Positions 1-64,000 of a stretch of DNA of 64,000 nt are shown piece after piece. Where the stretch lies: positions 1-64,000 of IMG/VR virus record IMGVR_UViG_3300027563_000002; one strand, given 5' to 3'. The notes beneath the pieces are model-generated. The model was not told the DNA's origin, made no database searches, and saw only the letters and a program-made list of their open reading frames with translations. This stretch comes from a virus. Its lineage: Duplodnaviria > Caudoviricetes. How positions within the stretch are numbered: position 1 is the first letter of the stretch; every line of letters begins with the position of its first letter. The translations under genes and the position numbers were made by a program.

Positions 1-189
1 CTCAGGTTTTTCACGCCAGGTTTGAATGTATGCCTCTTTGACGTCGTGGGCCAATGCCCGGGCAAATTTCTTACTCTGCATGATCTTTTGCATCTTGCGG
101 GCGTCAACGATTTCAACGCCTGGCAGATTTTCAAACACTGTTTGCAGTTCTTTTTCCGAGAATTCAATGGTCACTGTGATCTTGTTCAT
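1..189 (-). CDS. hypothetical early protein (runs off window edge)
   Basis: ATG at 189 (MNKITVTIEFSEKELQ...), AGGAG SD and sigma70 promoter upstream; frame open to position 1. Confidence 0.7.
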   Translation of the reverse strand, partial: MNKITVTIEFSEKELQTVFENLPGVEIVDARKMQKIMQSKKFARALAHDVKEAYIQTWREKPE

Positions 190-219
190 TGCGAGCTCCT
201 TTTTGCTTTGTATGCCATT

Positions 220-248
220 ATTATAGCAAATTGGGAATTTCCGGTCAA
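220..248 (-). promoter_or_regulatory. sigma70-type promoter TTGACC-17-TATAAT
   Basis: near-consensus hexamers with 17-bp spacer. Confidence 0.8.
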
Positions 249-300
249 GAAAAACCCTGCATCAAGCAGGGTTATAAAAGGTAATACTTGAGTATTAGTG

Positions 301-918
301 TTAATCCACATGGTGCTCGGTCTTGAAATTGCCATTTTTGAACCCAATCTCTCCACCTTCTGCCTCAATGCGCCGGTACACATCTTCCAACAAGATGGGT
401 GCAAAGTCGGTCTGTTCCACACACACGCAATGGTACCGGGGATCAATTTCAGTGCCGTACAACACTTCGCCGGACCGGGCATCAACACCACGAGCACGTT
501 TCACGCGACTGGCATGCAAGTGTCCGTGAATGTTGGTACCAAAGCGACCCAACGAGGCCTCATGCACAGGAATATGACTCAAGATCATGCCGTTCATCAC
601 ATGGTATGCCCGCAACTCACGAAAGTATTCGCGATACTCCACATCCGGAAAGATGTCATGGTTGCCACGGATCAACACCTTGTCGCCGTTCAACCTGGCC
701 AATGTCTTCAAGGCCCGGCGGTTGATAACAACGTCACCCAAGTGATACACCTTGTCACTAGGCCGTACACGATCGTTCCATCGGCGGATCATTTCCTCGT
801 CCATTTCCGCAGGGTCATCCCAGGGACGCAACTTCACAGTGGGGTCGTCGGGATGACTAAAGCGACACACACCCACATGGCCAAAATGCGTGTCACTGAC
901 TAAAAATACAGCTGGCAT
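301..918 (-). CDS. calcineurin-like metallophosphoesterase
   Basis: SDTHFGH, LGD, GNHD, HGHLH motifs. Confidence 0.9.
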   Translation of the reverse strand: MPAVFLVSDTHFGHVGVCRFSHPDDPTVKLRPWDDPAEMDEEMIRRWNDRVRPSDKVYHLGDVVINRRALKTLARLNGDKVLIRGNHDIFPDVEYREYFRELRAYHVMNGMILSHIPVHEASLGRFGTNIHGHLHASRVKRARGVDARSGEVLYGTEIDPRYHCVCVEQTDFAPILLEDVYRRIEAEGGEIGFKNGNFKTEHHVD

Positions 919-944
919 ACGCCCTTCCTTTCTTTCTTTTTGTA

Positions 945-973
945 ATTATAGCACAAGGAGCAATTCGGGTCAA
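945..973 (-). promoter_or_regulatory. sigma70-type promoter TTGACC-17-TATAAT
   Basis: near-consensus, directly upstream of the phosphoesterase gene. Confidence 0.8.
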
Positions 974-994
974 GTAATACCTGAGTATTACAAT

Positions 995-2068
995 TTAATA
1001 TGTGTAGAATTCTTCTGTGCGTTCCGGAAATAAATCAACCCGGGTATCTTGTCTGCGTATGTCCAGGGTCAAACAATGTAGGCCACCGTCCCAGAATGTG
1101 CGTGTTCTAAATGGCAATGCATGTGCTGTAATTCCATGACATTCTAGTTTGCGAAATACGCCTTCGTTTTGGCCCAGCATCAGTACATTATGCTCATCAA
1201 TTACCAAACAATTGACTTCAAAGTAAGTTTCTGTGTAGTCACCAATCCAGTCTTTGGCATGTGCAATCACATGCTCGTTGAATTTTGCTGACTCAGTGAC
1301 GCCAGGCAAATACCACTTGCCGTTATGGCTGGCACCTTTTTTCCAGTGAAGATTGTGCTTGAAAAACTCTGGTTGATTTATGTTGATGCACTCCCAGCCA
1401 GGAAATGTGCGGTCATAATCTGAAAAATACTTGCTGGTCAGCAGCACTCCGGGTTTGAGCACGGCAAAACACCCGTCCACATGCCCGCCATTGTTCAATA
1501 GATGCAACCGATAGTCTTTGAATATATCCTTAAGGATATTGATATCACCAACATCTTCTTTAGAGTATGCAGTGTCTAGATAAAGATCACGCCCGGCACG
1601 TACGGTATATGAACCGCATATATGAGTGGCCACAGGAACATCATCACGGTTGACAATGCAACTGCCGGGATCCTGTGAGTAGTCGGAAATGGCATCGGCC
1701 CAGGATTGGTAATACCGAGAGGATCCGTACAATGTGTTACCAAAAACTAAAAAATGATCACGTGGTGTGATCATGGGCTTGTGCAATTGCCCTGCACTGG
1801 TGGGATGGCTAGGGTGGTACAAAAAATTTTCAATGCGATCATATTGAGGTCTGCGTACTTGAACACCAAACTCTTCAAGTTTGCGCTGTATCACTGCTAG
1901 ATCTTCTTGAGTTTTTTCTGTAATTTCATAAAAGATATCACGTACTTCTGATTCCAAATGATCATAGAAATGTGCAGGATAACAATCGCCCAGCCAGACT
2001 TCTTCCAGGCGCCCCCAATTGGTGTAGCTGTTTACTCTGGGGGTAGACGAAAAATTTGATGTAGTCAT
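995..2068 (-). CDS. amidinotransferase (glycine/inosamine-phosphate amidinotransferase family)
   Basis: VNSxxxWxxLEEVWLG N-terminus, PRD, HVDG, C-terminal GGLHCLT catalytic Cys motif. Confidence 0.85.
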   Translation of the reverse strand: MTTSNFSSTPRVNSYTNWGRLEEVWLGDCYPAHFYDHLESEVRDIFYEITEKTQEDLAVIQRKLEEFGVQVRRPQYDRIENFLYHPSHPTSAGQLHKPMITPRDHFLVFGNTLYGSSRYYQSWADAISDYSQDPGSCIVNRDDVPVATHICGSYTVRAGRDLYLDTAYSKEDVGDINILKDIFKDYRLHLLNNGGHVDGCFAVLKPGVLLTSKYFSDYDRTFPGWECININQPEFFKHNLHWKKGASHNGKWYLPGVTESAKFNEHVIAHAKDWIGDYTETYFEVNCLVIDEHNVLMLGQNEGVFRKLECHGITAHALPFRTRTFWDGGLHCLTLDIRRQDTRVDLFPERTEEFYTY

Positions 2069-2118
2069 AATTTTGTATATTTAAATTATTTAACAATTTG
2101 GGAATCATTGGTCAAGTG

Positions 2119-2589
2119 CTACTTGGCAGTTACTTCCAACCAGGTATGGTCGCCCATGTACCGGACCTGTGCCTGGTACTCGTAGTCTTTGGGCGCACTG
2201 CTGGACCAGTCATCGGGACCATGCGGGGTCAGCAGGGTGTGTTGTCGTCGTCGATCCCAGGCCAACCAATATGTTTTGCCCATCACAGGACTGAATTGGT
2301 ACACTGCCGCATGCACGAGATCTGTAATGTCCAGTCTACGTCGAATGTCGTCTGCTTGCTGTTGCAACACACTAACCAGTTGCATAATTCGATCATACTC
2401 TTGCTGGGCATACATCCTGGCATGATTGATCATGAGGTCTTTTTGACTCTCAACAGGCACTAGATCAAAGGCAGGACCCAGTGTGCTGGTGGCATAGGGC
2501 GTGACATTGCGATTGAAAAAATGCACCAAGGTGTTGCCAGTTGCCACATCAAAGCTGTCGCGACCCTTGGCGCTGTTGCTTTCTTCCAC
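2119..2589 (-). CDS. DUF2452-like hypothetical protein
   Basis: coiled coil then F.PV.GKTY.L motif; coupled to neighbours. Confidence 0.6.
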   Translation of the reverse strand: MEESNSAKGRDSFDVATGNTLVHFFNRNVTPYATSTLGPAFDLVPVESQKDLMINHARMYAQQEYDRIMQLVSVLQQQADDIRRRLDITDLVHAAVYQFSPVMGKTYWLAWDRRRQHTLLTPHGPDDWSSSAPKDYEYQAQVRYMGDHTWLEVTAK

Positions 2590-2591
2590 AA

Positions 2592-2855
2592 TTAGAAAGG
2601 TTGTTTGTTGCGTCTACGTGGCTGAACTTCTGTTTCACGATAGATATAGTCCCGACCAACTTTGCCAGCTTCAATCTCCAGCAAGGCTGTGACTGCCGGA
2701 CTGTGTGGAAATTTTAGATCAATCTTGGGCAGGTCTCCTCGACTGAGTTCTCTCATGCGGCGAGCTCCAGCCAAGATCAAGTCGTATCTGTTGCCGATCA
2801 TGGCCACTGCTGTTTCTGAGTCGAGTCCAGCTGTTCTGTTTGATGGGTGTTTCAT
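2592..2855 (-). CDS. rpoZ: RNA polymerase omega subunit homolog
   Basis: NRYDLILAGARRMREL and PAVTALLEIEAGKV match RpoZ conserved blocks. Confidence 0.85.
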   Translation of the reverse strand: MKHPSNRTAGLDSETAVAMIGNRYDLILAGARRMRELSRGDLPKIDLKFPHSPAVTALLEIEAGKVGRDYIYRETEVQPRRRNKQPF

Positions 2856-3163
2856 GGTTCTTCCTTGGTTGATAATCCGTTTGAATGTCGATCTGTTGTC
2901 TTGTCCAGGTCTTGGAACAGGCGCTTTTCTTGCTGTGTCAATCTATCTTTGTGTGTCTTGCGTGGATTGCCACATAGGTAGCACTGCGAATTACCACAGT
3001 CCATGGCGCGACGTTTATGCAATCTATGTGGTTGTTTTATGTCCGGTCCCGGTGTCAATGCTGGGTGGTGACTGGCCACGGCAATTTTGAGCTGTCTAGC
3101 TATTGCTACATCTTTCTTATGTCGTCGTCGGCTGTTGACAAATCGGGCTAGTTCGTTGCTCAT
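2852..3163 (-). CDS. hypothetical protein with CxxxxCxxC motif
   Basis: 4-bp overlaps with both neighbours. Confidence 0.65.
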   Translation of the reverse strand: MSNELARFVNSRRRHKKDVAIARQLKIAVASHHPALTPGPDIKQPHRLHKRRAMDCGNSQCYLCGNPRKTHKDRLTQQEKRLFQDLDKTTDRHSNGLSTKEEP

Positions 3164-3342
3164 CCACCACGTCCCACTGCTCGTTGCACTGGTCTGCCTG
3201 CTACTATAGGAGTGCTGGGTTTTTTAGATTTGCCACTTTTGCTGGTTTTGGTTTTGGCATCAGGATGAGCAGCGGCCTGTTTCTTGGCCAGTGCGTCTTT
3301 CAATGCATCGGTAAATTTTTTGGGTTCAGTTTGATTGGTCAT
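3160..3342 (-). CDS. small basic hypothetical protein
   Basis: start moved to MTNQTEP at 3342, which follows TTGACA-17-TATACT (3368-3396) and a TAAATA motif. Confidence 0.65.
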   Translation of the reverse strand: MTNQTEPKKFTDALKDALAKKQAAAHPDAKTKTSKSGKSKKPSTPIVAGRPVQRAVGRGG

Positions 3343-3397
3343 ACTGTTATTTACATCCTTAATATACAGTATAACAAAGATCAGCGGCGGTGTCAAG

Positions 3398-3424
3398 ACA
3401 AAAGGCCCGAAGGCCCTTTTGTTT
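3398..3424 (-). terminator. intrinsic terminator after rubrerythrin
   Basis: GGCC-TTCG-GGCC hairpin followed by T tract. Confidence 0.75.
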
Positions 3425-3862
3425 TTACTGTGTTTCTTTATGTGCAGCCAAGGCCTTGGTAAAGCGGTTGGCATGTGAACGTTCTGCTTTGGCCAGGGTC
3501 TCAAACCAATCAGCAATTTCGTCATGACCTTCATCACGGGCTGTTTTGGCCATACCAGGATACATGTCAGTGTATTCATGTGTTTCACCATGAATAGCTG
3601 ATTCCAAAGCTTCGGTAGTGGTTTTGGCACTCATACCTGTACCTGGGTCACCGGAACCACCTTCGATCAGATATTCCATGTGACCATGTGCGTGTCCAGT
3701 TTCACCTTCGGCAGTGCTGCGAAACAAAGCAGCAATGTCGTTGTCACCAGCTACATCGGCCATGTTTGCAAAATACAAGTAACGACGATTGGCCTGGCTT
3801 TCACCAGCAAATGCTTCTTTCAAATTCAATTCGGTTTTAGTTCCTTTTACGGATTGTGTCAT
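3425..3862 (-). CDS. rubrerythrin family protein
   Basis: NLKEAFAGESQANRRY, EGETGHA, ETHEYTDMYP, AERSH di-iron motifs. Confidence 0.95.
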   Translation of the reverse strand: MTQSVKGTKTELNLKEAFAGESQANRRYLYFANMADVAGDNDIAALFRSTAEGETGHAHGHMEYLIEGGSGDPGTGMSAKTTTEALESAIHGETHEYTDMYPGMAKTARDEGHDEIADWFETLAKAERSHANRFTKALAAHKETQ

Positions 3863-3966
3863 GGGTTCCTCCTATTAGTGACATCACTAGTATATAGTAT
3901 TTCTATGTCACTGGTCAAGGCATTTTGCCATTGTATTTTTTAATGTCAATGTTTGAAGTTTTCTAT

Positions 3967-4041
3967 TGGTCGGCCCTGACGGGATCGAACCGCCACCGCT
4001 TGTTTCGAAGACAAGCATGATATCCATTTCACCAAGGGCCG
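3967..4041 (-). tRNA. tRNA-Arg(TCG)
   Basis: cloverleaf, anticodon loop CT-TCG-AA, encoded CCA. Confidence 0.9.
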
Positions 4042-4059
4042 GTGTTTGCTAAGTAACGT

Positions 4060-4761
4060 ATGACTGAACTATTATACACCTTGATTGCAACACATATCAC
4101 CATTGTTGCTGTCACACTGTTCCTGCACAGAAGCCAAGCACATCGCAGCGTACAGTTTCATCCTGCGGTGGCACACTTTTTTAGATTTTGGTTGTGGCTC
4201 ACAACTGGCATGGTCACAAAGCAATGGGTAGCTGTGCATCGCAAGCATCATAGATTCAGTGATGTAGAAGGTGATCCACATAGCCCACATGTGTATGGAA
4301 TCAAAAGAGTCTTTTTCAAAGGAGCAATGCTATATCATGCGGCATCAAAAGATAAAGTCATGGTTGATACATATGGTGTTGGTACTCCTGCTGATTGGAT
4401 TGAGCACAACTTATACAGTGCTCACTCCAGACTTGGCATTGGCATTCTCCTTGTGCTCAACACTTTGATATTTGGCTGGTGGGGTATTGTGATCTGGGCT
4501 ATACAAATGATATGGATACCATTCTGGGCTGCAGGTGTTGTGAATGGTGTGGCACACTGGTGGGGATATCGCAATGGCAAAACCAAAGATCAAAGTCGAA
4601 ATATCATGCCTTGGGGCATTGTGATCGGCGGCGAAGAACTACACAACAATCATCATCTTGATCCTGCCAGTGCTCGACTCAGCAGACGCTGGTGGGAGTT
4701 TGATATTGGATACATGTACATACGCATGCTTGGCGCTTTGCGTTTGGCCACTGTGAAATAA
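4060..4761 (+). CDS. delta-9 type fatty acid desaturase
   Basis: three His boxes HRSQAH, HRKHH, HNNHH; TM helices. Confidence 0.95.
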   Translation: MTELLYTLIATHITIVAVTLFLHRSQAHRSVQFHPAVAHFFRFWLWLTTGMVTKQWVAVHRKHHRFSDVEGDPHSPHVYGIKRVFFKGAMLYHAASKDKVMVDTYGVGTPADWIEHNLYSAHSRLGIGILLVLNTLIFGWWGIVIWAIQMIWIPFWAAGVVNGVAHWWGYRNGKTKDQSRNIMPWGIVIGGEELHNNHHLDPASARLSRRWWEFDIGYMYIRMLGALRLATVK

Positions 4762-4762
4762 C

Positions 4763-4836
4763 TGGTGCTCAAGTACAGAATCGAACTGTCGATTAATCCT
4801 TACCATGGATTCGTTATACCACTTAACTACAAGAGC
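4763..4836 (-). tRNA. tRNA-Thr(GGT)
   Basis: cloverleaf, AT-GGT-AA, CCA. Confidence 0.85.
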
Positions 4837-4840
4837 TGTT

Positions 4841-4915
4841 TGGAGCGGATGACGAGGATCGAACTCGTGACTTAACTTTGGCAAAGTTATGTGTTACCAT
4901 TAGCACCACACCCGC
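4841..4915 (-). tRNA. tRNA-Gly(GCC)
   Basis: cloverleaf, TT-GCC-AA, U73, CCA. Confidence 0.9.
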
Positions 4916-4921
4916 AATATC

Positions 4922-5392
4922 TTACGCCGCCCGCAGACCTTTGAAACGATCTGCGGCATAGCTGGCTGCAAAAGCCTCAGGCTTCACAAAAGGAATCACA
5001 TTGCATGTGCCTTTGATGTAGCCAATGGCCTGTGAAATCACACAGCTGGAACCATGCATTTCGTTGGGGTTGATGTCCAAGTGAACTTCAACATCACGCC
5101 CTTCCAGCACTTCGGCCAATTTCAAATACAGTTCTGAAACTTTGTAAACTTCAGTCATGAGTCTCATGGCCGGCTTTGATGCTTTTTGGTCCCACACACG
5201 TTCACGATGTACTTCGCCAAACAGTTTGCAACCGTTGTTGCCGTTGATGTGAACCACAACAGCCAACACATAGTCTGCCCACCATGCACCGTCAATTTTG
5301 ATGCGTTCTGAGTCGCATCCAAGGTAGATGCGTGTTTCTGGGCTTTGAGCCCGGATGAATTTGGCCACTTGGTCAATATCAAGTTTTTTCAT
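4922..5392 (-). CDS. RNase H-like YkuK (DUF458) family protein
   Basis: IYLGCDS, RLMTEV, EVHLDIN, AFAASYAAD motifs. Confidence 0.85.
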   Translation of the reverse strand: MKKLDIDQVAKFIRAQSPETRIYLGCDSERIKIDGAWWADYVLAVVVHINGNNGCKLFGEVHRERVWDQKASKPAMRLMTEVYKVSELYLKLAEVLEGRDVEVHLDINPNEMHGSSCVISQAIGYIKGTCNVIPFVKPEAFAASYAADRFKGLRAA

Positions 5393-5424
5393 ATGCACTT
5401 TCAAAATTATTTATGTTTGACTAA

Positions 5425-5501
5425 TGGTGCCCCAGAGGAGACTCGAACTCCTAAAATTTGGTTTCTAAGACCAACACGTATACCAATTCCGTCACCGGGG
5501 C
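5425..5501 (-). tRNA. tRNA-Leu(TAG), short variable loop
   Basis: CT-TAG-AA; 77 nt; no long variable arm. Confidence 0.85.
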
Positions 5502-5634
5502 GTTAAATACAATATGATTCCAGTATTTAAAGATCAATCCAAAATAGAAGTACTCTTTGAAATTTTTTCCAATCAACCATATGTGCCACGGGCGTATTGG
5601 ACCAACAATCGAGGATTTGAATTAGACTCATTAT

Positions 5635-5710
5635 TGGTGCCTCCTCCAGGTTCCGACCCTGGTTCCCCGGATTTTCAATCCGGTGCTATGACCACATCAG
5701 CTAAAGAGGC
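5635..5710 (-). tRNA. tRNA-Phe(GAA)
   Basis: TT-GAA-AA; atypical T-loop GTCGGAA. Confidence 0.85.
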
Positions 5711-5715
5711 ATGTT

Positions 5716-5790
5716 TGGTACCTTGTGACGGGATCGAACCGCCGACATTCGCCGTGTAAAGGCGCTACTCTACCGCTGAGTTAACAAGGC
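5716..5790 (-). tRNA. tRNA-Val(TAC)
   Basis: TT-TAC-AC, CCA. Confidence 0.9.
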
Positions 5791-5795
5791 ATATT

Positions 5796-5887
5796 TGGCG
5801 GAAGACGGAGGAGTCGAACCCCATCCCTGTTAAGAGAACCTGGTTTTCAAGGCCAGTCGCAGGACCAACCCCGCTGCATCATCTTCC
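5796..5887 (-). tRNA. tRNA-Ser(TGA), probable 8/4 fold
   Basis: CT-TGA-AA, long variable arm, G73, 8-bp acceptor and 4-bp T stem. Confidence 0.85.
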
Positions 5888-5897
5888 TTGGATTTAA

Positions 5898-6290
5898 TTA
5901 TTGTTGACTCAAACAGTTTGGACACAAAAAATCAACATTGCCCTGAGCAAAATTCTTTTGATTGCCGTCCTGATGAAACAGTTGTAGTTTCAATGGCCTG
6001 CTGTTGTAATCAGCAATGCCGCAACAAACACATTTGTAGTCTCTTTTTCTAACCGGTATACTTTTTACTGCCTGATCAGTGGGAATATCACTGTTGTGTT
6101 TAACGAATGTGCCGTCTGAGTGCTGTTTGAGTCTTTGTTCTACAGTCAGTTCTTTGAAAGTTTTTTGTAACAATCTTGCTGATTCAGATGTAGAACAATG
6201 CAAACTGCAATACCCTGGAGTGGATTTTTCTTGTGATCTGTTGTATGCAGACCGGCAATGTTGACAATAATATTGATTGTATCTATACAT
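5898..6290 (-). CDS. HNH-like Zn-finger endonuclease
   Basis: CxxC, CSxxC, CVCC...HQDGN..N...N...LCPNC. Confidence 0.7.
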   Translation of the reverse strand: MYRYNQYYCQHCRSAYNRSQEKSTPGYCSLHCSTSESARLLQKTFKELTVEQRLKQHSDGTFVKHNSDIPTDQAVKSIPVRKRDYKCVCCGIADYNSRPLKLQLFHQDGNQKNFAQGNVDFLCPNCLSQQ

Positions 6291-6308
6291 GTTTTATTTA
6301 TGTAACAA

Positions 6309-6563
6309 TCAAGATCGGTTCTGCTGAGTCCGTAATCGCATGCCCACCCAGGTACCCAAAAATGCACCTAGTCCTGCAGGGATCAGCAACCATGAATTTG
6401 TTGTGTAGTTGATCACTGCCACACAGGCCATCACAAACACCACAGTGGCCCACAAACTGGCAGCCATCACCTGTTCATGTTGCACTGCTCGCAGGTAGTA
6501 GGTGTAAAAGATATCTGTGAAGAACACAGCAAAAAAGGTCACAACATATTCCCACATGGGCAC
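6309..6563 (-). CDS. small membrane protein
   Basis: three hydrophobic helices. Confidence 0.65.
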   Translation of the reverse strand: MPMWEYVVTFFAVFFTDIFYTYYLRAVQHEQVMAASLWATVVFVMACVAVINYTTNSWLLIPAGLGAFLGTWVGMRLRTQQNRS

Positions 6564-6572
6564 TTTCTATTT

Positions 6573-6650
6573 TGGAGCAACGGGTGAGATTCGAACTCAC
6601 GGTTTTTGGGATTTGCAATCCCATGCGTTGGACCTCTCCGCCACCGTTGC
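6573..6650 (-). tRNA. tRNA-Cys(GCA)
   Basis: TT-GCA-AA, U73, CCA. Confidence 0.9.
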
Positions 6651-6656
6651 ATCGCT

Positions 6657-6730
6657 TGGTCTCCGATGCAAGAATCGAACTTGCGCCACATGGTCCCAAA
6701 CCATGAATGATACCATTTCACCAATCGGAG
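6657..6730 (-). tRNA. tRNA-Pro(TGG)
   Basis: TT-TGG-GA, C1-G72, CCA. Confidence 0.9.
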
Positions 6731-6740
6731 TAAAAAATTA

Positions 6741-6800
6741 GACCGCAAGTGCAAGTGACCTACGCCGGCAGGCTTTGCCTAGCGGGTATTACTTGCGGTC
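6741..6800 (-). ncRNA. putative small structured RNA between tRNAs
   Basis: perfect 10-bp terminal inverted repeat GACCGCAAGT/ACTTGCGGTC. Confidence 0.4.
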
Positions 6801-6804
6801 CAAA

Positions 6805-6878
6805 TGGAGCGGCGTGCGAGAATCGAACTCGCGACTTTAGCTTGGAAGGCTAAGGTAATACCATTTTACGAACGCCGC
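6805..6878 (-). tRNA. tRNA-Gly(TCC)
   Basis: CT-TCC-AA, CCA. Confidence 0.9.
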
Positions 6879-6888
6879 GTATGCAATA

Positions 6889-6917
6889 ATTATACAACAA
6901 ACATCACAGTTTGTCTA
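6889..6917 (-). promoter_or_regulatory. possible internal promoter TAGACA-17-TATAAT
   Basis: hexamers with 17-bp spacer just upstream of tRNA-Gly(TCC). Confidence 0.55.
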
Positions 6918-6924
6918 TTGTGTC

Positions 6925-7001
6925 TGGCAGGAGATATAGGATTCGAACCTATGCGTGTCGGAATCAAAATCCGATGCCTTAACCAACTTGGCGAATCTCC
7001 A
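6925..7001 (-). tRNA. tRNA-Gln(TTG)
   Basis: TT-TTG-AT, G73, CCA. Confidence 0.9.
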
Positions 7002-7008
7002 ACTGAAC

Positions 7009-7083
7009 TGGTAGCCACGGTTGGGAACGATCCAACGGCCCTTCGCTTATCAAGCGAATGCTCTACCACTGAGCTACGCGGCT
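7009..7083 (-). tRNA. tRNA-Ile(GAT)
   Basis: TT-GAT-AA; T-loop ATCGTTC. Confidence 0.88.
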
Positions 7084-7089
7084 AAAATT

Positions 7090-7165
7090 TGGTGGTAATA
7101 GTTGGACTCGAACCAACGGTAGGTTGCGTATGAAGCAACTGCATTAGCCACTATGCTATATTACC
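7090..7165 (-). tRNA. tRNA-Met(CAT), elongator type
   Basis: TT-CAT-AC, paired 1-72; Met vs Ile2 identity is inferred. Confidence 0.8.
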
Positions 7166-7243
7166 ATATAGAAACACACTTTATGCTTTGGGAACGACAT
7201 TGCTGTCGAGCAACCATCAACGGGTACGAAATGTGTTTTTATA
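7166..7243 (-). ncRNA. long-stem inter-tRNA element
   Basis: TATAAAAACACA...TGTGTTTCTATA terminal stem filling the whole spacer. Confidence 0.45.
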
Positions 7244-7317
7244 TGGTAGGGGTGTTCGGGAACGATCCGAATTTTACCGGTTAAAAGCCGGTTACTTCAC
7301 CTTAAAGTTTCACCCCC
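7244..7317 (-). tRNA. tRNA-Lys(TTT)
   Basis: CT-TTT-AA; T-loop ATCGTTC. Confidence 0.85.
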
Positions 7318-7370
7318 ATAGGTTTGCCATTCTTGTCACAGGTCATGACAGATCTCCTTTATAAAAAATT

Positions 7371-7444
7371 TGGTGCCCCACGACAGAATCGAACTGCCAT
7401 CACAGGATTACAAAACCAGTGTAATGCCATTATACTAGTAGGGC
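7371..7444 (-). tRNA. tRNA-Thr(TGT)
   Basis: TT-TGT-AA; two mismatches in anticodon stem. Confidence 0.8.
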
Positions 7445-7449
7445 GTGTT

Positions 7450-7525
7450 TGGCTCCTCAGGCTGGGCACGATCCAGCGACCAACAGATTAACAGTCTGCT
7501 ACTCTACCAACTGAGCTACTGAGGA
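7450..7525 (-). tRNA. tRNA-Asn(GTT)
   Basis: CT-GTT-AA, G73; T-loop ATCGTGC. Confidence 0.9.
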
Positions 7526-7532
7526 ATGAATT

Positions 7533-7691
7533 TTAGTCTTTTGGTTTTTCTCTTCGGACGCTGACTTCTGAACTGAGTTGTGCGTCGATCATCATGCGTT
7601 TGAATTGGTTGCGTCCTTCAGCAGGTCCGCCCATCAAGGCCTTCATGCGCTTGACTGTTTTACTGAGTCTAAATGTTTTGGTAGGTTTCAT
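7533..7691 (-). CDS. 52-aa basic hypothetical protein (not in ORF track)
   Basis: AAGGA SD; MKPTKTFRLSKTVKRMKALMGG...EKPKD*. Confidence 0.6.
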   Translation of the reverse strand: MKPTKTFRLSKTVKRMKALMGGPAEGRNQFKRMMIDAQLSSEVSVRREKPKD

Positions 7692-7706
7692 AAAATTCCT
7701 TATCTT

Positions 7707-7796
7707 TGGCGGAACGTTAGGGAGTCGAACCCTATCAGCGGCTCGTCACCACCGCGGGATTAGCAATCCCGTGCCTTACCATCCGGCCCACGTTCC
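7707..7796 (-). tRNA. tRNA-Ser(GCT)
   Basis: TT-GCT-AA, long variable arm, canonical 7/5. Confidence 0.9.
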
Positions 7797-7818
7797 TTGA
7801 AAATACTTATACCAACTG

Positions 7819-7893
7819 TGGTGGAGGGTAAGGGAATCGAACCCTTAACTCATGCTTGCAAAGCACATGTGTTCCCGTTAGCACCAACCCCCC
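7819..7893 (-). tRNA. tRNA-Ala(TGC)
   Basis: TT-TGC-AA, G3-U70. Confidence 0.9.
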
Positions 7894-7899
7894 ATGTCA

Positions 7900-7973
7900 T
7901 GGCATCCCGGGAGGGACTCGAACCCCCACAAACGGTTTTGGAGACCGCTATGCTGCCATTACACCACCGAGAC
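7900..7973 (-). tRNA. tRNA-Trp(CCA)
   Basis: CT-CCA-AA, G73. Confidence 0.9.
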
Positions 7974-8002
7974 AAATTTCTAACACACTGAAACCAGTGT
8001 GT

Positions 8003-8063
8003 GTATCAAAGCATTCTTCATGGATGAACCCACTTGCCCTAAGGCCCGAGAATGCTTTGATAC
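8003..8063 (-). ncRNA. long-stem element upstream of tRNA array A
   Basis: perfect 15-bp IR GTATCAAAGCATTCT/AGAATGCTTTGATAC. Confidence 0.45.
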
Positions 8064-8169
8064 TCCGGAATTTTACCATCAGCGTTTTCACCACTGACTT
8101 CCCATCCTCCGGGCCGCCCACATTTGTAGTTTAGAGTGATACAGGCTCGCGTTGCCATTGCACTTAATG

Positions 8170-8202
8170 AAAAACCCCGGAGTGTTCAGTTCCGGGGTTC
8201 TT
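8170..8202 (-). terminator. attenuator terminator of tRNA array A
   Basis: AAGAACCCCGGA-9nt-TCCGGGGTTTTT hairpin with U tract. Confidence 0.85.
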
Positions 8203-8226
8203 GTTAGGTATACGAATATAGTCTAA

Positions 8227-8337
8227 TCAGAACCCCGGAGCTCCTGGAATACTGTTGAATGAGCCATTGGCCAACAGCCAGGTTGTTGCCTGGAGCATTG
8301 TGGGCTTGGAAATTGAACAGAATTGTTGTTTCATCAT
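8227..8337 (-). CDS. 36-aa leader peptide A (MMKQQFCSISKPTMLQATTWLLANGSFNSIPGAPGF)
   Basis: ATG 7 nt after a perfect -10; last codons carry an 11-nt complement of the terminator 5' arm. Confidence 0.75.
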   Translation of the reverse strand: MMKQQFCSISKPTMLQATTWLLANGSFNSIPGAPGF

Positions 8338-8344
8338 AGTGCTT

Positions 8345-8373
8345 ATTATAGTTTATTTATGATTTGTTGTCAA
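8345..8373 (-). promoter_or_regulatory. perfect sigma70 promoter TTGACA-17-TATAAT driving leader A and array A
   Basis: exact consensus; spacer also contains TAAATA. Confidence 0.9.
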
Positions 8374-8387
8374 CCTATTGACAAATT

Positions 8388-8462
8388 TGGTTGCGGGGGA
8401 CGGACTCGAACCGCCGATCTCGAGCTTATGAGACTCGTGAGTTGCCACTTCTCCACCCCGCG
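8388..8462 (-). tRNA. initiator tRNA-fMet(CAT)
   Basis: CGCGGGG 5' end, C1xA72 mismatch, CT-CAT-AA. Confidence 0.85.
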
Positions 8463-8527
8463 GCAGAATATTTATTGTAGCAGATATCAAATAGTTGGTC
8501 AAGTCAGTTTGGACAATAAGTATTTGT

Positions 8528-9580
8528 ATGCTAAAGTTAGATCAAATACGCCGGGCACATGTGGAACTGACCACTCGGTGCAATGCTCGCTGCCCCATGT
8601 GTCCCAGAAACTATCGAGGGTTTGAATACAACTCAGGATACCCTGTGACCGAGCTCACTCTCAAAGACTTCAAGCATATTTTTCAACCCAGTTTTGTTGA
8701 GCAGTTGAAACCACCACCTGTGCCACAGGATGGATTCCCTCATCAAACCAACAAATTTTATGGCGTAATTTTCAACGGTAATCTTGGCGATTTTGCCCTG
8801 GCACATGACGGTGTGGAGATTGTAGAATATCTTGTGAGCCACGGCGTGGCAGTAATCATCTCCACCAATGGCAGCATGCGGTCAAAACCATGGTGGCGCC
8901 GTTTGGCATTGCCGGGAGTCACCATTGGATTTGCCTTGGATGGCCTGGCCGACACACACAGTTTGTATAGACAAGATACCAACTGGCAAACAGTGGTTGA
9001 CAATGCTCAGGCATTCATTCAAGCAGGTGGCAGAGCCGTATGGCGATTTGCGCCATTTGATCACAATCGTCATCAAGAGAGTGCCTGTCAACAATTATCA
9101 CAGGAGTTGGGATTTGTAAGATTTGACAACATTTACGATGGCCGAAACACCGGACCAGTGTTCTCACGTGATGGCGAATACAGTCATCAAATTGGCCACG
9201 ATCCTCGTTCAGCACATATTATACCCAGCATACAAGGCCTATTGGAAAATCACAAAACATGGTTTGATCATCGCACAATCAAAATAGCCAAGGATGAACC
9301 AGAGTTACGTTTGGTATGCGAGCACAAACGCCAGGAAGAAATTTACATTGCAGCCGACGGCACAGTGTACCCTTGTTGTTTTTTGGGTTACTATCCCACC
9401 ACAATGACACACCCCGGCAACGAACAATTGAAACAATTGGTTCACGAAAACAATGCACTAGAATATGATCTTGCTCATTGCCTGGACTGGTTTGAACGCA
9501 TAGAAGAAACATGGAAACAGGCCAGCATAGCCGAAGGTAGATTATACGGCTGTGTCAACAATTGCGGAGGTAGATCATGA
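8528..9580 (+). CDS. radical SAM protein with SPASM/twitch-like C-terminus
   Basis: CNARCPMC; DGTVYPCC; start follows a TAAGTA motif. Confidence 0.85.
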
Positions 9581-10443
9581 GTGTGGCAAGAGTGTTATTT
9601 TTAGCACGTTATCGTGTGCCGCATGCTTGCTTTGCACTGCAATGGGACCACAACCTGGTGGGCATTGACCACACAGTGATTGCTACGCCCATGAGTCGAG
9701 AAGAACTAGAACCTGTGTGGGCTCAGTACAACATTGACAGCAGCAATTTTGTCTATGTCAACGACAGTGAGATCTATCAACGCTATCCCGAGGTCAATCA
9801 CTGGGTGTTTGATGGTGACTATCGTGGCTGGTGGCTGCGCCAGCAGGCAATCAAATTGGCATACTTGGACCTGCTGGACGCTGATGTCATGCTCATGCAT
9901 GACGCAGATACATTCATGACCGAACCATACTGTTGTTATGACAATGGCACACTAAACCTATTGAGTTTGTTGAACACCACACAAGGCAGTTACACAGGAG
10001 TGTTCGAAGCCATTACTGGTATGCCACACGCCAGTCCACACTGCTTTGTGACTGAGCTGTGTGCTGTGCGCAAGAGAGATTTTGTAGAGCTACGCAGACA
10101 CATTGAATCACGCTGGCCCCATAAGAAATGGCTGGATGCCATCATTGAAGCAGTGCCGGGCATGCCCACTGTACCTCCCTGGGGCGCAGGTAACATTATC
10201 AAATGGTTCAGCGAATACGAGTTGTTGGGCAACTGGGCTGTGACCCAAGGTGGTGTAACCTATCAAGCGCAACGCAGATTTGAATACAATGAACTGGACC
10301 AATTGGCCAACTTGACTACAGAATACAATGCTGTGTGTGATGCAGTTCCGGATCTGAGTCGCAGTATGCAGTTTGATTGGGCAACGTTGGATGTGCCCAA
10401 TTTTGAACACTACCGGCAGATGGTGCAGAATGTCACATCCTAA
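9577..10443 (+). CDS. DUF6492-like GT-A/nucleotide-sugar transferase-like protein
   Basis: [22 protein letters not shown]; paralog of 12867-13673. Confidence 0.55.
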
Positions 10444-11521
10444 ATTCAGTTACCCAGTCTACAACCCCTGTTGTGATTCCATTGACGTGGCACGTGACTG
10501 GGGTCTGGGCATACTGGATGTCACAACTGATATTGATCTGGTGCTGGCACAACCCTTTCGTGTGGCAGCAGTGCAAGTGTTTTACAATCAACCCTGGATA
10601 TACAGTTACAATCCCAATTTGAAGATTGATCTAAGCCAGTTTGATCTTGTGTTGTTTAGTGACATGGAGTACTATACTCAAGCAGATATTGAAGACTGGA
10701 TCAGCCAACAACAGGTCCAACAATATGTGTTGGCCTTGGGAGGTATCAATCCCACTGACTGTTTGAAACCCAATCAACTGTATCGCCCTTGGTGGATTCG
10801 ACAATTTCAAGAATTTAATGAGTACACAGATACTCAGGCCACTACCAAGCCCTATTTGTTTGATGCCCTGCTTGGAGCACGTAGGCCCCATCGAGACTAT
10901 GTGATGTTGGCTCTGGCACGTGTGGGATTGCTAGAGCAAAGTCTGGTGACCTATCGTGATTGTTTTCCGGGTGCAGTGATAAATGATCAAAACACTTATT
11001 TTCAAAGCCTGTTTCCCAATAAGTTAAACTGGCCCTATGTGAGTCCACAGTTGGATCCGTTGTGGGAAGTGCGCACAGTGATCGACAACACTGTTAGTCT
11101 CGACAGCCCGTTGGAAATATATCGTCGTACTTGGTACAGTATCATTTGTGAAACCATTGGCACCGGGTCAACATTTTTTCTAAGTGAAAAAACTATAAAG
11201 GCCATGTACAACCGCAGAATCTTTGTGATTTTTGGTCCACAAGGCTACCTGCGCCACTTGCGTGAACAGGGCTTTGCCACATTCAGCGGTGTTGTTAATG
11301 AAAGTTATGATGATGAGCCCAGGGATAGCATACGCTTTCAACTGGCCATGCATCAAGTCATGCAGCTGGCCTGGTTTGAGGATCCCACAGAAATGTATGA
11401 CAGCATGAGTACTGCATTGGATCAGAATCAATCACGTTTGCGTGAGCTGGAAGAAAAACGCTCACGTGATCAGCGTGAGCTGTTGCATCATCACATACCC
11501 GGTCATCACTGGTTATGGTAA
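10430..11521 (+). CDS. putative GT-B-like protein (ET...SEKT family)
   Basis: SIICET, LSEKTIK, LREQGFATF...ESYD; paralogs elsewhere in window. Confidence 0.55.
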   Translation: MSHPKFSYPVYNPCCDSIDVARDWGLGILDVTTDIDLVLAQPFRVAAVQVFYNQPWIYSYNPNLKIDLSQFDLVLFSDMEYYTQADIEDWISQQQVQQYVLALGGINPTDCLKPNQLYRPWWIRQFQEFNEYTDTQATTKPYLFDALLGARRPHRDYVMLALARVGLLEQSLVTYRDCFPGAVINDQNTYFQSLFPNKLNWPYVSPQLDPLWEVRTVIDNTVSLDSPLEIYRRTWYSIICETIGTGSTFFLSEKTIKAMYNRRIFVIFGPQGYLRHLREQGFATFSGVVNESYDDEPRDSIRFQLAMHQVMQLAWFEDPTEMYDSMSTALDQNQSRLRELEEKRSRDQRELLHHHIPGHHWLW

Positions 11522-12328
11522 ATCAAAATCTCTTGTGATTCTGTTGTACCACTGCTCGGCAATGAGTTCTTGGCCGCGTGGGCTAGAGTGATATCCAGGG
11601 TCTTCGCCTGTGAACGGATTGTTGCCACAGATGGCCTGTGGATTTTGATCACTGTGGGTCAACAGATACTGGTCGGGAATCATGCCGGGAAATGCCTCAC
11701 GCCATTGAGTGGGATTGCTGGGGTCAAACGGCCACAGCAGGTTGGGCAAGAACAAAAACTTGATGCCATCCAGGTACATTGACATCACACCTTCACGCAT
11801 GATCCACTCGTCTTGTTGTTTTTTCCAAGCATTGTCATAAATGCTGTCAATCCAGGCACGAATGCCACGTTGTGCATCTTTGCTGATTCTAGCCATTCTA
11901 TAGGGATGATCAAAGTTTTCTGCCAGTGTAAAAATAGTTTCACAAATCATGTTGCTGGGCCCTGTGCCATAGTTCACATTCTTTATACCATCTTCTCTGC
12001 AATATCCGTTGCCACGTTTGCAATCTTGCAGGTGCTTTTCCAGTGGCGGATTCTCTCCAGCACTGGGCGCTTGTGTCCAATCGTATGGAGCAGAGTTGGC
12101 AGGGATTTCCATACGATCCCAAAACGTTGCACTTACCACAGCAAAGTCTGGACGTTGTCTGCGTATTTCTTCCATTTGCAAACGGATACCGCCATTGCTG
12201 CAACCTTGACGTGCTAGATTGACCAAGTTCCAGCCCAGTCGTTGGGCCAGTAGTTCACTCCAGGCAGTGCCAGGCATGGTGTTTGACACTGCTGAAAACG
12301 AGCAGCCTGCTACCATTAATTTTTTCAT
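11513..12328 (-). CDS. SGNH/GDSL-like hydrolase or acyltransferase
   Basis: N-terminal GCSFS, NLARQGCSN, C-terminal His. Confidence 0.6.
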   Translation of the reverse strand: MKKLMVAGCSFSAVSNTMPGTAWSELLAQRLGWNLVNLARQGCSNGGIRLQMEEIRRQRPDFAVVSATFWDRMEIPANSAPYDWTQAPSAGENPPLEKHLQDCKRGNGYCREDGIKNVNYGTGPSNMICETIFTLAENFDHPYRMARISKDAQRGIRAWIDSIYDNAWKKQQDEWIMREGVMSMYLDGIKFLFLPNLLWPFDPSNPTQWREAFPGMIPDQYLLTHSDQNPQAICGNNPFTGEDPGYHSSPRGQELIAEQWYNRITRDFDLP

Positions 12329-12870
12329 TGCATTGACTCCAGTATTGATTGCACCTCTTGCGGCACATGGTATTCGTTGCGGTGTCCGTTGATGTGAAAT
12401 GGTTCCACTGTGTTTTTGTGCAGAGGAAATTCATCCAAACTATACACATCTGCGTCCAACGAAAACACACAATTGCCTTGTCCGGGACCTTGAAATGTCA
12501 CTGCATTTTTGAAATGTTGTGTCACACAACGATTTACAAACACATGATGCAGGTGCCCATAATCGCCTGATTGATTGTGTGTGAGCACCAGGTCCTGGTC
12601 AGCAATGGCCGACAATATGGCCTGCTGGGCAGCAGACGCATCAAAACTTATGAATTTGTTTTCGATATCATGCCAGTTGTCCACAAATTCCAAAAATTTA
12701 GTTGCAACTCCTCGACGAGCCCAAAATTGTGCGAATTCGCTGCCACGATGGTCTGTGGCACCGTAGGTAAGATAACAAACAGTCCAATCAAATTTGGGGT
12801 GATGATGCATAAAACTGTAGGCAAATATCACACAATCATCAGGGTGTGCTACCATGACCGTGGCCTTCAT
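12325..12870 (-). CDS. PIG-L/LmbE-like deacetylase
   Basis: VAHPDD and THN..GDYGHLHH motifs. Confidence 0.8.
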   Translation of the reverse strand: MKATVMVAHPDDCVIFAYSFMHHHPKFDWTVCYLTYGATDHRGSEFAQFWARRGVATKFLEFVDNWHDIENKFISFDASAAQQAILSAIADQDLVLTHNQSGDYGHLHHVFVNRCVTQHFKNAVTFQGPGQGNCVFSLDADVYSLDEFPLHKNTVEPFHINGHRNEYHVPQEVQSILESMQ

Positions 12871-13673
12871 TTGATACCTCTTTGAGATAAGAAATTGATA
12901 TATCGAGCACGTTGCTGGTCTGACAGTTGTTGCCAGGCATTTCGATGTATGCTCACTGTGGTGGCCTGACACATCTCAGAAAATTTCCGATCAAATTCTG
13001 CCACCTCACTGTGACATAAATTACAAGGCACAATACTGGTGTGATCAACATCATAAATTTTATCAAATGATCCTTGGGAAAACAACACATATCCTGAATA
13101 CAGAATGAACTCAGTTATCATTCCTTGATCTTGAAACCAGTGTGCAAAATCTTGTTTGGTGCGTGACTGTATTTCTTGAATCATGTCATATACCAATTGA
13201 TTGTTCATCACAAAAGGCACACCACCGGGGCCCAGTTGATTTGATAAATCGATGTCAAACAGTTTGCTGACTAGTTGTTGACTGATTTTAAATACAGGAA
13301 ATATATCCAACAACCCTGTCTGCGGACGATCATGGTATTTTGGCACTGGGTTGACAAACAACGTTTTGGCATCCACGACCATGCTCCAGGTATTTTTGCC
13401 AAGAGCACAGGCCAGCAATTTCAAAAGTTGTTGAGTAAGCCATCCGTTTTCGGCGTAATCGACGGACCAACTGCTACGATGAATTATCTTTACACGATCT
13501 TTGAATTGTCCCCACCAAGCAGGATTCACATCATCGACGGTCATGCGGTCATCGTTGACAATCACAACAATGTCACCAAGGTCCATGTGTTGACAATACA
13601 ATTCCACACTTTGTGCCTGTAATTTCAGTGTGGGTAATTCGTCAAGAAATACCACAGTAACTAGATCCATCAT
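12867..13673 (-). CDS. DUF6492-like protein
   Basis: GWLTQQLLKL, VDAK, TEFILY. Confidence 0.55.
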   Translation of the reverse strand: MMDLVTVVFLDELPTLKLQAQSVELYCQHMDLGDIVVIVNDDRMTVDDVNPAWWGQFKDRVKIIHRSSWSVDYAENGWLTQQLLKLLACALGKNTWSMVVDAKTLFVNPVPKYHDRPQTGLLDIFPVFKISQQLVSKLFDIDLSNQLGPGGVPFVMNNQLVYDMIQEIQSRTKQDFAHWFQDQGMITEFILYSGYVLFSQGSFDKIYDVDHTSIVPCNLCHSEVAEFDRKFSEMCQATTVSIHRNAWQQLSDQQRARYINFLSQRGIK

Positions 13674-13715
13674 GACAATATTTAAGTGTTACAGCTCAGG
13701 CAATAATTTATATCA

Positions 13716-13792
13716 TGGGGTGCATGATGGGATTCGAACCCACGCATATCGGAATCACAATCCGAGGTCTTGACCGCTTGACGACACGCACC
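13716..13792 (-). tRNA. tRNA-His(GTG)
   Basis: TT-GTG-AT, G-1:C73. Confidence 0.9.
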
Positions 13793-13866
13793 ATATTGAA
13801 GCACACTCAACTTTCTGCCCTTGATTCACTACTGCTACTAGGGGCATGTTCTAATGTGCTTCAATA
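13793..13866 (-). ncRNA. long-stem inter-tRNA element
   Basis: perfect IR (CC)ATATTGAAGCACA/TGTGCTTCAATAT(GG). Confidence 0.45.
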
Positions 13867-13943
13867 TGGCGCGACCAGAAGGATTCGAACCTCCCACCCC
13901 TGCGTTCGTAGCACAGTGCTCTATCCAAATGAGCTATGGTCGC
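13867..13943 (-). tRNA. tRNA-Arg(ACG)
   Basis: CT-ACG-AA, CCA. Confidence 0.9.
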
Positions 13944-14727
13944 TGTTCAAATATGATTGAATTCTATTTGCAATAGTTTGTTGCAAGTTTAATTTAATCA
14001 TGCTATTTTCGTCTCCGTTGGCATAATGATATTGTTGAAATAAATCAATACAGTTAATACCATCTTTAAGAATTTTATCAAATACATCTATATTTTCTTG
14101 ATTCATATCACCAAATTTAACTATGGTCCATTTTATAGAAAAATGCGTTAGCACTTTAACAAGTTGTTCATAACTTTTTTTATGTTTTTTGCTGTGCCAG
14201 TCACGAGACTGGTTTGTTTGAAACTGTATCCTATGCAAGAGTTTTTGATGTACTTCAATGGGTGTTATACTGTGATTGATCAAAGATTCAAGATTTTTCT
14301 CAAAAAAGTATCTTTTATTTTCATATCTAAATGAACTTGACACATGTGGAAATGTAAAATCAGTTACTAACACATGATCTGGCATTCCTACTTCTTCAAT
14401 GTGCTGTAAAAGACGTTTGTGATATCCGGTAAAAGTAGCTCCGTTGAATGAACGATTTGTTACTTCGGCGTTCATCAAATTGGGCCAAGCTACTTTTAGC
14501 TCTTCCTCACGAAGATACGTCCACATGGCTGTCTCAATGTCTCGTGAAGATATTGGATCTAAATTATTATTTTTGCGCCTCCGAGCCAGGAACCACATTA
14601 TTGCCTTAGGCACATTTTCAGAATGAAAACGTAAACTCCATGAGCGAGGTAATGAATTACCTAAAACTTCATCGGCTAAACAGTTATTACCGTTACTTTG
14701 ACAATCCCCTAGCACTAGTATTTTCAT
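13921..14727 (-). CDS. AT-rich SGNH-like hypothetical protein inserted in tRNA array B
   Basis: LGDCQS N-terminus; 3' end overlaps tRNA-Arg by 23 nt. Confidence 0.6.
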   Translation of the reverse strand: MKILVLGDCQSNGNNCLADEVLGNSLPRSWSLRFHSENVPKAIMWFLARRRKNNNLDPISSRDIETAMWTYLREEELKVAWPNLMNAEVTNRSFNGATFTGYHKRLLQHIEEVGMPDHVLVTDFTFPHVSSSFRYENKRYFFEKNLESLINHSITPIEVHQKLLHRIQFQTNQSRDWHSKKHKKSYEQLVKVLTHFSIKWTIVKFGDMNQENIDVFDKILKDGINCIDLFQQYHYANGDENSMIKLNLQQTIANRIQSYLNSDHSSFG

Positions 14728-14834
14728 AACTTATGTATATAATTTATCACGTTGATAAAATTTTAGAAAGATTTGTACAATTGTCACTTCACTATTTAAA
14801 CTCCAATTGGGAATATCTAGTGACATCATAAACT

Positions 14835-14910
14835 TGGCGGTCCTAGGGGGTAACGATCCCCACTCTTACGGCGTGACAAGCCGTCGTGCGTCCATGAACA
14901 CTTTAGGACC
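14835..14910 (-). tRNA. tRNA-Asp(GTC)
   Basis: TT-GTC-AC, G73; T-loop ATCGTTA. Confidence 0.88.
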
Positions 14911-14916
14911 AAAAAT

Positions 14917-15002
14917 TGGTGGAGACGGATGGATTCGAACCACCGCGCTTTTTAGGGGCCAGATTTACAGTCTGGTGCAATCAACCACTCTGCCACGTCT
15001 CC
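14917..15002 (-). tRNA. tRNA-Tyr(GTA)
   Basis: CT-GTA-AA, long variable arm. Confidence 0.9.
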
Positions 15003-15010
15003 AAAAAAGA

Positions 15011-15076
15011 GTAAGGGCAAGGTTGCAGAGCCTAGTGTCCCAGACTGGGAGAAGTGCTCAGGCGATATGCCCTTAC
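15011..15076 (-). ncRNA. putative small structured RNA between tRNAs
   Basis: 9-bp IR GTAAGGGCA/TGCCCTTAC plus inner TCCCAG/CTGGGA hairpin. Confidence 0.4.
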
Positions 15077-15081
15077 AAAAA

Positions 15082-15156
15082 TGGTACACGATACGAGAAT
15101 CGAACTCGTCTTTCCGGCGTGAAAGGCCAGCGTCCTAACCGATAGACGAATCGTGC
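15082..15156 (-). tRNA. tRNA-Glu(TTC)
   Basis: CT-TTC-AC, CCA. Confidence 0.9.
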
Positions 15157-15160
15157 AAAT

Positions 15161-15395
15161 TACTATATGAAAATACATTAGGGAAGTTCTTGACACGCAT
15201 CACCAACTTGCATCAAGACCTCATTACGGGCCCAGTTGTTCCGCCGCCTTCCTGGAGTTTGTTATAGTTCTTGCCCTTTGACTCGATGGTGTCTCGTCAT
15301 ACTCTAGAACCCTCCTGCTTCATGGGTATCCGGTTCGCATCAACCTTCGTTCACCCCTAACGGACTAGGTAACCCTAATGTGTTTTCATATAGTA
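15161..15395 (-). ncRNA. about 235-nt putative ncRNA closed by a 23-bp stem
   Basis: 15161-15183 and 15373-15395 are inverted repeats with one mismatch; no ORF-track entry inside. Confidence 0.5.
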
Positions 15396-15488
15396 CCCTA
15401 TAACTAGACAGGGACTATATGACAATCGAAATTTTAACTAACCGGTCAACTAGTCTCGATCGACTGTGCTGTTTTCTAACTAGTCTCT

Positions 15489-15517
15489 AGTATAACACCT
15501 CTACCATTATTGGTCTA
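15489..15517 (-). promoter_or_regulatory. possible secondary promoter TAGACC-17-TATACT
   Basis: just downstream of terminator B. Confidence 0.45.
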
Positions 15518-15521
15518 GCAC

Positions 15522-15554
15522 AAAAAGAAAAACCCGCCTAGGTGGCGGGTTTTT
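15522..15554 (-). terminator. attenuator terminator of tRNA array B
   Basis: AAAAACCCGCC-ACCTA-GGCGGGTTTTTCTTTTT. Confidence 0.85.
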
Positions 15555-15574
15555 GCTTGAGTAGTACTTTTGTA

Positions 15575-15685
15575 TTAGGTACCACTGCTCCCGCTGTGTG
15601 TAGTATAGGCCAGCGCCTCACGACGATAATCATGTAGTTCGTGTGAGGGTATCTCAAAGGACAGTTGGGCGATTTGCTTAATCAT
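15575..15685 (-). CDS. 36-aa leader peptide B (MIKQIAQLSFEIPSHELHDYRREALAYTTHSGSSGT)
   Basis: ATG 5 nt after TATAAT; rich in E/H/D/Y/R; 3' codons can pair with the terminator 5' arm. Confidence 0.72.
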   Translation of the reverse strand: MIKQIAQLSFEIPSHELHDYRREALAYTTHSGSSGT

Positions 15686-15690
15686 AGTGT

Positions 15691-15719
15691 ATTATATATG
15701 ACAGTGAGTCAAAAGTCAA
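15691..15719 (-). promoter_or_regulatory. sigma70 promoter TTGACT-17-TATAAT driving leader B
   Basis: near-consensus. Confidence 0.85.
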
Positions 15720-15745
15720 TGATTTTCTAAACGTCTTTTACCGAT

Positions 15746-15937
15746 TCATGTTCTTCCGGGTGGAAGTTTTGTGGTACCCAGTTGACGTTCAAATGAACCA
15801 GGTCCGGCCAACTCAGGTGGCAAGGGTGGTGGAACATAGCGTTCCTTTGGCGGCTTTGAGCCAAATATGGATTGGTGTCGGTTGGCCAGTTCTTCCTGAC
15901 TGACCACTGACGGACGGGGTCGTGTGCCTTTGCTCAT
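15746..15937 (-). CDS. small hypothetical protein (MSKGTRPRP)
   Basis: GAGGAG SD. Confidence 0.65.
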   Translation of the reverse strand: MSKGTRPRPSVVSQEELANRHQSIFGSKPPKERYVPPPLPPELAGPGSFERQLGTTKLPPGRT

Positions 15938-15970
15938 GGTATCTCCTCAATAGTGTAGTATACACAAAGA

Positions 15971-16154
15971 CAAAAGGCCCGTCAAGGCCTTTTGGGTTGT
16001 TTCTGTTACGAGGTATTTCCTACCCTAGGCAGTGTTTAGGCTGCCAAAGCGAACTGTTCGTCGTTTGCATTTACGTTTTTTGCTTGATTAACGGTCATCG
16101 CCTACCGTGCTGTCCACTCTGGTACTTGTTGCCCTGTCGAAACTATGCAGGCCC
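15971..16154 (-). ncRNA. ssrA: tmRNA coding piece (permuted two-piece tmRNA)
   Basis: 5' GGGCCTG-CATAG-TTTCGAC; tag ANDEQFALAA* at 16068-16036; terminator hairpin 15971-15994. Confidence 0.9.
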
Positions 16155-16166
16155 ATCATAAAAAGT

Positions 16167-16427
16167 CTATTTCGAACAGTAAGTTTCCTTACAAGTCGAA
16201 CAAGAAATATCTAATAGTTTAATATCAAATACTTCCATTTCTAAATGCTTACAACACTTATCTTTACAGTTAGCACAATCTAAATTATCAAGTGCATCAT
16301 AAACACATTTAGTTTCTGAACAAAACATTCCTGTATTTCTATTAGGAAAGTTTCTACAACAACTAGGACGAGTTTCATAGATGCTACAAAGTTCATCAGC
16401 GTTTAAGTAAGGACAGCTTATACTCAT
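16167..16427 (-). CDS. Cys-rich YkgJ-like (Zn/Fe-chelating) protein inside the tmRNA intervening segment
   Basis: CPYL...CSIYETRPSCCRNFP and CxxCxxxCC; AT-rich; GAGG SD. Confidence 0.7.
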   Translation of the reverse strand: MSISCPYLNADELCSIYETRPSCCRNFPNRNTGMFCSETKCVYDALDNLDCANCKDKCCKHLEMEVFDIKLLDISCSTCKETYCSK

Positions 16428-16438
16428 TAGACCTCTTA

Positions 16439-16505
16439 TGGTGGACCTGGGGGGATTCGCACCCCCGTCCAGAACACTTTTCTCATCACTTCATACAGCA
16501 ATAAC
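16439..16505 (-). ncRNA. ssrA: tmRNA acceptor piece
   Basis: GGACGGGGGTGCGAATCCCCCCAGGTCCACCA; pairs with GGGCCTG to give G3-U70; 5' limit approximate. Confidence 0.88.
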
Positions 16506-16518
16506 TCTTATTTACCCT

Positions 16519-16992
16519 TTATTCACTGCTGGGCTCCTCGGCCACACGCCATCCCAGGATGGCCAAATCTGCGGCAATTTGGTCGGTAACATTGCCTTCA
16601 CCAACAAAGTTGCTGTCAGTCTTGTCGCCAATGCCTGAACAGTACCAGTTCATGTAGTCTTCGCCCACGTCTCTCAAATCAGCTACAAGCCCGCCAGCGT
16701 AACGCCAACTGCATGACCAGTAGGCATCTTTTAACACAAGCCAAACATCTTGTTTTTGGAAACTGTTGTTGCACAAGGCAGCATACAAGTTTTGTGCATA
16801 GTCATCACTGCCGCGCACTAGGCTCACAAACCAGTCGGCCTGGTTCATGTCATATTCCATGTTGTTGATTTTGAATTCATCAGACTGCTTACGCTCAGCC
16901 TCCATCTGGGCCCATTGGCCACGAAGGTCATCAAAGAAGTCGTCGTCTGTGCCTTCACTCTCATGCTGTGGTTCTATGGTGATGTTGCTCAT
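16519..16992 (-). CDS. hypothetical phage protein
   Basis: YAQNLYAALCN, WSCSWRYAGG; AAGGA SD. Confidence 0.75.
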   Translation of the reverse strand: MSNITIEPQHESEGTDDDFFDDLRGQWAQMEAERKQSDEFKINNMEYDMNQADWFVSLVRGSDDYAQNLYAALCNNSFQKQDVWLVLKDAYWSCSWRYAGGLVADLRDVGEDYMNWYCSGIGDKTDSNFVGEGNVTDQIAADLAILGWRVAEEPSSE

Positions 16993-17023
16993 GTCAGTTC
17001 CTTTGGTACTTATTGGTACTTAT

Positions 17024-17107
17024 TGGTACGAGTAACCGGAGTCGAACCGGTACGCCAATGGCGGCAGATTTTAAGTCTGCTGGGTCTACCTGTTCCCCCA
17101 TACTCGT
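17024..17107 (-). tRNA. tRNA-Leu(TAA)
   Basis: CT-TAA-AA, variable arm. Confidence 0.9.
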
Positions 17108-17121
17108 ATGCTGTTATTTAC

Positions 17122-17196
17122 TGGTCCGGCGTAGAGGAATCGAACCTCTATAATGACTTTAGAAGAATCATGTCCTATCCGTTGAACGAACGCCAG
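17122..17196 (-). tRNA. tRNA-Arg(TCT)
   Basis: CT-TCT-AA. Confidence 0.88.
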
Positions 17197-17202
17197 ATTG
17201 TT

Positions 17203-17279
17203 TGGTGGGCCGTCGGTGATTCGAACACCGCACCAAAGGATTATGAGTCCTCTGCTCTAACCGAATGAGCTAACGGCCC
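17203..17279 (-). tRNA. tRNA-Ile2(CAT, lysidine type)
   Basis: GGGCC...TAGCTCA..GGTTAGAGCA..GACTCATAATC resembles bacterial ileX. Confidence 0.8.
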
Positions 17280-17303
17280 TACATGTGTATTGTAACAGGA
17301 ATT

Positions 17304-17684
17304 TTATTTATAGTCAACAGTGCCGTCTGCCAGGTGGTCCTGTTTGATTTCTTTCACAGCATGTCCCAAAATGGATGCTACAGAATTTTTGTAGGCAATG
17401 CGTTGATTGTTGAAATCTCTGATGGCAATGGCTCGTCGCCCAATCTCCTGGAGACTCAACATTTGTTCTACACCGCTTTTGAGTTGCCATTCCAGGTCCC
17501 AAATGGCATGGTGAATATCAGTCATGGCCTGAATCACTTGATCCAATTCTGAGCTTTGGGACAGTTGTTGATACTTGTCCTCGTACCAATCAAGTTCAAC
17601 TTGATTTGCACCTTGGGTCCTGGCGTGTTTTACTCTGGCAATGCAGAGTCTATCGATCAGTTCTAATACTGGTAAGAATTCCAT
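17304..17684 (-). CDS. hypothetical helical protein
   Basis: ELIDRLCI..., WDLE; TTGACA-17-TATAAT at 17714-17742. Confidence 0.7.
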   Translation of the reverse strand: MEFLPVLELIDRLCIARVKHARTQGANQVELDWYEDKYQQLSQSSELDQVIQAMTDIHHAIWDLEWQLKSGVEQMLSLQEIGRRAIAIRDFNNQRIAYKNSVASILGHAVKEIKQDHLADGTVDYK

Positions 17685-17753
17685 AAGGGGCCTTTCTTGT
17701 GTTATGGATTCTAATTATATAATATTGCGAAGTGTTTGTCAACACTTGCTAGA

Positions 17754-17891
17754 TCAAGTCAACAGTTGGTTGATGGTGTGTATGGCCAGTTGAACCAAAT
17801 CTGGATCAACACCCATTCTGTGTGCTATTTCTGCGGTGCTGAGATTGCGGTCCAGCAGTTCTCGTACTTGGTTGATGATTTCTCGCTTCAT
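17754..17891 (-). CDS. small HTH-like protein (not in ORF track)
   Basis: MKREIINQVRELLDRNLSTAEIAHRMGVDPDLVQ. Confidence 0.5.
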   Translation of the reverse strand: MKREIINQVRELLDRNLSTAEIAHRMGVDPDLVQLAIHTINQLLT

Positions 17892-17905
17892 GTATATATA
17901 ACGCT

Positions 17906-19882
17906 TTAGCCCGTGATCTCAGCTAGAGCAATTTGCTCTAAAGGACGTGACCACGTGCCAGTTCCAGCATACACATGATGGAAATTGGTGGGTTGATTGT
18001 TGTAAGGATCAGCTTCTAATCTGGAGTCAAAGTTGGCAGTCCAGGCACCGGCAGCGTCAATTTCAAAACTGTATGTGCCCCAGAATCTGTGTTCACCGCC
18101 GCGTGGGTAACGTGAATATCCAAACTCTTTTAGATCTCTTTCGGGTTCAAATTCCACACGGAACTTGTATGCACCCATGGCCAACCAAAAAACACGCAAC
18201 AACGGCCAAGGCTCGTTGATCAATGTGTTGGCAACAACACCAACATCTTCTTTTATAATTTCATAATCAAAATCTTTTTCCCATGGAATTGTTTCTGCCC
18301 AGTTGGCAGGATCGTACTCAATTGAATATTGATTCTTTAAATCAGGGTACTGGTGATGTTGAGTATATGTGCGCACAGTGTTGTGCAATCTAAACTGTTC
18401 TAACAATATGTTGGTAAATTTGAATCTCATGAATCTGTGAAAAACAGTGTTGCGCATGTCCTGTGTGGCCCAACCCCAACTCCATTGTTGTGCAGCGACC
18501 CCAAATCGCTCACGTTCTAAATCCAATGGGGTGTTGTGTCCTAGACCGCAAGTGCCAGAACTTTGTGCGCCCATGCCCGAGTTGCGCAGGCGCCACATCA
18601 AGGTCATGGTCTGTGCAACATCAGTGAGTTCTTCTCCAGGGAATCCTGTAAACCAAGTGGCAAATTGATTGCACATATTAATTTTTGCAAGGTCATAAAA
18701 ATTTTGTTCAATCCATTCCACCCGGCAATTCTTCTTCATCAGGTCCAGCACTTTTTGCGAACCTGATTCCACACCGAATGCAAATCCTGACGCACCACTC
18801 TTTTTTAACAGTGCCCAAAAGTCACGATCCATCTTGCCGTCCACACGACAGTATCCTCCCCAATTTACACGGATTTCTCTTTCAATTAAGCCTTCTGCAA
18901 ATGCTCGCAATTCTTTCAAGTTGCCGTTGAGCAAGCTGTCAATAAATTGCACACTGCGTATGCCTTGTTGACGATACACAATTTCAATTTCTTCTAGCAC
19001 TCGATGATTTTGTCTGGCTCGAAATTTCCAAAACACAGTTTCATTGCAGTACACACAGTTGGCAATACACCCGCGGCTGAACTCGCTGGTAATGCCTTGA
19101 TTGTCATATAGTCGGACATCAAGATCAGAGTAATCAGCTGGTGGCATTGAATCCAAGTCCACACGTTGATCTTTACTCTGTGTCAAGATGTGTGGCAGTT
19201 GTTCAGTGGGGTTTTCTAAGTTTTCCAATATCTTCACAAACAATAATTCGCCTTCGCCACTGACAATATGGTCAGCAACCGACGTATCAGTGATTTTCAT
19301 TTGTGTGGCATTGGCACCACCAAATATAATTATAACCCCAGGTATGCGTTTTCGAAATTCTTGAGCCATCCATACGGTGCATGAATCATTGGTATACCAA
19401 GTACCAAATCCAATCACTGTGGGAGCCCACTCGCATACCTGTTGCATGTACTTGAGCAAGGTTGGTTCAATCAAGGGATGAACATGCTGGCTGTAGTGAG
19501 GATTTTGCCATTTCCAGTCTTCGTATGCTGACCAATATTGTCTACAGTTGGCTTCGTGCATGGCCATGATATTGATATCCCAGGTTCGTGTGGCAAACCC
19601 GCTGGCACGACTGAGTGCAGTCATTCTAGCAATACCGTAAGGAGGAGATGTAGGAGTCCATTCGGGTGCAACGATCAGGGCCACACGATTTTTTCTGGTG
19701 ATGTCGTAGGTGGTATGGACTTCAGTTAGATTTTTTTGTTTACGAACTTCAGGTGGCGGTGCCGGCGGGGCTGTCACAAACATTTCGGACAGTTTCACGT
19801 GCGGATCGTGGTCATTCACGACCGGTCTTACGTCAGGTGCTTGTGTGGTTTGTATGGGTATTACTCGGCGTGGTTGATCCAT
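17906..19882 (-). CDS. B12-binding radical SAM enzyme
   Basis: PPYG, FGGANAT, GEGE, SRGCIANCVYC, GVESGSQKVLDLMKK, GFPGE. Confidence 0.9.
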   Translation of the reverse strand: MDQPRRVIPIQTTQAPDVRPVVNDHDPHVKLSEMFVTAPPAPPPEVRKQKNLTEVHTTYDITRKNRVALIVAPEWTPTSPPYGIARMTALSRASGFATRTWDINIMAMHEANCRQYWSAYEDWKWQNPHYSQHVHPLIEPTLLKYMQQVCEWAPTVIGFGTWYTNDSCTVWMAQEFRKRIPGVIIIFGGANATQMKITDTSVADHIVSGEGELLFVKILENLENPTEQLPHILTQSKDQRVDLDSMPPADYSDLDVRLYDNQGITSEFSRGCIANCVYCNETVFWKFRARQNHRVLEEIEIVYRQQGIRSVQFIDSLLNGNLKELRAFAEGLIEREIRVNWGGYCRVDGKMDRDFWALLKKSGASGFAFGVESGSQKVLDLMKKNCRVEWIEQNFYDLAKINMCNQFATWFTGFPGEELTDVAQTMTLMWRLRNSGMGAQSSGTCGLGHNTPLDLERERFGVAAQQWSWGWATQDMRNTVFHRFMRFKFTNILLEQFRLHNTVRTYTQHHQYPDLKNQYSIEYDPANWAETIPWEKDFDYEIIKEDVGVVANTLINEPWPLLRVFWLAMGAYKFRVEFEPERDLKEFGYSRYPRGGEHRFWGTYSFEIDAAGAWTANFDSRLEADPYNNQPTNFHHVYAGTGTWSRPLEQIALAEITG

Positions 19883-19898
19883 GCAAGTACTTATCGCC

Positions 19899-20150
19899 TT
19901 AACTGAACAACGCCCATGTCCATGCCTGCACAAAAATCCAGGCTGAGGCCAGGCACATGGAGCCTATCACAGCGTCTATCACAGTGCCTGACAGATCAAA
20001 CGGTGCCACTTTGGGCTTGCTGACGGGACGGACCACAGCCGCACCCAGGTGTAGGTCAGTTTGTGCCAGTACATTCAACGGACGAAACTCTGCTATCATC
20101 TCGTCGGTTAGATCCGGCATGTCAAAATCATCGTTAGGCACAGTGGCCAC
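19899..20150 (-). CDS. hypothetical protein with C-terminal TM
   Basis: coupled small ORF. Confidence 0.5.
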   Translation of the reverse strand: MATVPNDDFDMPDLTDEMIAEFRPLNVLAQTDLHLGAAVVRPVSKPKVAPFDLSGTVIDAVIGSMCLASAWIFVQAWTWALFS

Positions 20151-20371
20151 TATTCGAGTCCCAGTGTAGCAGGGGCATGATCCAGCCTGTCGCCTGATTT
20201 ATCTTCATAAAAGAACGCATCAGGATCAGTTATTGTCACACTAAGATCACTGTGCATCAAATCATAGTCCTGAAAATTGTGATCAGCATCGTACACACGG
20301 AAGTAATAGGTTCCGTCATGGCCGCGTATCAAACATCCTTGAATTCCATTTGCACTTTTTGTCATACTCAT
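20150..20371 (-). CDS. hypothetical protein
   Basis: coupled small ORF. Confidence 0.65.
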   Translation of the reverse strand: MSMTKSANGIQGCLIRGHDGTYYFRVYDADHNFQDYDLMHSDLSVTITDPDAFFYEDKSGDRLDHAPATLGLE

Positions 20372-20374
20372 TAT

Positions 20375-20806
20375 TTATTCCCAAGTTCGGTGACGTTCGG
20401 CCACCCATTCGCGGCCATCATACTCCTCGATGTACCAGTTGACATCATCAGGGATTTCAACAATCTTTAGGTCTGCGTGACGTCCGTTGGCACCGGTACC
20501 CAGTTGTTCAACCACTTGAACCAGGTACGGATCATCACGAGCCACATCGCGATCATAGAACACGGTCTCACTGTACGCGGCATTGTGTGCTTGACGTTCT
20601 GCCAAGGTCATGTCATGCCAGTTGTCAGGAGTGCCTTCTATGCGCAGTTCTGGTGGTACCAGGTAGTAAGTGAACGGAATCAAGCCGCTGTACTTTTTGT
20701 CGGCCTCGGCCCAGACCTGTTGGCCACTCTGTTCAAGATATGCCAGCACAGCCTTGTGACTGAGTCCGAAGCCACCGTGGCAAACATTGATCACAATTTT
20801 AGTCAT
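20375..20806 (-). CDS. conserved phage hypothetical protein
   Basis: KIVIN.C.GGFGLS, RDDP.LV.VVE.LG, EEYDG.E motifs. Confidence 0.8.
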   Translation of the reverse strand: MTKIVINVCHGGFGLSHKAVLAYLEQSGQQVWAEADKKYSGLIPFTYYLVPPELRIEGTPDNWHDMTLAERQAHNAAYSETVFYDRDVARDDPYLVQVVEQLGTGANGRHADLKIVEIPDDVNWYIEEYDGREWVAERHRTWE

Positions 20807-21201
20807 AGTTCATCCTCATACCAGTCAACAGCATCAGTTTCAATTACGACATGTCCAAACTGGAGTTGTCCGCCTTGTGAGCCAGTTGCAAACGGTTCTG
20901 CAAACTCTTGAATAGCACCCAAGTCCAAGAATTGATCAAAATTGTCAACGTACTTTATATCGTCCAATCGAATACAACCAATACTTCCTGCGTCTACACT
21001 GTATGCATGGCCGTGTTGATCATGATAGGTGCCGTCACCGTAGGCAGTGCTGTAGATGGCAAACCTGCGGCCATCGGGCAGTTCAAATTCGCCGTCAAGA
21101 ATGCGGGGCTCTTTTATGATGATGTTGCAAATTTCACGCCACTCTTCATCGGCCATGACATAGCACAAGTCGCCAATGTAGTACTTTCCTGCGGGCATCA
21201 T
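20803..21201 (-). CDS. conserved phage hypothetical protein
   Basis: GKYYIGDLCYV, TAYGDG, VDAGSIG. Confidence 0.8.
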   Translation of the reverse strand: MMPAGKYYIGDLCYVMADEEWREICNIIIKEPRILDGEFELPDGRRFAIYSTAYGDGTYHDQHGHAYSVDAGSIGCIRLDDIKYVDNFDQFLDLGAIQEFAEPFATGSQGGQLQFGHVVIETDAVDWYEDEL

Positions 21202-21202
21202 G

Positions 21203-21376
21203 TTAGTATGTTTCCTTTATGATGTCAAACTGTTCGGCAGGCCATTGGGCCTTGAACTCGTCGGTTTTGACGTAGGCGTTGTAGTCCGTGGCATTGAAAA
21301 ACACCTTGCGAAATACAGCCGTGTGCTTGCCCTTCTCAGTGATTGTGAGATAGACTGATTTTGCTTTGCCTGCCAT
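21203..21376 (-). CDS. 57-aa hypothetical protein (not in ORF track)
   Basis: MAGKAKSVYLTITEKG...IIKETY*; fills the gap exactly. Confidence 0.65.
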   Translation of the reverse strand: MAGKAKSVYLTITEKGKHTAVFRKVFFNATDYNAYVKTDEFKAQWPAEQFDIIKETY

Positions 21377-21588
21377 TATGCTGTCTCCCGATCAAATTCA
21401 CAACCTACTTCGGCCCACAGGGTGGGGTTCATCATGTCCATGTGATATGCACAAATTTCTTCAGCATCCTCAATGGTGGCACATCGGTCTATAGTGGTAC
21501 CAACTCGCGCACCTTCCGCAGTGGTGTCCCAACGAACCACGTCCCAACGATGCATTTTGTCATGCCATTCAACTGTGAACTTCATCAT
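21376..21588 (-). CDS. hypothetical protein
   Basis: coupled ORF. Confidence 0.6.
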   Translation of the reverse strand: MMKFTVEWHDKMHRWDVVRWDTTAEGARVGTTIDRCATIEDAEEICAYHMDMMNPTLWAEVGCEFDRETA

Positions 21589-21977
21589 GCTGCCTTTCTA
21601 AAATAACCGTAGGGCAAGCCCTGGGTGAAAGCGAAATACTCAAAGTCGCCATTGGCATGTTCAGCGTCCATGAGCCATGCAACCACACGCTCACGGTCAG
21701 CGCCGGTGTGCATGAGACTGGTCACACGGTCTTCGAACTTGACAACGGCTTCAGCTTCAGCTGTCTTGCGGTCAGCCTCTTCACGCTGGATAACACTGCC
21801 CAGGCTGGCAAACTCTTGTTCGAAGTCTGCAAAGGTCCAGCTGGAGGTGTCAACACCGCGGGGACGATGGCCATAAGCGTCCTTGTACATGTCCCAATAA
21901 GTGCATTGGGCTTGCTCAAGATCTGTCATGTCTTCCCAAGATTTCAACTGTTCCATTTGCGACTCCTTTGTGTTCAT
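21585..21977 (-). CDS. hypothetical phage early protein
   Basis: YWDMYKDAYGHRPRG; TTGACA-17-TATAAT at 21984-22012. Confidence 0.75.
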   Translation of the reverse strand: MNTKESQMEQLKSWEDMTDLEQAQCTYWDMYKDAYGHRPRGVDTSSWTFADFEQEFASLGSVIQREEADRKTAEAEAVVKFEDRVTSLMHTGADRERVVAWLMDAEHANGDFEYFAFTQGLPYGYFRKAA

Positions 21978-22015
21978 GTGTGTATTATATGCTCTTTTGG
22001 ATAACCTGTCAACTG

Positions 22016-22192
22016 TTAGGATTGTTTGTTGTTTTGCAATACCACAGCGATCTCTTCTAGAAATTCTGCGTACAGCACCTTTTCGCTTGCTGTCAATCGG
22101 TCAAACTGTTCTGTCAACACCTGCATGGTACGTACAACACCTGGTGATCCAAAATTTTCATTGTAATCTGCAATAAACTGTAATGCATTCAT
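22016..22192 (-). CDS. 58-aa hypothetical protein (not in ORF track)
   Basis: follows promoter 22223-22251 and AAGGA SD. Confidence 0.55.
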   Translation of the reverse strand: MNALQFIADYNENFGSPGVVRTMQVLTEQFDRLTASEKVLYAEFLEEIAVVLQNNKQS

Positions 22193-22199
22193 TTTTATA

Positions 22200-22228
22200 T
22201 CCTTTTTGCTTTGTATGCCATTATTATA
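22200..22228. repeat. 29-bp exact repeat of 197-225 (-10 box, leader and SD)
   Basis: TCCTTTTTGCTTTGTATGCCATTATTATA at both loci. Confidence 0.9.
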
Positions 22229-22240
22229 ACATTTTGGGAA

Positions 22241-22573
22241 TTATTGGGCAACCGATTTTACACGCACATCAGTGTTGAGTGCAGGTGTGTACTTTTGTAT
22301 TAACTCGCGCTCGAGTCGGTGTGCAACATCTTTGCCACGCACCGTGTCCACCACGGCGTAGTTTACAGCGGCTTCGCCTGCGGTGCGAATTGCTTCGTAC
22401 AGGTTCCAGCTCTTGTCTTCTGTGCGAGCACGGTAGATGTGCTTGTTCACACGGCTACGAAGGCTCATGTTTATGGTGCGCTGAGTTTTAGCGGTAATAC
22501 CAATGTAGTACTCCAATCCGATTTGGATTGTGTACACAATGTGGGTTCGATCAACACGTTTCTTTCTTGTCAT
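22241..22573 (-). CDS. GIY-YIG-like nuclease
   Basis: HIVY...YYIGIT, R...H, ERELI...LN; promoter at 22580-22608. Confidence 0.7.
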
Positions 22574-22683
22574 GTGTGTATTATAGCATTTCGGGCATTT
22601 CGAGTCAACCAAAATGTACTACTACAAAAGTATTACCTTTTGATTTTTGCACTCGGTAACACTTGAGTACTATAAGTATTTGC

Positions 22684-23763
22684 ATGCCTGACTTGTATCA
22701 CAACATATACGAAAACGAAATATTTGTCAAGAGCCGTTGTATTTGGCACGAAAACACCTTGATGGATTTTTTCCGCGGTCAACTGATTGCCTTGGGCTAC
22801 ACTGCCGAGGACCACAGCAACAAGGTATGGCAGCGCGGCGATCAAACTGTGGTGGTTTGTTTGGTAGATGATTTTACCACCTGCAATACCAACTATGATC
22901 TCAAACTGCCTTACATGTTTGATCGCAACACTGTGATCATAACAGACACCTGGTGCAGCGCACCCACTCAATATCAAGTGGCTCGATTGCCTGACAGTTT
23001 CTTTGGCATCTATACACATGTTCCCGAACGTCTGACCTGGCAACCTGACCGCAGATTCAACTTTGCAGTGAATCGATTAGACCAAAAACGTATGTTAATG
23101 TTTTTGGAACTGCAGATGAGAACTGATCAATGTTTTTGCTCAGAATCCACACAATTTCCCTACGCCGTGGACTATGTCAATTTCAACTGCTGGTCCTGGG
23201 ATGGTGACAATGCCAGCGATACAGGCCTGCGTGATAATTTTCAACGTCAGTACCAACAGCTGGAATCTCAGTATCATGAAGTTTATGATCACACCTACAA
23301 CATGCTACTGGATGCGGTGCCTTATCGTAACCATGATTTGGATCAACCCACTGTGCATCAGTCAGCCTGGATGAACATTGTGATGGAAACCTACAGCAGT
23401 GACAACACTGTGGCCCTGAGTGAAAAAACATTTAGAGCCTTGTGTTTGCCTGTGCCTTGGCAGTTGTATTCGGGACGTCACACTGTGGCTCGGTTAGCTA
23501 GTTTGGGATTTGATACACTGGCAGATTTAGTCACGCACAAATACGACAGCATGATTGAGAATCGCACCGCAGCTTATGGTGACAAAATGGTAGACTTTTT
23601 GTTCGAAGCCGTAGAAAATACACAACAGTTCCAACAAAAAGATATCACTGATCGTTGTGCTCAAGCCGCCGATAACAACATCGCACTGTTGCGATCCATG
23701 CAGCAGCAATGGCCTGCAGACTTTGCTGCCTGGTGGCCTGGTGTACTAGAAAAAATAAAATAA
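22684..23763 (+). CDS. ET...SEKT family putative glycosyltransferase-like protein
   Basis: NIVMET, LSEKTFR, LGFD. Confidence 0.55.
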   Translation: MPDLYHNIYENEIFVKSRCIWHENTLMDFFRGQLIALGYTAEDHSNKVWQRGDQTVVVCLVDDFTTCNTNYDLKLPYMFDRNTVIITDTWCSAPTQYQVARLPDSFFGIYTHVPERLTWQPDRRFNFAVNRLDQKRMLMFLELQMRTDQCFCSESTQFPYAVDYVNFNCWSWDGDNASDTGLRDNFQRQYQQLESQYHEVYDHTYNMLLDAVPYRNHDLDQPTVHQSAWMNIVMETYSSDNTVALSEKTFRALCLPVPWQLYSGRHTVARLASLGFDTLADLVTHKYDSMIENRTAAYGDKMVDFLFEAVENTQQFQQKDITDRCAQAADNNIALLRSMQQQWPADFAAWWPGVLEKIK

Positions 23764-25241
23764 TGTGCGGAATATTGTATGTGCAAAGCCGCACAGCCAA
23801 GCCGTTGCCCCAACATCTTGCGGCCGTGAAAGTACTGCAAAGTCGCGGCCCAGACTTTGTGCGTTATCAACACAGTGATCGAGTTTTCATGGCACAAACG
23901 GTGTTGCACATCACAGGCTCGGCAGATTTTTACAATGAAAAAAAGCCGGACTTCTTTGCCTACAATGGAGAAATCTACAATCATCGCTGGCACGGACACT
24001 ACAGCAATGATACGGAACTGGCCTATCAAGCAGCCCGGAGCAATCGCAACAAGTTTCAATACTTTGAAGGACCTTGGGCTTGGGTGTACTGGGACGGTGA
24101 TTGTGTGACCTATGCGTCAGACCCGCAGGGCGAACACTATCTGTATCGTTACCAAGACGACGACATTGTGATTGTATGTTCGGAAGTTGCGCCCATATTG
24201 ACCTATGTCAGCACAAATAAAGTACAGGTACCATATGTCAACAAGAGTTGGACCATGCAAACTCAAACGCCCTGGCAGGGCATTGAACGGTTGGAACCTG
24301 GAAGACTGTACATTGATCACGTGCCAGACATATCCTTAGACAACATTTGGTCATGGATCAATCCCGATCACCATCGAACACAAGCACAAGTACAGGAAGA
24401 ATTTGATTGGCTGTGGACCAGAGTCATGCAAGAAATGACACCAGAATGTTCAGCAGCCATCAGCTATTCTGGTGGAGTAGATTCAAATTTGATATTGTCT
24501 CAATTACCGCAGGCCGAACTTGTAAGCATAAACATGACCGGCAAAGACCCAGTAGTGGATCGAGTCAAAGAATTTTTACAGCCAGATCAAATTTTAAATT
24601 TAAAATTATTGCCAGTGTCTTTTGAACAATATGCTGAACAATATCATGCACTGTTGGAAAGAACTCAGATGCCTGCTCAGAGTTGGAGTTTTGTGGGCAA
24701 ATGGCTGGTGGCAAAAAACACTGAGTCTAGAGTGTTGTTTACCGGGCTGGCAGCAGATGAATTGTTTGGAGGTTATGGAGTGTATCAACACATTGATTAT
24801 TCCGCAGAACGTAGCTACAGTCCTTACAGCCAAGCTGGAGATCCTGAATTGTGGCAACGCTGTTTGACTGCCTACAATGGCGATGCACGGCAGGCCACCT
24901 TGCTCATGGACTATTGGTACCAAGTGGTTGGATGTGATGCCCCGGGTCAAGATCGAATTGGTGGTGCCTGGGGCAAGGAAACACGCAACCCTTTTATGAA
25001 CAAACGCATAATGCAGTTTGCACTGAATTTGCCCTGGGAATTCAAAGTAAATACAACAACCAAGCCAATATTAAAAAATCAGTTTTTGCGACAGTGGCCA
25101 GATTTGTTGTTGCCCAAACAAGGATTTACTGGACACGCCAATGATGCTTTGCCTTGGTTGAATGTGAAGATTGAGCCCACAGGCGATAGGCATCAAGATT
25201 GGAAACAAATTGCACAAAATACCTTTTATCGAAACAGTTAA
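23763..25241 (+). CDS. asparagine synthetase-like amidotransferase
   Basis: N-terminal MCGIL, RGPD, YNGEIYN, SGGVDS, GLAADELFGGY, RNPF. Confidence 0.9.
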   Translation: MCGILYVQSRTAKPLPQHLAAVKVLQSRGPDFVRYQHSDRVFMAQTVLHITGSADFYNEKKPDFFAYNGEIYNHRWHGHYSNDTELAYQAARSNRNKFQYFEGPWAWVYWDGDCVTYASDPQGEHYLYRYQDDDIVIVCSEVAPILTYVSTNKVQVPYVNKSWTMQTQTPWQGIERLEPGRLYIDHVPDISLDNIWSWINPDHHRTQAQVQEEFDWLWTRVMQEMTPECSAAISYSGGVDSNLILSQLPQAELVSINMTGKDPVVDRVKEFLQPDQILNLKLLPVSFEQYAEQYHALLERTQMPAQSWSFVGKWLVAKNTESRVLFTGLAADELFGGYGVYQHIDYSAERSYSPYSQAGDPELWQRCLTAYNGDARQATLLMDYWYQVVGCDAPGQDRIGGAWGKETRNPFMNKRIMQFALNLPWEFKVNTTTKPILKNQFLRQWPDLLLPKQGFTGHANDALPWLNVKIEPTGDRHQDWKQIAQNTFYRNS

Positions 25242-25764
25242 GTATCAACTGCCCTGGGAACATTGGATAGTAAATGACTTTCTAAGTCAACAGTGCCTGG
25301 ATGAATTAAAAAGTGTACCTGTCAAGACACAACAGCAAGTGCATGGACGACGGGTAGGTTCTGACCGGTTGTTTGTGACAGATCAAACCGCCGAACAGTA
25401 TCCTGCTTTGTATGAGTTGTGGCAATCCCTGCAGCAAGGGCCTGTCAGGGAATATTTTGAATATCACACAAAACAAAATTTTCAAGACATGTTTCCCAGA
25501 GTTGAGGTGTTGAGTGACTGGGGAGATTTTTACTTAGAACCGCATCATGATCATTTGGAAAAGCGCCTCACTGCCATGGTCTACACCAATCACGAACAGC
25601 TTTATCCAGGCACAGAATTAGTCAATGGTTATCGAATTGAAAGTCAAGACAACCGTTGTTTCTTTTTTGTCCCCAGCGTAGAAACTGTACACGGATACCC
25701 TGCCACGTACTTTGAAAAAGTTCGTAGATGTTTGCAAATCAATTATTGGACTTACTCTGTGTAA
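25171..25764 (+). CDS. 2OG-Fe(II) oxygenase
   Basis: HHD...HG...RRCLQ; start uncertain. Confidence 0.7.
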   Translation: MSPQAIGIKIGNKLHKIPFIETVKYQLPWEHWIVNDFLSQQCLDELKSVPVKTQQQVHGRRVGSDRLFVTDQTAEQYPALYELWQSLQQGPVREYFEYHTKQNFQDMFPRVEVLSDWGDFYLEPHHDHLEKRLTAMVYTNHEQLYPGTELVNGYRIESQDNRCFFFVPSVETVHGYPATYFEKVRRCLQINYWTYSV

Positions 25765-26432
25765 TTGTGCCAGGGTACCAATTGACCAAACCATACATGG
25801 TCAATTACCAAATTAGACTGTGTGCCAGCGTATCTTGCAAACACATCCACACACCAGGATTCGCCAGGTGTGATTGATCTGGTTTTTGCACTGTTGTATT
25901 CATACCAATACATGCCATGTGTGGCTTGACCATCTGCAAATTTAAACAAAAACAACTGACCCGGATCAGCCCCGCACAATGTGGCAAATTGATCAAATGT
26001 TGTCACTGGTTCTAGATCACTGTAGAGATGAGCACGTGACTCACAGGTACTAACAAATGCAGGCACTGTTTGAATTTCGGGTATGCACTCTAGGCAACGC
26101 AATCTAGAGTCTCCAGTACCTGCTATGTATGTGCCGTTGCCCTGATCCAACATCAGCCAGGGTTTGATAATCCCTTGTTTTCTTATGTCTGCTATCCACA
26201 TGTTGAGCTTGACCAAATTGGCGATGTCATAGTGGTTACGTTGATCGGCCACAAACAAATTGATGCCGTCGTGCAACAGCCAATTGTTGGCCCAATCGCA
26301 AAGATCTTGTAGTCGTTGATTTGTGTCAACATTGTCAAATGAACACTTGGGGTTGTAAAACAAATATTGGCCTTTGATGGGATCTTGATCACTGGGCCAC
26401 GAAAATTCAAGAATAGGATTATTCCAGTACAT
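25752..26432 (-). CDS. hypothetical protein
   Basis: long ORF after a TAAGTA motif. Confidence 0.6.
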   Translation of the reverse strand: MYWNNPILEFSWPSDQDPIKGQYLFYNPKCSFDNVDTNQRLQDLCDWANNWLLHDGINLFVADQRNHYDIANLVKLNMWIADIRKQGIIKPWLMLDQGNGTYIAGTGDSRLRCLECIPEIQTVPAFVSTCESRAHLYSDLEPVTTFDQFATLCGADPGQLFLFKFADGQATHGMYWYEYNSAKTRSITPGESWCVDVFARYAGTQSNLVIDHVWFGQLVPWHNYTE

Positions 26433-26453
26433 GATCTACTTAGTAAATATCAT

Positions 26454-27413
26454 ATGGACTACACAGTATTTTTTCACAAAACTCTGTCAGATTTGGGATT
26501 TGATGTGCATGGGGTATGGAACACATTTGACCCTCCCTACAATCAACACCGGGGATGGCCGATCAAACTGCCTGATATTGAATTCAAACCCAACACACTG
26601 TTGGTCATGCATTTTCAAGATTTTATCACAAATCAACATGGTAAAATACTAGAACTTGAACAGGTTGAACAAAAATATCAACAGCATGCTGATCAAGTGG
26701 TGGTCATACACTGGCCGCACAATCTCAAAAACTACTACACAGGCCCAATCAAACTGATTGAATTTAATGTGCATGAATATCAGATTGTAAAAAATTTACA
26801 CACCAGATGGAATGAATGGCAGCACATGCCGCACATGCCCAAGACTCAGGCCTGGCAGTGTTTGAATGGCAGAATGTGCCCACATAGATTTCAAGTGAAA
26901 GAAATTTTACAAAACTGGCCCAATGGCATTTTCAGTTACCACGATGCTGTGCCATTGACTCAATGGGATTACAGCACATATCGGGGCACTGAGAACGAAG
27001 ACAATTTCATACGGTTGCTAGATGTGTATGGCAGTTGTGCAGTGAACATTGTGACAGAAACTCAGTATGATGTTGCACCCGGCATAATCACTGAAAAGAC
27101 TTTTATGGCCATGCTGGCCGAACAGATACCCATTGTGATTGGATACTCAGGCATTGTGCAAGATTGTGTGGAACTGGGCTTTGACATGTTCACAGACATA
27201 GTGAACGTGAGTTACGACCACATGCCCAATGATCAACGAATCCAACTGGCCCTGGAATTGAATCAGGATCTCATACTGGGCAAGATAAATCTTGCACCCT
27301 ATCGTGACCGCTTACGTGCTCAGCGTGAATTCTTGTTGGACGATTATCCCACCATGATGGAACTGCGGTTTTTGCGTGACTGTGAGCAGCTCAGTAGGTT
27401 AGGCTTGAGATAA
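26454..27413 (+). CDS. ET...TEKT family putative glycosyltransferase-like protein
   Basis: NIVTET, ITEKTF, LGFDMF..SYD. Confidence 0.55.
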   Translation: MDYTVFFHKTLSDLGFDVHGVWNTFDPPYNQHRGWPIKLPDIEFKPNTLLVMHFQDFITNQHGKILELEQVEQKYQQHADQVVVIHWPHNLKNYYTGPIKLIEFNVHEYQIVKNLHTRWNEWQHMPHMPKTQAWQCLNGRMCPHRFQVKEILQNWPNGIFSYHDAVPLTQWDYSTYRGTENEDNFIRLLDVYGSCAVNIVTETQYDVAPGIITEKTFMAMLAEQIPIVIGYSGIVQDCVELGFDMFTDIVNVSYDHMPNDQRIQLALELNQDLILGKINLAPYRDRLRAQREFLLDDYPTMMELRFLRDCEQLSRLGLR

Positions 27414-27750
27414 ATTTTTTGATGTCGCCATACAAGGCAGCCATCATGGCTTCGCGACTGCCAAACATCACCATGTGGTTGTGTTTGCGATTGTTCACAA
27501 TGTAGTAGGGTGATGCCATGTGCCGATCCATCACAATCAAGTTCTTGGGTGTCAACAGTTGTTGCGGCAATTCAAATGTATAACTGTTCAGTTCCAGGCA
27601 GTCACTGAACACACGATATCCTTCATAGCTCAATCGCAGGCCGCCATCTTCTCGAATGTTTTGCCACCAGGTGCGCATGGCTTCATCCACAGTGGGAGCA
27701 TCGGGAAAGTGACGTATCAGCTCAGCAGTGAATTGTAACCTATTCAGCAT
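27391..27750 (-). CDS. hypothetical protein
   Basis: operonic ORF. Confidence 0.7.
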   Translation of the reverse strand: MLNRLQFTAELIRHFPDAPTVDEAMRTWWQNIREDGGLRLSYEGYRVFSDCLELNSYTFELPQQLLTPKNLIVMDRHMASPYYIVNNRKHNHMVMFGSREAMMAALYGDIKKFISSLTY

Positions 27751-28036
27751 TGGGATACACTTTATCCCCTTGTGTCAGCAGCACCACTGAAAATTTATCA
27801 GTCTTGAATTGTATGTTGAGTTTGCGAGCTAAATTTTTGGCATGCCCGGGATTGCTGAACGATACCTTTTTGTACTTGGGACCAGGGTATTGTGTGAGTA
27901 GGTTACCAGTTTTAAGATTGATAGGTTTGGAATCAAAGAATACCGCCCACACACCTTCTGAGGCCAGCACTTGCTCAGTCTTGTAAGTTTGTTTGTTGGT
28001 GTGCTCAATCAGCACAGATGGCTTTGGTCTTGACAT
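27740..28036 (-). CDS. hypothetical protein
   Basis: MSRPKP, GPKYKKVSFSNPGHA. Confidence 0.75.
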   Translation of the reverse strand: MSRPKPSVLIEHTNKQTYKTEQVLASEGVWAVFFDSKPINLKTGNLLTQYPGPKYKKVSFSNPGHAKNLARKLNIQFKTDKFSVVLLTQGDKVYPNAE

Positions 28037-28066
28037 ATTAAACTCCACGTTTATTTATGCCAATAA

Positions 28067-28279
28067 CTATGCAGATTTGAAACTACCTCCGGTAATCTGC
28101 ACTTCTACTACTTTTGTGCCTTGTGTGGATTTTTCACGCAGTTGTTCCAAAGTCAACAACAGTTTGGTTATGTCTGCGTGTAAATCCTTGGCATCGCGCA
28201 TGGGCATGGTGTAGTCTCGTTGTCCACGTGCTTCGTGTGCTTTGATTGAGTCAACAAATCGATTTATATGCAAACTCAT
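28067..28279 (-). CDS. hypothetical protein
   Basis: operonic ORF. Confidence 0.65.
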   Translation of the reverse strand: MSLHINRFVDSIKAHEARGQRDYTMPMRDAKDLHADITKLLLTLEQLREKSTQGTKVVEVQITGGSFKSA

Positions 28280-28282
28280 TTT

Positions 28283-28735
28283 TTAGTGAGATAGAGAGTT
28301 GTCACGTGCTGCCTCCTGAGTATGAAATGGTCCTTGATATTGATAACGTTCCAACACAATCAGTTTGGGATTGCGCAGGATCTTCCAGGCACGATGTTGT
28401 TTCACAGCATACCAACCTGCGGCATACCAAGACTTGGATTTGCGTTCTTTTGTGAACAATGGCAATCGCTGTTTGACGTCCCACATGGGATTGTGTGCTC
28501 TACATCCTGTGGCATAACCATGCACTTGATCTGGTGCTGGCCGGGTGGTTTTTTCAGCAGGTGCAAATTCAATATCAACTTTTTTACGCACCATAGGGAT
28601 GGTCTTGAACTTGCCGATCTGGTCCAAGATACGCATGGTGTAACCATCAGGTTCAGCCTCTAGCGCACCAATCTTGCGATTGTCTTTTTTAAGTATCCAA
28701 TACTTTTTATCAATTACTGGTTTGGCTTCTATCAT
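28283..28735 (-). CDS. hypothetical protein
   Basis: operonic ORF with SD. Confidence 0.7.
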   Translation of the reverse strand: MIEAKPVIDKKYWILKKDNRKIGALEAEPDGYTMRILDQIGKFKTIPMVRKKVDIEFAPAEKTTRPAPDQVHGYATGCRAHNPMWDVKQRLPLFTKERKSKSWYAAGWYAVKQHRAWKILRNPKLIVLERYQYQGPFHTQEAARDNSLSH

Positions 28736-29519
28736 CTATTTCTCCTATTTTTTGCATAAGTTTATCAAACATTTTGTAATACCCGCCCGCTCCGGCATGT
28801 ACCCATCCAAAATTTTCATTGGTTTGCCATATAGCAGATCTTTCGGCTAGTGCATGATCAATTTTAACAAAACTGTTTTTCAAGCTAGTTGCATTCTGCG
28901 GGAACTTATCTACTAGATAATCTGTAAAATTTAATGCACGTTCCCATGAATCAAAATAACTGCTGTTTAAAAATGTTGTGTCAACCAATTTGGTCCAACA
29001 AGGTAAAATATAGTCTAAATTATCTGGAATATGTTGCTCACATAATTTACTACATCCTGCAAAAAGAACAAAGGGCACATTAATTTGCTTCTGAATGCTA
29101 GACAAAGATTGATAAAATTCTTTACATAATTGTTCAGCCAATTCGTTTAAGTCGGAATATGAGACAACAATAGATTCTTTATTTGCATCTATTGTTGTTG
29201 TTCTTCTATAGCAAAGATTTCTCAGTGGATCAGTTTGGCAAACTAAAATTACATCACAGTCACTAATACTTTTTTTGCGTTGTTCTATAGATTCAACAGT
29301 ATCATGGTTAGAACTTCCACCAACAGAAAAATTTTGAACCTCTATATCATAATGGGAAAAGAGTTGTTTAAAAGATGGATTGCTCGATAATTTTTCAATA
29401 CCTGGTAAATTAACGCCTGGAACAAACAGAGACAACGGGGTAGTATCATTGGAATTTTGAATTTTTTCATAAGAACCCACAGTCCAGCTATCTCCAAAAA
29501 TAGCCACTGATTTAATCAC
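28710..29519 (-). CDS. AT-rich SGNH-like protein
   Basis: FGDSW, NFSVGGSSN, C-terminal His. Confidence 0.6.
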   Translation of the reverse strand: MIKSVAIFGDSWTVGSYEKIQNSNDTTPLSLFVPGVNLPGIEKLSSNPSFKQLFSHYDIEVQNFSVGGSSNHDTVESIEQRKKSISDCDVILVCQTDPLRNLCYRRTTTIDANKESIVVSYSDLNELAEQLCKEFYQSLSSIQKQINVPFVLFAGCSKLCEQHIPDNLDYILPCWTKLVDTTFLNSSYFDSWERALNFTDYLVDKFPQNATSLKNSFVKIDHALAERSAIWQTNENFGWVHAGAGGYYKMFDKLMQKIGEIDDRSQTSN

Positions 29520-30549
29520 TTAACTTCCCTTTATATGTTTCATTCATCCAACGACCCATTTGTTCAGCATGGTCGCTGAGTTTGGTAAGATCGTACCGGC
29601 CACAGAATCGTAAAAAGTGCGCACCCACCATGCCTACATCCTTATGACTGATCTGCTCACGTATTGCTTCATCTACCACAGCTTTGATCTCATCAGGCTG
29701 TGCTGTGAGATCAATCAGGGTGCGATTGCGTTCATAATCTTCCAGCACCTTGTGCTCTGCTTGCTCATGGTCACTCCAACGTTGCAACATGAGATTGTTC
29801 CAGGCATAGCCGCGGCGATTGCGATCTTCAAATGCTTCTGTGAGTCCCACTTGATTCTTGGTGCCTTTTACCCGCACACCTGGGTAGGCCGAGAACACAT
29901 TGTCACCGGGATCGCCACGCATGCACTTCATGAACAACACCCATTTCTGATAATCCACAGGCGGCACAAAGTTGGCATCTGCTTTGCCAACTTTGATCTT
30001 GCTGTTGCTCTCTATAGTGAATGCCAAGTTTTTGCCTTTTGCGTCCGTAACACCCGTGGTACTGAACAAGTGATCATTGATGCCGTTGTACAATTTTACA
30101 TTAGGTGCAATCAACTGCACAAAGTCTGAGTCACTGCTGACAATCACGTGTTCGTCTTGGGGGTGTAGTGCAATCCAACGTGCAATGATGTCATCTGCTT
30201 CTGCTGTGGCACAGCGGACGACACTACAGTTGGTTCGTGTAGACAAGTATTTAGTCAGCTCATCATAGGTCTCCCAGAACAGCTTGTCCTCTTCTGCTTC
30301 AGACTCGCTCATTTGTCCACGTGCCACAGCACGATTGGCTTTGTAGGGCTTATAGTGATCTTTGCGCCAGCTACGTCCTTCTAGTGCGAATACCACATGA
30401 TCAGCACCCAAATCACGTGCTACTTTGTTGGCACTCATCAAGGTCAAATGTAGGGCAAAACCCAGCTTGGTCCATGTGTCTGCGGCTCGATGCGCCTGGT
30501 GTCGCGCACGAAAAAACATGTTGCTGGTGTCAATCAGTAGATAGCGCAT
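29512..30549 (-). CDS. rnh: T4-like RNase H / 5'-3' exonuclease
   Basis: LLID, EADDII, SSDSDFVQL, GDPGDN, YERNRTLIDL. Confidence 0.9.
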   Translation of the reverse strand: MRYLLIDTSNMFFRARHQAHRAADTWTKLGFALHLTLMSANKVARDLGADHVVFALEGRSWRKDHYKPYKANRAVARGQMSESEAEEDKLFWETYDELTKYLSTRTNCSVVRCATAEADDIIARWIALHPQDEHVIVSSDSDFVQLIAPNVKLYNGINDHLFSTTGVTDAKGKNLAFTIESNSKIKVGKADANFVPPVDYQKWVLFMKCMRGDPGDNVFSAYPGVRVKGTKNQVGLTEAFEDRNRRGYAWNNLMLQRWSDHEQAEHKVLEDYERNRTLIDLTAQPDEIKAVVDEAIREQISHKDVGMVGAHFLRFCGRYDLTKLSDHAEQMGRWMNETYKGKLSD

Positions 30550-31249
30550 TATGTGTTACCAAGTTGTGTTGTTTGATGTATTGTAACACATACTTGGCCC
30601 AAAAGCAATGACCTTTGGCATCAAAGTGATAACCTTTTGTGGGCACATGCCCGTTTTGTTGTAAAATAGTATTGTAAGTACCTTGCCGATTGTAAGGATA
30701 CATGTAACTGGTGCCCCAAATATGTTGATTTTGGACATCACCAAAACTGCTGTGCCCACTGTAAAACAAATGGGGAATGTTCAAACTTTTCAGTTCAGTA
30801 TGCAGGGTCCAAATCTTTTCATGACATTCTTGAGTTTTTGCCGCCCAATCTACATCGACCACAAACTGTTTGTATCGTTGCTGTAGTTCTTGCGGTACCC
30901 AATCTGCCCCAGATGCATTTACCTGATACCATGTGCCTCGGTGCAACCACTCTTCTCGTTCCCAGGTGGTCCATTGAATGACCATGAATGTATTGTTCAA
31001 TTTGTCTGAATTATTGGCAATCCATTCACGTGTGGTTCTCGCAATGCGATCGTTGCTGCTGGCTGACTCTGCATCACAGTACAAGGTACGACCAAGATCT
31101 CTTGCCAAATGTGTACACCAACTGGCTGCTAGATTTGTAGGATGTGGGCGACGATCTATACCGTTCTTCCCGTCGTCCTTAGCAAACACATCTGGCACAA
31201 CTGCTTCGGCAGCCGCGGTGTGACTGCAACCATTGGCGTACAGTATCAT
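30530..31249 (-). CDS. SGNH-like protein
   Basis: NGCSHT, SSNDRI, GYH. Confidence 0.6.
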   Translation of the reverse strand: MILYANGCSHTAAAEAVVPDVFAKDDGKNGIDRRPHPTNLAASWCTHLARDLGRTLYCDAESASSNDRIARTTREWIANNSDKLNNTFMVIQWTTWEREEWLHRGTWYQVNASGADWVPQELQQRYKQFVVDVDWAAKTQECHEKIWTLHTELKSLNIPHLFYSGHSSFGDVQNQHIWGTSYMYPYNRQGTYNTILQQNGHVPTKGYHFDAKGHCFWAKYVLQYIKQHNLVTHNALSTD

Positions 31250-31737
31250 CGTGGGCTGGGTCCGCCTGTGTCATCTGCACCCACTGGCTCCCATGCCCCC
31301 ATTTTCTTTTTTAAGTCTTCGGCCTGGGCCACACGCTGGCGCAATTCACTGCTGCTGAATGAGTGATCGCGACCATTGAAATGTAATTCAATATCTCGTT
31401 TGTGACAAATTTCACGACCTGTGAATTCCCGGCCTTCGTACTCTACACCAAGTATACGCACATCGATGGGCAGTATCAGTAACAGGTCTTCTAGATCTTT
31501 TTCTGTATTGTAAACCCAAACTTCGTCCACATACTTGCAGCCTAACAGTTGCAGTTGTCGTTCCACAATGCTCTGCACTGGTCTGTTCTTGTTGGGCCGA
31601 TCCAGGGTGGGATCGTTTTGCAATGCACAAATCAAATACTCACATTCTTCTTTGGCTTCGCGCAACATACTGATATGCCCGGCGTGTAATAAATCAAATG
31701 TTGAGGCAGTGAAACCAACTCGTCTTCCATCCATCAT
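31246..31737 (-). CDS. cytidylyltransferase (TagD-like)
   Basis: FDLLHAGH, CKYVDEV, SSSELR. Confidence 0.9.
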   Translation of the reverse strand: MMDGRRVGFTASTFDLLHAGHISMLREAKEECEYLICALQNDPTLDRPNKNRPVQSIVERQLQLLGCKYVDEVWVYNTEKDLEDLLLILPIDVRILGVEYEGREFTGREICHKRDIELHFNGRDHSFSSSELRQRVAQAEDLKKKMGAWEPVGADDTGGPSPR

Positions 31738-31747
31738 GATCTTTTCC

Positions 31748-32146
31748 TTAACTTATTTCGCTGCGTCCATTGCCGATGTCTCTAGTGCGAACATACTGTG
31801 CTCCTGAGTTGCGAATGGCCTGTTCCTGTTCCCAGGTTTCCATCACCACGTGTCTGCACACATTCTGGAACCACCGATCCACCAGGTCTGAGTCAGCGTC
31901 TGTGGGTTTCATCATGTAACCGGCCTTGACCAGTCTCGCAATGAATATCTCATTCCAGTCTAGTTCAAATGCACCTTGGTGCAGGTTATTGGGATCTATG
32001 TCCATGGTAAGAATAGCCACATAAGGTTCGTTGTTCTCTGTGGCCAGCTGTTTGGCAGTTTTTTCTGGTGCTCGAGGCACACGAATAACTTTTTCTTTTT
32101 CCTCTTTGGCAGGAGGCTTCTTTTTAAATCTATCAAAAATTCCCAT
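31748..32146 (-). CDS. hypothetical phage protein
   Basis: GAFELDWNE, VDRWF. Confidence 0.7.
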   Translation of the reverse strand: MGIFDRFKKKPPAKEEKEKVIRVPRAPEKTAKQLATENNEPYVAILTMDIDPNNLHQGAFELDWNEIFIARLVKAGYMMKPTDADSDLVDRWFQNVCRHVVMETWEQEQAIRNSGAQYVRTRDIGNGRSEIS

Positions 32147-32154
32147 GAGGTTCC

Positions 32155-33030
32155 TTAGGCCAAGCTGGCATATAAATGCATCTGCAAATTCAATTTGAGT
32201 CCATGCTCAACACAGTAACGCCCTGTGTATTCGTGATTAGCTTGATTGGCTGAAAGATCCAACAAGCCAGGTTCCCAGAAGCTGATGACCTCATCCACTG
32301 TGCTGCGTTCAGCCATGGTAATTGTGCCTTTTTCTGCTCGCAACAGTTTGATCCGTTGTGGGAAACTGTTGTACACATTCATTGGACTGCAATAGATTTC
32401 CTTGTGAGGGTTTTGACGTTTCCATTCGTGTGCCCACTCGGGAATGTTGTTGTATGGACTGACAATATCTGCTGACATAACAAACTTCAAACAGTCTGCT
32501 CGATCCATGATGGTTTTGCTGGGTGCAAGATATTTCACCGCAACACCGTTTTTCTCTATACATTTGGGACTGCATACCAGTGTAACACCTGCAGGTACCT
32601 CAGTTTCTGGAATGCCATTGCTTTCCACCTGCACCGCCTTGAATCTTGGCAATTGACGACTCATAAATGCTGAAATATTTTCCTGCAACAGCGGTTCGCC
32701 GCCGGTCATTACCAGGACCACTCCGGGATAATCATTTGTGTTGGCATTGACCCATGCAGGAGTTGCTCGGCCTTGTTTGTGCCAAAAATCATTAATGGCA
32801 TCATGCATCTTGTGGTCCAGCTGATCAAAGGTCAACCAGTCGCCGTCATCAAAGAATGTGTCACAAAAACTGCAATCCAAATTGCACTTGGCCAAGCGTA
32901 TGAACAGTGCAGGCTGACCTGCATACGGACCTTCGCCTTGCAGGGTAAAGAACATACTGGTCACAAACAAACTGTCTGCAGGTGCGTCCTTAAAATACTT
33001 CTTGCCAATAATTTCGTTAGTACCAAACAT
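32155..33030 (-). CDS. queE: 7-carboxy-7-deazaguanine synthase
   Basis: FFTLQGEG, FIRLAKCNLDCSFCDT, TGGEP, SPK, LQMH. Confidence 0.9.
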   Translation of the reverse strand: MFGTNEIIGKKYFKDAPADSLFVTSMFFTLQGEGPYAGQPALFIRLAKCNLDCSFCDTFFDDGDWLTFDQLDHKMHDAINDFWHKQGRATPAWVNANTNDYPGVVLVMTGGEPLLQENISAFMSRQLPRFKAVQVESNGIPETEVPAGVTLVCSPKCIEKNGVAVKYLAPSKTIMDRADCLKFVMSADIVSPYNNIPEWAHEWKRQNPHKEIYCSPMNVYNSFPQRIKLLRAEKGTITMAERSTVDEVISFWEPGLLDLSANQANHEYTGRYCVEHGLKLNLQMHLYASLA

Positions 33031-33042
33031 GTTGCATTGCCT

Positions 33043-33777
33043 TTATAGTCTTTTTATTCGAGCCATTCCTGAACGACAAGGATCTTTATTTAGATTCAAA
33101 CTTTCTTCATGTATTTTAACACGAGTTTCTGTCTTTGTCACCCAACCTGGTAACACTGCATCCAAATAGGCCAAATGTTCTGCAGGAGTAGGATGATAAT
33201 CTACCCTTCCTTCGGGGTATTGAAATCTTTTGTGTTGATCAGTATTCCAATATTCCTGCCCCAGCACTGTGGTAAAACTGGGCAATATATTATCAAGCGC
33301 ACTCTTGTACACATCAACTGCATCGTGATTTTGATACTGTGTTTGTTCCCAAAGATCCAGTTGTAGTATAGGGCACATGCTGATTGTTTTAAAAGTCACT
33401 GTGGATCTTGCTGACAACACATCATGGACAGCTTTGATAAACGCCAAGTCTCTAATCAAATTGCCTCGTTCACACACCGCATCAGTCACAAATTCTTTGG
33501 TAAAGATAGGTGTGGTCATGATATTGCCCAAGGTCACCCAATGATCTTTTATGTAACGGTCCTCGCGCATGATATTGGTCCAACACACTACTACTGTGTC
33601 GCCAGCACCAAACTGATGCCGTTGATCCGCTTCCATTAATGAGTTAAAAATGAAGTGATTGCCGCCGCCACTCTGCCCCCAGTTTTCAAAATAGTCAAAC
33701 TCCGGTGCAAGACAATCAGCCCAGGTGCTCCAACGATAGTTGGTAAAACTGCACCCAAACGCAAACAGTCTGCTCAT
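33043..33777 (-). CDS. SGNH-like protein
   Basis: FGCSFT, NWGQSGGGN, DYHP. Confidence 0.65.
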   Translation of the reverse strand: MSRLFAFGCSFTNYRWSTWADCLAPEFDYFENWGQSGGGNHFIFNSLMEADQRHQFGAGDTVVVCWTNIMREDRYIKDHWVTLGNIMTTPIFTKEFVTDAVCERGNLIRDLAFIKAVHDVLSARSTVTFKTISMCPILQLDLWEQTQYQNHDAVDVYKSALDNILPSFTTVLGQEYWNTDQHKRFQYPEGRVDYHPTPAEHLAYLDAVLPGWVTKTETRVKIHEESLNLNKDPCRSGMARIKRL

Positions 33778-34553
33778 ATTTTTCTTGCCTTGACCAGCAG
33801 ATGCCAACCAAGATATTCCTTCACAGCTTGACGATGCGCATCTGACATGGCCTCAAACCATGGTTCCAATACATAACGGCCTTTTTTGTATTCTTCTACA
33901 TTGTACATGAAACAATGGTCTTGTCGCAGTCTCTCAATTGTCCACCCATCTTTCATTAGATTTTGAATTTCATCTTTACTGAACGCCTGTGCATATGGGC
34001 AACCTGCCTGAGCTTCAAACTGGTCCAGTCCCTTCTGGATCATGGCATACTTCCAGGAGTTTTTGGCATACACCATGTAACGAAATTCTCCATTGTGCTC
34101 CAGCACTGACTTTACATTGCAAATGATATTATCGATCCCAGGAAAGTGATGTATCACACCATAACTATAAACCAAGTCAAATTTGCCCAGTTTTTGCAAG
34201 GCATCACCATCGGTGACATCAACATTGTGAAATTCGCCAAGCAGCCCCAGTACTTCAAAACGTTGTCGACTCAGCGCAATACTTTGACTGCTGAGATCAA
34301 TACCCACATAGTCAGCACCATGCTTGGCAAATTCTTCTGCGTCTGATCCAATGCCACAGCCAATTTCCAAAACACGTTTGCCAGCCCACAGATGAAAGCC
34401 AGCAAATTCGGCAATATGTGGTTCAACACGATATCTTCTTTGACTTACTTCTTGAAAAAATTCTGGCGTGCCGATGTCACTAGTGCCATGTTTGATGTTG
34501 CATGGTTGGCTGTTCCAGTACTGTTTGATTTTTTCTTCTAGCTTAGAGTGCAT
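33774..34553 (-). CDS. class I SAM-dependent methyltransferase
   Basis: VLEIGCGIG, GIDLS, FDLVYSYGVIHH. Confidence 0.9.
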   Translation of the reverse strand: MHSKLEEKIKQYWNSQPCNIKHGTSDIGTPEFFQEVSQRRYRVEPHIAEFAGFHLWAGKRVLEIGCGIGSDAEEFAKHGADYVGIDLSSQSIALSRQRFEVLGLLGEFHNVDVTDGDALQKLGKFDLVYSYGVIHHFPGIDNIICNVKSVLEHNGEFRYMVYAKNSWKYAMIQKGLDQFEAQAGCPYAQAFSKDEIQNLMKDGWTIERLRQDHCFMYNVEEYKKGRYVLEPWFEAMSDAHRQAVKEYLGWHLLVKARKI

Positions 34554-35418
34554 GTAAAGGTTTCCTATCTCCAGACACTGCATATTTGACTGCATATTGC
34601 ATCATTTGTTTATTGACATCGTTGAGTTTGAGTTTTTCCCAAGGATCTTGTTTGCCGGCAAATACATTTCGGAAAAAGCTCATGTCCTGCCCACGTTGAG
34701 ATTCCAAATAGTCAGCAATCACATCACAATCTTTATGGCGTCGATCAATCTGTGAAAGATGATGAAAGTCCAAGGGATTTTGCGGATTTCCTTCCAGCAT
34801 GGGCCGATTCAAAAATGTTTCGTCGTTGTTGTTGCCAGTCAGATCATGTCGATCATGCAACACTTGAATATCGGTACGTTGCATGATGTCCAGCAGATAT
34901 GCCTGTTGACTCAGCCAAGCATCTGATATCTGATGCGGGCTTAGATAACCCAACAAATCCAACCAAGCTCTGGGCACAATGGGAAAAATACTATAAGGAT
35001 GACGGTGATGGGTGTCAAATGCCAACAGTTTGAATTGACCTTGCCAGGCCATGATCTGATCATCCCAGTCCTGTGTTTGCATCACAGCATCGTCATTCCA
35101 AAAAACCAACCAATGTGCATCACTGGCCAGAGCCAATGCATTCACATACTGATTGAGTCGGATGTAACCCATGGGTTCAAACTTCATGGCAGTGTAGCTG
35201 ACATCTTGTTGGTCCAACCAGGGCTGAACCACATTGACAAAATGTTTCATACCAATATCATCGTCATTGTCAAATCCAAACATCAATTGTACACGACTTG
35301 GATCCTGGGCCAGTGTGACCAAACTCTGAATGCTTTTTTCTAACATTTCTGCTCGCCCACGTGTGGGCAACAGTATAGCAATATCAAATTCTGGATTGTT
35401 CATTGTCTCCTCTTTCAT
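34543..35418 (-). CDS. GT2-like glycosyltransferase
   Basis: ILLPTRGR, FWNDD. Confidence 0.75.
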   Translation of the reverse strand: MKEETMNNPEFDIAILLPTRGRAEMLEKSIQSLVTLAQDPSRVQLMFGFDNDDDIGMKHFVNVVQPWLDQQDVSYTAMKFEPMGYIRLNQYVNALALASDAHWLVFWNDDAVMQTQDWDDQIMAWQGQFKLLAFDTHHRHPYSIFPIVPRAWLDLLGYLSPHQISDAWLSQQAYLLDIMQRTDIQVLHDRHDLTGNNNDETFLNRPMLEGNPQNPLDFHHLSQIDRRHKDCDVIADYLESQRGQDMSFFRNVFAGKQDPWEKLKLNDVNKQMMQYAVKYAVSGDRKPLHAL

Positions 35419-35436
35419 ATAAATAATCCCATTTTA

Positions 35437-35886
35437 TTAAACTTCGTATATAGCTGAGTTAGCACCATGTTCAGCACATTCAACTCTGACACAATAACAA
35501 CGATTATTAGTTTTATCTCGAATCAGTTGGTTAGCAAAGTTAAAAGCATGTTCGGCAAACTTCTCTGCACCCACACCATCAAAGATGCGGATCTCAGCTA
35601 GATCCAATGCTTCTAGTTCTTGAAACTTGGCCAGGTATGGATCTGCCTTGTCTAAAGCCAACTTGTGATCAAAGTGATCTTCTAGCCAGGCTTTGATTTC
35701 TTTAAGACCGCCAAAGTCGACGGCCCAATTTTTATCATCTAGCTGATCACACCCAAATGTGAATGTGAACGCTAGACTGTAACCGTGTAGCAAGTGACAG
35801 TGTGAATGATCTGCGTTGGGTTGACGGAATACAGCACTCAAGCCAATGTTGTGCCCGTAGTGTTTTGTTGAGTAATATTTTGCCAT
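35437..35886 (-). CDS. queD: 6-carboxytetrahydropterin synthase
   Basis: CHLLHGY, VDFG, FDH, AE, VECAE. Confidence 0.9.
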   Translation of the reverse strand: MAKYYSTKHYGHNIGLSAVFRQPNADHSHCHLLHGYSLAFTFTFGCDQLDDKNWAVDFGGLKEIKAWLEDHFDHKLALDKADPYLAKFQELEALDLAEIRIFDGVGAEKFAEHAFNFANQLIRDKTNNRCYCVRVECAEHGANSAIYEV

Positions 35887-35914
35887 TGTAATTTCCCTAT
35901 GTTAGATTATAGCA

Positions 35915-35957
35915 TAGGCAGCAGAGTTTGTATAGCGGGATGAAGCCAAAGGCCGCT
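35915..35957 (-). promoter_or_regulatory. preQ1-class-I-like hairpin upstream of queD (candidate)
   Basis: AGCGG-loop ending CATC-CCGCT followed by ATACAAAC. Confidence 0.3.
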
Positions 35958-35966
35958 TAAAAATAT

Positions 35967-36371
35967 TTATACAGGCAGTTGATAGCCGTCTGCTTTGTAA
36001 TTGGCTTGCCCTACAATAACTCCACGCACACCACCTACAGGATCAGCACAGTCGCCCACACGGCGTGGTATCAAATGCACATGTGGGTACATCACAGTTT
36101 GTCCTGCTTCCCGACCCATGTTGATGCCAATGTTAAATGACGCACATTCGCCATCGGCTACCATTCGTCGACCTTCCTGCATGGCTGTTCGAAAACAATC
36201 CATGATCACTGTATCTGTGTTGTATTGTGGCACAAACAACAAGTGTCCCGATGTTACCGGATATCGATCTTGAAACACCGCTACACTAAATGCTGTGAGT
36301 CGTTCAACTGCCAAGTCCCAAGGTGCCACTCCTGCGGCTTGTGCTTGTTCTAATGTTTCGTACTTGATCAT
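35967..36371 (-). CDS. HIT family hydrolase
   Basis: YPVTSGHLL, AGQTV..HVHLIPR (first His replaced). Confidence 0.85.
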   Translation of the reverse strand: MIKYETLEQAQAAGVAPWDLAVERLTAFSVAVFQDRYPVTSGHLLFVPQYNTDTVIMDCFRTAMQEGRRMVADGECASFNIGINMGREAGQTVMYPHVHLIPRRVGDCADPVGGVRGVIVGQANYKADGYQLPV

Positions 36372-37066
36372 TCTTTTCTGCCGCCAAACAACTGCAACAA
36401 ATTCAAGAACAAGTTGATAAAGTCCATGTACAAAGTCAATGCGCCACGTACTTCTGCAGCCGCGCTGGTTTCCATTGAAAGTTCTTCGCGAATCTTTTGT
36501 GTATCGTAGGCAGTGAGTCCCAGAAAGATAATGATAGCCAATGCGGAGATCACCATCTGCATCACGGTGCTGCCAATAAAGATATTAACGATACTGGCAA
36601 TGCAGATGGCGATCAAACCCACAATCATGAACTTGCCCAGGCTATCCAAACTTTGTTTGGTAAAGTAACCATAGCCACTCATTACACCAAACAAGATGGC
36701 AGCGCCCATGAATGCACTCACAATTGATCCCATGGTAAACACCGCAAAAATCATTGCAAAGCTCAGGCCCATCAAGGCCGCAAAACCATGTAGACACAAC
36801 TGTGCCACTTGCTTTGACGGATCATTGGCCAACACGTAACTCACACCAAATATGGCTGCTAGTGGTGCAAAAATCACAATCCATTTCAACACCCCGGTAA
36901 AAAAGAATTGCAAAAGTTCCGGGGTAGTACCAATCCAATAGCTGACCAGCATGCTGACCAACACAGCAAGACTCATGTGCCCATACACACGACCCATGGC
37001 CGAATTGATTTCTTCTGCTGACCGATAATTTAAAACACCTTGACTGCTGTAGTTTGTACCAAACAT
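36368..37066 (-). CDS. Bax inhibitor-1/YccA family membrane protein
   Basis: 7 TM, AYDTQKI, ALTLYMDFINLF. Confidence 0.9.
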   Translation of the reverse strand: MFGTNYSSQGVLNYRSAEEINSAMGRVYGHMSLAVLVSMLVSYWIGTTPELLQFFFTGVLKWIVIFAPLAAIFGVSYVLANDPSKQVAQLCLHGFAALMGLSFAMIFAVFTMGSIVSAFMGAAILFGVMSGYGYFTKQSLDSLGKFMIVGLIAICIASIVNIFIGSTVMQMVISALAIIIFLGLTAYDTQKIREELSMETSAAAEVRGALTLYMDFINLFLNLLQLFGGRKE

Positions 37067-37189
37067 GATTTTTCCTTTAAGTTAATTCTACTACTCTATA
37101 CTGAGATGCAGGATAGTGTTCCTGCAACCACTCTAAAAGCCCTGGTTCCCAGTGAAATTGAATTTCACCTGTGATATTTGTAATTATGA

Positions 37190-37885
37190 TCATCTTGGTG
37201 CAAACTCCTGCTGTAGTTTAATATTGTCCATGAACTCTTTTTTCACACTGTCGTCTGTTTTGAAAGCACCTCGCAGCACAGTGGTCTGTGTAAGACTTGA
37301 ATGTGCCATGATGCCGCGATTCTCACAGCAACCATGTGTGGCCTGTATGTACACACCAACATCTTTTGAATCAGTCGCTGCCATGATCTCGTTGGCAATG
37401 TCTATGCACAGTTCTTCTTGTAGTGTTCCTCGACGAGCACACCATTGAGCAATCCGAGTATACTTAGATAAGCCAATGAGTTTGGCAGCGGCGATGATTC
37501 CAATATAGGCGACCCCACTAACTGGTTGATGATGATGACTGCACATACTACGAAGTTCACTTCTAACCACCAACATACCTTCGTAACGATCTTGTGAATC
37601 ATTGGGAAACGCTGTTGCATCTGGTGCTGGTTCATATCTTCCTGCCATTATTTCGTTATAGTACATCTTGGCCAAGCGTCGAGCTGTGCCTTTTGAGTTG
37701 GGATCCGTTGCACGATCAATCAGCAGTGCATCCAGCACGCCTTCAAAAGCCAGGGTAGCTTCGTCAATGAGCTTTTCTTTGATGGCATCACTCATGTAGT
37801 CACTAATGTTGTCGCCGGCCCAGAAGCGTTGACCTCGGGACTGCATTTGTTCTCTAAGCACCTGTGATAAATTTTTTTCTTGCAT
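37190..37885 (-). CDS. folE: GTP cyclohydrolase I
   Basis: SMCSHH, GLSK, LQE, HGC..RG. Confidence 0.95.
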   Translation of the reverse strand: MQEKNLSQVLREQMQSRGQRFWAGDNISDYMSDAIKEKLIDEATLAFEGVLDALLIDRATDPNSKGTARRLAKMYYNEIMAGRYEPAPDATAFPNDSQDRYEGMLVVRSELRSMCSHHHQPVSGVAYIGIIAAAKLIGLSKYTRIAQWCARRGTLQEELCIDIANEIMAATDSKDVGVYIQATHGCCENRGIMAHSSLTQTTVLRGAFKTDDSVKKEFMDNIKLQQEFAPR

Positions 37886-37927
37886 TGTTACTCCAGTGTT
37901 TGATTGTACACTATTTAGATTTGTGCG

Positions 37928-38518
37928 TCAACTGACTATGGAAATTTGTCTGCAATCTGGATAGATAACCTTGCGTGGTGGTTGACTTTGATACTGACTC
38001 AGCAGTGCCAGCCCACATTGAGCCTCTTCAATTGTGGGACGATAATGATAGCCAACTCGAAAAGTTTGTTGTGAAACCCAGGGAGACACAGTCAAATCTC
38101 TGCCATCATAACGCATGGCCAACAAGGCACGATAAGCCTCAGCATCATCCAACAGTATGGCACCACCACGCCCAATGTTCAAAGGTTTGTCATGTCCAAA
38201 ACTTACGCATTGTATCTGTCCTGGTCGATACATGTTGTGTTCCAAACGTCGAGCACTGTCCCAGATTCTAGTTTTTCTAAAACGATACTCACCAATCCAT
38301 TGCGCAGGATCGTCCTCTTCATACACATACTTGATACCCAATTTGTGCATGAGCATGGGTATGCTCAAATAGGTGTATGGGGTGAATGCGCAAAACTCCA
38401 CACGGTCATACCTCATGCACAGTTCAATGGCATGAGTACAACAATCAGTCATTACCACATATTGAGCACCAGTGAACTGGGCTAGGGCTGTTTCAAACTC
38501 AAGAATTTTTTCGAACAT
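37928..38518 (-). CDS. DegT/DnrJ-like PLP aminotransferase (short)
   Basis: CTHAIEL, DSA, SFGHDK...GGAI. Confidence 0.75.
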   Translation of the reverse strand: MFEKILEFETALAQFTGAQYVVMTDCCTHAIELCMRYDRVEFCAFTPYTYLSIPMLMHKLGIKYVYEEDDPAQWIGEYRFRKTRIWDSARRLEHNMYRPGQIQCVSFGHDKPLNIGRGGAILLDDAEAYRALLAMRYDGRDLTVSPWVSQQTFRVGYHYRPTIEEAQCGLALLSQYQSQPPRKVIYPDCRQISIVS

Positions 38519-39455
38519 ACCAGTTCCAAGCGTGTTGTATCATGTTATCCAATTCAAACTGTCGCCAATCCTTGGCTACCTGACCAAATTTGACAGCACT
38601 GGCTGTGAGCACAGCCGGGTCTCCTGGCCTGGCCTCGCCCATGACAACTTTTAATTTCCGTCCAGTCACACGCTCAGCAGCAGTAATGATTTCTCTGTTG
38701 CTAACACCGTTGTTGGAACCCAGATTGTATATACCTGCGGGAACATCATGATAGATAGCCAGACTGTGTGCTCGAGCAATGTCATCCACGTGAACATAAT
38801 CACGAATGCAGGTGCCGTCGGCAGTGGCAAAGTCTACTCCATTTAGTGTGAATTCTGTATCGTCTCTAATAGCTTCCAACACTCGGGCAATGATGTGTGT
38901 GGCACCTGATTCTTGTCCGTGTCTACCTTGACTGTCAGCACCGCAGGCATTGAAATAACGAAATGCCACATAGTCTAGCCCATATGCACGATGATAACTT
39001 TCCAAGATCTGCTCCACCATCATCTTGCTTTCACCATAAGGACTGATAGGTTCACGGGGATCAACTTCGTGACATGGAGTCATAATAGGTTCACCGTACA
39101 CTGCTGCGCTAGAACTAAAAATAAATCTGGCTTTTGGCACAGCAGACATAGCAATGTTCAGCAGTCTGAGAGTCTTGACCACATTGTTGTCGTAGTATTC
39201 GCTGGGATGCAGTATGCTGGGCCCGACCAAGCTGGTGCCTGCACAGTGTACAATGGCGGTGGGCCACACAGAAATCAACTTGCAATAAGATTCCTCACTG
39301 TCAAAATCTGCTTGCACAAAGTCCATGACATCTTCAAGATGCTGCGGCAAGGGCCTACGATCGATGCCAATAACGGTGTGTCCCGAGTCAGCCAACATCA
39401 ATGCAGTTTGCCCGCCAATGTATCCAGCAGCACCGGTAACTATTACTGTTTTCAT
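38499..39455 (-). CDS. galE: UDP-glucose 4-epimerase
   Basis: GAAGYIG, SSSAAVYG, YGESK, RYFNACGAD, DGTCIRDYVHV. Confidence 0.92.
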   Translation of the reverse strand: MKTVIVTGAAGYIGGQTALMLADSGHTVIGIDRRPLPQHLEDVMDFVQADFDSEESYCKLISVWPTAIVHCAGTSLVGPSILHPSEYYDNNVVKTLRLLNIAMSAVPKARFIFSSSAAVYGEPIMTPCHEVDPREPISPYGESKMMVEQILESYHRAYGLDYVAFRYFNACGADSQGRHGQESGATHIIARVLEAIRDDTEFTLNGVDFATADGTCIRDYVHVDDIARAHSLAIYHDVPAGIYNLGSNNGVSNREIITAAERVTGRKLKVVMGEARPGDPAVLTASAVKFGQVAKDWRQFELDNMIQHAWNWYVRKNS

Positions 39456-40069
39456 GTTATTATCACCTGCGTTAATTGTTGTGTTATTGCGTCTAACATA
39501 CGTTGAGCTACTCTCTTGGGATCAAGAGCATTATTGTAATATGATTGCTCAATCTCATTAGCAGTTTTGGTGCCTTCAAAATTACGATAGCGCATATTAG
39601 TTTTAGTCAATGAAATCTTTGCTTCGAGTATTTTAATGTGAGTGGCTTCGGTGGCAATTAAGTCAAGTGAGAATTTGCTAGCCATTTTTGTTCCGCCGTA
39701 CACACTTTGATAGGTACTGGGAGTATCTATTGCATTAGAACTACACCAAACAAATTGTCCTTGCTTTCTAGAATTAGCGTAATGTTTAAATAAAAATAAA
39801 TTTGAAATATAATTTACATTAATTTGACTTAGTTGATTTTGCCAAGTGTTTTTTAAAAATCCTTGCCATGTGCCTTGGCTATGTCCGGCACAATTAACAA
39901 GAATATCATACGGAGTAAAATCACGCTCAAATATTTGTTCTGGATGATTGAGATCTAATTCTTTTGAAGACCATGGAGTAACTGTGTATTGTTTAGAGTC
40001 GGTCATTAGGCTGCCCAAGTTTGATCCTATCCCGCCCGAAGCGCCAATTAATAATACAGATGTTTTCAT
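39452..40069 (-). CDS. SDR oxidoreductase
   Basis: GASGGIG, NCAG, YGGTK. Confidence 0.8.
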   Translation of the reverse strand: MKTSVLLIGASGGIGSNLGSLMTDSKQYTVTPWSSKELDLNHPEQIFERDFTPYDILVNCAGHSQGTWQGFLKNTWQNQLSQINVNYISNLFLFKHYANSRKQGQFVWCSSNAIDTPSTYQSVYGGTKMASKFSLDLIATEATHIKILEAKISLTKTNMRYRNFEGTKTANEIEQSYYNNALDPKRVAQRMLDAITQQLTQVIIT

Positions 40070-40103
40070 AAATTAATTACAAAAACTTCAATTAGTCTAA
40101 ACC

Positions 40104-41306
40104 TCAATCTTCAATCCTCCTCACGTGATACTTGTCTGTAGCCACATGATCTCTATATCTGTTGCCAGCACGATTCCATTGCTCACCTGCACCGCTTATG
40201 ATGTCTATCACACGATCGATGGTACCATTATTCCAATCACTAATCAAGCCCATGTTGTGATGTGGTTCACGCAGGAGATTTTGCATTTTGTGATAGGCAT
40301 CATCTATTGACCAAGGAACATAAAGCCTGTTAGGGTCATTAGAAAAAGTTTCAGGGAAAGACCTATAAGCAGGGTATAAAACATTACAGCCAAGAGTGTC
40401 TGCTTCACTGACTGTGTTGCTAACCCAATCTTGAAGGGCGCAATTAAACAGCACACGAGTATTATTAAGGTGAGCGTAGTAATCATTTTTTGTAATGTTG
40501 TCATAGATTTTGAGTTTGCCTTCCTGCTCGTACATTCTGGCACGGGTCACATATTCAGGATTGTTGCTGCGCAGAGGTCCACCTGAGTAGATCACAAATT
40601 CACAAGGCTCGCTGGTGAGCTGCTCATACATCTCAATCAAGTCCATAAAGAAGCCTGGTTGTTTCTCTTGATCCCAACGTGCAGCAAAGCCCACACGTCG
40701 CGGACGATCTGCAAATGGCTTGATGTTTGCACTGCCACCAATGCGTTCTAAAACTTCTTCTTTGCCAAATGCCAAGCCCGAAATGTTGTAGATTGGAGCA
40801 GTCCAGCCTGCGATTCGCATGTGAGCCACCATCTCTTCGTTGGTGGCCAGCACACCTGTAACAAACTGATTGACCATCTTTTCATAAGTGCTCATCCAGC
40901 CAGCCATGCCCCACACATGCACAAAGTCATCGGGATCAATGGCCTGTGCTAGACAGCGAACAAACACTTGTGGGCGTTGTTCTGCGGGAATCTGGTCCAT
41001 GATGTAGGGCAGGCTTTCAATGCCAGGTTGAAACATGTCTTCAAAGTAGATGACATCTTCCGCAGTTACTTCGCCATTCTTCATCAGCTGAACCAAGTTC
41101 ATCATTTGACTCATGGCAAAGTAACTGCGGCCATGTGCATCCAGCACCTGTCCAACACTGATGCTTTGTGTATTGTCAATGGTGACACCGGGCACATATA
41201 CCACATCTAGGCCACGACGCTCAAACACACGTCGATTCCATTCAGTTAGTTGTAGAGTGTAACGGGCCTCGTAACTTTCGAGACCCATGTAATAAAGTTT
41301 TTTCAT
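40104..41306 (-). CDS. GT-B glycosyltransferase
   Basis: ARWDQEK.P, EA..LGC..LYP..RSFPE. Confidence 0.7.
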   Translation of the reverse strand: MKKLYYMGLESYEARYTLQLTEWNRRVFERRGLDVVYVPGVTIDNTQSISVGQVLDAHGRSYFAMSQMMNLVQLMKNGEVTAEDVIYFEDMFQPGIESLPYIMDQIPAEQRPQVFVRCLAQAIDPDDFVHVWGMAGWMSTYEKMVNQFVTGVLATNEEMVAHMRIAGWTAPIYNISGLAFGKEEVLERIGGSANIKPFADRPRRVGFAARWDQEKQPGFFMDLIEMYEQLTSEPCEFVIYSGGPLRSNNPEYVTRARMYEQEGKLKIYDNITKNDYYAHLNNTRVLFNCALQDWVSNTVSEADTLGCNVLYPAYRSFPETFSNDPNRLYVPWSIDDAYHKMQNLLREPHHNMGLISDWNNGTIDRVIDIISGAGEQWNRAGNRYRDHVATDKYHVRRIED

Positions 41307-41326
41307 ATAGTTTTTTCTTGGGAGAT

Positions 41327-41893
41327 TTACAAATTATACACAGTTTTAATAAATTTTGCAACTTCTTTATTGCCAATGGTGTCCAAATGATTAATGGATC
41401 CAGGATACCGTTTCCAAATAGAATGCAAATTAATAACGCTGTTGTTTTTTTCATTTTCAAAAAAAGTCAAATGCAATGATCGGTATTGCGAAGTCATGTC
41501 AACTATTTTTTCCACCAGTAAGCGGTAAACGGTGTCTGCTTCTTCTAGATTAAAAACATTTTCAAAGTACCATGCGACATTTTGAGTAAAGTTTGTTTTG
41601 GCTGCTGACTTTACATCCTGATAAATTAGATCACAATTTTGATGTGTTTGGCTGGCTGAATGCAATGGATTATGATCAATGTAAATTCTATAAGGACTAC
41701 TGTGTACAACAATCACATGACTAAATGTTGTTAGGTCAGTGTTGATTAATTTTTTATAAATTCGGTATTCACTACTGCCGTTGCTGGATAGATTTGTGAT
41801 TTTGCAGTCGGTTAACATGGTAGTCCAACTGTCAGAGCAGGTATCTGATGAAAAACTGTCTCCAATTATCAATATATTATTTGTGTTCATCAA
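41327..41893 (-). CDS. SGNH-like protein
   Basis: IGDSFS, NLSSNGSS, NHL. Confidence 0.6.
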   Translation of the reverse strand: MMNTNNILIIGDSFSSDTCSDSWTTMLTDCKITNLSSNGSSEYRIYKKLINTDLTTFSHVIVVHSSPYRIYIDHNPLHSASQTHQNCDLIYQDVKSAAKTNFTQNVAWYFENVFNLEEADTVYRLLVEKIVDMTSQYRSLHLTFFENEKNNSVINLHSIWKRYPGSINHLDTIGNKEVAKFIKTVYNL

Positions 41894-42596
41894 GAAATTT
41901 TAACACAGTTGGTTTTAAAAATTCTGCAAATAATTTATTACCGTTATAATTAGGATGCACTTCAAAAAATAAATTAGCTTTTTCTAATTCTTTCCAAAAG
42001 AAAAAAACGTCCCAAATTGCGTCTAATGCTGTTTTGTCTGGGTCAACAGTTGGATTTTCATGCAAAAATTTTTGCACATGTTCTGCACCCCAAAAATAAT
42101 TTAGACAATAATTTCCACCATCTGCAGGAGCAACATGCACAGTTTGATCGACCACTTTCATTCCAGCCTGCTCAGCCAGCCATAATTGCCAATTGTAATG
42201 GCCCACAGTGATATTTTTATATGCCTGGTCATTGACCCCAGCTACAGCACCTATCAATAATACAGGTCGATCAAGTGAGTCGATCTTGTCAAGACAGTGT
42301 TGATTGCACTGATTCCAGATAATTTTCCAGTCTTTGCTAGTGATAAACTCTTTATATGACATGCCTGTAATGGATTGTAAATCAGTTACTGGGTCATGAT
42401 AGAGAAAAACTATAGGTAATGTTTTATTAGGATGGTCACTAACTAATTTTAAGGACTCCAACACACTGATGGCAGTTTTTGACAAATTGTAATAAGGTAT
42501 ATTCCATTCTTTTGCCAAGCTGGTTTTGGGAGTTTGACCTGGATCGTAACTTCTATTAGCCCAACTGGACCCACCATACAAATACTGTGGTTCCAT
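41877..42596 (-). CDS. SGNH-like protein
   Basis: GGSSW, HPNYNG. Confidence 0.5.
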   Translation of the reverse strand: MEPQYLYGGSSWANRSYDPGQTPKTSLAKEWNIPYYNLSKTAISVLESLKLVSDHPNKTLPIVFLYHDPVTDLQSITGMSYKEFITSKDWKIIWNQCNQHCLDKIDSLDRPVLLIGAVAGVNDQAYKNITVGHYNWQLWLAEQAGMKVVDQTVHVAPADGGNYCLNYFWGAEHVQKFLHENPTVDPDKTALDAIWDVFFFWKELEKANLFFEVHPNYNGNKLFAEFLKPTVLKFLDEHK

Positions 42597-42597
42597 A

Positions 42598-42822
42598 CTA
42601 TCTGCGATCTCCGGCAAAGCGACGAGTGTCCTCATCCCACATGTTCTTGGCGTTCTTGCCTTGATGCCACTTGTTGAATTGTTGCCATGCATAACTCTTG
42701 AAGTTATACAAGTCGGACTCGCTATAGCGATAGCCATAGTCCTGACAGAATTCCAGGTAAACTTCAAGATCCTCTTGGATCTCTAGGACTTTGGGATTGG
42801 GTTTAAATGTGGGTCTTGCCAT
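42598..42822 (-). CDS. hypothetical protein
   Basis: AAGGA SD, compact ORF. Confidence 0.7.
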   Translation of the reverse strand: MARPTFKPNPKVLEIQEDLEVYLEFCQDYGYRYSESDLYNFKSYAWQQFNKWHQGKNAKNMWDEDTRRFAGDRR

Positions 42823-42838
42823 AATGCTTCCTTGATAA

Positions 42839-43552
42839 TTATAGTTTATAAAATTCTAGAGATTGACGGAACATCTCTGGATGGTCGACAAATATGTTTG
42901 GTAGTTTAGCTCTCAACATAAGATGACCAAACATTTCTGTATTTTCAAAATGGATAAAATTTTTAGATTTATCCTGTATCCATTCATCCAAAAACTCATC
43001 TGCAGAATGTCCAACATGATGAAAAAACATAGCCTGGTCTCCTACCAAAAATGGTACAAAATCATGTTTTCCTAACAACTCTTCACATATCACTTGCTCT
43101 ACCCCAGGCAAGTAATAATCATCCATGTGTAATATGGTATTTTTATGCATACAAGGCAAGCACTTATGTAAATCATTTAATGCATATTTGTAATCATGAT
43201 TGCCATCAATAGATACAAAATCATATTTTTCATTGCTGCTCAACTCAAGTTGCATACTGTCAATTTCGATAAAATTTATATTATGATTTCGAAAAATGTT
43301 TTCAAATATATGTCTCAAAGAAAAATCTATATCTATTGAAGTTATCGCCGAATCTAGACCAGCTGCCTCTATCATGATGCCTGTGCTTTGTCCTGCAAAA
43401 AACCCAATCTCTAATAGCCTTTTTGGATCAAAGTATTCAATAATTTTCCATAACAAGAACATATCAATTCGCTCTCTCATGAGCCCCGTTGGCATGTTGG
43501 AAACTCTAAAGTCATCTAGATTGGCTAATATTTGTGATTGATACAGTTTCAT
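42839..43552 (-). CDS. class I SAM methyltransferase (Methyltransf_24-like)
   Basis: LEIG...GQS, IDGNHDY, DD. Confidence 0.8.
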   Translation of the reverse strand: MKLYQSQILANLDDFRVSNMPTGLMRERIDMFLLWKIIEYFDPKRLLEIGFFAGQSTGIMIEAAGLDSAITSIDIDFSLRHIFENIFRNHNINFIEIDSMQLELSSNEKYDFVSIDGNHDYKYALNDLHKCLPCMHKNTILHMDDYYLPGVEQVICEELLGKHDFVPFLVGDQAMFFHHVGHSADEFLDEWIQDKSKNFIHFENTEMFGHLMLRAKLPNIFVDHPEMFRQSLEFYKL

Positions 43553-43986
43553 TAGATGACAATGTTGAGGTTAGGTTTGGTTAATTCGTACCTGATCAGT
43601 GCGCCATTTTCGCCGTCTTCCGACACTTCGATATGTACCACACGACCAGGATAGCGATCAGCTATTTGTATATATAGGTCGTCTGCTATCATCTCACAAC
43701 TTTTGTAGTCGAGACTCAGTACGGAATTGTCACTGTTGTACAGCGACTCACACCAGCGTTTGAACTGGATAAACTCCACATCTCGATCGTTGTGGAACAC
43801 ATCAATCCACACTCGGAAATGGAAAATATGACGATGGGGATTGGCAAGAAATGACACATCGGCCAAGTTGGGATCTGTGGCGGCAGCAGGATACATGTGA
43901 ATGCCTTCACGTTGCCATGTGACCCAGATCTGGCGCTGGGCCGCTGACATCACACGTTCTGTTCGATCTCTGTCTAGTTGATTCAT
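43552..43986 (-). CDS. QueD-paralog T-fold protein, DpdL-like (putative CDG decarboxylase)
   Basis: LANPHRHIF in place of CxxxHGH; DRDVEF, SCEMIA, VSEDGENG; lies in the dpd cluster. Confidence 0.65.
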   Translation of the reverse strand: MNQLDRDRTERVMSAAQRQIWVTWQREGIHMYPAAATDPNLADVSFLANPHRHIFHFRVWIDVFHNDRDVEFIQFKRWCESLYNSDNSVLSLDYKSCEMIADDLYIQIADRYPGRVVHIEVSEDGENGALIRYELTKPNLNIVI

Positions 43987-44534
43987 TCGTATAAGTCCTT
44001 GAAAGTTGAAGTTGCCATGTTTTCTAATTTTTCCATTGCACGGTCAGTCAGTCTAAAATCATAAGATCTAGACGTTTTGGGATTGGTACGTTCGAAATAG
44101 CCATATGGTCCACCAGATATGTAATTGCTGTCATCGCCTGCAACAATTTTTTCTCTAGCTGTTTCGTACGATTCTTCAATCTTTTGTTGTATGAAAGGAT
44201 TACTAAAATCATACATGTCGGCGCTGACAATGACCTGGTCTTGAGTCTTTACTCTGAGTTGTTGTTGTATTTTATCATGAATGGGAGATTCAGGATACGG
44301 TGTGATTTTGATGTCTTCGGGCAACATCTTGCCTATGCTTTGAGCCGACGTTGAATCTAGATCTCTGCTTTTTACTTCAAATCCATATGCGGGCACATCA
44401 ACTCCCTGCCCACGACGATCCATGGGCCAGCCATGCGCTGCCATTATTTCTTCTACTTCTCGTCCGGCTGCACCGTTGGTCTTTGGCGGCACTGACTGTC
44501 CTACCAAATGTTTGACTTGTTTGATTTTTGCCAT
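43983..44534 (-). CDS. PD-(D/E)XK restriction endonuclease-like protein
   Basis: GREVE...VD......EVKS. Confidence 0.55.
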   Translation of the reverse strand: MAKIKQVKHLVGQSVPPKTNGAAGREVEEIMAAHGWPMDRRGQGVDVPAYGFEVKSRDLDSTSAQSIGKMLPEDIKITPYPESPIHDKIQQQLRVKTQDQVIVSADMYDFSNPFIQQKIEESYETAREKIVAGDDSNYISGGPYGYFERTNPKTSRSYDFRLTDRAMEKLENMATSTFKDLYE

Positions 44535-44535
44535 T

Positions 44536-44835
44536 TTAAGATTTCAAACTTTCAAATGTCACAATCTTAGCCAGTGCCGAACCAAGGTCTTGATCAGGAT
44601 GTACAATGTGTAACTCACAAGAGTGTTGATCCTTACGTTCGTCGTATCTGTTGTACTCTACCATCATGCCACCATTGGCACGATACACAGTAAAGTTCAT
44701 TCTGTGTTTGCTACTGCCAATGCTGGACACATCTTGTTTGAAAGAAGTCTCAAGATTACTTATTGTTGCTAATGTTTCACCGCGGTTTCTGAGATATTTG
44801 GCACGCCGTAATATCCAGTTGTCTAGCCATTTCAT
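44536..44835 (-). CDS. hypothetical protein
   Basis: operonic ORF. Confidence 0.7.
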   Translation of the reverse strand: MKWLDNWILRRAKYLRNRGETLATISNLETSFKQDVSSIGSSKHRMNFTVYRANGGMMVEYNRYDERKDQHSCELHIVHPDQDLGSALAKIVTFESLKS

Positions 44836-45328
44836 AATTCTCTGTCGCCTTTGTAATCATCCCAACTGGTAAATGTTTCACGGCTCATCAGGCTGTGTAG
44901 ACTGTGGCACCAGACGCCGGGATTGGTAGCGTCAAAGTCCTTGTCATCTATTTTTAACATTGTATTATAATTCCACAGTCGTGTATACGGCACACTTACT
45001 CGAATCTGTGGAATAAAGTTGCGATAATCACACAGGCCGCCATCATTGAATTCTTCCACATGTGTGACGGGAATGTCCAGGCTGCACAAATAGCCCAGGG
45101 CCAAAAAGTGTGAGACCATGCGTTCCCATTGTGCCCATTCTTCGGCCCTTTGCGGAGCAAAACTGTGATTGGCACCAAAAAATATGTGCTCACAATCTGC
45201 CATTTTGGCTGCAATATCAGCAATGGGTTGTAGCCCCACCACAAACATGTGCGTTTGCCAAACGCAGGTGTGCGTTCTACTTCTGTGCCTTTGAAAAAGT
45301 CAACGCTGTCATGTCCTTCACGCTTCAT
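44832..45328 (-). pseudogene. conserved phage hypothetical gene with an apparent 1-nt frameshift near 45248
   Basis: MKREGHD...GKRT in one frame continues as FVVGLQP... in another. Confidence 0.6.
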
Positions 45329-46992
45329 ACTGTGGTCTCCAAGTTGTCAAGTTTGCCGGAATCAAAATCTTCTTGTTCAGTTTGCTCGTATTCAAACAGC
45401 GCATTGAATTGGGGTTTAGAATTGGTAGTGTTCTTGCCTTTGTTGCCACGTGTGCCAACAATTTGATTCCAATAACCAGTCTTACCTGTGTAACCAGTTC
45501 GTTCAATCACAGCCATGGCGCTGGCTTTGTCTGGCGCTGAAAAAATTTCTTCTATAATGTTTTCAAAATACTCGTAATCGCCGCCGTTACGTTGCATCAT
45601 GGCAGGGTGTTCTCCTGCATCAAACCGACGATTGGCCTCTTGTACCGCAGTCATGTGCATCCAGACATTATGACCCATCAGCAGTGCATAACTAAAACTG
45701 TCCCAGGATGTCTTGCCTTCTTTGCCATTTTTGTTGACATCACCTGGACCATAAATGCAGACATCTTTCATTGTGAGCATGTTGCTGATGGGACTGTCCT
45801 GCCAGTTTTTAATATTGCTTGTGCTTGGTAAATCGGCCAACAATCCCACACTCCATTTGCGAGTATCTGTGGAATATTTTTTGTCATCCAACACCGGAGC
45901 CATTCTATAACTCCACTTTGAATCGTGCTCAAACACATTTTCATAGTACACCTGTCCGTTGGCTGTGGCGAGGAATGGGCTGGCACAATCAAAGGATATA
46001 GTAAAACTTGGATTAACGTATTTTCTAACAGCCCTTTGAATCACGGTGAGTAGCACAGCCCATTCCAACTTTGATGTTCCTAAAAAGTGCATCCAATCAT
46101 GTACGCCTTGCTGTAACAGATTGTCATAACGAAGTGCAACCAGTCGAGTCAGTATCAATTGCACATCACACATGTTCTGACCACCCATGGCCCAGCCGTC
46201 AAAGTGTGTGGCAGGATAAACCGCAGGATCACAAAACTCTTTCATTTCCTGATACCATGCCTCGGCACTGGCATGACCATCACCTTGCAACACATTCAAG
46301 AACCGTGCGCCACCTTCTTTGGCACCTCGACGGTGTGCCATAAAATACAAGTTGTTGTATTTGGTTGCTGCAACAGCTTCATCCAATGTAGTAACACCGC
46401 AGGCTTTGCTGGCTTTTTTATCATGTATGACCCAGGTAGGAATATCAAGAATCATTCCATAGTCTGCAATGCTGTCTAACCAACGCAACACTGCATCACG
46501 TTTTTTCTGGGCAGCATCCAACAACTTTTGATAGTCAGCAGCTGGATCTTTTTTGATTTTTTTACCTTTGGCATTGACCGTTTCGGTTGGGCCTTGCGCA
46601 ATCAATGCAGCCATTTTGTCTTGCACTCCCTGACTGGTTGGATCACGCCATTCACCTTCCCACAAGCCTTTGGCAATTTGGAATCCACCAGAGTCACCCA
46701 GCATGAACGTGCCTGGCTCACGATTGCGAACCATGTCTTCTGACCAGTCTGGCTTGTTTAGGTCTAAGTTGGCATGCCCAGCTGAATACAGGCTCCATCG
46801 GTAAGGAAACAATGCCTTTTGACTGTTGAGCCAGTTCATCTGTTCCATGTCAGTTAACCCTTGTGGAAATCTTGCAGGATCCACATACGGCTCGTTGCGT
46901 TGCTTGCCCACAAATGTGGCATAGAAACCTGATATGGCCGGCAAGAACACAGCATAGTCAAGTTGTTTGGCGGTTAGATTGTCTTGAGTCAT
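45325..46992 (-). CDS. dpdA: DpdA-like DNA 7-deazaguanine transglycosylase (TGT fold)
   Basis: DSGGFQ, MILDIP, VLQG, GWAMGG, HFLG, SFDCAS; near folE/queD/queE. Confidence 0.8.
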   Translation of the reverse strand: MTQDNLTAKQLDYAVFLPAISGFYATFVGKQRNEPYVDPARFPQGLTDMEQMNWLNSQKALFPYRWSLYSAGHANLDLNKPDWSEDMVRNREPGTFMLGDSGGFQIAKGLWEGEWRDPTSQGVQDKMAALIAQGPTETVNAKGKKIKKDPAADYQKLLDAAQKKRDAVLRWLDSIADYGMILDIPTWVIHDKKASKACGVTTLDEAVAATKYNNLYFMAHRRGAKEGGARFLNVLQGDGHASAEAWYQEMKEFCDPAVYPATHFDGWAMGGQNMCDVQLILTRLVALRYDNLLQQGVHDWMHFLGTSKLEWAVLLTVIQRAVRKYVNPSFTISFDCASPFLATANGQVYYENVFEHDSKWSYRMAPVLDDKKYSTDTRKWSVGLLADLPSTSNIKNWQDSPISNMLTMKDVCIYGPGDVNKNGKEGKTSWDSFSYALLMGHNVWMHMTAVQEANRRFDAGEHPAMMQRNGGDYEYFENIIEEIFSAPDKASAMAVIERTGYTGKTGYWNQIVGTRGNKGKNTTNSKPQFNALFEYEQTEQEDFDSGKLDNLETTV

Positions 46993-47723
46993 GTTTGGTA
47001 GAAGTTTACTGTGTTAAACAATTTATAGTCTTTTTTATAAAAACTTTGAAGTTTATGAAAATAATCTGGATTGCCCACGAGTCTTTCATTGATACGGTTT
47101 ACAATATTTTGTGCGGGCAGAATTTTTTTAGTAATATTAAACACATTGTCAGGATCTTGGTCGCTTGTTGTGATCTTAAATGGTGTACCAGTAAACTGTT
47201 CCATTATTGTTCCATAATTTTTGGCCAATGTGTGATCACACCGTAACCAGATGATCTTGGAATGATCAATACCTTTGATAAATTTACATTGTGGTCGTGT
47301 GTGACCATCAAAAACCACAGTGTCAAATATCATATCCCAATCAACGTTGTTTATGTGCAGTGGATGGCTTGAATCACCATCATATCCTTGCAGATATTGT
47401 GCAAGTCCGGTTATCCATCGATTGATAGGATCTCTAAGTATCACAACATACCGGGCATTTTGTAGAGCGGTGTTCAAAGTTGAAACATCAATATCATACA
47501 CTGTTTCATTATTTTCGCTGAATTTTTGTGTATGGTGGTTAAAAAAAAATCCCGGTGTATGCTGCTTGATCCAGCTGCTGGCATTTTTGGGAATATTAAC
47601 CCAAATCAAACATCTCAATGGATCGGGTCTAACAACGCAATAGCTGTGCCCATGCTCGGTTGGCATGGACCATGTTGGATCAACATAGTCGACAAATCTA
47701 GATGCTTTTGATTTTTTAGACAT
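46989..47723 (-). CDS. sulfotransferase family 2-like protein
   Basis: IPKNASS (5'-PSB), LRDPINRW, HTRPQ, YKKDY. Confidence 0.75.
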   Translation of the reverse strand: MSKKSKASRFVDYVDPTWSMPTEHGHSYCVVRPDPLRCLIWVNIPKNASSWIKQHTPGFFFNHHTQKFSENNETVYDIDVSTLNTALQNARYVVILRDPINRWITGLAQYLQGYDGDSSHPLHINNVDWDMIFDTVVFDGHTRPQCKFIKGIDHSKIIWLRCDHTLAKNYGTIMEQFTGTPFKITTSDQDPDNVFNITKKILPAQNIVNRINERLVGNPDYFHKLQSFYKKDYKLFNTVNFYQT

Positions 47724-47724
47724 C

Positions 47725-48447
47725 TCACTTGCTTTGTGCCAACAAGATGTAGTTGTAAACAGCAATACCAGAATCCACTGTGATCATAGCAGCACCATCA
47801 TCACTGACGCGAACAGTTTTATCTCCGGTTGATTCCAAGATAGCCATAAACTGTGTGGCTGGCCACGACCAGGTGCGTTTCAATTGACCATTTGCGCCTG
47901 CATGGAACACAAAATTACCAGCATGTGTGCTATGATCACCAAAGAGAAACTTCAAGTCACCGTTTTCGGTCCGAGCCTGGAAGTTGGGAGTTTCTGCATT
48001 GGCCTGTGCCTGCATACGCAATCTTTGAATAGCAACCACAGTGGGTTCAAATTCAATGTGCCAGGTCACACCTTTGAACTTGGGTGTTTTGAGTTTGTCG
48101 TTCACAATCTCTGCTGTCATGAAACGATATGTGTTACGAAAGTCTCCCCCAACATTTTCAAACTCAATACCATCTGGAGCACCGGTGGCCTTCTTGGTCA
48201 ATTTTAACTTGGCATTTTCCTTGTACTCTTGCAGGTTCAACAAGATTTTTAACTTGTTCAAGTTGGGCATGCCAAATGTGCCCACAAAGTCTGGATGTGG
48301 ATTTTTGAATTCGCCTTCCAGTACCACACTCAAATCTTCTGCCACGCCCACAATGCTTGTGGCTTTGTCGTTGCCGGTGATCTTGACAAGGTCAATGCAA
48401 CCAAGATCGTGTGTGTGTTCTACCAAGTCTTTAAGATAATCTCTCAT
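47725..48447 (-). CDS. sliding clamp (gp45-like)
   Basis: 240-aa beta-rich protein near the polymerase, YNYIL C-terminus. Confidence 0.65.
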   Translation of the reverse strand: MRDYLKDLVEHTHDLGCIDLVKITGNDKATSIVGVAEDLSVVLEGEFKNPHPDFVGTFGMPNLNKLKILLNLQEYKENAKLKLTKKATGAPDGIEFENVGGDFRNTYRFMTAEIVNDKLKTPKFKGVTWHIEFEPTVVAIQRLRMQAQANAETPNFQARTENGDLKFLFGDHSTHAGNFVFHAGANGQLKRTWSWPATQFMAILESTGDKTVRVSDDGAAMITVDSGIAVYNYILLAQSK

Positions 48448-48482
48448 GTTTACTCCTATGTTGTATGATTATATAGATTTTT

Positions 48483-49421
48483 TTACTGATATGCAACTAT
48501 TTTGGCCAACACCTGGGCGGCTCGAATACTGGTCAATTCGCCCGAACGTCGCAGACCTATCCAGTGTAGATCACCATGATCATTGTGTTGTTCTACAATT
48601 TCAAATCCAATGCTTTGAGCATGACGCAAAATCATGTGTCCAGGGGTATAGCACATGAAATTTTTTTCTGCCAAAGCCACATTATGTGCCCAGTCACAGT
48701 CATTAAAGGTCATGATCAGCACACCCCCTGGTCTAAGTTTGTTTATCAACTCATTGAGATATTTTTTAATTATATTCAAGGGTTTGAAATTGAAATAGTT
48801 GTAGGCCAACACAAATCCAAATTGATTGTCTGCAAACTCATGCATGATGGTACCACCTTGCCAATCATTCACAGCATAGCAACGCAGTCGTCGTTGATAT
48901 GCAGGATGAAATCTTGCCACACAAGGTTCTAGCAATGCCAAATTGCTATCAACTAGATAAAGAGGATCCAGAGCTACCAAATCGTCAATCAATTTTTCTT
49001 GTGCTGGTCGAAATATTAGGCCAGGCCAGCGCCAGTCGGCCAGGCCACGACATCGACTCATCAAAACATCATAACATTTAGAGTTAGAAATCAATTGCCT
49101 GTTCAACACATGTTCATTGCCTTCCAGTCGCATCTCGTTTTGCCAAAAATTTTCACTTTGAGCCAGCAGCTCAGTTTCTCGCTGAGCAATGGTCTGAGTC
49201 AGCAATGTCTGCAGATTGGCCATGCCATGATCAAATTCGGCCAGACTGCGATGCACAGTTGACAATTTGTTGTCTAAATCTTCCAGATGCTCTGCAAATC
49301 TCAATGAATTTTCTTTGATGTGATGGACAAATCCGTCAATATATCTTTTGGTTTCGTTGCTGTGCCCAACATCAAACTGTTGCACTAGATTTTTGAGATG
49401 AACAATATCACTCAGTTTCAT
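48483..49421 (-). CDS. methyltransferase-like hypothetical protein
   Basis: LRPGGVLIMTF in C-terminal half. Confidence 0.5.
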   Translation of the reverse strand: MKLSDIVHLKNLVQQFDVGHSNETKRYIDGFVHHIKENSLRFAEHLEDLDNKLSTVHRSLAEFDHGMANLQTLLTQTIAQRETELLAQSENFWQNEMRLEGNEHVLNRQLISNSKCYDVLMSRCRGLADWRWPGLIFRPAQEKLIDDLVALDPLYLVDSNLALLEPCVARFHPAYQRRLRCYAVNDWQGGTIMHEFADNQFGFVLAYNYFNFKPLNIIKKYLNELINKLRPGGVLIMTFNDCDWAHNVALAEKNFMCYTPGHMILRHAQSIGFEIVEQHNDHGDLHWIGLRRSGELTSIRAAQVLAKIVAYQ

Positions 49422-52078
49422 TCAAAAGAAAATAAAGAATTAAAAGTGTTTTCAGTATTGGTAGCTGAGGCCAAGTCCCAATCCAACACTCCCAACAAGT
49501 TGTCAATCTTTTGATCCACCACTGTGGCCTCCATCTCTGCGTCGTCAAACGGCAAGTCCTTGAACCACTGTGGCAAGTGCATCTCGTCTGTGGGATAGCC
49601 AATGCTGGTCCAGCCCAAGGCATTGCTTCTTAACTTGCACACAATGGTCTTCATGCCGTCCACAATCTGCATTGAGTAGTTGTCCGAATTCATTCGTCTC
49701 AAGTTGTTCCAGTTCAAGGCCGCCCGTACATGCCCAGGCATGTTGGCTTTGCCCAGGCGTTCTTCTTCCCGACCGTACTTGGTCAAGTTGTTCACACGCT
49801 TGGGAGAGCCTTTTTCCCAGCCCGGCCGTTCTTTGAATTCATACTTGAACTCGCGCACACGTTCAATGATTTCATCGCGACCAGCGCCGGCCAGTGCTTT
49901 ATTTAGAATTTCCAACAGAAAGTCTTGAATAACTTTGGGTGTGTCACTGCGTTTTAGATCCAGGCCAGTGGCCTTGGTCTTGCCGATTGCTCCGTTCACA
50001 TCCAGGCGCTTGTTTTCAATATCAATGGCGTTGACAGCATAGCGTTTTTTGGTGATGAACAAGCCACGGTCTGCCACAGTTTCACGACCGGCCTTGATCA
50101 ATTCGCCCATGTCTCTGGGACAATGAAAAGCACGTTCCATAAAGCTCGGAAATGATTCATTCACTTGGTCAGCAATTGAGTCGTACAGCTGGATGCAAAT
50201 TTCTTTTGACCATGCCATACGACCTTCGGCAACTTCCTGCTTGAGCACAGGCCAGGCACTGAAGTAGCATGAGTCTGTGTCACCATAGATAACTGCCTTG
50301 CCCATATGATCATACTCACCTGTGATGCATTCATTCAGGTATGCATCCATGTGCCGGGCAATGCTGCGGCCTGTCAGTGTTGTGCTCTGTCCAATGCGCT
50401 TGTCAAAAAATCTGCAGCCAGAATTGAGAATGGCGCCATACAGACTGTTCAAGTTAATCTTCTTGACCAGTTGACGTTTGTCCCAGAACGCAATCTCTTT
50501 GGCATCCCGGGCATCTTTCTTCTTGGCCTGTAATTCTTGACGTTCACGATACCAACGTTCCAGCAGACCTGGAATCACACCTTTCTTTTCGTATGTGAAT
50601 ATGGTTCCATTGGCGCTCAAAATCCAAGGTTGATTAGAGTCAAACAACATGTACCAAATTTCAGCGCCTGAGTGTACAGTCTCTTCACCTGACTGCCAGT
50701 CTATGGTGATCTCTGTGCCACGTTGCTGTTCCATCACTGCTGTGTATTCCAAACTGGCAAACACACCTTCCCAGGCCGCTGCAAATGAATCACCCCGAGC
50801 CATTTTATCTTTGATGTATCGATCAGTCATCACAGGACGCAGTTGACCAATGATGGTTTCTGGACCCATGTTCAAGGCACGAATCGCTGATGGATACAGA
50901 CTGTTGATGTCCACTGATCCCACCCACTCGTGCATGCCCTTGCGTGGATATGCCACATAAGCACCTGCGGCCTGTGTGTCCTCGTCGGTGAGTCGTTGTT
51001 GACGATTGGGCACAACCATGCCGCGTTCGTGTGCTTCGTTGATGATGGCCTGTTCGGTCACGGCCACAGCACCCATGGTGGTGGCCAACAACACAGTATT
51101 GGCATGCGCCAGTTCGCTGGCCAGTTCCAGGAAGCGCAGTTTTTTGTCCAGTTTGTCCAGCAACAAGGTATCTTGCCTGTTGTATTCGATAAAGGTCCTG
51201 AAGTATTGGTTGTACAACTGATCCAGTGTGCCTTCAAACTGTGTCTTGCGCTCACTCAGTTCGTACTCGGCAATGGCATCCAGGCTGTAGCTATGTCGTT
51301 CTTCATAGGTGTATTTGCGATACAGTTGCATATAGTCCATATGCACACGACCCACCAGGTCATAGGTTTCGTTTTCAGCACCAAAACGTTCAAACACACG
51401 CTTCTTGGGAAACTGCCCCCATAAACAAAATCTGCGTGTGTCGTCTTTGCTGAGCACTCGAGTGATACGATTCACTGTGTAGGGTATGTCATAGCCTTCT
51501 GAGTTCCAACCGCTCAAGATATCTGCATCTTCGATCAGATCCAAGAACATCTTCAACATTTCTGTTTCGGATTCACACAGCACAGTGTTCTCAAATTCTC
51601 CACAGATCTCACGAGCAGTCTGCTCACTCATATGGCGCGGCGCCACCACCAGTGTGACCAATTGCTCCAACCAATTCAAATATACCGATATGGCAGTGAT
51701 GGGATTGAAAGGATCTGACACAGGCGAAAATCCACGCACTGAATCGAATGCAACTTCAATGTCAAAGAATGCTGTGTGCAAGGTGGGGGCATCTTGGTCC
51801 TTGTAGTTTTCTTCAAAGCAACGGAATATGGGATTGATATCCGATTCGTAGATCTGTCGACCGCTTTGTGCTCGAACTTCCTTGCGGAACTCTTTGTTGT
51901 TGCGTGATGAAAATCTTGACACAGGTGTGCCGTAGATGCTTTGGAACTTGCCTCGGGGGTCGTCGTAGTAGAACACATAATTGGCAGGATACTCCCGATA
52001 CTGCCTTTGGCCGTCGCGGCGTTCTACCACGTGAATGCGATCATGCTCACGATCAAATAGTGCGTCAATATAACTCAA
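49418..52078 (-). CDS. family B DNA polymerase (gp43-like)
   Basis: FDIE, WNSEGYD, YNRQD exonuclease; DINSLYPS, KINLNSLYG, YGDTDS, KKRY; TTG start. Confidence 0.97.
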   Translation of the reverse strand: MSYIDALFDREHDRIHVVERRDGQRQYREYPANYVFYYDDPRGKFQSIYGTPVSRFSSRNNKEFRKEVRAQSGRQIYESDINPIFRCFEENYKDQDAPTLHTAFFDIEVAFDSVRGFSPVSDPFNPITAISVYLNWLEQLVTLVVAPRHMSEQTAREICGEFENTVLCESETEMLKMFLDLIEDADILSGWNSEGYDIPYTVNRITRVLSKDDTRRFCLWGQFPKKRVFERFGAENETYDLVGRVHMDYMQLYRKYTYEERHSYSLDAIAEYELSERKTQFEGTLDQLYNQYFRTFIEYNRQDTLLLDKLDKKLRFLELASELAHANTVLLATTMGAVAVTEQAIINEAHERGMVVPNRQQRLTDEDTQAAGAYVAYPRKGMHEWVGSVDINSLYPSAIRALNMGPETIIGQLRPVMTDRYIKDKMARGDSFAAAWEGVFASLEYTAVMEQQRGTEITIDWQSGEETVHSGAEIWYMLFDSNQPWILSANGTIFTYEKKGVIPGLLERWYRERQELQAKKKDARDAKEIAFWDKRQLVKKINLNSLYGAILNSGCRFFDKRIGQSTTLTGRSIARHMDAYLNECITGEYDHMGKAVIYGDTDSCYFSAWPVLKQEVAEGRMAWSKEICIQLYDSIADQVNESFPSFMERAFHCPRDMGELIKAGRETVADRGLFITKKRYAVNAIDIENKRLDVNGAIGKTKATGLDLKRSDTPKVIQDFLLEILNKALAGAGRDEIIERVREFKYEFKERPGWEKGSPKRVNNLTKYGREEERLGKANMPGHVRAALNWNNLRRMNSDNYSMQIVDGMKTIVCKLRSNALGWTSIGYPTDEMHLPQWFKDLPFDDAEMEATVVDQKIDNLLGVLDWDLASATNTENTFNSLFSFE

Positions 52079-53103
52079 ACAGAAGTTGCCTTTTCAAAAA
52101 AATTATCAAAGAAGTTTGCGTTGTTGTACGCAGTTTTCCAAGATTTCAATAACTGACGATTATGTTGACTTTGATTATACAATGTTTTTGAATCAAAGTC
52201 AATGCTGTCCTCAACTAAGATTTGTAATAATTGTTGTTGCCGTTGTTGCCAAGGCAAATCATCAATTTTGTCAATGGCCGAATCAAACTCAAACCCAAGT
52301 GCTCGCAATTTGGCTATCCCATGTTTTTGTAAAAACAATAAAGATATGGTTGGAAATTGTATTGAGCGCAGAGATTTTTCAGTAAAGCACCACCGATTGG
52401 TATCATCTTCGAGCGCATAAGTTTCAAGCACCAGTGAGTATTTAGAATCCAGTATCAACGGTGATAGATTGTGAATTTCAGTAAAATTTCTGTAAGGAAC
52501 AATGGATCGAAGTTCTTGGTAGGCTTTTTCAAAATGGGGTAACTGATCAAGTTGATATTTGTAATGTATAAAATCAAACAACTCTGTACCGGTCAGATTG
52601 CTATAATCAGACAGTTGCTTCATCAGAACACTCACATACCCTTTGTCTAGTAGATTGTGATGATGTAAAAAATAAAACCAACTTTGTCTTGTTGAGCATA
52701 CACGTTGTATGAAACAGTTGTATAATTTTGAAGGGGGTGACACAATATCAATATTGTCACTGTATGACGCATGTATGCCTAACAGTTTAGGGTAACTAAA
52801 AAACTCAATACATGACAAGTTATTAAATTCAATAATGCTATCAGTAACAACCAATACTTTCTTACCATGCTGATGGCAGTGTTGATTTATGTTTTTCCAA
52901 TGTTCATAATTGCCAATTATATCAGACAGCACCATGTACACAATCACTGTGCTGTTGATATGTTGTACGTTGGTAGGTGATAGATTGAGAGTAAACTTTA
53001 TTTTATTTTTATCACAAAATTCTTTTATGTGATTGTATAGTTTAGCCCGTTGATCACGACAATTATGTTGATCAACACTGTCAATTTCTAATTGATTAAA
53101 CAA
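52075..53103 (-). CDS. AT-rich ET...TEKS family protein
   Basis: SLVLET, FTEKSLR, LRALGF. Confidence 0.55.
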   Translation of the reverse strand: MFNQLEIDSVDQHNCRDQRAKLYNHIKEFCDKNKIKFTLNLSPTNVQHINSTVIVYMVLSDIIGNYEHWKNINQHCHQHGKKVLVVTDSIIEFNNLSCIEFFSYPKLLGIHASYSDNIDIVSPPSKLYNCFIQRVCSTRQSWFYFLHHHNLLDKGYVSVLMKQLSDYSNLTGTELFDFIHYKYQLDQLPHFEKAYQELRSIVPYRNFTEIHNLSPLILDSKYSLVLETYALEDDTNRWCFTEKSLRSIQFPTISLLFLQKHGIAKLRALGFEFDSAIDKIDDLPWQQRQQQLLQILVEDSIDFDSKTLYNQSQHNRQLLKSWKTAYNNANFFDNFFEKATSV

Positions 53104-53177
53104 ATCTTTCTCCGTTTGTGACCGGTGCGGTCTTGATACATGCTGCTTAAGGCAGCGACTCTTTGCTATTTACATCG

Positions 53178-54254
53178 TTAATTTGGATTATCTAAAATTC
53201 CATGAAACCAAACACCAGGTAATTTTTGCACGGCAAGGATTTTTTCCTTAGCTAGTGCGTAATCTGGATGTGATGAATCAAACACATTGTGTTCATTGAA
53301 TTCTTCTGCAGACCAGGTCCCCCAGTTTGTTACTTTTGCATATTCAATTCGATCAACATCATAGCTTTTGCAAAAATCATAAAATTGCTGTATTTCTTGA
53401 TAGTTACGATTTTGTACCACCATTCTGGTCCTAAAATCAAACCCCAATTCGTGTTTTTTGTTTTGTAAAAATTCCATGGCAGAAATCAACTGCTGCCAGG
53501 TACCACCTCTTCTGACCACTTGATAAGTTTCTGCGGTAGCGGCATCAATTGAAATTACCACGTGTTGTATAGCTGATTCTAAATGGGATATTCTGTGCCA
53601 ATTTTTTTTTGCCAACAACCCGTTTGATTGTATGCATAGTTGAAAATTTGGCAAACGATTTAAATCAATTGTAGACAACAGATTTATCAGCAATGGGCTG
53701 GCAAATACTTCTCCAGAGCCACTGGTATGCACTACAATTTTTTTATCAGTTGGCTGAGAAAATAAGTTTTCAGTAATTATTTTACCTAATCGTTCTTGTT
53801 TTTTGATCTGACCGGGGTTTGGTTTTATAATGCCGGTCCTGCAACTGGGACAACTGAGATTGCAAACACTATCTCCCTGTATAGATATCCAATGCGGGAT
53901 TTCAAACAAGTTAGAATCAGTAATTAAGTGTTTGACATTGTCAGGCAAGGTGTCAATGGTATTAAGTTGGTTATTGGCCATAATACCACATTGCTGTTCA
54001 TTGCAATATTGATAAGAGCCATCAATAATGCTTTGTCTAATTCTTTTGGCCATCGGGGACGACAAAATTTCTTCGAGAGTGTTCACGGTCAAATTGCCAA
54101 CAGTTGATGGCATCCAACCACCGCATCCACAGAGCCTAACTTCGCCATTGAGTCCAACTTCGATCATTGTAAACGGAGATAGACAATACTGCCCCAACAA
54201 GGCCTTGTTGGGGAAGATTCCTGAACGTGCCTGGCGTATTGGAATTGTGGTCAA
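53178..54254 (-). CDS. radical SAM protein with N-terminal SPASM/twitch domain
   Basis: CLSPF..GEVRLC, CNLSCPSC, GSGE. Confidence 0.8.
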   Translation of the reverse strand: MTTIPIRQARSGIFPNKALLGQYCLSPFTMIEVGLNGEVRLCGCGGWMPSTVGNLTVNTLEEILSSPMAKRIRQSIIDGSYQYCNEQQCGIMANNQLNTIDTLPDNVKHLITDSNLFEIPHWISIQGDSVCNLSCPSCRTGIIKPNPGQIKKQERLGKIITENLFSQPTDKKIVVHTSGSGEVFASPLLINLLSTIDLNRLPNFQLCIQSNGLLAKKNWHRISHLESAIQHVVISIDAATAETYQVVRRGGTWQQLISAMEFLQNKKHELGFDFRTRMVVQNRNYQEIQQFYDFCKSYDVDRIEYAKVTNWGTWSAEEFNEHNVFDSSHPDYALAKEKILAVQKLPGVWFHGILDNPN

Positions 54255-54511
54255 ATAGTCTTGCCTACTGTTTCAAGTATGGTTTCCAACAGCTCTTGAT
54301 CTTGTTTGGTTTTTCCAAATTCGGCCTTGTGTGCCACACGAATGGCTTTTTTCAACACAGCCGGTTTGATTTCCAACTCTTCTGCAATGGCCCGGATGGT
54401 GTCGGTCAGGCCACCTTGCAAGGTATCAATCTCGTGCATCACAGCCATGCCTTCATTGATGATTTGGGTGAGTTTGATCTTTTGGTCGCCGTTAAAAGTT
54501 TTAGTATCCAT
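54251..54511 (-). CDS. small dsDNA-binding protein (T4 DsbA/GapR-like)
   Basis: helical, AIAEELEIKPAVLKKAI; TTGACC-17-TATAAT upstream. Confidence 0.55.
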   Translation of the reverse strand: MDTKTFNGDQKIKLTQIINEGMAVMHEIDTLQGGLTDTIRAIAEELEIKPAVLKKAIRVAHKAEFGKTKQDQELLETILETVGKTI

Positions 54512-54556
54512 ATGGTTCTCCTATAATGTAAATTATACATTATGAAAGTTGAAAGG

Positions 54557-55000
54557 TCAAGTGTTTTTGACTTCAAAATTCTGATAGCGCAAATATCCCC
54601 ATACCATAAACCAAGCAATAATTGGACTCAAGTACCACATGCGATACTGATGTCCAGTTTGGGCAAACAGTTGCTCTCTAGAAACTGCACGGCAAGTCCA
54701 GTTATCAAACCAAACATCACCGACCTGTGCTACCACATGATATTCACCGTTGTGTGTTTGAACTCGGTGCAGTTGATAGCGATGCAAGATCAACACATTC
54801 CATACAAACTGCCAGAATCCGCCACACAACAACCACAATACCGTGATTGAATAGTCATCACAATCACCCCTCATGACATTGTCTTGACTACGCATAACAA
54901 ACCAGTAGTCAGTAAAAAAACTTCTGGGATCAGCAGTGTATTGGAATTGACTGTTGACTGTAGAAATGGCTTGATCCAGGGTCATAATGTTGATTCTCAT
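54557..55000 (-). CDS. transglutaminase-like cysteine peptidase
   Basis: DYW, GDCDDY, H..., FDN; start uncertain. Confidence 0.7.
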   Translation of the reverse strand: MRINIMTLDQAISTVNSQFQYTADPRSFFTDYWFVMRSQDNVMRGDCDDYSITVLWLLCGGFWQFVWNVLILHRYQLHRVQTHNGEYHVVAQVGDVWFDNWTCRAVSREQLFAQTGHQYRMWYLSPIIAWFMVWGYLRYQNFEVKNT

Positions 55001-55071
55001 TTGATTAATGCTCACTTCAAGCCTTGCGGTAGCGAATCGCTCAGCCTGCCCAGCAGCCGGGCCACACGGTC

Positions 55072-56007
55072 CTAAGGTAGGTGTGATCGGTTGAGTGATT
55101 CATTCAGTCCTTGAATCACACGTTGTATTTGTTTTAATCGTTGATAATGTTGTTCAGATTCGCGCCCGCGATAGTAAGCACTGCCTTCGGCGTAGTTGTA
55201 ATCGGGATCACGGCGTTGCTCAGCATCAGCCACCAGTTCATCAATGTTGGGGTATCGGGCAGTCAAATCACGACGATGTTTTTCGGCATCATGTGCGGGA
55301 GGTGTGTATGGTTGGCGTCTTGCATCTGCACGTGCCAGGCCCCGCTCTCTTTTGGCAATGGTCTGATCGGCTGCTGCAACTGCGGCAGGATCGTTACGGT
55401 CAAAGAATCGGTTTGTCTGAGCCATGGCCCTGCTCATGGTGGCTTTTTTACCATAGTCGCCTAGGCTGACTTCCGCCACACCTCGTTTTCGTGAGTTAAC
55501 ATAGGCTTTGTATTCTTTTTGTGCCGCTTGATGCACTGCATGATTTGTAGTGAAATCTTTATACTTGTCGCCCTGCTTCAATACCCATGTGGCAAAGTCA
55601 AACCACTTGACCCCGGTATCATTATTTGCCTCCGCCACACCTTGCTCCGGCAATACGCCTTTAGGACCTGCCATTGGTTTTGTTTGAATTTGCTTCTTAA
55701 TTAAATCGTGCTTGTCTTGGTCAGGTCCAGCAGATGCCATTATATCATCAAAGTCTCGGGTGGCAACACGCAACCTCTCCATGTCTTTGTTAGTCCATTG
55801 ACGATCTTTCTTGCTGCCTTCCGCCATGCCTCGATCGGTACTTTCGCCACCGCCATCTCCACCGCCTTCACCAGATTCACCACTGCCATAGTAACCATAA
55901 CCTGGAAAGAAGTATCCACCCATTGCCCTTGAAGATTTTTTCTTTCTATTTTTCTTTGCCTCTTCAACACCTGGTTTTTTATTATTGAATAAATCGTTGA
56001 TGATCAT
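55072..56007 (-). CDS. modular protein with GVAE junctions (putative virion internal protein)
   Basis: PGVEE, RGMAE, QGVAE, RGVAE repeats. Confidence 0.65.
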   Translation of the reverse strand: MIINDLFNNKKPGVEEAKKNRKKKSSRAMGGYFFPGYGYYGSGESGEGGGDGGGESTDRGMAEGSKKDRQWTNKDMERLRVATRDFDDIMASAGPDQDKHDLIKKQIQTKPMAGPKGVLPEQGVAEANNDTGVKWFDFATWVLKQGDKYKDFTTNHAVHQAAQKEYKAYVNSRKRGVAEVSLGDYGKKATMSRAMAQTNRFFDRNDPAAVAAADQTIAKRERGLARADARRQPYTPPAHDAEKHRRDLTARYPNIDELVADAEQRRDPDYNYAEGSAYYRGRESEQHYQRLKQIQRVIQGLNESLNRSHLP

Positions 56008-56009
56008 GA

Positions 56010-56942
56010 TTATCGTTCTTCTATGTAATCTGTGTCGGAGTTGCGTTGCTGTGCTTGGCGACGAGCTTGAAACAACTTCACGGCTATACCAGCATCATCC
56101 AGGCTGCGAAAGCGACTGGGCAATGTCTTGCCACCACGACGCAGTTCATATCCTTGATCATCATCGCCACAACATTCCAAGGCCACACCGTCGGCCATTT
56201 CAAATGTGGCCACAGGCGCCTGTGGTGCGCCAAGTTTGTTGGCCACATCCAGTTCAGCAGCATGTGCCACTTCGGTATCGCCAGGATCTGACGGACCTTG
56301 CATGGCAGCAGGATCTGTATCTATTTCTTCATTCAAATCCAATTCACTGTGTGGGAAAGCCATGTAACTGTTGCCATTCTCATCACCAGCACGTATTACA
56401 AATACCCCAGCATCATCATCACCGGACTCGTCTTGACCAATTTCCCAGCCCATTGCTGCCAAGGTGTCCTGTGCCTTGGCCATTTGTTGTTCTGTGCCGT
56501 TCCACCATTGCGCAGCTAGTTGACGCAGAATTTCTTCCTCATCAGGCTCACGGTCGTCTCCACCAGGCAACGCAAATTCATCAAGATCTTCTTCGGCCTT
56601 GCCCTTTTGTACAGCGTCAACTGCTTTGTCTTTCAAGTCACGGTCAACATGCACCTTCTTTTCCAACCGGTCCAGATATGTTGTGAGGTCTCGTTTGACC
56701 TTGCTGATCATGTCTTCTTCAATCTCGGCCATGGCTTCTTCCAGTGCAGTACGCTTGGGCTCCACGGAGTCGCCGACCATGTAGCCATCCATGGGATGAG
56801 CAGGGTCTGTTTTTGAGCCCAACGCACGAATGTTACGAGGCTTGAACAGTGCAGGCAACTGTGGTACCTTTTGTTGTGCTGGACTCAATCGGCCTTCCAC
56901 TGTGGCCAGTCGGTCTAAGATTGATCTGATGTCGTTGCTCAT
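56010..56942 (-). CDS. acidic putative virion internal protein
   Basis: multiple LxE/VxE sites; ends DYIEER. Confidence 0.6.
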   Translation of the reverse strand: MSNDIRSILDRLATVEGRLSPAQQKVPQLPALFKPRNIRALGSKTDPAHPMDGYMVGDSVEPKRTALEEAMAEIEEDMISKVKRDLTTYLDRLEKKVHVDRDLKDKAVDAVQKGKAEEDLDEFALPGGDDREPDEEEILRQLAAQWWNGTEQQMAKAQDTLAAMGWEIGQDESGDDDAGVFVIRAGDENGNSYMAFPHSELDLNEEIDTDPAAMQGPSDPGDTEVAHAAELDVANKLGAPQAPVATFEMADGVALECCGDDDQGYELRRGGKTLPSRFRSLDDAGIAVKLFQARRQAQQRNSDTDYIEER

Positions 56943-57379
56943 GCTCGTTGGTCTTTCAGATAACTGCGCAGTTGCCATTGATACTTGCCGTGTTGACCCA
57001 GGCGTCCTGCCACGAAGTCAGCAATGCCCTGTTGGTTTTCTTGTTCAGCAGCAGCAAAGCATTGGTTCAGTAGGTCGATCATTTGTTGGGTGTTGGCCAG
57101 CAGTTCTTCGATCATGAGTCGGGCACGTGGGATACGGCTTTGTTCATTAATCACAGTGAGTTCGGCAAAACGTTCCATGCTGCCGGGAGCGTATTCGTCA
57201 AGATATCTAATGTATTCTGCTGTTTGATCTAGTGCACCATAGGCGTCTTCGTAGATTTCCTGGAAAAAATTATGCAGTTCGCTGAAGTCAGGACCTTCCA
57301 CATTCCAATGAAATTGGTGTGCTTTGAGGTAGTAGACAAAATTAGTTGCCAATAGAGTTTTTAAATTGTCCGCGAGCAT
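56939..57379 (-). CDS. dps: Dps DNA-protection ferritin-like protein
   Basis: HQFHWNVEGPDFSELH, D..AE, H.K..WQL. Confidence 0.92.
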   Translation of the reverse strand: MLADNLKTLLATNFVYYLKAHQFHWNVEGPDFSELHNFFQEIYEDAYGALDQTAEYIRYLDEYAPGSMERFAELTVINEQSRIPRARLMIEELLANTQQMIDLLNQCFAAAEQENQQGIADFVAGRLGQHGKYQWQLRSYLKDQRA

Positions 57380-57560
57380 GTTTGTTCCTTTTATATTCCT
57401 TGGGCGTGTTAGGCGTAGGATCTAATGCAGTCGTATATTTACCTGTCAGCAAGGAACCGCCAGATCTTGATTGCATGCCTAATGCTGACTCAACAGGGGC
57501 AATACCGCCTGCTGTTGTGGCGCCCACTGACGCCGATTCCACAATTTCATGGGCTCTCAT
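57342..57560 (-). CDS. small hypothetical protein (MRAHEIVE)
   Basis: operonic ORF; start moved to ATG at 57560. Confidence 0.55.
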   Translation of the reverse strand: MRAHEIVESASVGATTAGGIAPVESALGMQSRSGGSLLTGKYTTALDPTPNTPKEYKRNKHARGQFKNSIGN

Positions 57561-57843
57561 GCCATATCTCCAGTATGTTGTCTTTCCAAATACGTGCTGG
57601 ACCATGGACCACACGTATATTTCGAACTTTGAGTCCAGCCCCACTGCTGGTGATCAATTGGTACTCAATGGGGTACTGCCCAGGAGCGGCTCGCACAACA
57701 AATTCTTCTTCTAAGTAAGTATTTTGCCAAATCCATGTTCTTTCAGTAAACAGTTCTTCATTGACAAACAGTCGATACACAGGAGGTTCTTTGCTCCATT
57801 TGCAGTAAACATCACAAAGAACTGTTATATCATAGGTGTGCAT
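57547..57843 (-). CDS. hypothetical protein
   Basis: operonic ORF. Confidence 0.65.
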   Translation of the reverse strand: MHTYDITVLCDVYCKWSKEPPVYRLFVNEELFTERTWIWQNTYLEEEFVVRAAPGQYPIEYQLITSSGAGLKVRNIRVVHGPARIWKDNILEIWHESP

Positions 57844-57851
57844 ATCAAATC

Positions 57852-59015
57852 TCAGTGGAACATCAGGAATTGATTGGCCACGTCCAGTCGGCTGGCACCT
57901 AAATCACCGTGTCCTGCAGGGAATACCACAACGTTCCATTTGGGAGCAGGACCTTCGGGTATGCGATTCATCTCGTCATATGTGATCACAGTGTTGGGAT
58001 CAATATTGTACTTGGCACCCAAGTCTTGACGGAACTGCTGCCAGGCTCCTGCGCTCTTTACTTGTGTGCGGCCTTTTTCATCTTTCACATACTTGCCCTT
58101 GGCATCGGTCACAAACAAGTCACGGAACATGTCCTTGGGCAAGGTCACAGCGTCTTTCACATGCCGGCCAGCATCACGCTGTAGTTGAACTGTTTTGACT
58201 TCACGGCTCTTGGCACCTGGTGAGAACTGTTTGACCACGTTGTTGGGTGTGTCAGGGTCTGTTACTATTTCGCCCATCTTGGTGTAGAAATAGAATTTTA
58301 CATCAGGATTGTTCCGGGCCACATCCATCATCAAGTTGTAGTATTCTTTTGAAAAGAAGTCACCAGCGTCATGTATGCGCACCAACAGCTTGATGCCATT
58401 CTTGCTGGCCAATGCAGCGGCTTTTTTGACTTCACCGTCAAACTTTGCCATGTAGTCTGAAGGATGATTAACCAAGAAGTTCAAGGCCTGTGCCGCGCTC
58501 ATTGAGCTGGCTGGGAACATCACATAGCCGCCTTTTCTGGCATAGCAGTAGGTTTGGCATTCGCCAGCACCTGGGCAGGTGATCACTTCCACAAACTCAC
58601 CGGTTTCTTCATCTACCACAATGCCACTCAAGGCCGGCAGGGTCAAGTCATATGTGATGGCGCCTTCTTGTTTGCTCTTGGCCATTTTGGCATTGGTGCC
58701 CAGAATCTGTCTTGGCGGCTGCATGATCTGACTTTTCAGATCCGCCAGATCCCACTCTGTGCCACCGTCGTCTCGAGTGATGGCCTTGATATTGCTGCCG
58801 TGTATGATGGGCTTGAACTTGTCAGCCTTGGTCTTGGTGCCAGTCTTGATACGAGTGGCATAGTCTTGCATGTCTTGTTTTGACATCGCACGTTGAGGCG
58901 CATCCAGTTTGAGTGCTTCGTCTGTGGCGCCTTGTTCCACATTCAGTACTTTGATGGGAAATCCACCCAGGGTTGGGCCGCGTTCGGCAGCTTCTACAAT
59001 TTGTTGTATTCTCAT
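57852..59015 (-). CDS. GP88-like protein (radical-SAM-related fold)
   Basis: LPA...TCPGAGECQTYCYARKG, RIHDAGDF, YFYTK. Confidence 0.7.
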   Translation of the reverse strand: MRIQQIVEAAERGPTLGGFPIKVLNVEQGATDEALKLDAPQRAMSKQDMQDYATRIKTGTKTKADKFKPIIHGSNIKAITRDDGGTEWDLADLKSQIMQPPRQILGTNAKMAKSKQEGAITYDLTLPALSGIVVDEETGEFVEVITCPGAGECQTYCYARKGGYVMFPASSMSAAQALNFLVNHPSDYMAKFDGEVKKAAALASKNGIKLLVRIHDAGDFFSKEYYNLMMDVARNNPDVKFYFYTKMGEIVTDPDTPNNVVKQFSPGAKSREVKTVQLQRDAGRHVKDAVTLPKDMFRDLFVTDAKGKYVKDEKGRTQVKSAGAWQQFRQDLGAKYNIDPNTVITYDEMNRIPEGPAPKWNVVVFPAGHGDLGASRLDVANQFLMFH

Positions 59016-61978
59016 TTTCTTTTGGCCTTTGCTCTGCCGGCTTTCATGTTGGCCAGCCAGTGGGCCATGCGTTGCTTTTCACCTGATGAATTCTTTGCTG
59101 TTTTACGCAGACTGCTGACTGACGCTTTGGTATCGACTCCCGAGCGTTTGGCCAGGCCTTTGCGTCCAGGATTCTTACCGTCAGCAAAGTTTTCCGCTAC
59201 ACCTTGCTGTATTGTGCTTAGTCTAGCAAGTTCTTGTTCGCCTTCAGGAGTCAAAAACCAATAGCCGTCAGCATCTACAATCCATCCAGCATCATATAAA
59301 CTGTCATACACTCTGCTTTGAGCACGACTTAGGCTTTGACTATCTTCTTGAAATCCCAATCCATGATCATTTGCAACTTCAATAGCTTTGAGTAGCAAGG
59401 CCTTGCCATAACCTTTACCGCGCACATCATCAGTCACTTCTGCCTGATTGTGTACGTCATCAGTTTCGGGATCTCTAAAAAATGAAAAATGCCCAACATT
59501 TTTTCCATCAGCGATTGCAGTGACAGTAAAACTACTTTGATAATTGTCAGTAGATGCTGTTTGGAATTGTACTGTCGAAGCGTCAGCTTCATGAACCTGG
59601 TCTTCCGCCACGTCTTGCTTGTTGGACCAAAGCAATTGGCCTTCTTCTTGTGCTATGAGGTGTATGTTGTATCCTGGATGGGTGGGTTGTATGTCATAGT
59701 TGTCAAAGTGAGAAGATAATTTTTGTAATATTCTCACCACGCCAAGATACTGATCACCCACAAGATCATCAGGTACCACTACCAAGATATCAGTGTCACT
59801 GTTTTTACGATGTTTGCCTGTGGCACGACTGCCATGGAACCAAATTTCTTGTGCTATGGGCATGACTTTGAGTATGGCATCAACCACTGGCTGACCTGGT
59901 TGTTTGCCCTCCGCCACACCTTGTTTCAAATAGCCCCATTCGTCCTTGCTTGTACGATCACGCCTGGCAATGTCTCTGCCTTTTAGTTGATCTTCTCTGC
60001 GCTTGTCGCCCGCGGCACGTAGTTTAGCAACCTTGCCATCATCTTTATTAGCAAGACGACCTGCGGTATTGACCATGGCATTGCTTTCGCCTGCCGCCAC
60101 ACTTTCTTTGACCACAGCAGGCACTGTTTCGTCACCCAGCAGGTTCAACAAAAATGTTCTGTGATGTCCGTCTTGCAAGTGATATGAGCCATCTGGCAGG
60201 GCAGACACTGTGATGGGATTCTTTTGTACAAATTGTCGTAGGCGTTGTTGGGCAGCAGGATCGGCCTTTAGCGCATCCACCAGTTCGCGCATGCTCATGT
60301 CTGGAGACACCTGCATGCCAGCAGCATGAGTCAACACATCTGCTGCTTGTTCTATATTGACGCCTTGTGTGCCAATGGCACCATTGGCCCGGCGCACATT
60401 GGCAATGGGAAAATTCTCAATGTCTTCACGCAAGTTCACAGTCTTCATCAACAGACCAGGCTCGCCATTGCGACCTGTGTTCAAGGCCAGCTTGTTGGCT
60501 TCCCGGCCAGTCTGTCCAGGTTTGATATCCACACTCAAGGCCATGGCATACTGTGGCATGGCAGCTTCACGCTTGTTCTTGGGAATATATCCTGATGCAC
60601 CTTCGCCCAAGGCCGGCAATTCAAAATGTTCAGGATGACTGTTGGCCCAGTCACGCATGATGATGCCTGCTCGTGCATTGGCATCATTTTCCCAACGTGA
60701 TCCAGTTTCGCCCGCGTCGTCAGGCAAGCCGTTGTATTGTTGATTTTGACTGCAATGCACCAGTTCATGTGCCACAGTGCGCAACACATCCAGGATATGA
60801 CGATTGGGCATGCTGACATTGAGTGTGTGGCTGTCAGGATCGTAACGACCAAAACTGTGATTGCGTGTGCTCCATTCAGGATCGTTGTGCAAATGAATTT
60901 TGGGCATGGGATCAATGCCCAGTTCTGTGGCAGTGTGTTGAATAAACTCCTGTACCAGATTGGTTTCAGGAGAGGAATCTTCTAAAAATTGTTTGGTGCT
61001 GGCAGCCACGCCATCTTCTGAACTGTAGGGCTGACCTTGATGCCCTTCTTCAACTCCGCCAGTCCAGGGCTTGACAGGAGTTCGAGCTATCTTTTGAATT
61101 TTTTCTTGGCGTTCAGCTTCGCGCTGTTTTTTTACTTTTTCGTATTCATAGGGACTGCGAAATACTTCTTGTTTCGATGTTTTGGCATCAGCATCAACGG
61201 CTGCTCGCATGTCTGCCCAACTGGCTTCGTCAACTTCTGTGCCATAGCCATAACGAAATGGCCTTGCAGGAGTTTCACGCAGGCTGAGTTCTCGATCTTG
61301 TTGTGCGGTCATGGCATCTTTGAGCAACTTGATGCAACCACTGTTGCGCAACAACTTGAAAGAGATATTTTCACAACCAAATTCGCCTTGTTGTTCAAGA
61401 CCGCTTTGGCGCATGGTCTTGATCTTGTTCCACAGTGTGCTGATGGTTTTTAAATTGTGTGACTTGACGGCGGCATGTATTCTGGCATCCAGGTCTGCTG
61501 TTTTGTCACGCACACAGGTGTCATCTATCTGAGCACGTTTGCGCTGTGGTACTTGACGCCACTCTGAATCCTGGATTGAGTAAATGCCTTGGCTGTGATG
61601 TGGCTGATCTGCAGACTGCACATACAGTTCTACATCAGCGCCACCAATCCGTATGTTGTGCTCGTTGTTGTACTGATACTTCTTGGCTGTGAACAATTCC
61701 TGGTACACAGGATTGTCGGGCATTTCTACCACAAGATGCAGATCAATGTCTGAATTTTTTGTATAGGAGTAGGCTGCGTTTGAGCCTGATATGGTGATGT
61801 CTTGGATGTTGAGATTGTCAACACCCAAGAATTCTTGAAAGTCTGCTGCAATGGTCAGTAGCTTTTCACGCACTTCGGGCAGCAAGTGCTCGTCTCGCCC
61901 CCAAATTCTGGGGTTGAGACGGCGGTGAAATTTTACTGCGTCGCCAAGATTGTAGGAGTCCAACTCATGAATGTTCAT
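59012..61978 (-). CDS. 988-aa multidomain polyprotein: nucleotidyltransferase, HExxH peptidase, ParB-like, MNT, GNAT
   Basis: GSNAAY..SDIDLH; AHELVH; DGHHR; GSRATG..SDTDILVV; RGKGYGKALL; VAE/VEE junctions. Confidence 0.75.
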   Translation of the reverse strand: MNIHELDSYNLGDAVKFHRRLNPRIWGRDEHLLPEVREKLLTIAADFQEFLGVDNLNIQDITISGSNAAYSYTKNSDIDLHLVVEMPDNPVYQELFTAKKYQYNNEHNIRIGGADVELYVQSADQPHHSQGIYSIQDSEWRQVPQRKRAQIDDTCVRDKTADLDARIHAAVKSHNLKTISTLWNKIKTMRQSGLEQQGEFGCENISFKLLRNSGCIKLLKDAMTAQQDRELSLRETPARPFRYGYGTEVDEASWADMRAAVDADAKTSKQEVFRSPYEYEKVKKQREAERQEKIQKIARTPVKPWTGGVEEGHQGQPYSSEDGVAASTKQFLEDSSPETNLVQEFIQHTATELGIDPMPKIHLHNDPEWSTRNHSFGRYDPDSHTLNVSMPNRHILDVLRTVAHELVHCSQNQQYNGLPDDAGETGSRWENDANARAGIIMRDWANSHPEHFELPALGEGASGYIPKNKREAAMPQYAMALSVDIKPGQTGREANKLALNTGRNGEPGLLMKTVNLREDIENFPIANVRRANGAIGTQGVNIEQAADVLTHAAGMQVSPDMSMRELVDALKADPAAQQRLRQFVQKNPITVSALPDGSYHLQDGHHRTFLLNLLGDETVPAVVKESVAAGESNAMVNTAGRLANKDDGKVAKLRAAGDKRREDQLKGRDIARRDRTSKDEWGYLKQGVAEGKQPGQPVVDAILKVMPIAQEIWFHGSRATGKHRKNSDTDILVVVPDDLVGDQYLGVVRILQKLSSHFDNYDIQPTHPGYNIHLIAQEEGQLLWSNKQDVAEDQVHEADASTVQFQTASTDNYQSSFTVTAIADGKNVGHFSFFRDPETDDVHNQAEVTDDVRGKGYGKALLLKAIEVANDHGLGFQEDSQSLSRAQSRVYDSLYDAGWIVDADGYWFLTPEGEQELARLSTIQQGVAENFADGKNPGRKGLAKRSGVDTKASVSSLRKTAKNSSGEKQRMAHWLANMKAGRAKAKRK

Positions 61979-61993
61979 AAGTTGTATTTACCG

Positions 61994-62920
61994 TTACACT
62001 GCGGCAGCGGCTTTCTTGCTCTTTTTGCTTGATGCCATTACCACAGGTTCGGCTGTGGGCACTGGATCAACAGCCAGTTCATGTGCTGTGGCAGGCAGCT
62101 CAACAGCCGGCGCCGCAACAATATTGGGCTCAAACATCACTTTGAGATCCTTGTACAGTTGCTCGTGTGTGTTGTAGTCAAATGTGTATGAGCCCACATG
62201 ACGCAACAAAATGCGCTTGTCCACATACACTTTGCCGCCCAGATCACGCCAGTTTTCACAGAATGTCCAGTCTTCCGAGTAGTAGCGATTTTCGCGCACA
62301 GCAGTATCAAAATAGGTTTTCATGTAGGGATTCAGTTCTGCAGGCAGACCAATGTCGTTGTTGAAAGGTCTAGTGGCAGGATGCTCATTCAATTTCTCAA
62401 ACACATCACGCTTGATCAACAAGAAGCCTGTGCCTGTTTTTGTGACTTCAATCAGCTTGCCATCCGGTTCGTCGGGCTGTCCAGGAATGCCGTTCACACA
62501 CCATTTGACTGGCAGACTCTTCATGGGATACAATCCACCGATCACGTCTTTTTGTGCATCCAGCATGACCAACAGGTGCCAGGGTTCCCAGCCAATGTCA
62601 GCGTCAATAAACATCAAGTGTGTGCTTTCTTTGTTGTGCAAGAACTTGGCAGTAAGAGTGTTTCTGGCACGTGATATCAAGCTCTCATTGGTCATGGTTT
62701 CCACTGTCCAGTCAATGTTCAGTTGACGGCACATGTTGGCCCATTTGATATAGCTCATGAAACACTGTTCGGTCAACTGTCCACCATAACAAGGCATACA
62801 GATATGCACTCGTGTGGTACGCAAATAGTCAATATTTACTTGTATGTTGTTCTGATTTGTTTGTACAGGATCAGTTGGGGGTACAGTAGTAGGCACTGCA
62901 TCAGCTTGGGTGTCAGACAT
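61994..62920 (-). CDS. GT-A glycosyltransferase
   Basis: MPCYGG, ISRARN, FIDADI, GTGFLLI, SEDWTFC. Confidence 0.8.
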   Translation of the reverse strand: MSDTQADAVPTTVPPTDPVQTNQNNIQVNIDYLRTTRVHICMPCYGGQLTEQCFMSYIKWANMCRQLNIDWTVETMTNESLISRARNTLTAKFLHNKESTHLMFIDADIGWEPWHLLVMLDAQKDVIGGLYPMKSLPVKWCVNGIPGQPDEPDGKLIEVTKTGTGFLLIKRDVFEKLNEHPATRPFNNDIGLPAELNPYMKTYFDTAVRENRYYSEDWTFCENWRDLGGKVYVDKRILLRHVGSYTFDYNTHEQLYKDLKVMFEPNIVAAPAVELPATAHELAVDPVPTAEPVVMASSKKSKKAAAAV

Positions 62921-62976
62921 GGGTTCTCCGTTAAAATGTGCTAGTATTTAAAGATTATAACAGAGGGTGTTATTTT

Positions 62977-63888
62977 TTACGACCGACGTTCTTCCACATA
63001 GTCTTCATAAGTGGCAGCCCAGCCTTGGTTTTCGTTTGTTTTGGGTTGACTACGAGCAATACTTATAGTGTATCCTTGCAGTCCTTTTTTGGATAATATG
63101 TTGTCCACAAATTCTACGGCTTCTTGAGAAGTGCTAAACTTGTTTCCAAGATCAAGGTGTTTAGTATCATTACCAATTTTTACAATAGCTATAAAATTGG
63201 GTCTGGCAATTTCCTGTGCGCCTAAAGCGCCAGCGGCAGCCATGCCCGCGGCAGCAGTTGTGCCTTGAAGGAATCCTCTGCGGCTGATGTCTTCTGCCAC
63301 GCCGCCAATGTTCTGATCAAATATACGCACAATATCCTGTGCGCCTGCTGGATCTTTTTGCGTTGAAGGATACAGGCTCATTACCAGAGCCATACGCCGT
63401 TTGGGAGTCAGCTGAGGCCAAGCTGCACGAATTTGAGAGGCTGATGTAAATGCGCCAGGTCCAAATTCTATTGTGGGCAAATACGCCATGTAGGCATGTT
63501 TGCCAAATGGTTCCAGTCGCTTGGCACCCAACAACGGCTGCAAATAACTAGCAGATCCGTCTTTTTTTACACCGCCAGCATGTGGAGGGTTAGCAGCATC
63601 TTTTTCTGACCGTACAAAGATAATTGTGTCACGATCGGGGTTGTATTGACTGGTAATTTCCATGGCCTGAAAAGGTGACTTGACCTGCACAAAGTGTCCA
63701 GGTTCTACACCTGCAGCATAGGCAATCTTTTGTTTTTCTGAGATATCAAAAGGCCTGTCACTTTTGTCATTGGTAGCAGCCACATACACTTCGGCATCAG
63801 GAAAAGCTCGTTGTGCCGATTGATACAGGGCCAAGTGTCCTGGATGAAAAGGGTGAAAACCCCCGGGCATGATTACTACAGTTGTCAT
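62977..63888 (-). CDS. HIGH-family cytidyltransferase-like protein with C-terminal cassette
   Basis: PGGFHPFHPGH, SASQIR; GVAE followed by SRRGFL. Confidence 0.75.
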   Translation of the reverse strand: MTTVVIMPGGFHPFHPGHLALYQSAQRAFPDAEVYVAATNDKSDRPFDISEKQKIAYAAGVEPGHFVQVKSPFQAMEITSQYNPDRDTIIFVRSEKDAANPPHAGGVKKDGSASYLQPLLGAKRLEPFGKHAYMAYLPTIEFGPGAFTSASQIRAAWPQLTPKRRMALVMSLYPSTQKDPAGAQDIVRIFDQNIGGVAEDISRRGFLQGTTAAAGMAAAGALGAQEIARPNFIAIVKIGNDTKHLDLGNKFSTSQEAVEFVDNILSKKGLQGYTISIARSQPKTNENQGWAATYEDYVEERRS

Positions 63889-64000
63889 AAACTGTATTTA
63901 GCGTCACATGTTTTCCAGCAACCACAGATAAAAAGGTGTAGAAAATTCAAAACTGATTGTGCCATTGCAACCAGCTGTGCCAAAAAATTGATCTGATATT

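What the first reader, a model, noticed from the sequence alone, without database searches (positions are those of the whole stretch)
3967..15719. Codon-matched leader-peptide attenuators head the two main phage tRNA arrays: candidate tRNA-depletion sensor
Seen: two unannotated minus-strand ORFs (8337-8227 and 15685-15575) are both exactly 36 codons. Both begin CACT-ATGAT (M-x-K-Q), start 5-7 nt after a sigma70 -10 (leaderless), and are followed by an intrinsic terminator and then a tRNA array. Array A (7973-3967) encodes tRNAs for W,A,S,N,T,K,M,I,Q,G,P,C,V,F,L and a distal R. Leader A uses 14 of those 16 amino acids (all but V and R) and no D,E,H,Y or R. Array B (15156-13716) encodes only E,Y,D,R(ACG),H. 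Leader B has 11 such residues in codons 11-30 (EIPSHELHDYRREALAYTTH), and both Arg codons are CGT, cognate to ACG. Rough estimate: if D+E+H+R+Y were about 25% of residues (my assumption), zero in 35 has probability about 4e-5. Established: ribosome-stalling attenuation (trpL/hisL type) and host anticodon nucleases (PrrC, PARIS AriB, retron PtuAB, VapC) that destroy tRNAs during infection. Inference: stalling on a depleted tRNA frees the antiterminator and induces the array that resupplies it. I know of no description of this for phage tRNA operons.
Basis: partly seen in the sequence, partly recalled or inferred. Interest (0 to 1): 0.95.

Follow-up and report, generated by a model that had tools for sequence, protein, structure and literature searches.

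The report
Leader-peptide attenuators gating phage tRNA arrays
In this giant uncultured phage, each of the two main blocks of tRNA genes sits behind a tiny translated 'test' gene wired to a switchable transcription stop, and across relatives the test gene's amino acids track the tRNAs behind it, so the phage probably makes more tRNAs when ribosomes decode slowly; I found no published account of this control for tRNA genes.

Summary
Two 36-codon leaderless ORFs (8337-8227 and 15685-15575, minus strand) follow near-consensus sigma70 promoters and are each followed by an intrinsic terminator and a tRNA array. In about 70 homologous units from a family of ~340-kb uncultured phages, the ORF is always kept open. 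Its last codons (R1) pair with the terminator's 5' arm (R2), and R2 alternatively pairs with R3 to form the terminator. Both helices show compensatory changes. The stop codon always lies 23-41 nt before R2.

Leader amino-acid content follows array content:
- Permutation p <= 2e-4 with one representative per cluster.
- Within-cluster contrasts: 8 concordant, 0 discordant.
- Within-genome swap: 6 of 6 genome pairs in the expected direction.

Caveats:
- The window-only statistics are weak (empirical p about 0.01 for leader A; leader B is not significant alone).
- The codon-level match is marginal.
- Leader B's antiterminator is weak.
- Conserved bypass promoters exist (15517-15489 and 6917-6889).
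- There are no expression data.
- The link to anticodon nucleases is untested.

The scan has noted the same kind of element before on other DNA. I found no paper describing it. Best reading: multivalent ribosome-mediated attenuators giving need-based feedback on tRNA supply, a new variant of a known kind.

The parts
8345..8373 (-). Promoter of unit A (perfect TTGACA-17-TATAAT); the ATG begins 7 nt after the -10 box, so the transcript is leaderless
8227..8337 (-). Leader ORF A, 36 codons plus TGA (P0001)
   Evidence: the frame is kept open in all 28 BLAST-found homologues, indels are in-frame, and the other two frames are full of stops
8230..8239 (-). R1 of unit A: the antiterminator 5' arm, inside the last codons and abutting the stop codon
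   Evidence: in nascent RNA, R2 pairs with R1 with probability about 1.0
8190..8201 (-). R2 of unit A: the shared arm, which pairs either with R1 (antiterminator) or with R3 (terminator)
   Evidence: three-way compensatory changes
8170..8181 (-). R3 of unit A plus the T-run: the terminator 3' arm
   Evidence: 98.6% of cells paired across 40 relatives
7974..8169 (-). Conserved structured spacer RNA lying between attenuator A and tRNA-Trp in the read-through transcript
   Evidence: 22 of 35 pairs show double changes; one copy per locus, always after an A-type unit; no Rfam match
3967..7973 (-). tRNA array A: W A S N T K M I Q | G P C (Ser-UGA-like) V F L ... G T ... R
6889..6917 (-). Internal promoter-like site inside array A, between tRNA-Gln and tRNA-Gly(TCC)
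   Evidence: hexamers conserved over a diverged spacer in L003, L004 and L065
15691..15719 (-). Promoter of unit B (TTGACT-17-TATAAT); the ATG begins 5 nt after the -10 box
15575..15685 (-). Leader ORF B, 36 codons plus TAA (P0002)
   Evidence: homologues of 32-36 codons that differ by in-frame indels
15590..15594 (-). R1 of unit B (GCGGG), which pairs with the CCCGC of the terminator 5' arm; a weak antiterminator
   Evidence: pairing probability 0.47-0.77; antiterminator fold -27.5 versus terminator fold -35.9 kcal/mol
15528..15554 (-). Intrinsic terminator of unit B (R2 and R3, 11-bp stem, T-run)
15489..15517 (-). Promoter-like site 10 nt after terminator B (TAGACC-17-TATACT with an upstream TG); a possible bypass of the attenuator
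   Evidence: conserved at the same position in most B-type units of relatives
13716..15156 (-). tRNA array B: E Y D R(ACG) H, with one ORF (13921-14727) inside it

Best explanation
Units A and B are ribosome-mediated (leader-peptide) transcription attenuators that control read-through from strong early promoters into the phage's tRNA arrays.

Proposed mechanism: the transcript starts at or next to the ATG. If a ribosome translates the 36 codons without delay, it reaches the stop codon, which lies in or just after R1. It then covers R1, so R2 pairs with R3 and RNA polymerase terminates before the tRNA genes. If the ribosome stalls earlier, because a charged tRNA for one of the leader's codons is scarce, or if no ribosome loads at all, R1 pairs with R2. 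The terminator cannot form and transcription runs into the array.

Because each leader contains the amino acids whose tRNAs lie behind it, this gives a multivalent, need-based negative feedback on tRNA supply. Expression would be high early in infection, or whenever those tRNAs are limiting, and shut down once decoding is fast.

Shown here: the anatomy, the conservation of the open frame, covariation of both helices, and co-variation of leader content with array content. Inferred: that the leader is translated, that stalling occurs, and that read-through responds to it.
For: 1. Anatomy in the window.

2. In 32 of 34 distinct units from the first 80 related loci, nascent RNA pairs the terminator's 5' arm with a segment inside the last codons of the ORF. 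The stop codon lies 23-41 nt before R2. Antiterminator folds are -12 to -30 kcal/mol, terminators -8 to -14.

3. Covariation:
- Anchored table: R2 positions +3, +4 and +5 vary, and both the R1 and the R3 partner compensate.
- Tool counts on 40 sequences: antiterminator 83% paired (57-61% when slid by 1) with 30 double-change cells, reached by 0 of 500 shuffles. Terminator 98.6% paired with 12 double changes, 0 of 500.

4. The ORF behaves as a translated frame whose sequence is free:
- All BLAST-found homologues keep the ATG-initiated frame.
- The other two frames carry 209 and 143 stops over about 2,480 codons.
- Indels are in-frame.
- Substitutions in the window's clade show no third-position bias (12/8/9).

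5. Composition tracks the array:
- Global permutation p<=2e-4 with 19 cluster representatives; 92-94% of array amino acids appear in the leader.
- Permutation within array-size class: p 0.004-0.009 (large arrays) and 1e-4 to 9e-4 (small arrays).
- Per amino acid, the 'array has it, leader lacks it' cell is 0 for C,D,E,F,G,K,L,N,S.
- Within-cluster contrasts: 8 concordant, 0 discordant, 1 tie. Loss of tRNA-Cys coincides with loss of the Cys codon in two separate clusters.
- Within-genome own-versus-other array: 6 of 6 genome pairs in the expected direction, pooled odds ratio 8.2.

6. A-type spacers contain no promoter-like site.

7. Neither peptide matches a Pfam family.
Against: - There is no direct evidence of transcription start, translation, termination or read-through; expression data could not be obtained.
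- Each amino acid is represented by only one to three scattered codons, not the tandem runs that give classical attenuators their sensitivity.
- Leaders also contain amino acids that are not in their own array. About two thirds of leader B's residues belong to array A's set.
- The codon-level match is marginal.
- In the window, leader B's antiterminator is about 8 kcal/mol weaker than its terminator and is not the minimum-energy nascent fold.
- Conserved promoter-like sites directly after terminator B and inside array A could make much of the tRNA expression independent of the attenuators.
- The expected excess of non-matching residues in the tail is not significant after de-replication.
- The sequences are related, so shuffle-based p-values overstate independence.
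Confidence: 0.72

Rival explanations
1. The units are translation-coupled attenuators, but they sense general translation capacity (ribosome loading or speed on a leaderless mRNA, for example after host shut-off) rather than the supply of particular tRNAs. The leader content would then be only loosely related to function.
For: The untranslated default is read-through. There is one codon per amino acid and no runs. Leaders contain many residues from outside their own array. The codon-level match is marginal.
Against: This does not explain why single amino acids (Cys, His, Ala, Tyr) appear and disappear in leaders together with the matching tRNA gene in close relatives, nor why small-array leaders are enriched for exactly their array's amino acids.
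Confidence: 0.12
2. The primary role is counter-defence, the reading the first reader emphasised. The attenuators would detect cleavage of specific host tRNAs by anticodon nucleases (PrrC, PARIS, retron or VapC type) and induce the replacement tRNAs.
For: This uses the same architecture as the best explanation, and need-based induction would serve the purpose. The phage also carries a tmRNA and a DUF458 ribonuclease-like gene within the arrays.
Against: Nothing here links the element to nucleases. The leaders cover up to about 18 amino acids, not the few (Lys, Glu, Gln, Thr, Asn and similar) typically targeted. Plain feedback on supply explains everything seen.
Confidence: 0.1
3. The units are independent short genes, encoding a small protein or a promoter-to-terminator sRNA, that merely lie next to tRNA arrays. 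The arrays would be transcribed from other promoters or by unregulated leak-through.
For: Complete promoter-ORF-terminator cassettes exist. Conserved promoter-like sites follow terminator B and lie inside array A. The terminated ~165-nt RNA could act in trans, as the rhizobial trpL attenuator RNA does (abstracts listed).
Against: The peptide sequence is not conserved (no third-position bias) and matches no family. R1 is conserved and co-varies with R2, which an autonomous gene does not need. Composition tracks the array. A-type spacers have no promoter.
Confidence: 0.06

Closest known systems
Leader-peptide attenuators of enterobacterial amino-acid operons (trpL, hisL, leuL, pheL; multivalent thrL and ilvGMEDA leader)
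   Same: A short leader ORF, an intrinsic terminator, a mutually exclusive antiterminator, ribosome position choosing the fold, and leader codons that name what is being sensed. The multivalent thr and ilv leaders sense more than one amino acid (textbook knowledge).
   Different: - The regulated genes are tRNA genes, not biosynthetic enzymes.
- The design has three elements (R1/R2/R3) with no protector hairpin, so an untranslated leader gives read-through rather than superattenuation.
- The mRNA is leaderless.
- Up to about 18 amino acids are sampled with one to three scattered codons each, instead of tandem runs.
- It is encoded by a phage.
- No Rfam leader family matches.
pheST (pheM leader) attenuator and T-box riboswitches, which control translation-apparatus genes according to tRNA charging
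   Same: They regulate components of the decoding machinery in response to the availability of charged tRNA (own knowledge).
   Different: pheM senses one amino acid and regulates a synthetase. T-boxes bind uncharged tRNA directly and have no leader ORF. No T-box or other Rfam match was found here.
Leaderless polycysteine sORF attenuators of mycobacteria (bioRxiv 10.1101/834739, listed)
   Same: A leaderless short ORF at the 5' end of an operon transcript acts as an amino-acid-responsive attenuator.
   Different: They sense a single amino acid through Cys runs, regulate Cys-related operons rather than tRNA genes, and are bacterial rather than phage-encoded.
Anabaena trn L-array, induced under translational stress (PMC8421152; PMC10272220)
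   Same: A large accessory tRNA array that is silent by default and switched on when translation is impaired.
   Different: Control is by a protein repressor (TrcR, RHH family) binding direct repeats over the -10 box and start site. The 2021 paper contains no occurrence of 'attenuat' or 'leader'.

Membership tests
Ribosome-mediated (leader-peptide) transcription attenuator | A short ORF at the 5' end of the transcript, upstream of the regulated genes | tested here: met
   Two 36-codon ORFs start 5-7 nt after the -10 box. The ORF is kept open in all BLAST-found homologues.
Ribosome-mediated (leader-peptide) transcription attenuator | An intrinsic terminator between the leader ORF and the regulated genes | tested here: met
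   Terminators at 8199-8170 and 15554-15528. The terminator helix is 98.6% paired across 40 relatives.
Ribosome-mediated (leader-peptide) transcription attenuator | An antiterminator mutually exclusive with the terminator and supported by covariation | tested here: met
   R1:R2 pairing is found in 32 of 34 units, with three-way compensation. 30 double-change cells, reached by 0 of 500 shuffles. It is weak in the window's unit B.
Ribosome-mediated (leader-peptide) transcription attenuator | The ORF is placed so that ribosome position decides which helix forms | tested here: met
   R1 lies in the last codons. The stop codon is 23-41 nt upstream of R2 in all 34 units.
Ribosome-mediated (leader-peptide) transcription attenuator | Leader enriched in codons for the sensed amino acid(s), classically as tandem runs | tested here: inconclusive
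   Amino-acid content tracks the array, but there are no tandem runs and codon-level specificity is marginal.
Ribosome-mediated (leader-peptide) transcription attenuator | The leader is translated, and read-through responds to the supply of charged tRNA | not testable with these tools
This needs reporters, Term-seq or Ribo-seq.
T-box riboswitch | Stem I specifier loop and the T-box sequence that binds the tRNA acceptor end | tested here: not met
   No Rfam match at E<=1 in 3500-18000 apart from tRNAs, the tmRNA and chance hits.
Known Rfam leader families (His, Trp, Thr, Leu, Phe leaders and others) | A match to the family covariance model | tested here: not met
   None listed at E<=1.

The most novel reading that the evidence does not exclude
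Phages of several unrelated lineages may meter their own tRNA supply with 'mirror' leader peptides. Each would be a single leaderless mini-ORF that samples, with one to three codons each, up to about 18 tRNA species encoded behind a switchable terminator, and that co-evolves codon by codon as tRNA genes are gained and lost. In this family the read-through transcript also carries a previously unknown structured RNA. The system may double as a sensor of tRNA-targeting host defences.
Probability: 0.3. Interest if true: 0.95.

Novelty: new variant of a known kind. Interest (0 to 1): 0.85.

Why it matters
tRNA genes are generally thought to be controlled at the promoter (growth rate, stringent response) or, in one accessory array, by a repressor. 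A translation-sensing attenuator in front of tRNA genes would be a direct feedback loop from decoding speed to tRNA synthesis.

It would help explain how large phages dose the dozens of tRNAs they carry, and why array content and small unannotated ORFs co-evolve. It would provide a natural multivalent sensor design with one codon per amino acid.

It also makes a long-standing question testable: why do phages carry tRNAs, for codon supply or as replacements for tRNAs the host destroys? One can ask what induces read-through.

Practically, these 25-48-codon ORFs are unannotated in genomes and should be recognised as regulatory.

Tried and rejected
- DNA search of the leader A region against cultured phages hit only the flanking tRNA genes. 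The leader peptides were too short for the search for related loci.
- Two collection scans with DNA patterns found nothing: one was too specific and one was mistyped. A corrected pattern worked.
- The MAFFT alignment mixing A and B types misaligned R2/R3. I replaced it with an anchored table and an A-type-only alignment.
- Codon-level matching given the peptide is essentially at the codon-usage null, so 'codon-matched' is better read as 'amino-acid-matched'.
- The excess of non-matching residues in the ORF tail disappears after de-replication.
- The idea that the leaders are fragments or repeats of other phage DNA is rejected: each leader region matches only itself in the 110-kb record.
- Pfam gave no family for either peptide.
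A model of its 5' half worked.
- Stenotrophomonas phage DLP_6 shows no comparable unit.
- Relaxing the promoter criterion still missed a few A-type units with a longer gap between the -10 box and the ATG. Some B arrays in the table are therefore over-extended, which works against the hypothesis.


Full report
CONTEXT. The window is the first 64 kb of a 110-kb IMG/VR virus record judged about 32% complete. A protein encoded inside array A (4922-5404, minus strand; DUF458, annotated 'ribonuclease' in some phages) has 540 relatives in viral contigs of up to 364 kb. Its identity to any cultured phage is below 60%. The element therefore belongs to a large family of uncultured phages of roughly 340 kb.

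OBSERVATION. The two ORFs translate to 36 residues each. Each starts 7 nt (A) or 5 nt (B) after a perfect or near-perfect sigma70 promoter, which leaves no room for a Shine-Dalgarno sequence. Each is followed by an intrinsic terminator. A strict detector (promoter, ATG 4-9 nt after the -10, ORF of 15-70 codons, terminator) finds only these two units with a good promoter in the 110-kb record.

D+E+H+R+Y make up 21.2% of the phage's long ORFs, giving P=2.3e-4 for none in 35 residues. Empirically, 1% of random ORFs of 30-45 codons in this genome also lack all five. Leader B's 11 of 35 is not significant alone (p=0.11). The A-versus-B contrast gives p=4e-4. Part of the shared start motif recurs at other early promoters of this phage. 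On the window alone the case would be suggestive at best.

ALTERNATIVE STRUCTURE. In leader A, the last codons plus the stop (R1, 8239-8230) pair with the terminator's 5' arm (R2, 8201-8190). R2 alternatively pairs with R3 (8181-8173) followed by the T-run. In nascent RNA lacking R3, R2 is paired to R1 with probability about 1.0.

Homologous units exist in many relatives. In 32 of 34 distinct units from the first 80 loci the same R1:R2 pairing is the nascent minimum-energy fold. R1 begins 7-38 nt before the stop, and the stop lies 23-41 nt before R2. A ribosome at the stop would therefore cover R1 but not R2.

An anchored table shows R2 positions +3 to +5 changing among G, C and T, with both the R1 and the R3 partner compensating. 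R2 positions -3 and -2 change between G and A, with R1 changing between C and T. On a tool-made alignment of 40 A-type units:
- The antiterminator is 83% paired, against 57-61% when slid by one column, with 30 double-change cells (0 of 500 shuffles reach this).
- The terminator is 98.6% paired with 12 double changes (0 of 500).

A-type and B-type units share the same motif order: a G-rich R1, a small inner hairpin, an ACCC-containing R2, then R3. They are probably paralogous, which is an inference. The window's unit B is the weak case. Its R1 is only GCGGG, the pairing probability is 0.47-0.77, and the antiterminator fold is about 8 kcal/mol less stable than the terminator fold. B-type units in other relatives have stronger antiterminators.

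IS THE ORF TRANSLATED? There is only indirect evidence.
- All 28 BLAST-defined A homologues and nearly all B homologues keep an ATG-initiated open frame that begins just after the -10 box.
- Across 68 units the other two frames carry 209 and 143 stops in about 2,480 codons.
- Length differences among close relatives are multiples of three.
- Half of the units begin with a doubled ATG.
- Within the window's clade, variable sites are spread evenly over codon positions (12/8/9). The peptide sequence therefore drifts while the frame and the amino-acid repertoire are kept.
- Neither peptide matches a Pfam family.

This pattern fits selection on which codons are present, not on a peptide product.

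DOES LEADER CONTENT FOLLOW ARRAY CONTENT? Array order and content are heavily shuffled among relatives, which provides a natural experiment. I used 39 distinct units with complete arrays, forming 19 clusters at 50% peptide identity.
- Global test: the number of leader residues whose amino acid has a tRNA in the array exceeds every permutation of arrays among leaders (z about 4.5 with one representative per cluster, p<=2e-4). 92-94% of the amino acids in an array occur in its leader.
- Permuting only within large or only within small arrays remains significant: 0.004-0.009 and 1e-4 to 9e-4 with representatives.
- The relation is asymmetric. If the array encodes a tRNA for C, D, E, F, G, K, L, N or S, the leader always contains that residue. 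Leaders may contain extra residues.
- Within clusters, where arrays differ for one amino acid, the leader differs in the same direction in 8 cases, in the opposite direction in none, with 1 tie (p=0.004). Loss of tRNA-Cys with loss of the single Cys codon occurs in two separate clusters. The His, Tyr and Ala cases behave likewise.
- Within genomes carrying two units, each leader prefers amino acids exclusive to its own array in 6 of 6 genome pairs (pooled odds ratio 8.2).

Some arrays in the table are over-extended because a few A-type units escaped the detector. That error works against the hypothesis.

At the codon level, given the peptide, the signal is marginal: 81% versus 80% cognate, and anticodon coverage 83% versus 79%. 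The element at 5800-5887 is a tRNA-Ser(UGA)-like gene that ARAGORN missed. It would make leader A's two TCA codons cognate.

MECHANISM. The best-supported reading is a three-element, ribosome-mediated attenuator. Smooth translation to the stop masks R1 and lets the terminator form. A stall at any of roughly the first 27 codons, or a failure to load a ribosome, lets R1 capture R2, and transcription continues into the tRNA genes. Because the leader lists the array's amino acids, this is need-based negative feedback on tRNA supply. The anatomy, the covariation and the co-evolution are shown. Translation, stalling and regulated read-through are inferred.

LIMITS. The attenuators are not the only input.
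- Ten nucleotides after terminator B there is a promoter-like site (15517-15489) conserved at the same place in most B-type units. A second such site often lies about 100 nt further on in relatives.
- Inside array A, a promoter-like site (6917-6889) is conserved in the window's clade while its spacer has diverged.
- A-type spacers have no such site.
- tRNA-Met (8388-8462) and the third cluster (17024-17279) have their own promoters and no leader.
- The expected concentration of non-matching residues in the ORF tail is not significant after de-replication.
- Nothing here tests the link to anticodon nucleases.

KNOWN RELATIVES AND NOVELTY. The logic is that of the trp, his, thr and ilv leader-peptide attenuators. 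The differences are the regulated genes (tRNAs), the leaderless start, the three-element design with read-through as the untranslated default, and the sampling of many amino acids with scattered single codons. No Rfam leader or T-box model matches.

Leaderless poly-Cys sORF attenuators in mycobacteria are a precedent for the leaderless design. The Anabaena accessory tRNA array is induced by translational stress, but through the TrcR repressor acting at the promoter. Six full-text searches found no account of leader-peptide control of phage tRNA genes. Older subscription literature on the phage T5 tRNA region could not be searched.

Earlier notes of this scan report the same kind of element on other DNA: another ~330-kb phage, phiCbK-like phages and Bacteroidota phages. 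I used them only as leads. I file the finding as a new variant of a known kind.

EXTRAS.
- The ~200-nt spacer between attenuator A and tRNA-Trp is a conserved structured RNA. 22 of 35 pairs show double changes. A covariance model of its 5' half finds exactly one copy per locus, always after an A-type unit, at 56-95 bits. It has no Rfam match.
- The cultured Xanthomonas phage BUDD has a similar unannotated 39-codon ORF plus terminator ahead of its main tRNA array. This offers an experimental system.

Noticed in passing
window 7974-8169 (minus strand): The ~200-nt spacer between attenuator A and tRNA-Trp is a conserved structured RNA. 22 of 35 predicted pairs show compensatory double changes. 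It has no Rfam match. It occurs once per related locus, always after an A-type unit, and is absent from B spacers and from phage BUDD. Its function is unknown.
   Followed up: partly
window 16036-16500 (minus strand): A permuted (two-piece type) tmRNA gene (Rfam RF04321, 129 bits against a gathering score of 47) lies between the tRNA clusters. ARAGORN did not call it in the window, but it calls tmRNA genes in several relatives.
   Followed up: no
window 5800-5887 (minus strand): A tRNA-Ser(UGA)-like gene missed by ARAGORN at default settings (Rfam tRNA-Sec model 36.6 bits). It is homologous to the tRNA-Ser(TGA) gene of L003 at the same place in the array.
   Followed up: partly
window 15157-15527 (minus strand): The B-type spacer carries conserved promoter-like sites and a twice-repeated GAGACTAGTT motif next to them, possibly an operator for a phage regulator. 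What these promoters drive is unclear.
   Followed up: partly
window 8388-8502 and 17024-17317 (minus strand): tRNA-Met (8388-8462) and the Met/Arg(TCT)/Leu(TAA) cluster (17024-17279) have their own promoters and no leader ORF. In relatives this tRNA-Met is the last gene of array B. In the window about 5 kb of other genes (8.5-13.7 kb, including plus-strand ORFs, one with a weak radical-SAM-like PHROG hit) lie between.
   Followed up: no
window 6889-6917 (minus strand): The spacer of the internal promoter in array A is palindromic, and the palindrome is kept through compensatory changes in L003, L004 and L065. It may be a regulator binding site or an RNA/DNA hairpin.
   Followed up: no
L203:14795-14975 (Xanthomonas phage BUDD, ON758385): An unannotated 39-codon ORF with its ATG 5 nt after a -10-like hexamer, then a small hairpin and a terminator built on the same GGGT / GGACCC / GGGTTTTT motifs. 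It sits 313 nt before an array W C P A A L K T G E E R Y Y V. The leader contains 11 of the 12 amino-acid kinds in that array.
   Followed up: partly
window 4922-5404 (minus strand): A DUF458 protein (annotated 'ribonuclease' in some phages; PHROG 11311) is embedded in tRNA arrays here and in many unrelated phages (Vibrio, Xanthomonas, Ruegeria, Synechococcus). It may be a tRNA-processing or repair factor.
   Followed up: no

Follow-up and report, generated by a model that had tools for sequence, protein, structure and literature searches.

The main tRNA operon of an uncultured giant freshwater (jumbo) phage is headed by an element that, judging from its sequence and from folding models, is probably a ribosome-dependent (leader-peptide) transcription attenuator. 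A consensus promoter, a short leader ORF and two mutually exclusive RNA helices, one of them an apparent intrinsic terminator, stand in front of a conserved noncoding RNA and a long tRNA array. The leader is written in the amino acids that the array serves.

The DNA belongs to IMG/VR virus record IMGVR_UViG_3300027563_000002 (Duplodnaviria; Caudoviricetes), a 110-kb record with an estimated completeness of 32%. Its first 64 kb, here called the window, were analyzed and contain 27 tRNA genes according to ARAGORN. The attenuator and the genes behind it lie on the minus strand of the window, to whose numbering all coordinates refer. No cultured relatives were found; a phage database matched only the tRNAs and a distant radical-SAM gene of a Campylobacter phage. 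Relatives were reached through the radical-SAM gene neighboring the attenuator, and a few of them carry the same module directly upstream of it. In a second step, IMG/VR was scanned with the terminator and its conserved loop, yielding more than 119 loci, in which the terminator occurs in two contexts: at the end of a capsid-like gene or after a promoter and a short ORF. A set of 59 non-identical IMG/VR leaders of the promoter and short-ORF type was used for the leader analyses. Relatives bearing terminal repeats have genomes of ~340 kb, each typically with one attenuator copy; one of five records has two.

The earlier note on this sequence had described a perfect TTGACA-17-TATAAT promoter ahead of the leader of this element, hereafter attenuator A, and its coordinates check on the minus strand. 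The sigma-70-type site (8345-8373) consists of TTGACA at 8373-8368, a 17-nt spacer and TATAAT at 8350-8345 and scores 12/12, one of two such scores within 15.5 kb. Promoters of at least 9/12 precede the leader in 58 of the 59 relatives, with a 17-nt spacer every time and ending 6-11 nt 5' of the ATG; in 43 of these 58, the gap between the -10 element and the ATG is 6-7 nt. In the window, the leader ORF of 36 codons plus TGA (8227-8337, stop at 8229-8227) begins with an ATG at 8337, 7 nt after the -10 element. With so short a distance, the transcript probably starts at or beside the AUG and, as there is no space for a Shine-Dalgarno site, the mRNA must carry little or no untranslated 5' leader. 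A-rich second codons accompany this conserved leaderless start.

Adjoining the leader on its upstream side is a tRNA-Met gene (8388-8462, minus strand) with a C1:A72 mismatch, a feature typical of bacterial initiator tRNA. This gene has its own promoter-like site, TTGACC-17-TACAAT (8474-8502, minus strand), and no terminator was detected between that site (8502-8474) and the leader. Transcripts starting there would carry the ORF without a 5'-terminal AUG, possibly as an untranslated copy, and may thus bypass the control.

Leader lengths among the 59 relatives range from 26 to 48 codons, with a median of 38. The leader frame is open in all 59, the remaining two frames hit stops in 59 and 48, and dN/dS lies between 0.33 and 0.48 in four subfamilies. 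The universally open frame and these ratios together indicate that the ORF is maintained as a coding sequence, and it is probably translated. The leader peptides of attenuator A and of attenuator B, a second element described below, have no significant Pfam or PHROG family. Trp is the sole invariant residue, located at position 17-25 from the N terminus. We considered it as a TnaC- or SecM-like arrest residue and rejected this role; nascent-peptide arrest would require constant spacing between a conserved residue and the arrest or stop site, while the Trp is separated from the last codon by 10 to 27 residues and keeps its position more constantly relative to the N terminus.

The end of the leader and the DNA behind it spell three segments. 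Region 1 (8223-8239), the 5' arm of the antiterminator, comprises the core TCCGGGGTTCT (8239-8229), which ends on the T of the TGA stop, and TTAG (8226-8223), so that the stop at 8229-8227 falls inside it. Region 2 (8191-8207), the shared arm, comprises CTAA (8207-8204) and AGAACCCCGGA (8201-8191). Region 3, TCCGGGGTTTTT (8181-8170), is complementary to region 2 and forms, together with the loop ACUGAACAC (8190-8182), the distal part of the terminator (8170-8190), with the 3' arm starting at 8181 and five U residues at 8174-8170. Region 2 can, thus, pair with region 1 or with region 3. That the last leader codons are an exact 11-nt complement of the terminator 5' arm (8239-8229 versus 8201-8191), as claimed from first inspection, holds on the minus strand, and the noted extension of the pairing through TTAG and CTAA joins 8226-8223 to 8207-8204. 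The antiterminator is capped by an apical hairpin, UAUA-UUCG-UAUA (8209-8220), in both the minimum-energy and the centroid structures from RNAfold. When given the leader, RNAfold selects the hairpin of regions 1 and 2 (z = -3.5), and none of 200 shuffled sequences folds as well. The terminator has a 10-bp G+C-rich stem followed by UUUUU, with a hairpin energy of -18.1 kcal/mol; its helix is 98.9% paired across 71 distinct relatives, and it can be expected to work as a transcription stop.

Comparison with the relatives supports the antiterminator as a maintained helix. In an alignment-free swap test on 20 representatives sharing <75% identity, in which upstream segments were combined with region 2 and shared ancestry was left uncorrected, a leader's own arm gave -20.1 kcal/mol on average versus -14.4 kcal/mol for the arms of other leaders, and none of 10000 permutations performed as well. 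Unanchored MAFFT alignment of the leader 3' parts followed by RNAalifold returned no pairs, with rows lying one column out of register. A covariance model built on the antiterminator re-aligned 73 matches; in this alignment, likewise uncorrected for ancestry, 144 cells are changed on both sides of the antiterminator compared to 53 in shuffles (0 of 500 reaching the observed value), and the co-variation score is 0.31 versus at most 0.14 with slid partners. At one position of region 2 the base is either U or C, and its counterparts in region 1 and in region 3 both match it. The arrangement is, thus, conserved and co-varying in dozens of diverged phages, and in the 64-kb window the 9-mer TCCGGGGTT occurs exactly three times, each time as one of the arms. 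These observations refute a chance direct repeat of the terminator arm within a chance ORF, in favor of which we can name nothing beyond the shortness of the elements.

Loci at which the terminator follows a capsid-like gene provided a control. In most of them, an upstream partner is missing and the segment before the terminator folds weakly; when the full sequence is folded, nearly all form the terminator. The same terminator, with the conserved loop ACUAAAAAC, ends a capsid-like gene (C terminus ..FQLDSCTSVGFKLTT) at loci L082, L086, L088, L101 and others, so that these related phages employ one sequence type of terminator at several locations.

These controls also bear on whether the ORF is an ordinary small gene, with a peptide acting in trans and an unregulated terminator behind it that allows constant partial read-through. 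Such a gene would account for a dN/dS moderately below 1 and for the retention of the Trp and of local motifs such as NSIPG through synonymous changes, and some leader peptides do act in trans (PMC7298713). We nevertheless regard it as quite unlikely, as a plain terminator needs no competing arm, and the terminators of capsid-like genes mostly have none, while the competing helix of the leaders co-varies and their stop codon is held at 19-29 nt from the shared arm in 59 of 59 cases. The peptide itself drifts strongly from one subfamily to the next, with a composition that follows the tRNA array.

A further possibility is that a trans-acting factor, whether a phage or host protein, an RNA or, in the manner of T-boxes, uncharged tRNA, sets the antiterminator independently of translation by recognizing the hairpin of regions 1 and 2 or the terminator loop. 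Conservation of the loop, ACUnnACAC, is indeed unusually high, and the loop is seen again at other terminators of this group. For the antiterminator hairpin, the apical sequence is not conserved among the relatives, and neither a T-box nor any other Rfam leader family matched attenuator A or any other part of window positions 3000-18500 at E values up to 1. As such a factor would leave the conserved ORF, the position of its stop codon and the composition match all unexplained, we consider it very unlikely.

Under the preferred reading, that of a leader-peptide attenuator, the position of the ribosome decides between the helices. In every one of the 59 leaders, 19-29 nt separate the end of the stop codon from the region 2 core downstream. 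The stop falls within region 1 in 43 of them, including the window; in the other 16, region 1 lies 13-29 nt upstream of the stop, with a small hairpin in between. At this spacing, a terminating ribosome would always cover or sterically block region 1 and leave region 2 free. The codon for the invariant Trp precedes region 1 by at least 21 nt in 57 of 59 leaders. Folding constrained by ribosome footprints, which the earlier note had put forward as a check, showed the window leader changing cleanly from one helix to the other between its codons 29 and 31. The predicted probability of the antiterminator is 1.0 without a ribosome or with the A site on any codon up to 29 and 0.8 at codon 30; from codon 31 to the stop, the probability of the terminator is 1.0. 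The putative sensing zone would, hence, extend from codon 2 to about codon 30 (8248-8334), with an antiterminator probability of at least 0.8 up to codon 30, and it contains the invariant Trp codon (8280-8278).

In the relatives, before the 3' arm of the terminator exists, region 2 is already paired upstream with a probability above 0.9 in 58 of 59, and with a ribosome at the stop the terminator probability is above 0.9 in 50 of 59. When no ribosome is present, full equilibrium favors the antiterminator in 35 and the terminator in 24 of the 59, which means that kinetics must play a part in some of them. The earlier proposal that a ribosome at the stop codon masks the antiterminator and causes termination, with upstream stalling or lack of translation giving read-through, is, thus, supported by comparative and in silico evidence: all that it predicts at the level of sequence holds in the window and in the 59 diverged relatives.

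The window contains a second element with a promoter, a 36-codon ORF and a terminator, attenuator B (15522-15719, minus strand), which shares the CACT-ATGAT start. The tRNAs that follow it serve five amino acids, Glu, Tyr, Asp, Arg and His, and each of these occurs in its leader. Footprint-constrained folding gave no support for an antiterminator in attenuator B, where the terminator forms at every ribosome position; the method, therefore, does not by default produce a clean switch such as that of attenuator A.

The amino acid composition of leader A suggests what might be sensed. It uses 14 amino acids, one to four times each and without tandem runs, which would imply low sensitivity to any single tRNA. 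The 18 downstream tRNAs serve 16 amino acids, and all 36 residues belong to this set, a match with a chance probability of about 5e-4 to 3e-3 given the protein composition of the phage itself. Asp, Glu, His and Tyr, which make up 19.7% of the phage's proteins, are absent from leader A, and their tRNAs sit in a separate array (13716-15156). Array tRNAs read 32 of the 36 individual codons, but not UCA (twice) and UCC for Ser or UUG for Leu. Among 11 relatives with at least 15 tRNAs downstream, 185 of 209 amino acid cells agree between zone and array in presence or absence, in a comparison that is uncorrected for ancestry; permuting arrays among loci gave a mean of 172.8 agreeing cells, and one of 20000 permutations reached 185. 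His and Tyr enter the zone only where the array contains their tRNAs, except at a locus with a contig-truncated array and at one Tyr-mismatch locus. Asp and Glu are confined to the tail after the zone if their tRNAs are missing from the array. A tRNA-Trp gene is present in every long array examined, and the invariance of the leader Trp follows if the leader holds at least one codon per array tRNA.

The same ribosome-dependent switch could, in principle, respond primarily to leaderless initiation or to transcription-translation coupling, with the amino acid match being secondary; the signal would then be free 70S ribosomes, initiator tRNA or general ribosome availability or inhibition. Consistent with this, the leaderless start is conserved in 58 of 59 relatives, an initiator-like tRNA-Met lies directly upstream, the window leader folds wholly as antiterminator without a ribosome and single codons per amino acid make poor sensors. 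It would leave unexplained, however, why the zone avoids exactly the amino acids missing from the array and why His and Tyr (mostly also Arg) enter it alongside their own tRNAs. We, therefore, think it rather unlikely that initiation or coupling is the principal signal.

Behind the terminator, the minus strand from 8170 to 7973 contains no promoter-like site of at least 9/12, in keeping with the remark in the earlier note that no promoter separates the terminator from tRNA-Trp. The first element there is not tRNA-Trp itself but a conserved structured noncoding RNA of ~190 nt (7974-8169), which would be transcribed first upon read-through. Dozens of relatives have this RNA, in each case preceding the tRNA array, and 15 of its 17 predicted pairs show compensatory changes. 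Recognizable parts are a hairpin with an invariant AACGMG loop, a single-stranded CAAAYGGGCGG motif, further co-varying helices and a 15-bp stem at 8003-8063. No Rfam family matched this RNA even at E values up to 10. It resembles what we take to be the RNase P RNA motif GGGCGG..GGAGGA..GAAGUC, but its identification as a reduced RNase P RNA was rejected because Rfam is silent and the supposed P4 partner belongs to a local, co-changing hairpin.

The RNA is followed by nine tRNA genes identified by ARAGORN and, according to the promoter scan, preceded by no promoter-like site (6925-7973; Trp, Ala, Ser, Asn, Thr, Lys, Met, Ile and Gln) and by the rest of the array (3967-6878; Gly, Pro, Cys, Val, Phe, Leu, Gly, Thr and Arg), in which protein genes are interspersed. 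The order in the relatives is attenuator, an optional small gene, the ~190-nt RNA and same-strand tRNAs. The small gene, found in many relatives (for example, L078:3591-3761, minus strand) and absent from the window, has ~55 codons, a Shine-Dalgarno site and the consensus start M-x-DYTKLNDRIVKQA; it has no significant Pfam or PHROG family. Between the two halves of the array, a promoter-like site, TAGACA-17-TATAAT (11/12; 6889-6917, minus strand), ends ~10 nt before tRNA-Gly(UCC), and this site (6917-6889) may be an internal promoter that feeds the second half independently. Other features of the region include an RNase H-like protein gene (PF04308, E = 1.3e-15; 4925-5404, minus strand) embedded in the array on the same strand and a weak tRNA-Sec-like match (RF01852; 5800-5887, minus strand) adjoining tRNA-Val, with 36.6 bits against a gathering score of 47 and no ARAGORN call. 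A circularly permuted tmRNA (Rfam RF04321, 129 bits; 16036-16500, minus strand) lies in the same tRNA-rich region.

We propose the following sequence of events. Host RNA polymerase would initiate at the consensus promoter and produce a leaderless mRNA. On emerging, region 2 would pair with region 1, that is, with the last codons and the stop, to form the antiterminator; the terminator would be blocked and the polymerase would continue into the ~190-nt RNA and the tRNA genes. A ribosome translating the 36 codons in step with the polymerase would sit between codon 31 and the stop when region 3 is made and, by covering region 1, would let region 2 pair with region 3, ending transcription at about 8170. 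If the ribosome were absent, late or slowed within codons 2 to ~29, read-through would result. Since the zone is spelled only in amino acids of the array tRNAs, the element probably acts as a feedback gauge in which slow decoding leads to more phage tRNA, with decoding speed as the likely signal. A decoding lag could come from decay of the host tRNA pool or from anti-phage tRNA nucleases. For a wider version of this model, we see the case as evenly balanced: jumbo phages may use such elements as general gauges of translation capacity, each with a leaderless test peptide composed of the amino acids that the phage's own tRNAs serve and a default-on switch that raises the ~190-nt RNA together with the tRNA array when decoding falls behind transcription.

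Why phages carry tRNA genes is under active study; the genes have been suggested to compensate for codon usage, to replace a host tRNA pool that decays or to evade defenses that cleave tRNAs (PMC10264068, PMC11555353, PMC11464382). If the proposed mechanism is correct, the phage measures decoding and adjusts its tRNA supply accordingly. To our knowledge, almost nothing has been established about how phages regulate their own tRNA genes. In the full-text literature searched, we found no description of leader-peptide attenuation of tRNA genes, and the mechanism would, thus, represent homeostatic feedback control of tRNA genes by attenuation, undescribed for any tRNA operon, and extend classical attenuation from amino acid biosynthesis to tRNA genes. 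It would also draw attention to the unclassified, conserved ~190-nt RNA as a co-regulated partner of the tRNAs. With a consensus sigma-70 promoter and an intrinsic terminator on a DNA piece of ~210 bp, the element should suit standard coupled transcription-translation systems.

Several known systems share parts of this design. T-box riboswitches use a terminator/antiterminator leader to link tRNA status to genes of the translation apparatus, as proposed for the phage element; they recognize uncharged tRNA by direct binding and contain no leader ORF. The same logic is found in the Anabaena trn operon, a supernumerary tRNA array that is induced by translational stress (PMC8421152; PMC10272220) and, as proposed for the phage array, goes up when translation is impaired. 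Its mechanism differs, being promoter repression by the protein TrcR via direct repeats, and the 2021 paper on the operon makes no mention of attenuation, leader peptides or terminators. Ribosome-mediated attenuators that respond to antibiotics, for example, that of mef/mel (PMC4335068), likewise rely on a stalled ribosome in a short leader ORF that favors the antiterminator and on downstream genes that relieve a translation problem. They sense drug-bound ribosomes at specific peptide motifs, none of which is conserved in the phage leaders, and control resistance proteins. Leaderless leader peptides occur in attenuators of Deinococcus, Corynebacterium and mycobacteria (PMC4007540; PMC3890552; bioRxiv 10.1101/834739), where, as here, a regulatory small ORF at the 5' end of the transcript dispenses with a Shine-Dalgarno site. 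Those elements serve cellular operons responsive to amino acids or cysteine and have leaders rich in one amino acid, in contrast to the tRNA operon, mixed leader and proteobacterial-consensus promoter type of the phage attenuator.

The most direct comparison is with the enterobacterial leader-peptide attenuators of amino acid operons, such as trpL, hisL, leuL, thrL, pheL and the ilv leaders. Both have a short leader ORF, an intrinsic terminator and an antiterminator that uses the terminator's 5' arm, and the ribosome position, which decides the outcome in those operons, is predicted to do so in the phage; the greatest likeness is to the multivalent thr and ilv leaders, which read several amino acids. 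The phage element differs in its leaderless mRNA and in lacking tandem regulatory codons, its 14 amino acids being used one to four times. It also has three segments, without the anti-antiterminator or pause hairpin of the four-segment trp type, and would consequently be default-on, with absence of translation predicting read-through rather than termination. Finally, it would control phage tRNA genes and a noncoding RNA rather than biosynthetic enzymes.

Follow-up and report, generated by a model that had tools for sequence, protein, structure and literature searches.

The window analysed here covers the first 64 kb of an IMG/VR virus record of 110 kb, the estimated completeness of which is about one-third, and contains 27 tRNA genes, all of which lie on the minus strand. 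Element B is composed of a promoter, a short open reading frame (ORF), a set of hairpins and an intrinsic terminator, and is located between the tmRNA region and five of these genes that form a group (array B). On balance, we favour the interpretation that element B is a working ribosome-mediated attenuator tuned to the tRNAs that it gates, a reading for which there are no expression data. The parts of the element, their conservation, the translation signature of the ORF, hairpins P1 and P3, and the match between leader codons and tRNAs are shown by the sequence and by comparison with relatives. The transcription start, ribosome stalling, the switch itself and its physiological trigger are inferred, in the absence of expression data and for an uncultured phage. 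The features of the element and of the downstream array are the following:

15691-15719, minus strand: leader promoter P_L, TTGACT-17-TATAAT, with 11/12 consensus matches in a pattern scan
15575-15685, minus strand: leader ORF B, 36 codons followed by TAA, MIKQIAQLSFEIPSHELHDYRREALAYTTHSGSSGT
15616-15648, minus strand: hairpin P1, CCUCAC (15648-15643) paired with GUGAGG (15621-15616)
15617-15643, minus strand: control-codon cluster, CAC GAA CTA CAT GAT TAT CGT CGT GAG, encoding HELHDYRRE
15592-15615, minus strand: hairpin P2, the anti-antiterminator, CGCUG (15615-15611) paired with CAGCG (15596-15592)
15590-15594, minus strand: GCGGG, the 5′ strand of the antiterminator (region 2), invariant including the synonymous third base of GGG
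15560-15586, minus strand: hairpin P3, AGUGGUAC/GUACUACU, the inner helix of the bipartite antiterminator
15522-15554, minus strand: intrinsic terminator, an 11-bp stem (15554-15528) with a 5-nt loop, followed by UUUUUCUUUUU
15489-15517, minus strand: promoter 2, TAGACC-17-TG-n-TATACT, with an extended -10 box and a predicted start near 15482
13716-15156, minus strand: tRNA array B, five tRNA genes and an inserted ORF
15156-15082, minus strand: tRNA-Glu(ttc), array B
15002-14917, minus strand: tRNA-Tyr(gta), array B
14910-14835, minus strand: tRNA-Asp(gtc), array B
13943-13867, minus strand: tRNA-Arg(acg), array B
13791-13716, minus strand: tRNA-His(gtg), array B

The element B unit is present in 35 distinct relatives from viral and metagenome contigs, at approximately 85-89% identity, so that together with the window 36 copies could be compared. 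The relatives were gathered through a neighbouring 157-aa protein, two DNA patterns (viral contigs) and one pattern (metagenome contigs); two further pattern matches (L089 and L091) were dropped as chance matches in GC-rich coding DNA. The P_L hexamers, TTGACT or TTGACA together with TATAAT, occur in 36/36 distinct copies, and the spacer between them is always 17 nt long, yet it is represented by 21 different sequences. The ORF is intact in all 36 copies, with a length of 31-36 codons. Its indels, which fall in three places and result from at least six events, are all multiples of three (9, 6 and 3 nt), and 1-nt indels are found just outside the ORF. An intact frame with only in-frame indels is the signature of a translated frame, and translation of leader B is inferred on this basis. 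Peptide positions outside the RNA stems vary freely (I/N at position 2, N/L/Y/F/H/I at position 5, and a variable C-terminal part), which fits a role for the act of translation rather than for the peptide product. No Pfam match was found for the leader B peptide. When four-fold degenerate sites were compared in the same nine genomes, 9/11 were invariant in the leader versus 6/27 in the neighbouring 157-aa gene (Fisher p=0.0011), and the two varying leader sites are those of a compensating base pair in P1. Leader B is thus constrained as RNA besides being read as codons.

Leader codons 7-14 (15667-15644, minus strand) are invariant at the nucleotide level in the 35 relatives, four-fold sites included. 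They lie outside the modelled hairpins, and the attenuator model offers no reason for their invariance. RNAalifold placed a long-range partner of this region at 15561-15554, without covariation.

The ATG of leader B is located 6 nt past the -10 box and is not preceded by a Shine-Dalgarno sequence. We infer from the sequence that the leader B mRNA is leaderless, with the RNA starting at or next to the AUG; the start has not been mapped, and a start only 2 nt further downstream would exclude the AUG. Neighbouring genes do carry Shine-Dalgarno sequences, for example GAGGAG before a 63-aa ORF.

An earlier note on this region, made without database searches, had described the leader as rich in E, H, D, Y and R. 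This part did not hold for the peptide as a whole, in which 11/36 residues belong to these types versus a background of 25% (p=0.27), so that there is no overall enrichment. Instead, the cognate residues are clustered, and it is the HELHDYRRE cluster with its H-D-Y-R-E core that stands out. The minimal and commonest form of the cluster, CAT GAT TAT CGT GAG (His-Asp-Tyr-Arg-Glu), provides one codon for each tRNA identity behind the terminator (Glu, Tyr, Asp, Arg, His), and the core His-Asp-Tyr-(x)-Arg-Glu is present in all copies except one that lacks Asp. Based on the amino-acid frequencies of the long ORFs of this phage, the probability that a random 31-aa peptide holds a 5-mer permutation of E/H/D/Y/R is 8-9e-4, and the probability of at least five consecutive cognate residues in a peptide of that length is 0.02. 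The Arg codons of the core are CGT or CGC, which are read by tRNA-Arg(ACG) of the array; AGA/AGG codons occur only in the variable tail. Lineage-specific insertions in the cluster consist mostly of cognate codons (Arg; His-Glu-Leu; His-Asp-Leu; Glu-Ser) and also of Thr or Ala, resemble local duplications and carry little evidential weight. When viral contigs were searched with an exact degenerate pattern of the peptide HELHDYRRE, there was no match; the nine-codon cluster of the window is unique, with shorter or different versions in the relatives.

In most relatives with contigs that reach far enough, the array has the order Glu-Tyr-Asp-(sometimes one extra tRNA)-Arg(acg)-His-Met. The array differs in two relatives, L092 and L115; that of L092 lacks tRNA-Tyr, yet its leader keeps Tyr codons. 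Since the relatives are close and have the same tRNA set, co-variation of leader and array cannot be assessed within the family. More distant relatives of the 157-aa protein (L024-L075) have no tRNAs nearby and are unusable for this purpose. No cultured phage with element B was found in a DNA search with 13600-17400, in which only tRNA-Tyr genes matched, and a protein search of cultured relatives with the 157-aa protein gave no match.

Hairpins P1, P2 and P3 were found with ViennaRNA for the window and with RNAalifold for the alignment; RNAalifold recovered them unaided, together with the terminator. The leader region folds better than its shuffles (z=-3.98). In P1, the loop and the 3′ arm contain the control codons. 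At its pair 47:71, 26 copies have A-U, 6 have G-C and 3 have G-U, and the pair is never broken; both changes are synonymous (TCA to TCG and CGT to CGC). The arms of P3 correspond to the DNA motifs AGTGGTAC (15586-15579, minus strand) and GTACTACT (15567-15560, minus strand), which form eight pairs, one of them G-U, and the TAA stop codon (15577-15575) is located in the P3 loop. Of the copies, 28 have G-C, 5 have A-U and 2 have G-U at pair 106:130 of P3, and three have a single C-A mismatch in P3. Compensatory changes with G-U intermediates are seen in P1 and P3, at one pair each. The P2 stem is invariant in 35 copies, with a loop that varies in sequence and length, and the terminator stem is likewise invariant in 35 copies, with a variable loop. 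Because P2, the outer antiterminator helix and the terminator stem are all invariant, covariation neither supports nor tests the switch itself. A long-range helix of nt 28-38 with nt 130-137, proposed by RNAalifold, competes with the outer pairs of P3 and was not adopted, because the double change at 106:130 favours P3.

The alternative structures are formed around region 2. P2 (-7.0 kcal/mol) sequesters three bases of GCGGG. When free, GCGGG (15594-15590) can form five G-C pairs with CCCGC (15549-15545), which is the core of the 5′ arm of the terminator (region 3). The combined antiterminator hairpin has an energy of -14.4 kcal/mol, or -16.2 kcal/mol with two extra G-C pairs, which corresponds to an increment of -6.8 or -8.6 kcal/mol, respectively, atop P3. 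P2 and this increment are thus predicted to be balanced. P2 and the antiterminator are mutually exclusive through the overlap of CAGCG and GCGGG, and the antiterminator excludes the terminator through CCCGC; P3 can coexist with the terminator, and competition is limited to the five outer base pairs of the antiterminator. The terminator stem-loop, AAAAACCCGCC-ACCUA-GGCGGGUUUUU, has an energy of -17.4 kcal/mol and, judged by fold energies, wins at equilibrium. The antiterminator becomes the minimum-energy fold once nt 1-69 to 1-84 are masked and the 3′ arm of the terminator is absent. With shorter masks, a relay hairpin, AGGC/GCCU, removes the 5′ arm of P2 from play in the predicted fold, and masking to nt 78-84 frees region 2.

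The position of the Tyr, Arg and Glu codons relative to P2 is compatible with this arrangement. The 5′ arm of P2 starts 1-10 nt past the Glu, Arg and Tyr codons. Under the assumption that approximately 12 nt are protected 3′ of the A site, a ribosome stalled at a Tyr, Arg or Glu codon would mask the 5′ arm of P2, and one stalled at Asp would abut it. From the His codons and the extra His-Glu-Leu of this copy, which are located further upstream, a stalled ribosome would not reach P2 unless the relay hairpin came into play. Disruption of P2 by a stalled ribosome is therefore a prediction of the model that is supported by geometry only.

In the mechanism that we propose, a ribosome-mediated leader-peptide attenuator gates read-through from the strong P_L into the phage tRNA array. 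RNA polymerase would start at P_L, producing an RNA that begins at or next to the AUG. In the absence of a ribosome on the leader, P1, P2 and P3 would fold, P2 would hold GCGGG, and the terminator would form, ending transcription at ∼15528. An unhindered ribosome that reaches the TAA in the P3 loop would cover both GCGGG and P3, again allowing termination. When the cognate charged tRNAs are scarce, the ribosome would stall within the His-Asp-Tyr-Arg-Glu cluster, open P1, and cover or displace the 5′ arm of P2; stalls further upstream may act through the relay hairpin AGGC/GCCU. The freed GCGGG would then form a helix with CCCGC in the 5′ arm of the terminator, stacked on P3, and the terminator would be blocked, so that the polymerase would continue into tRNA-Glu, Tyr, Asp, Arg and His. 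The new tRNAs would relieve the stall, resulting in negative feedback on tRNA supply, and the weaker promoter 2 would set the basal level.

No further terminator was found on the minus strand between 15528 and 13716 in a pattern scan. Promoter 2 is conserved in the relatives with a fixed 17-nt spacer, and its variants (TTGACC in one copy, TACAAT in another) retain promoter character. It is predicted from its sequence to be weaker than the near-consensus P_L. A conserved promoter between the terminator and the tRNAs means that transcription of the array does not depend on read-through. Promoter 2 is inferred, only from its sequence, to supply transcription that bypasses the attenuator, to which read-through from the much stronger P_L would add. 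Two copies of the direct repeat GAGACTAGTT lie 30 nt apart on the minus strand (at 15487-15478 and at 15457-15448), beginning at the predicted start of promoter 2, and are conserved in the relatives; the repeat could be a repressor operator, as in the Anabaena trn operon, or a structure at the 5′ end of the precursor.

The criteria for a leader-peptide attenuator that are met by element B are the presence of a promoter, a short ORF, a terminator before the regulated genes, a 1:2 hairpin and cognate codons, with translation being inferred from frame conservation and the 1:2 criterion resting on geometry only. With respect to the antiterminator criterion, GCGGG pairs with CCCGC on P3 in masked folds, but this helix is invariant, and when nt 82-136 were shuffled with the rest kept, antiterminator-type pairing arose in 13% of shuffles. 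The full topology, in which the partners are also sequestered when the leader is untranslated, was obtained in 7.5% of the same shuffles. With a switch-like topology in 7.5-13% of shuffles, the in silico switch alone is weak evidence, and it is conservation, together with the translation signature and the codon match, that carries the case for element B as an attenuator. The criterion on the regulated genes is not fulfilled, as these are tRNA genes and not genes for amino-acid biosynthesis, transport or synthetases. Together with the lack of a match to Rfam models, this indicates that element B is not a member of any described attenuator family. Our assessment nevertheless leans towards element B working like a multivalent trp/his-type attenuator.

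Most of what the earlier note had proposed agrees with these results. Its four motifs, GCGGG, CCCGC and the two arms of P3, are found on the minus strand where it had placed them and pair as it described, and its bipartite antiterminator excludes the terminator, with the nuance given above that P3 coexists with the terminator. The sensing codons lie upstream of the switch segment, as claimed, and the conserved core does so in the relatives as well. Two further claims, that the geometry is the same as in attenuator A and that the antiterminator is weaker than that of A, also held. The TAGACC-17-TATACT sequence that had been suggested as a source of basal transcription is present (15517-15489) and conserved; basal transcription from it is inferred. 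Covariation in homologs, which had been suggested as a check, is seen in P1 and P3 and is uninformative for the invariant switch helices. Regions 2-4 had been covered, but P1 and P2 had not, and it is P1 and P2 that make the switch ribosome-dependent and complete the four-region logic of the trp type. The structural claims and the comparative data thus agree in supporting that interpretation, given the conserved promoter, the ORF with in-frame indels, the core, the terminator and the same five tRNAs in the relatives; function is inferred without expression data.

Two alternative explanations survive to some degree, although we consider both unlikely. In the first, P_L and the terminator delimit a self-contained unit around the 36-codon ORF, either a small gene or a dual-function small RNA, whose peptide or RNA product acts elsewhere; promoter 2 alone drives the array, and leader codons and tRNAs match by coincidence. 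This would be consistent with the conserved promoter directly behind the terminator, the conserved central peptide QLSFEIPSHDYREALAY, the strong terminator that wins at equilibrium and a switch topology that is not rare by chance. Arguing against it are the conservation at the nucleotide level, including four-fold sites, which is unexpected for a protein gene, the radical variation of peptide positions outside the RNA stems, the lack of a protein family match, and the H-D-Y-R-E match (p ∼1e-3), a pattern that recurs in leader A and in phiCbK (see below). In the second, the element is an attenuator without codon specificity: the switch is set by an RNA-binding protein of the phage or host, or general translation stress is sensed and not the supply of the five cognate tRNAs. 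In favour of this reading, proteins could bind to hairpins P1-P3 and to the invariant codons 7-14, the translation-stress-induced tRNA array of Anabaena uses a repressor (PMC8421152, PMC10272220), and Ala and Leu codons beside the cluster would trigger the switch too. However, in-frame insertions of 3-9 nt are tolerated in the loop of P1, which argues against recognition of a specific sequence by a protein, and both the ORF and its reading frame are strictly maintained. In addition, P1 and P2 would stay folded if the ribosome stalled before the cluster, so that the narrow effective window is the one that holds the cognate codons. A chance arrangement, in which the ordinary terminator of the upstream 63-aa gene (15937-15746) is accompanied by an accidental promoter-like sequence and open frame, is compatible with the lack of a terminator between that ORF and the leader and with promoter-like matches in the region that are not more numerous than in shuffles (16 versus a mean of 13.4), but it is all but excluded by hexamers, 17-nt spacing, frame, hairpins and terminator that are kept in 35 relatives while spacers and loops vary, and by the covariation and synonymous-site constraint.

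The attenuator reading of element B can be compared with a second leader in the same window. Leader A (8337-8227) is a 36-codon ORF conserved in relatives; array A covers 16 amino-acid types, to which 35/36 residues of this leader are cognate (p=0.004). The antiterminator of leader A comprises a comparable outer helix and an inner hairpin that overlaps the stop codon, and it is stronger than that of B. The absence of Asp, Glu, His and Tyr from leader A is true only of the window copy, as residue 33 is Glu or Asp in most relatives, and the weaker statistic of 35/36 cognate residues was used because of this variation.

The same architecture of promoter, mini-ORF, terminator and tRNA genes is found in the cultured Caulobacter phage phiCbK. 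Its record (JX100813) annotates terminators directly before three tRNA blocks. Block 3 (tRNA Phe, Val, Ile, Ile, Val, Gln, Gln) is preceded by TTGACA-17-TAGGGT and, 7 nt later, by the ATG of a leaderless 32-codon ORF, MSKTYRQFVRQIQVVRNIRAGRSRMADEGFRD (L123:4500-4710, corresponding to JX100813 51299-51509). This ORF, which contains ...QFVRQIQVVRNI..., is rich in Gln, Phe, Val and Ile, and GGGCGGGCC inside it is complementary to the 5′ arm of the terminator (51465-51502). Blocks 1 and 2, which are less clear matches than block 3, were not counted: block 1 has the ORF MTHLLTRYEREATGLDTTTA before Glu/Asp, and block 2 has gp083 before Pro/Lys/Leu/Ser, in which Ser, Leu, Pro and Lys are abundant, as are Ala and Thr. 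Neither leaders nor attenuation are mentioned in the paper on the phiCbK genome. A bolder reading is that unrelated large phages (this uncultured family and the phiCbK-like Caulobacter phages) run a tRNA-supply homeostat, in which each tRNA block is placed behind a leaderless mini-ORF written in its own codons and wired to a terminator switch; we regard this as slightly more likely to be right than wrong. If it were true, tRNA depletion, whether caused by the codon demand of the phage, host shut-off or tRNA-cleaving defence nucleases, would directly induce replacement tRNAs.

Among known systems, the amino-acid operon attenuators (trpL, hisL, pheL and leuL of E. coli/Salmonella, thrL and ilvGMEDA) resemble element B in having a promoter and a short ORF with control codons, alternative 1:2, 2:3 and 3:4 pairings (predicted in the case of element B) that end in an intrinsic terminator, and a stop codon placed so that an unhindered ribosome blocks region 2. 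The thr and ilv leaders also contain several different control amino acids. In contrast, the genes behind element B encode tRNAs instead of biosynthetic enzymes or synthetases, which would make tRNA supply the signal and close the loop on the tRNAs themselves. It further differs in having one codon of each kind and no runs, an mRNA inferred to be leaderless, a weak bipartite antiterminator and a second promoter behind the terminator. Searches with the Rfam leader families (His, Trp, Phe, Thr, Leu) and the T-box gave no hits at gathering thresholds; the Phe, Thr and Leu leader models reached 19-21 bits versus cut-offs of 50-55 bits and covered only the terminator. T-box riboswitches, for which no match was found in the window, likewise act by transcription attenuation, in response to the state of one specific tRNA. 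They bind uncharged tRNA through a specifier codon and need no translation, whereas element B has a conserved ORF that is inferred to be translated.

Leaderless short-ORF attenuators are described for mycobacterial polycysteine ORFs (bioRxiv 10.1101/834739) and for leader peptides of Deinococcus deserti (PMC4007540). As inferred for leader B, the leader ORFs of Actinobacteria and Deinococcus lack a Shine-Dalgarno sequence and begin where the transcript begins, and their codons report the supply of specific aminoacyl-tRNAs. They control cellular amino-acid-related operons, whereas element B belongs to a phage, in which other genes, unlike leader B, carry Shine-Dalgarno sequences, and is located before tRNA genes. 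The nearest published system that we found is the trn operon of Anabaena sp. PCC 7120, an extra tRNA block that, as proposed for array B, is expressed when translation is impaired (PMC8421152). Its control is exerted at the promoter, through 9-nt direct repeats and the repressor TrcR, and the text of that paper mentions no leader, attenuator or terminator. Leader-peptide or attenuator control of tRNA genes, tRNA operons or phage tRNAs is not described in the literature that was searched, which mostly did not include subscription journals.

Phage tRNA genes are usually discussed as codon supplements. More recently, they have been viewed as a counter to host tRNA-cleaving defences (PMC10264068, PMC11555353). 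To our knowledge, control of their expression is largely undescribed. If the attenuator reading is correct, a tRNA-gene attenuator would extend the trp/his logic from amino-acid supply to tRNA supply and would provide the phage with a self-correcting sensor of decoding speed; it would also predict which of the tRNAs run short during infection.

Several further observations concern the surroundings of element B. In the spacer between promoter 2 and tRNA-Glu (15430-15157, minus strand), for which no Rfam match was found, conserved complementary segments, CTATATG-AAACAC... and ...GTGTTT-CATATAG, flank an insert of highly variable length. The spacer measures 207 to >600 nt in the relatives, and 1236 nt in one of them. 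Its fold has a z-score of -2.25, and it may represent a processing stem or an unknown RNA. Within the array, a 268-aa ORF (14727-13921, minus strand) without a Pfam match is inserted between tRNA-Asp and tRNA-Arg, with its 3′ end overlapping tRNA-Arg by 23 nt; in the relatives, the gap between these two tRNA genes is too small for this ORF. In two relatives (L076 and L094), this position is occupied by an extra tRNA with a CUA anticodon (labelled Pyl by ARAGORN), which is predicted to be amber-suppressor-like; elsewhere among the relatives, the extra tRNA at this place is Ile(aat) or Leu(tag).

A third tRNA group, Met-Arg(tct)-Leu(taa) (17024-17317, minus strand), has a promoter, TTGACT-17-TACAAT, directly upstream and neither a leader ORF nor a terminator, and thus not every tRNA block in this phage is gated. 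On the other side of element B from array B, a circularly permuted two-piece tmRNA is located at 16036-16500 (minus strand). Its intervening segment contains an 86-aa Cys-rich ORF (16427-16167) that matches Pfam CxxCxxCC (PF03692). The tag encoded by the tmRNA of the window is ANDEQFALAA, and its variants in the relatives are ANDSVYSLAA, ANDEKFLMAA and ANDSQFALAA.
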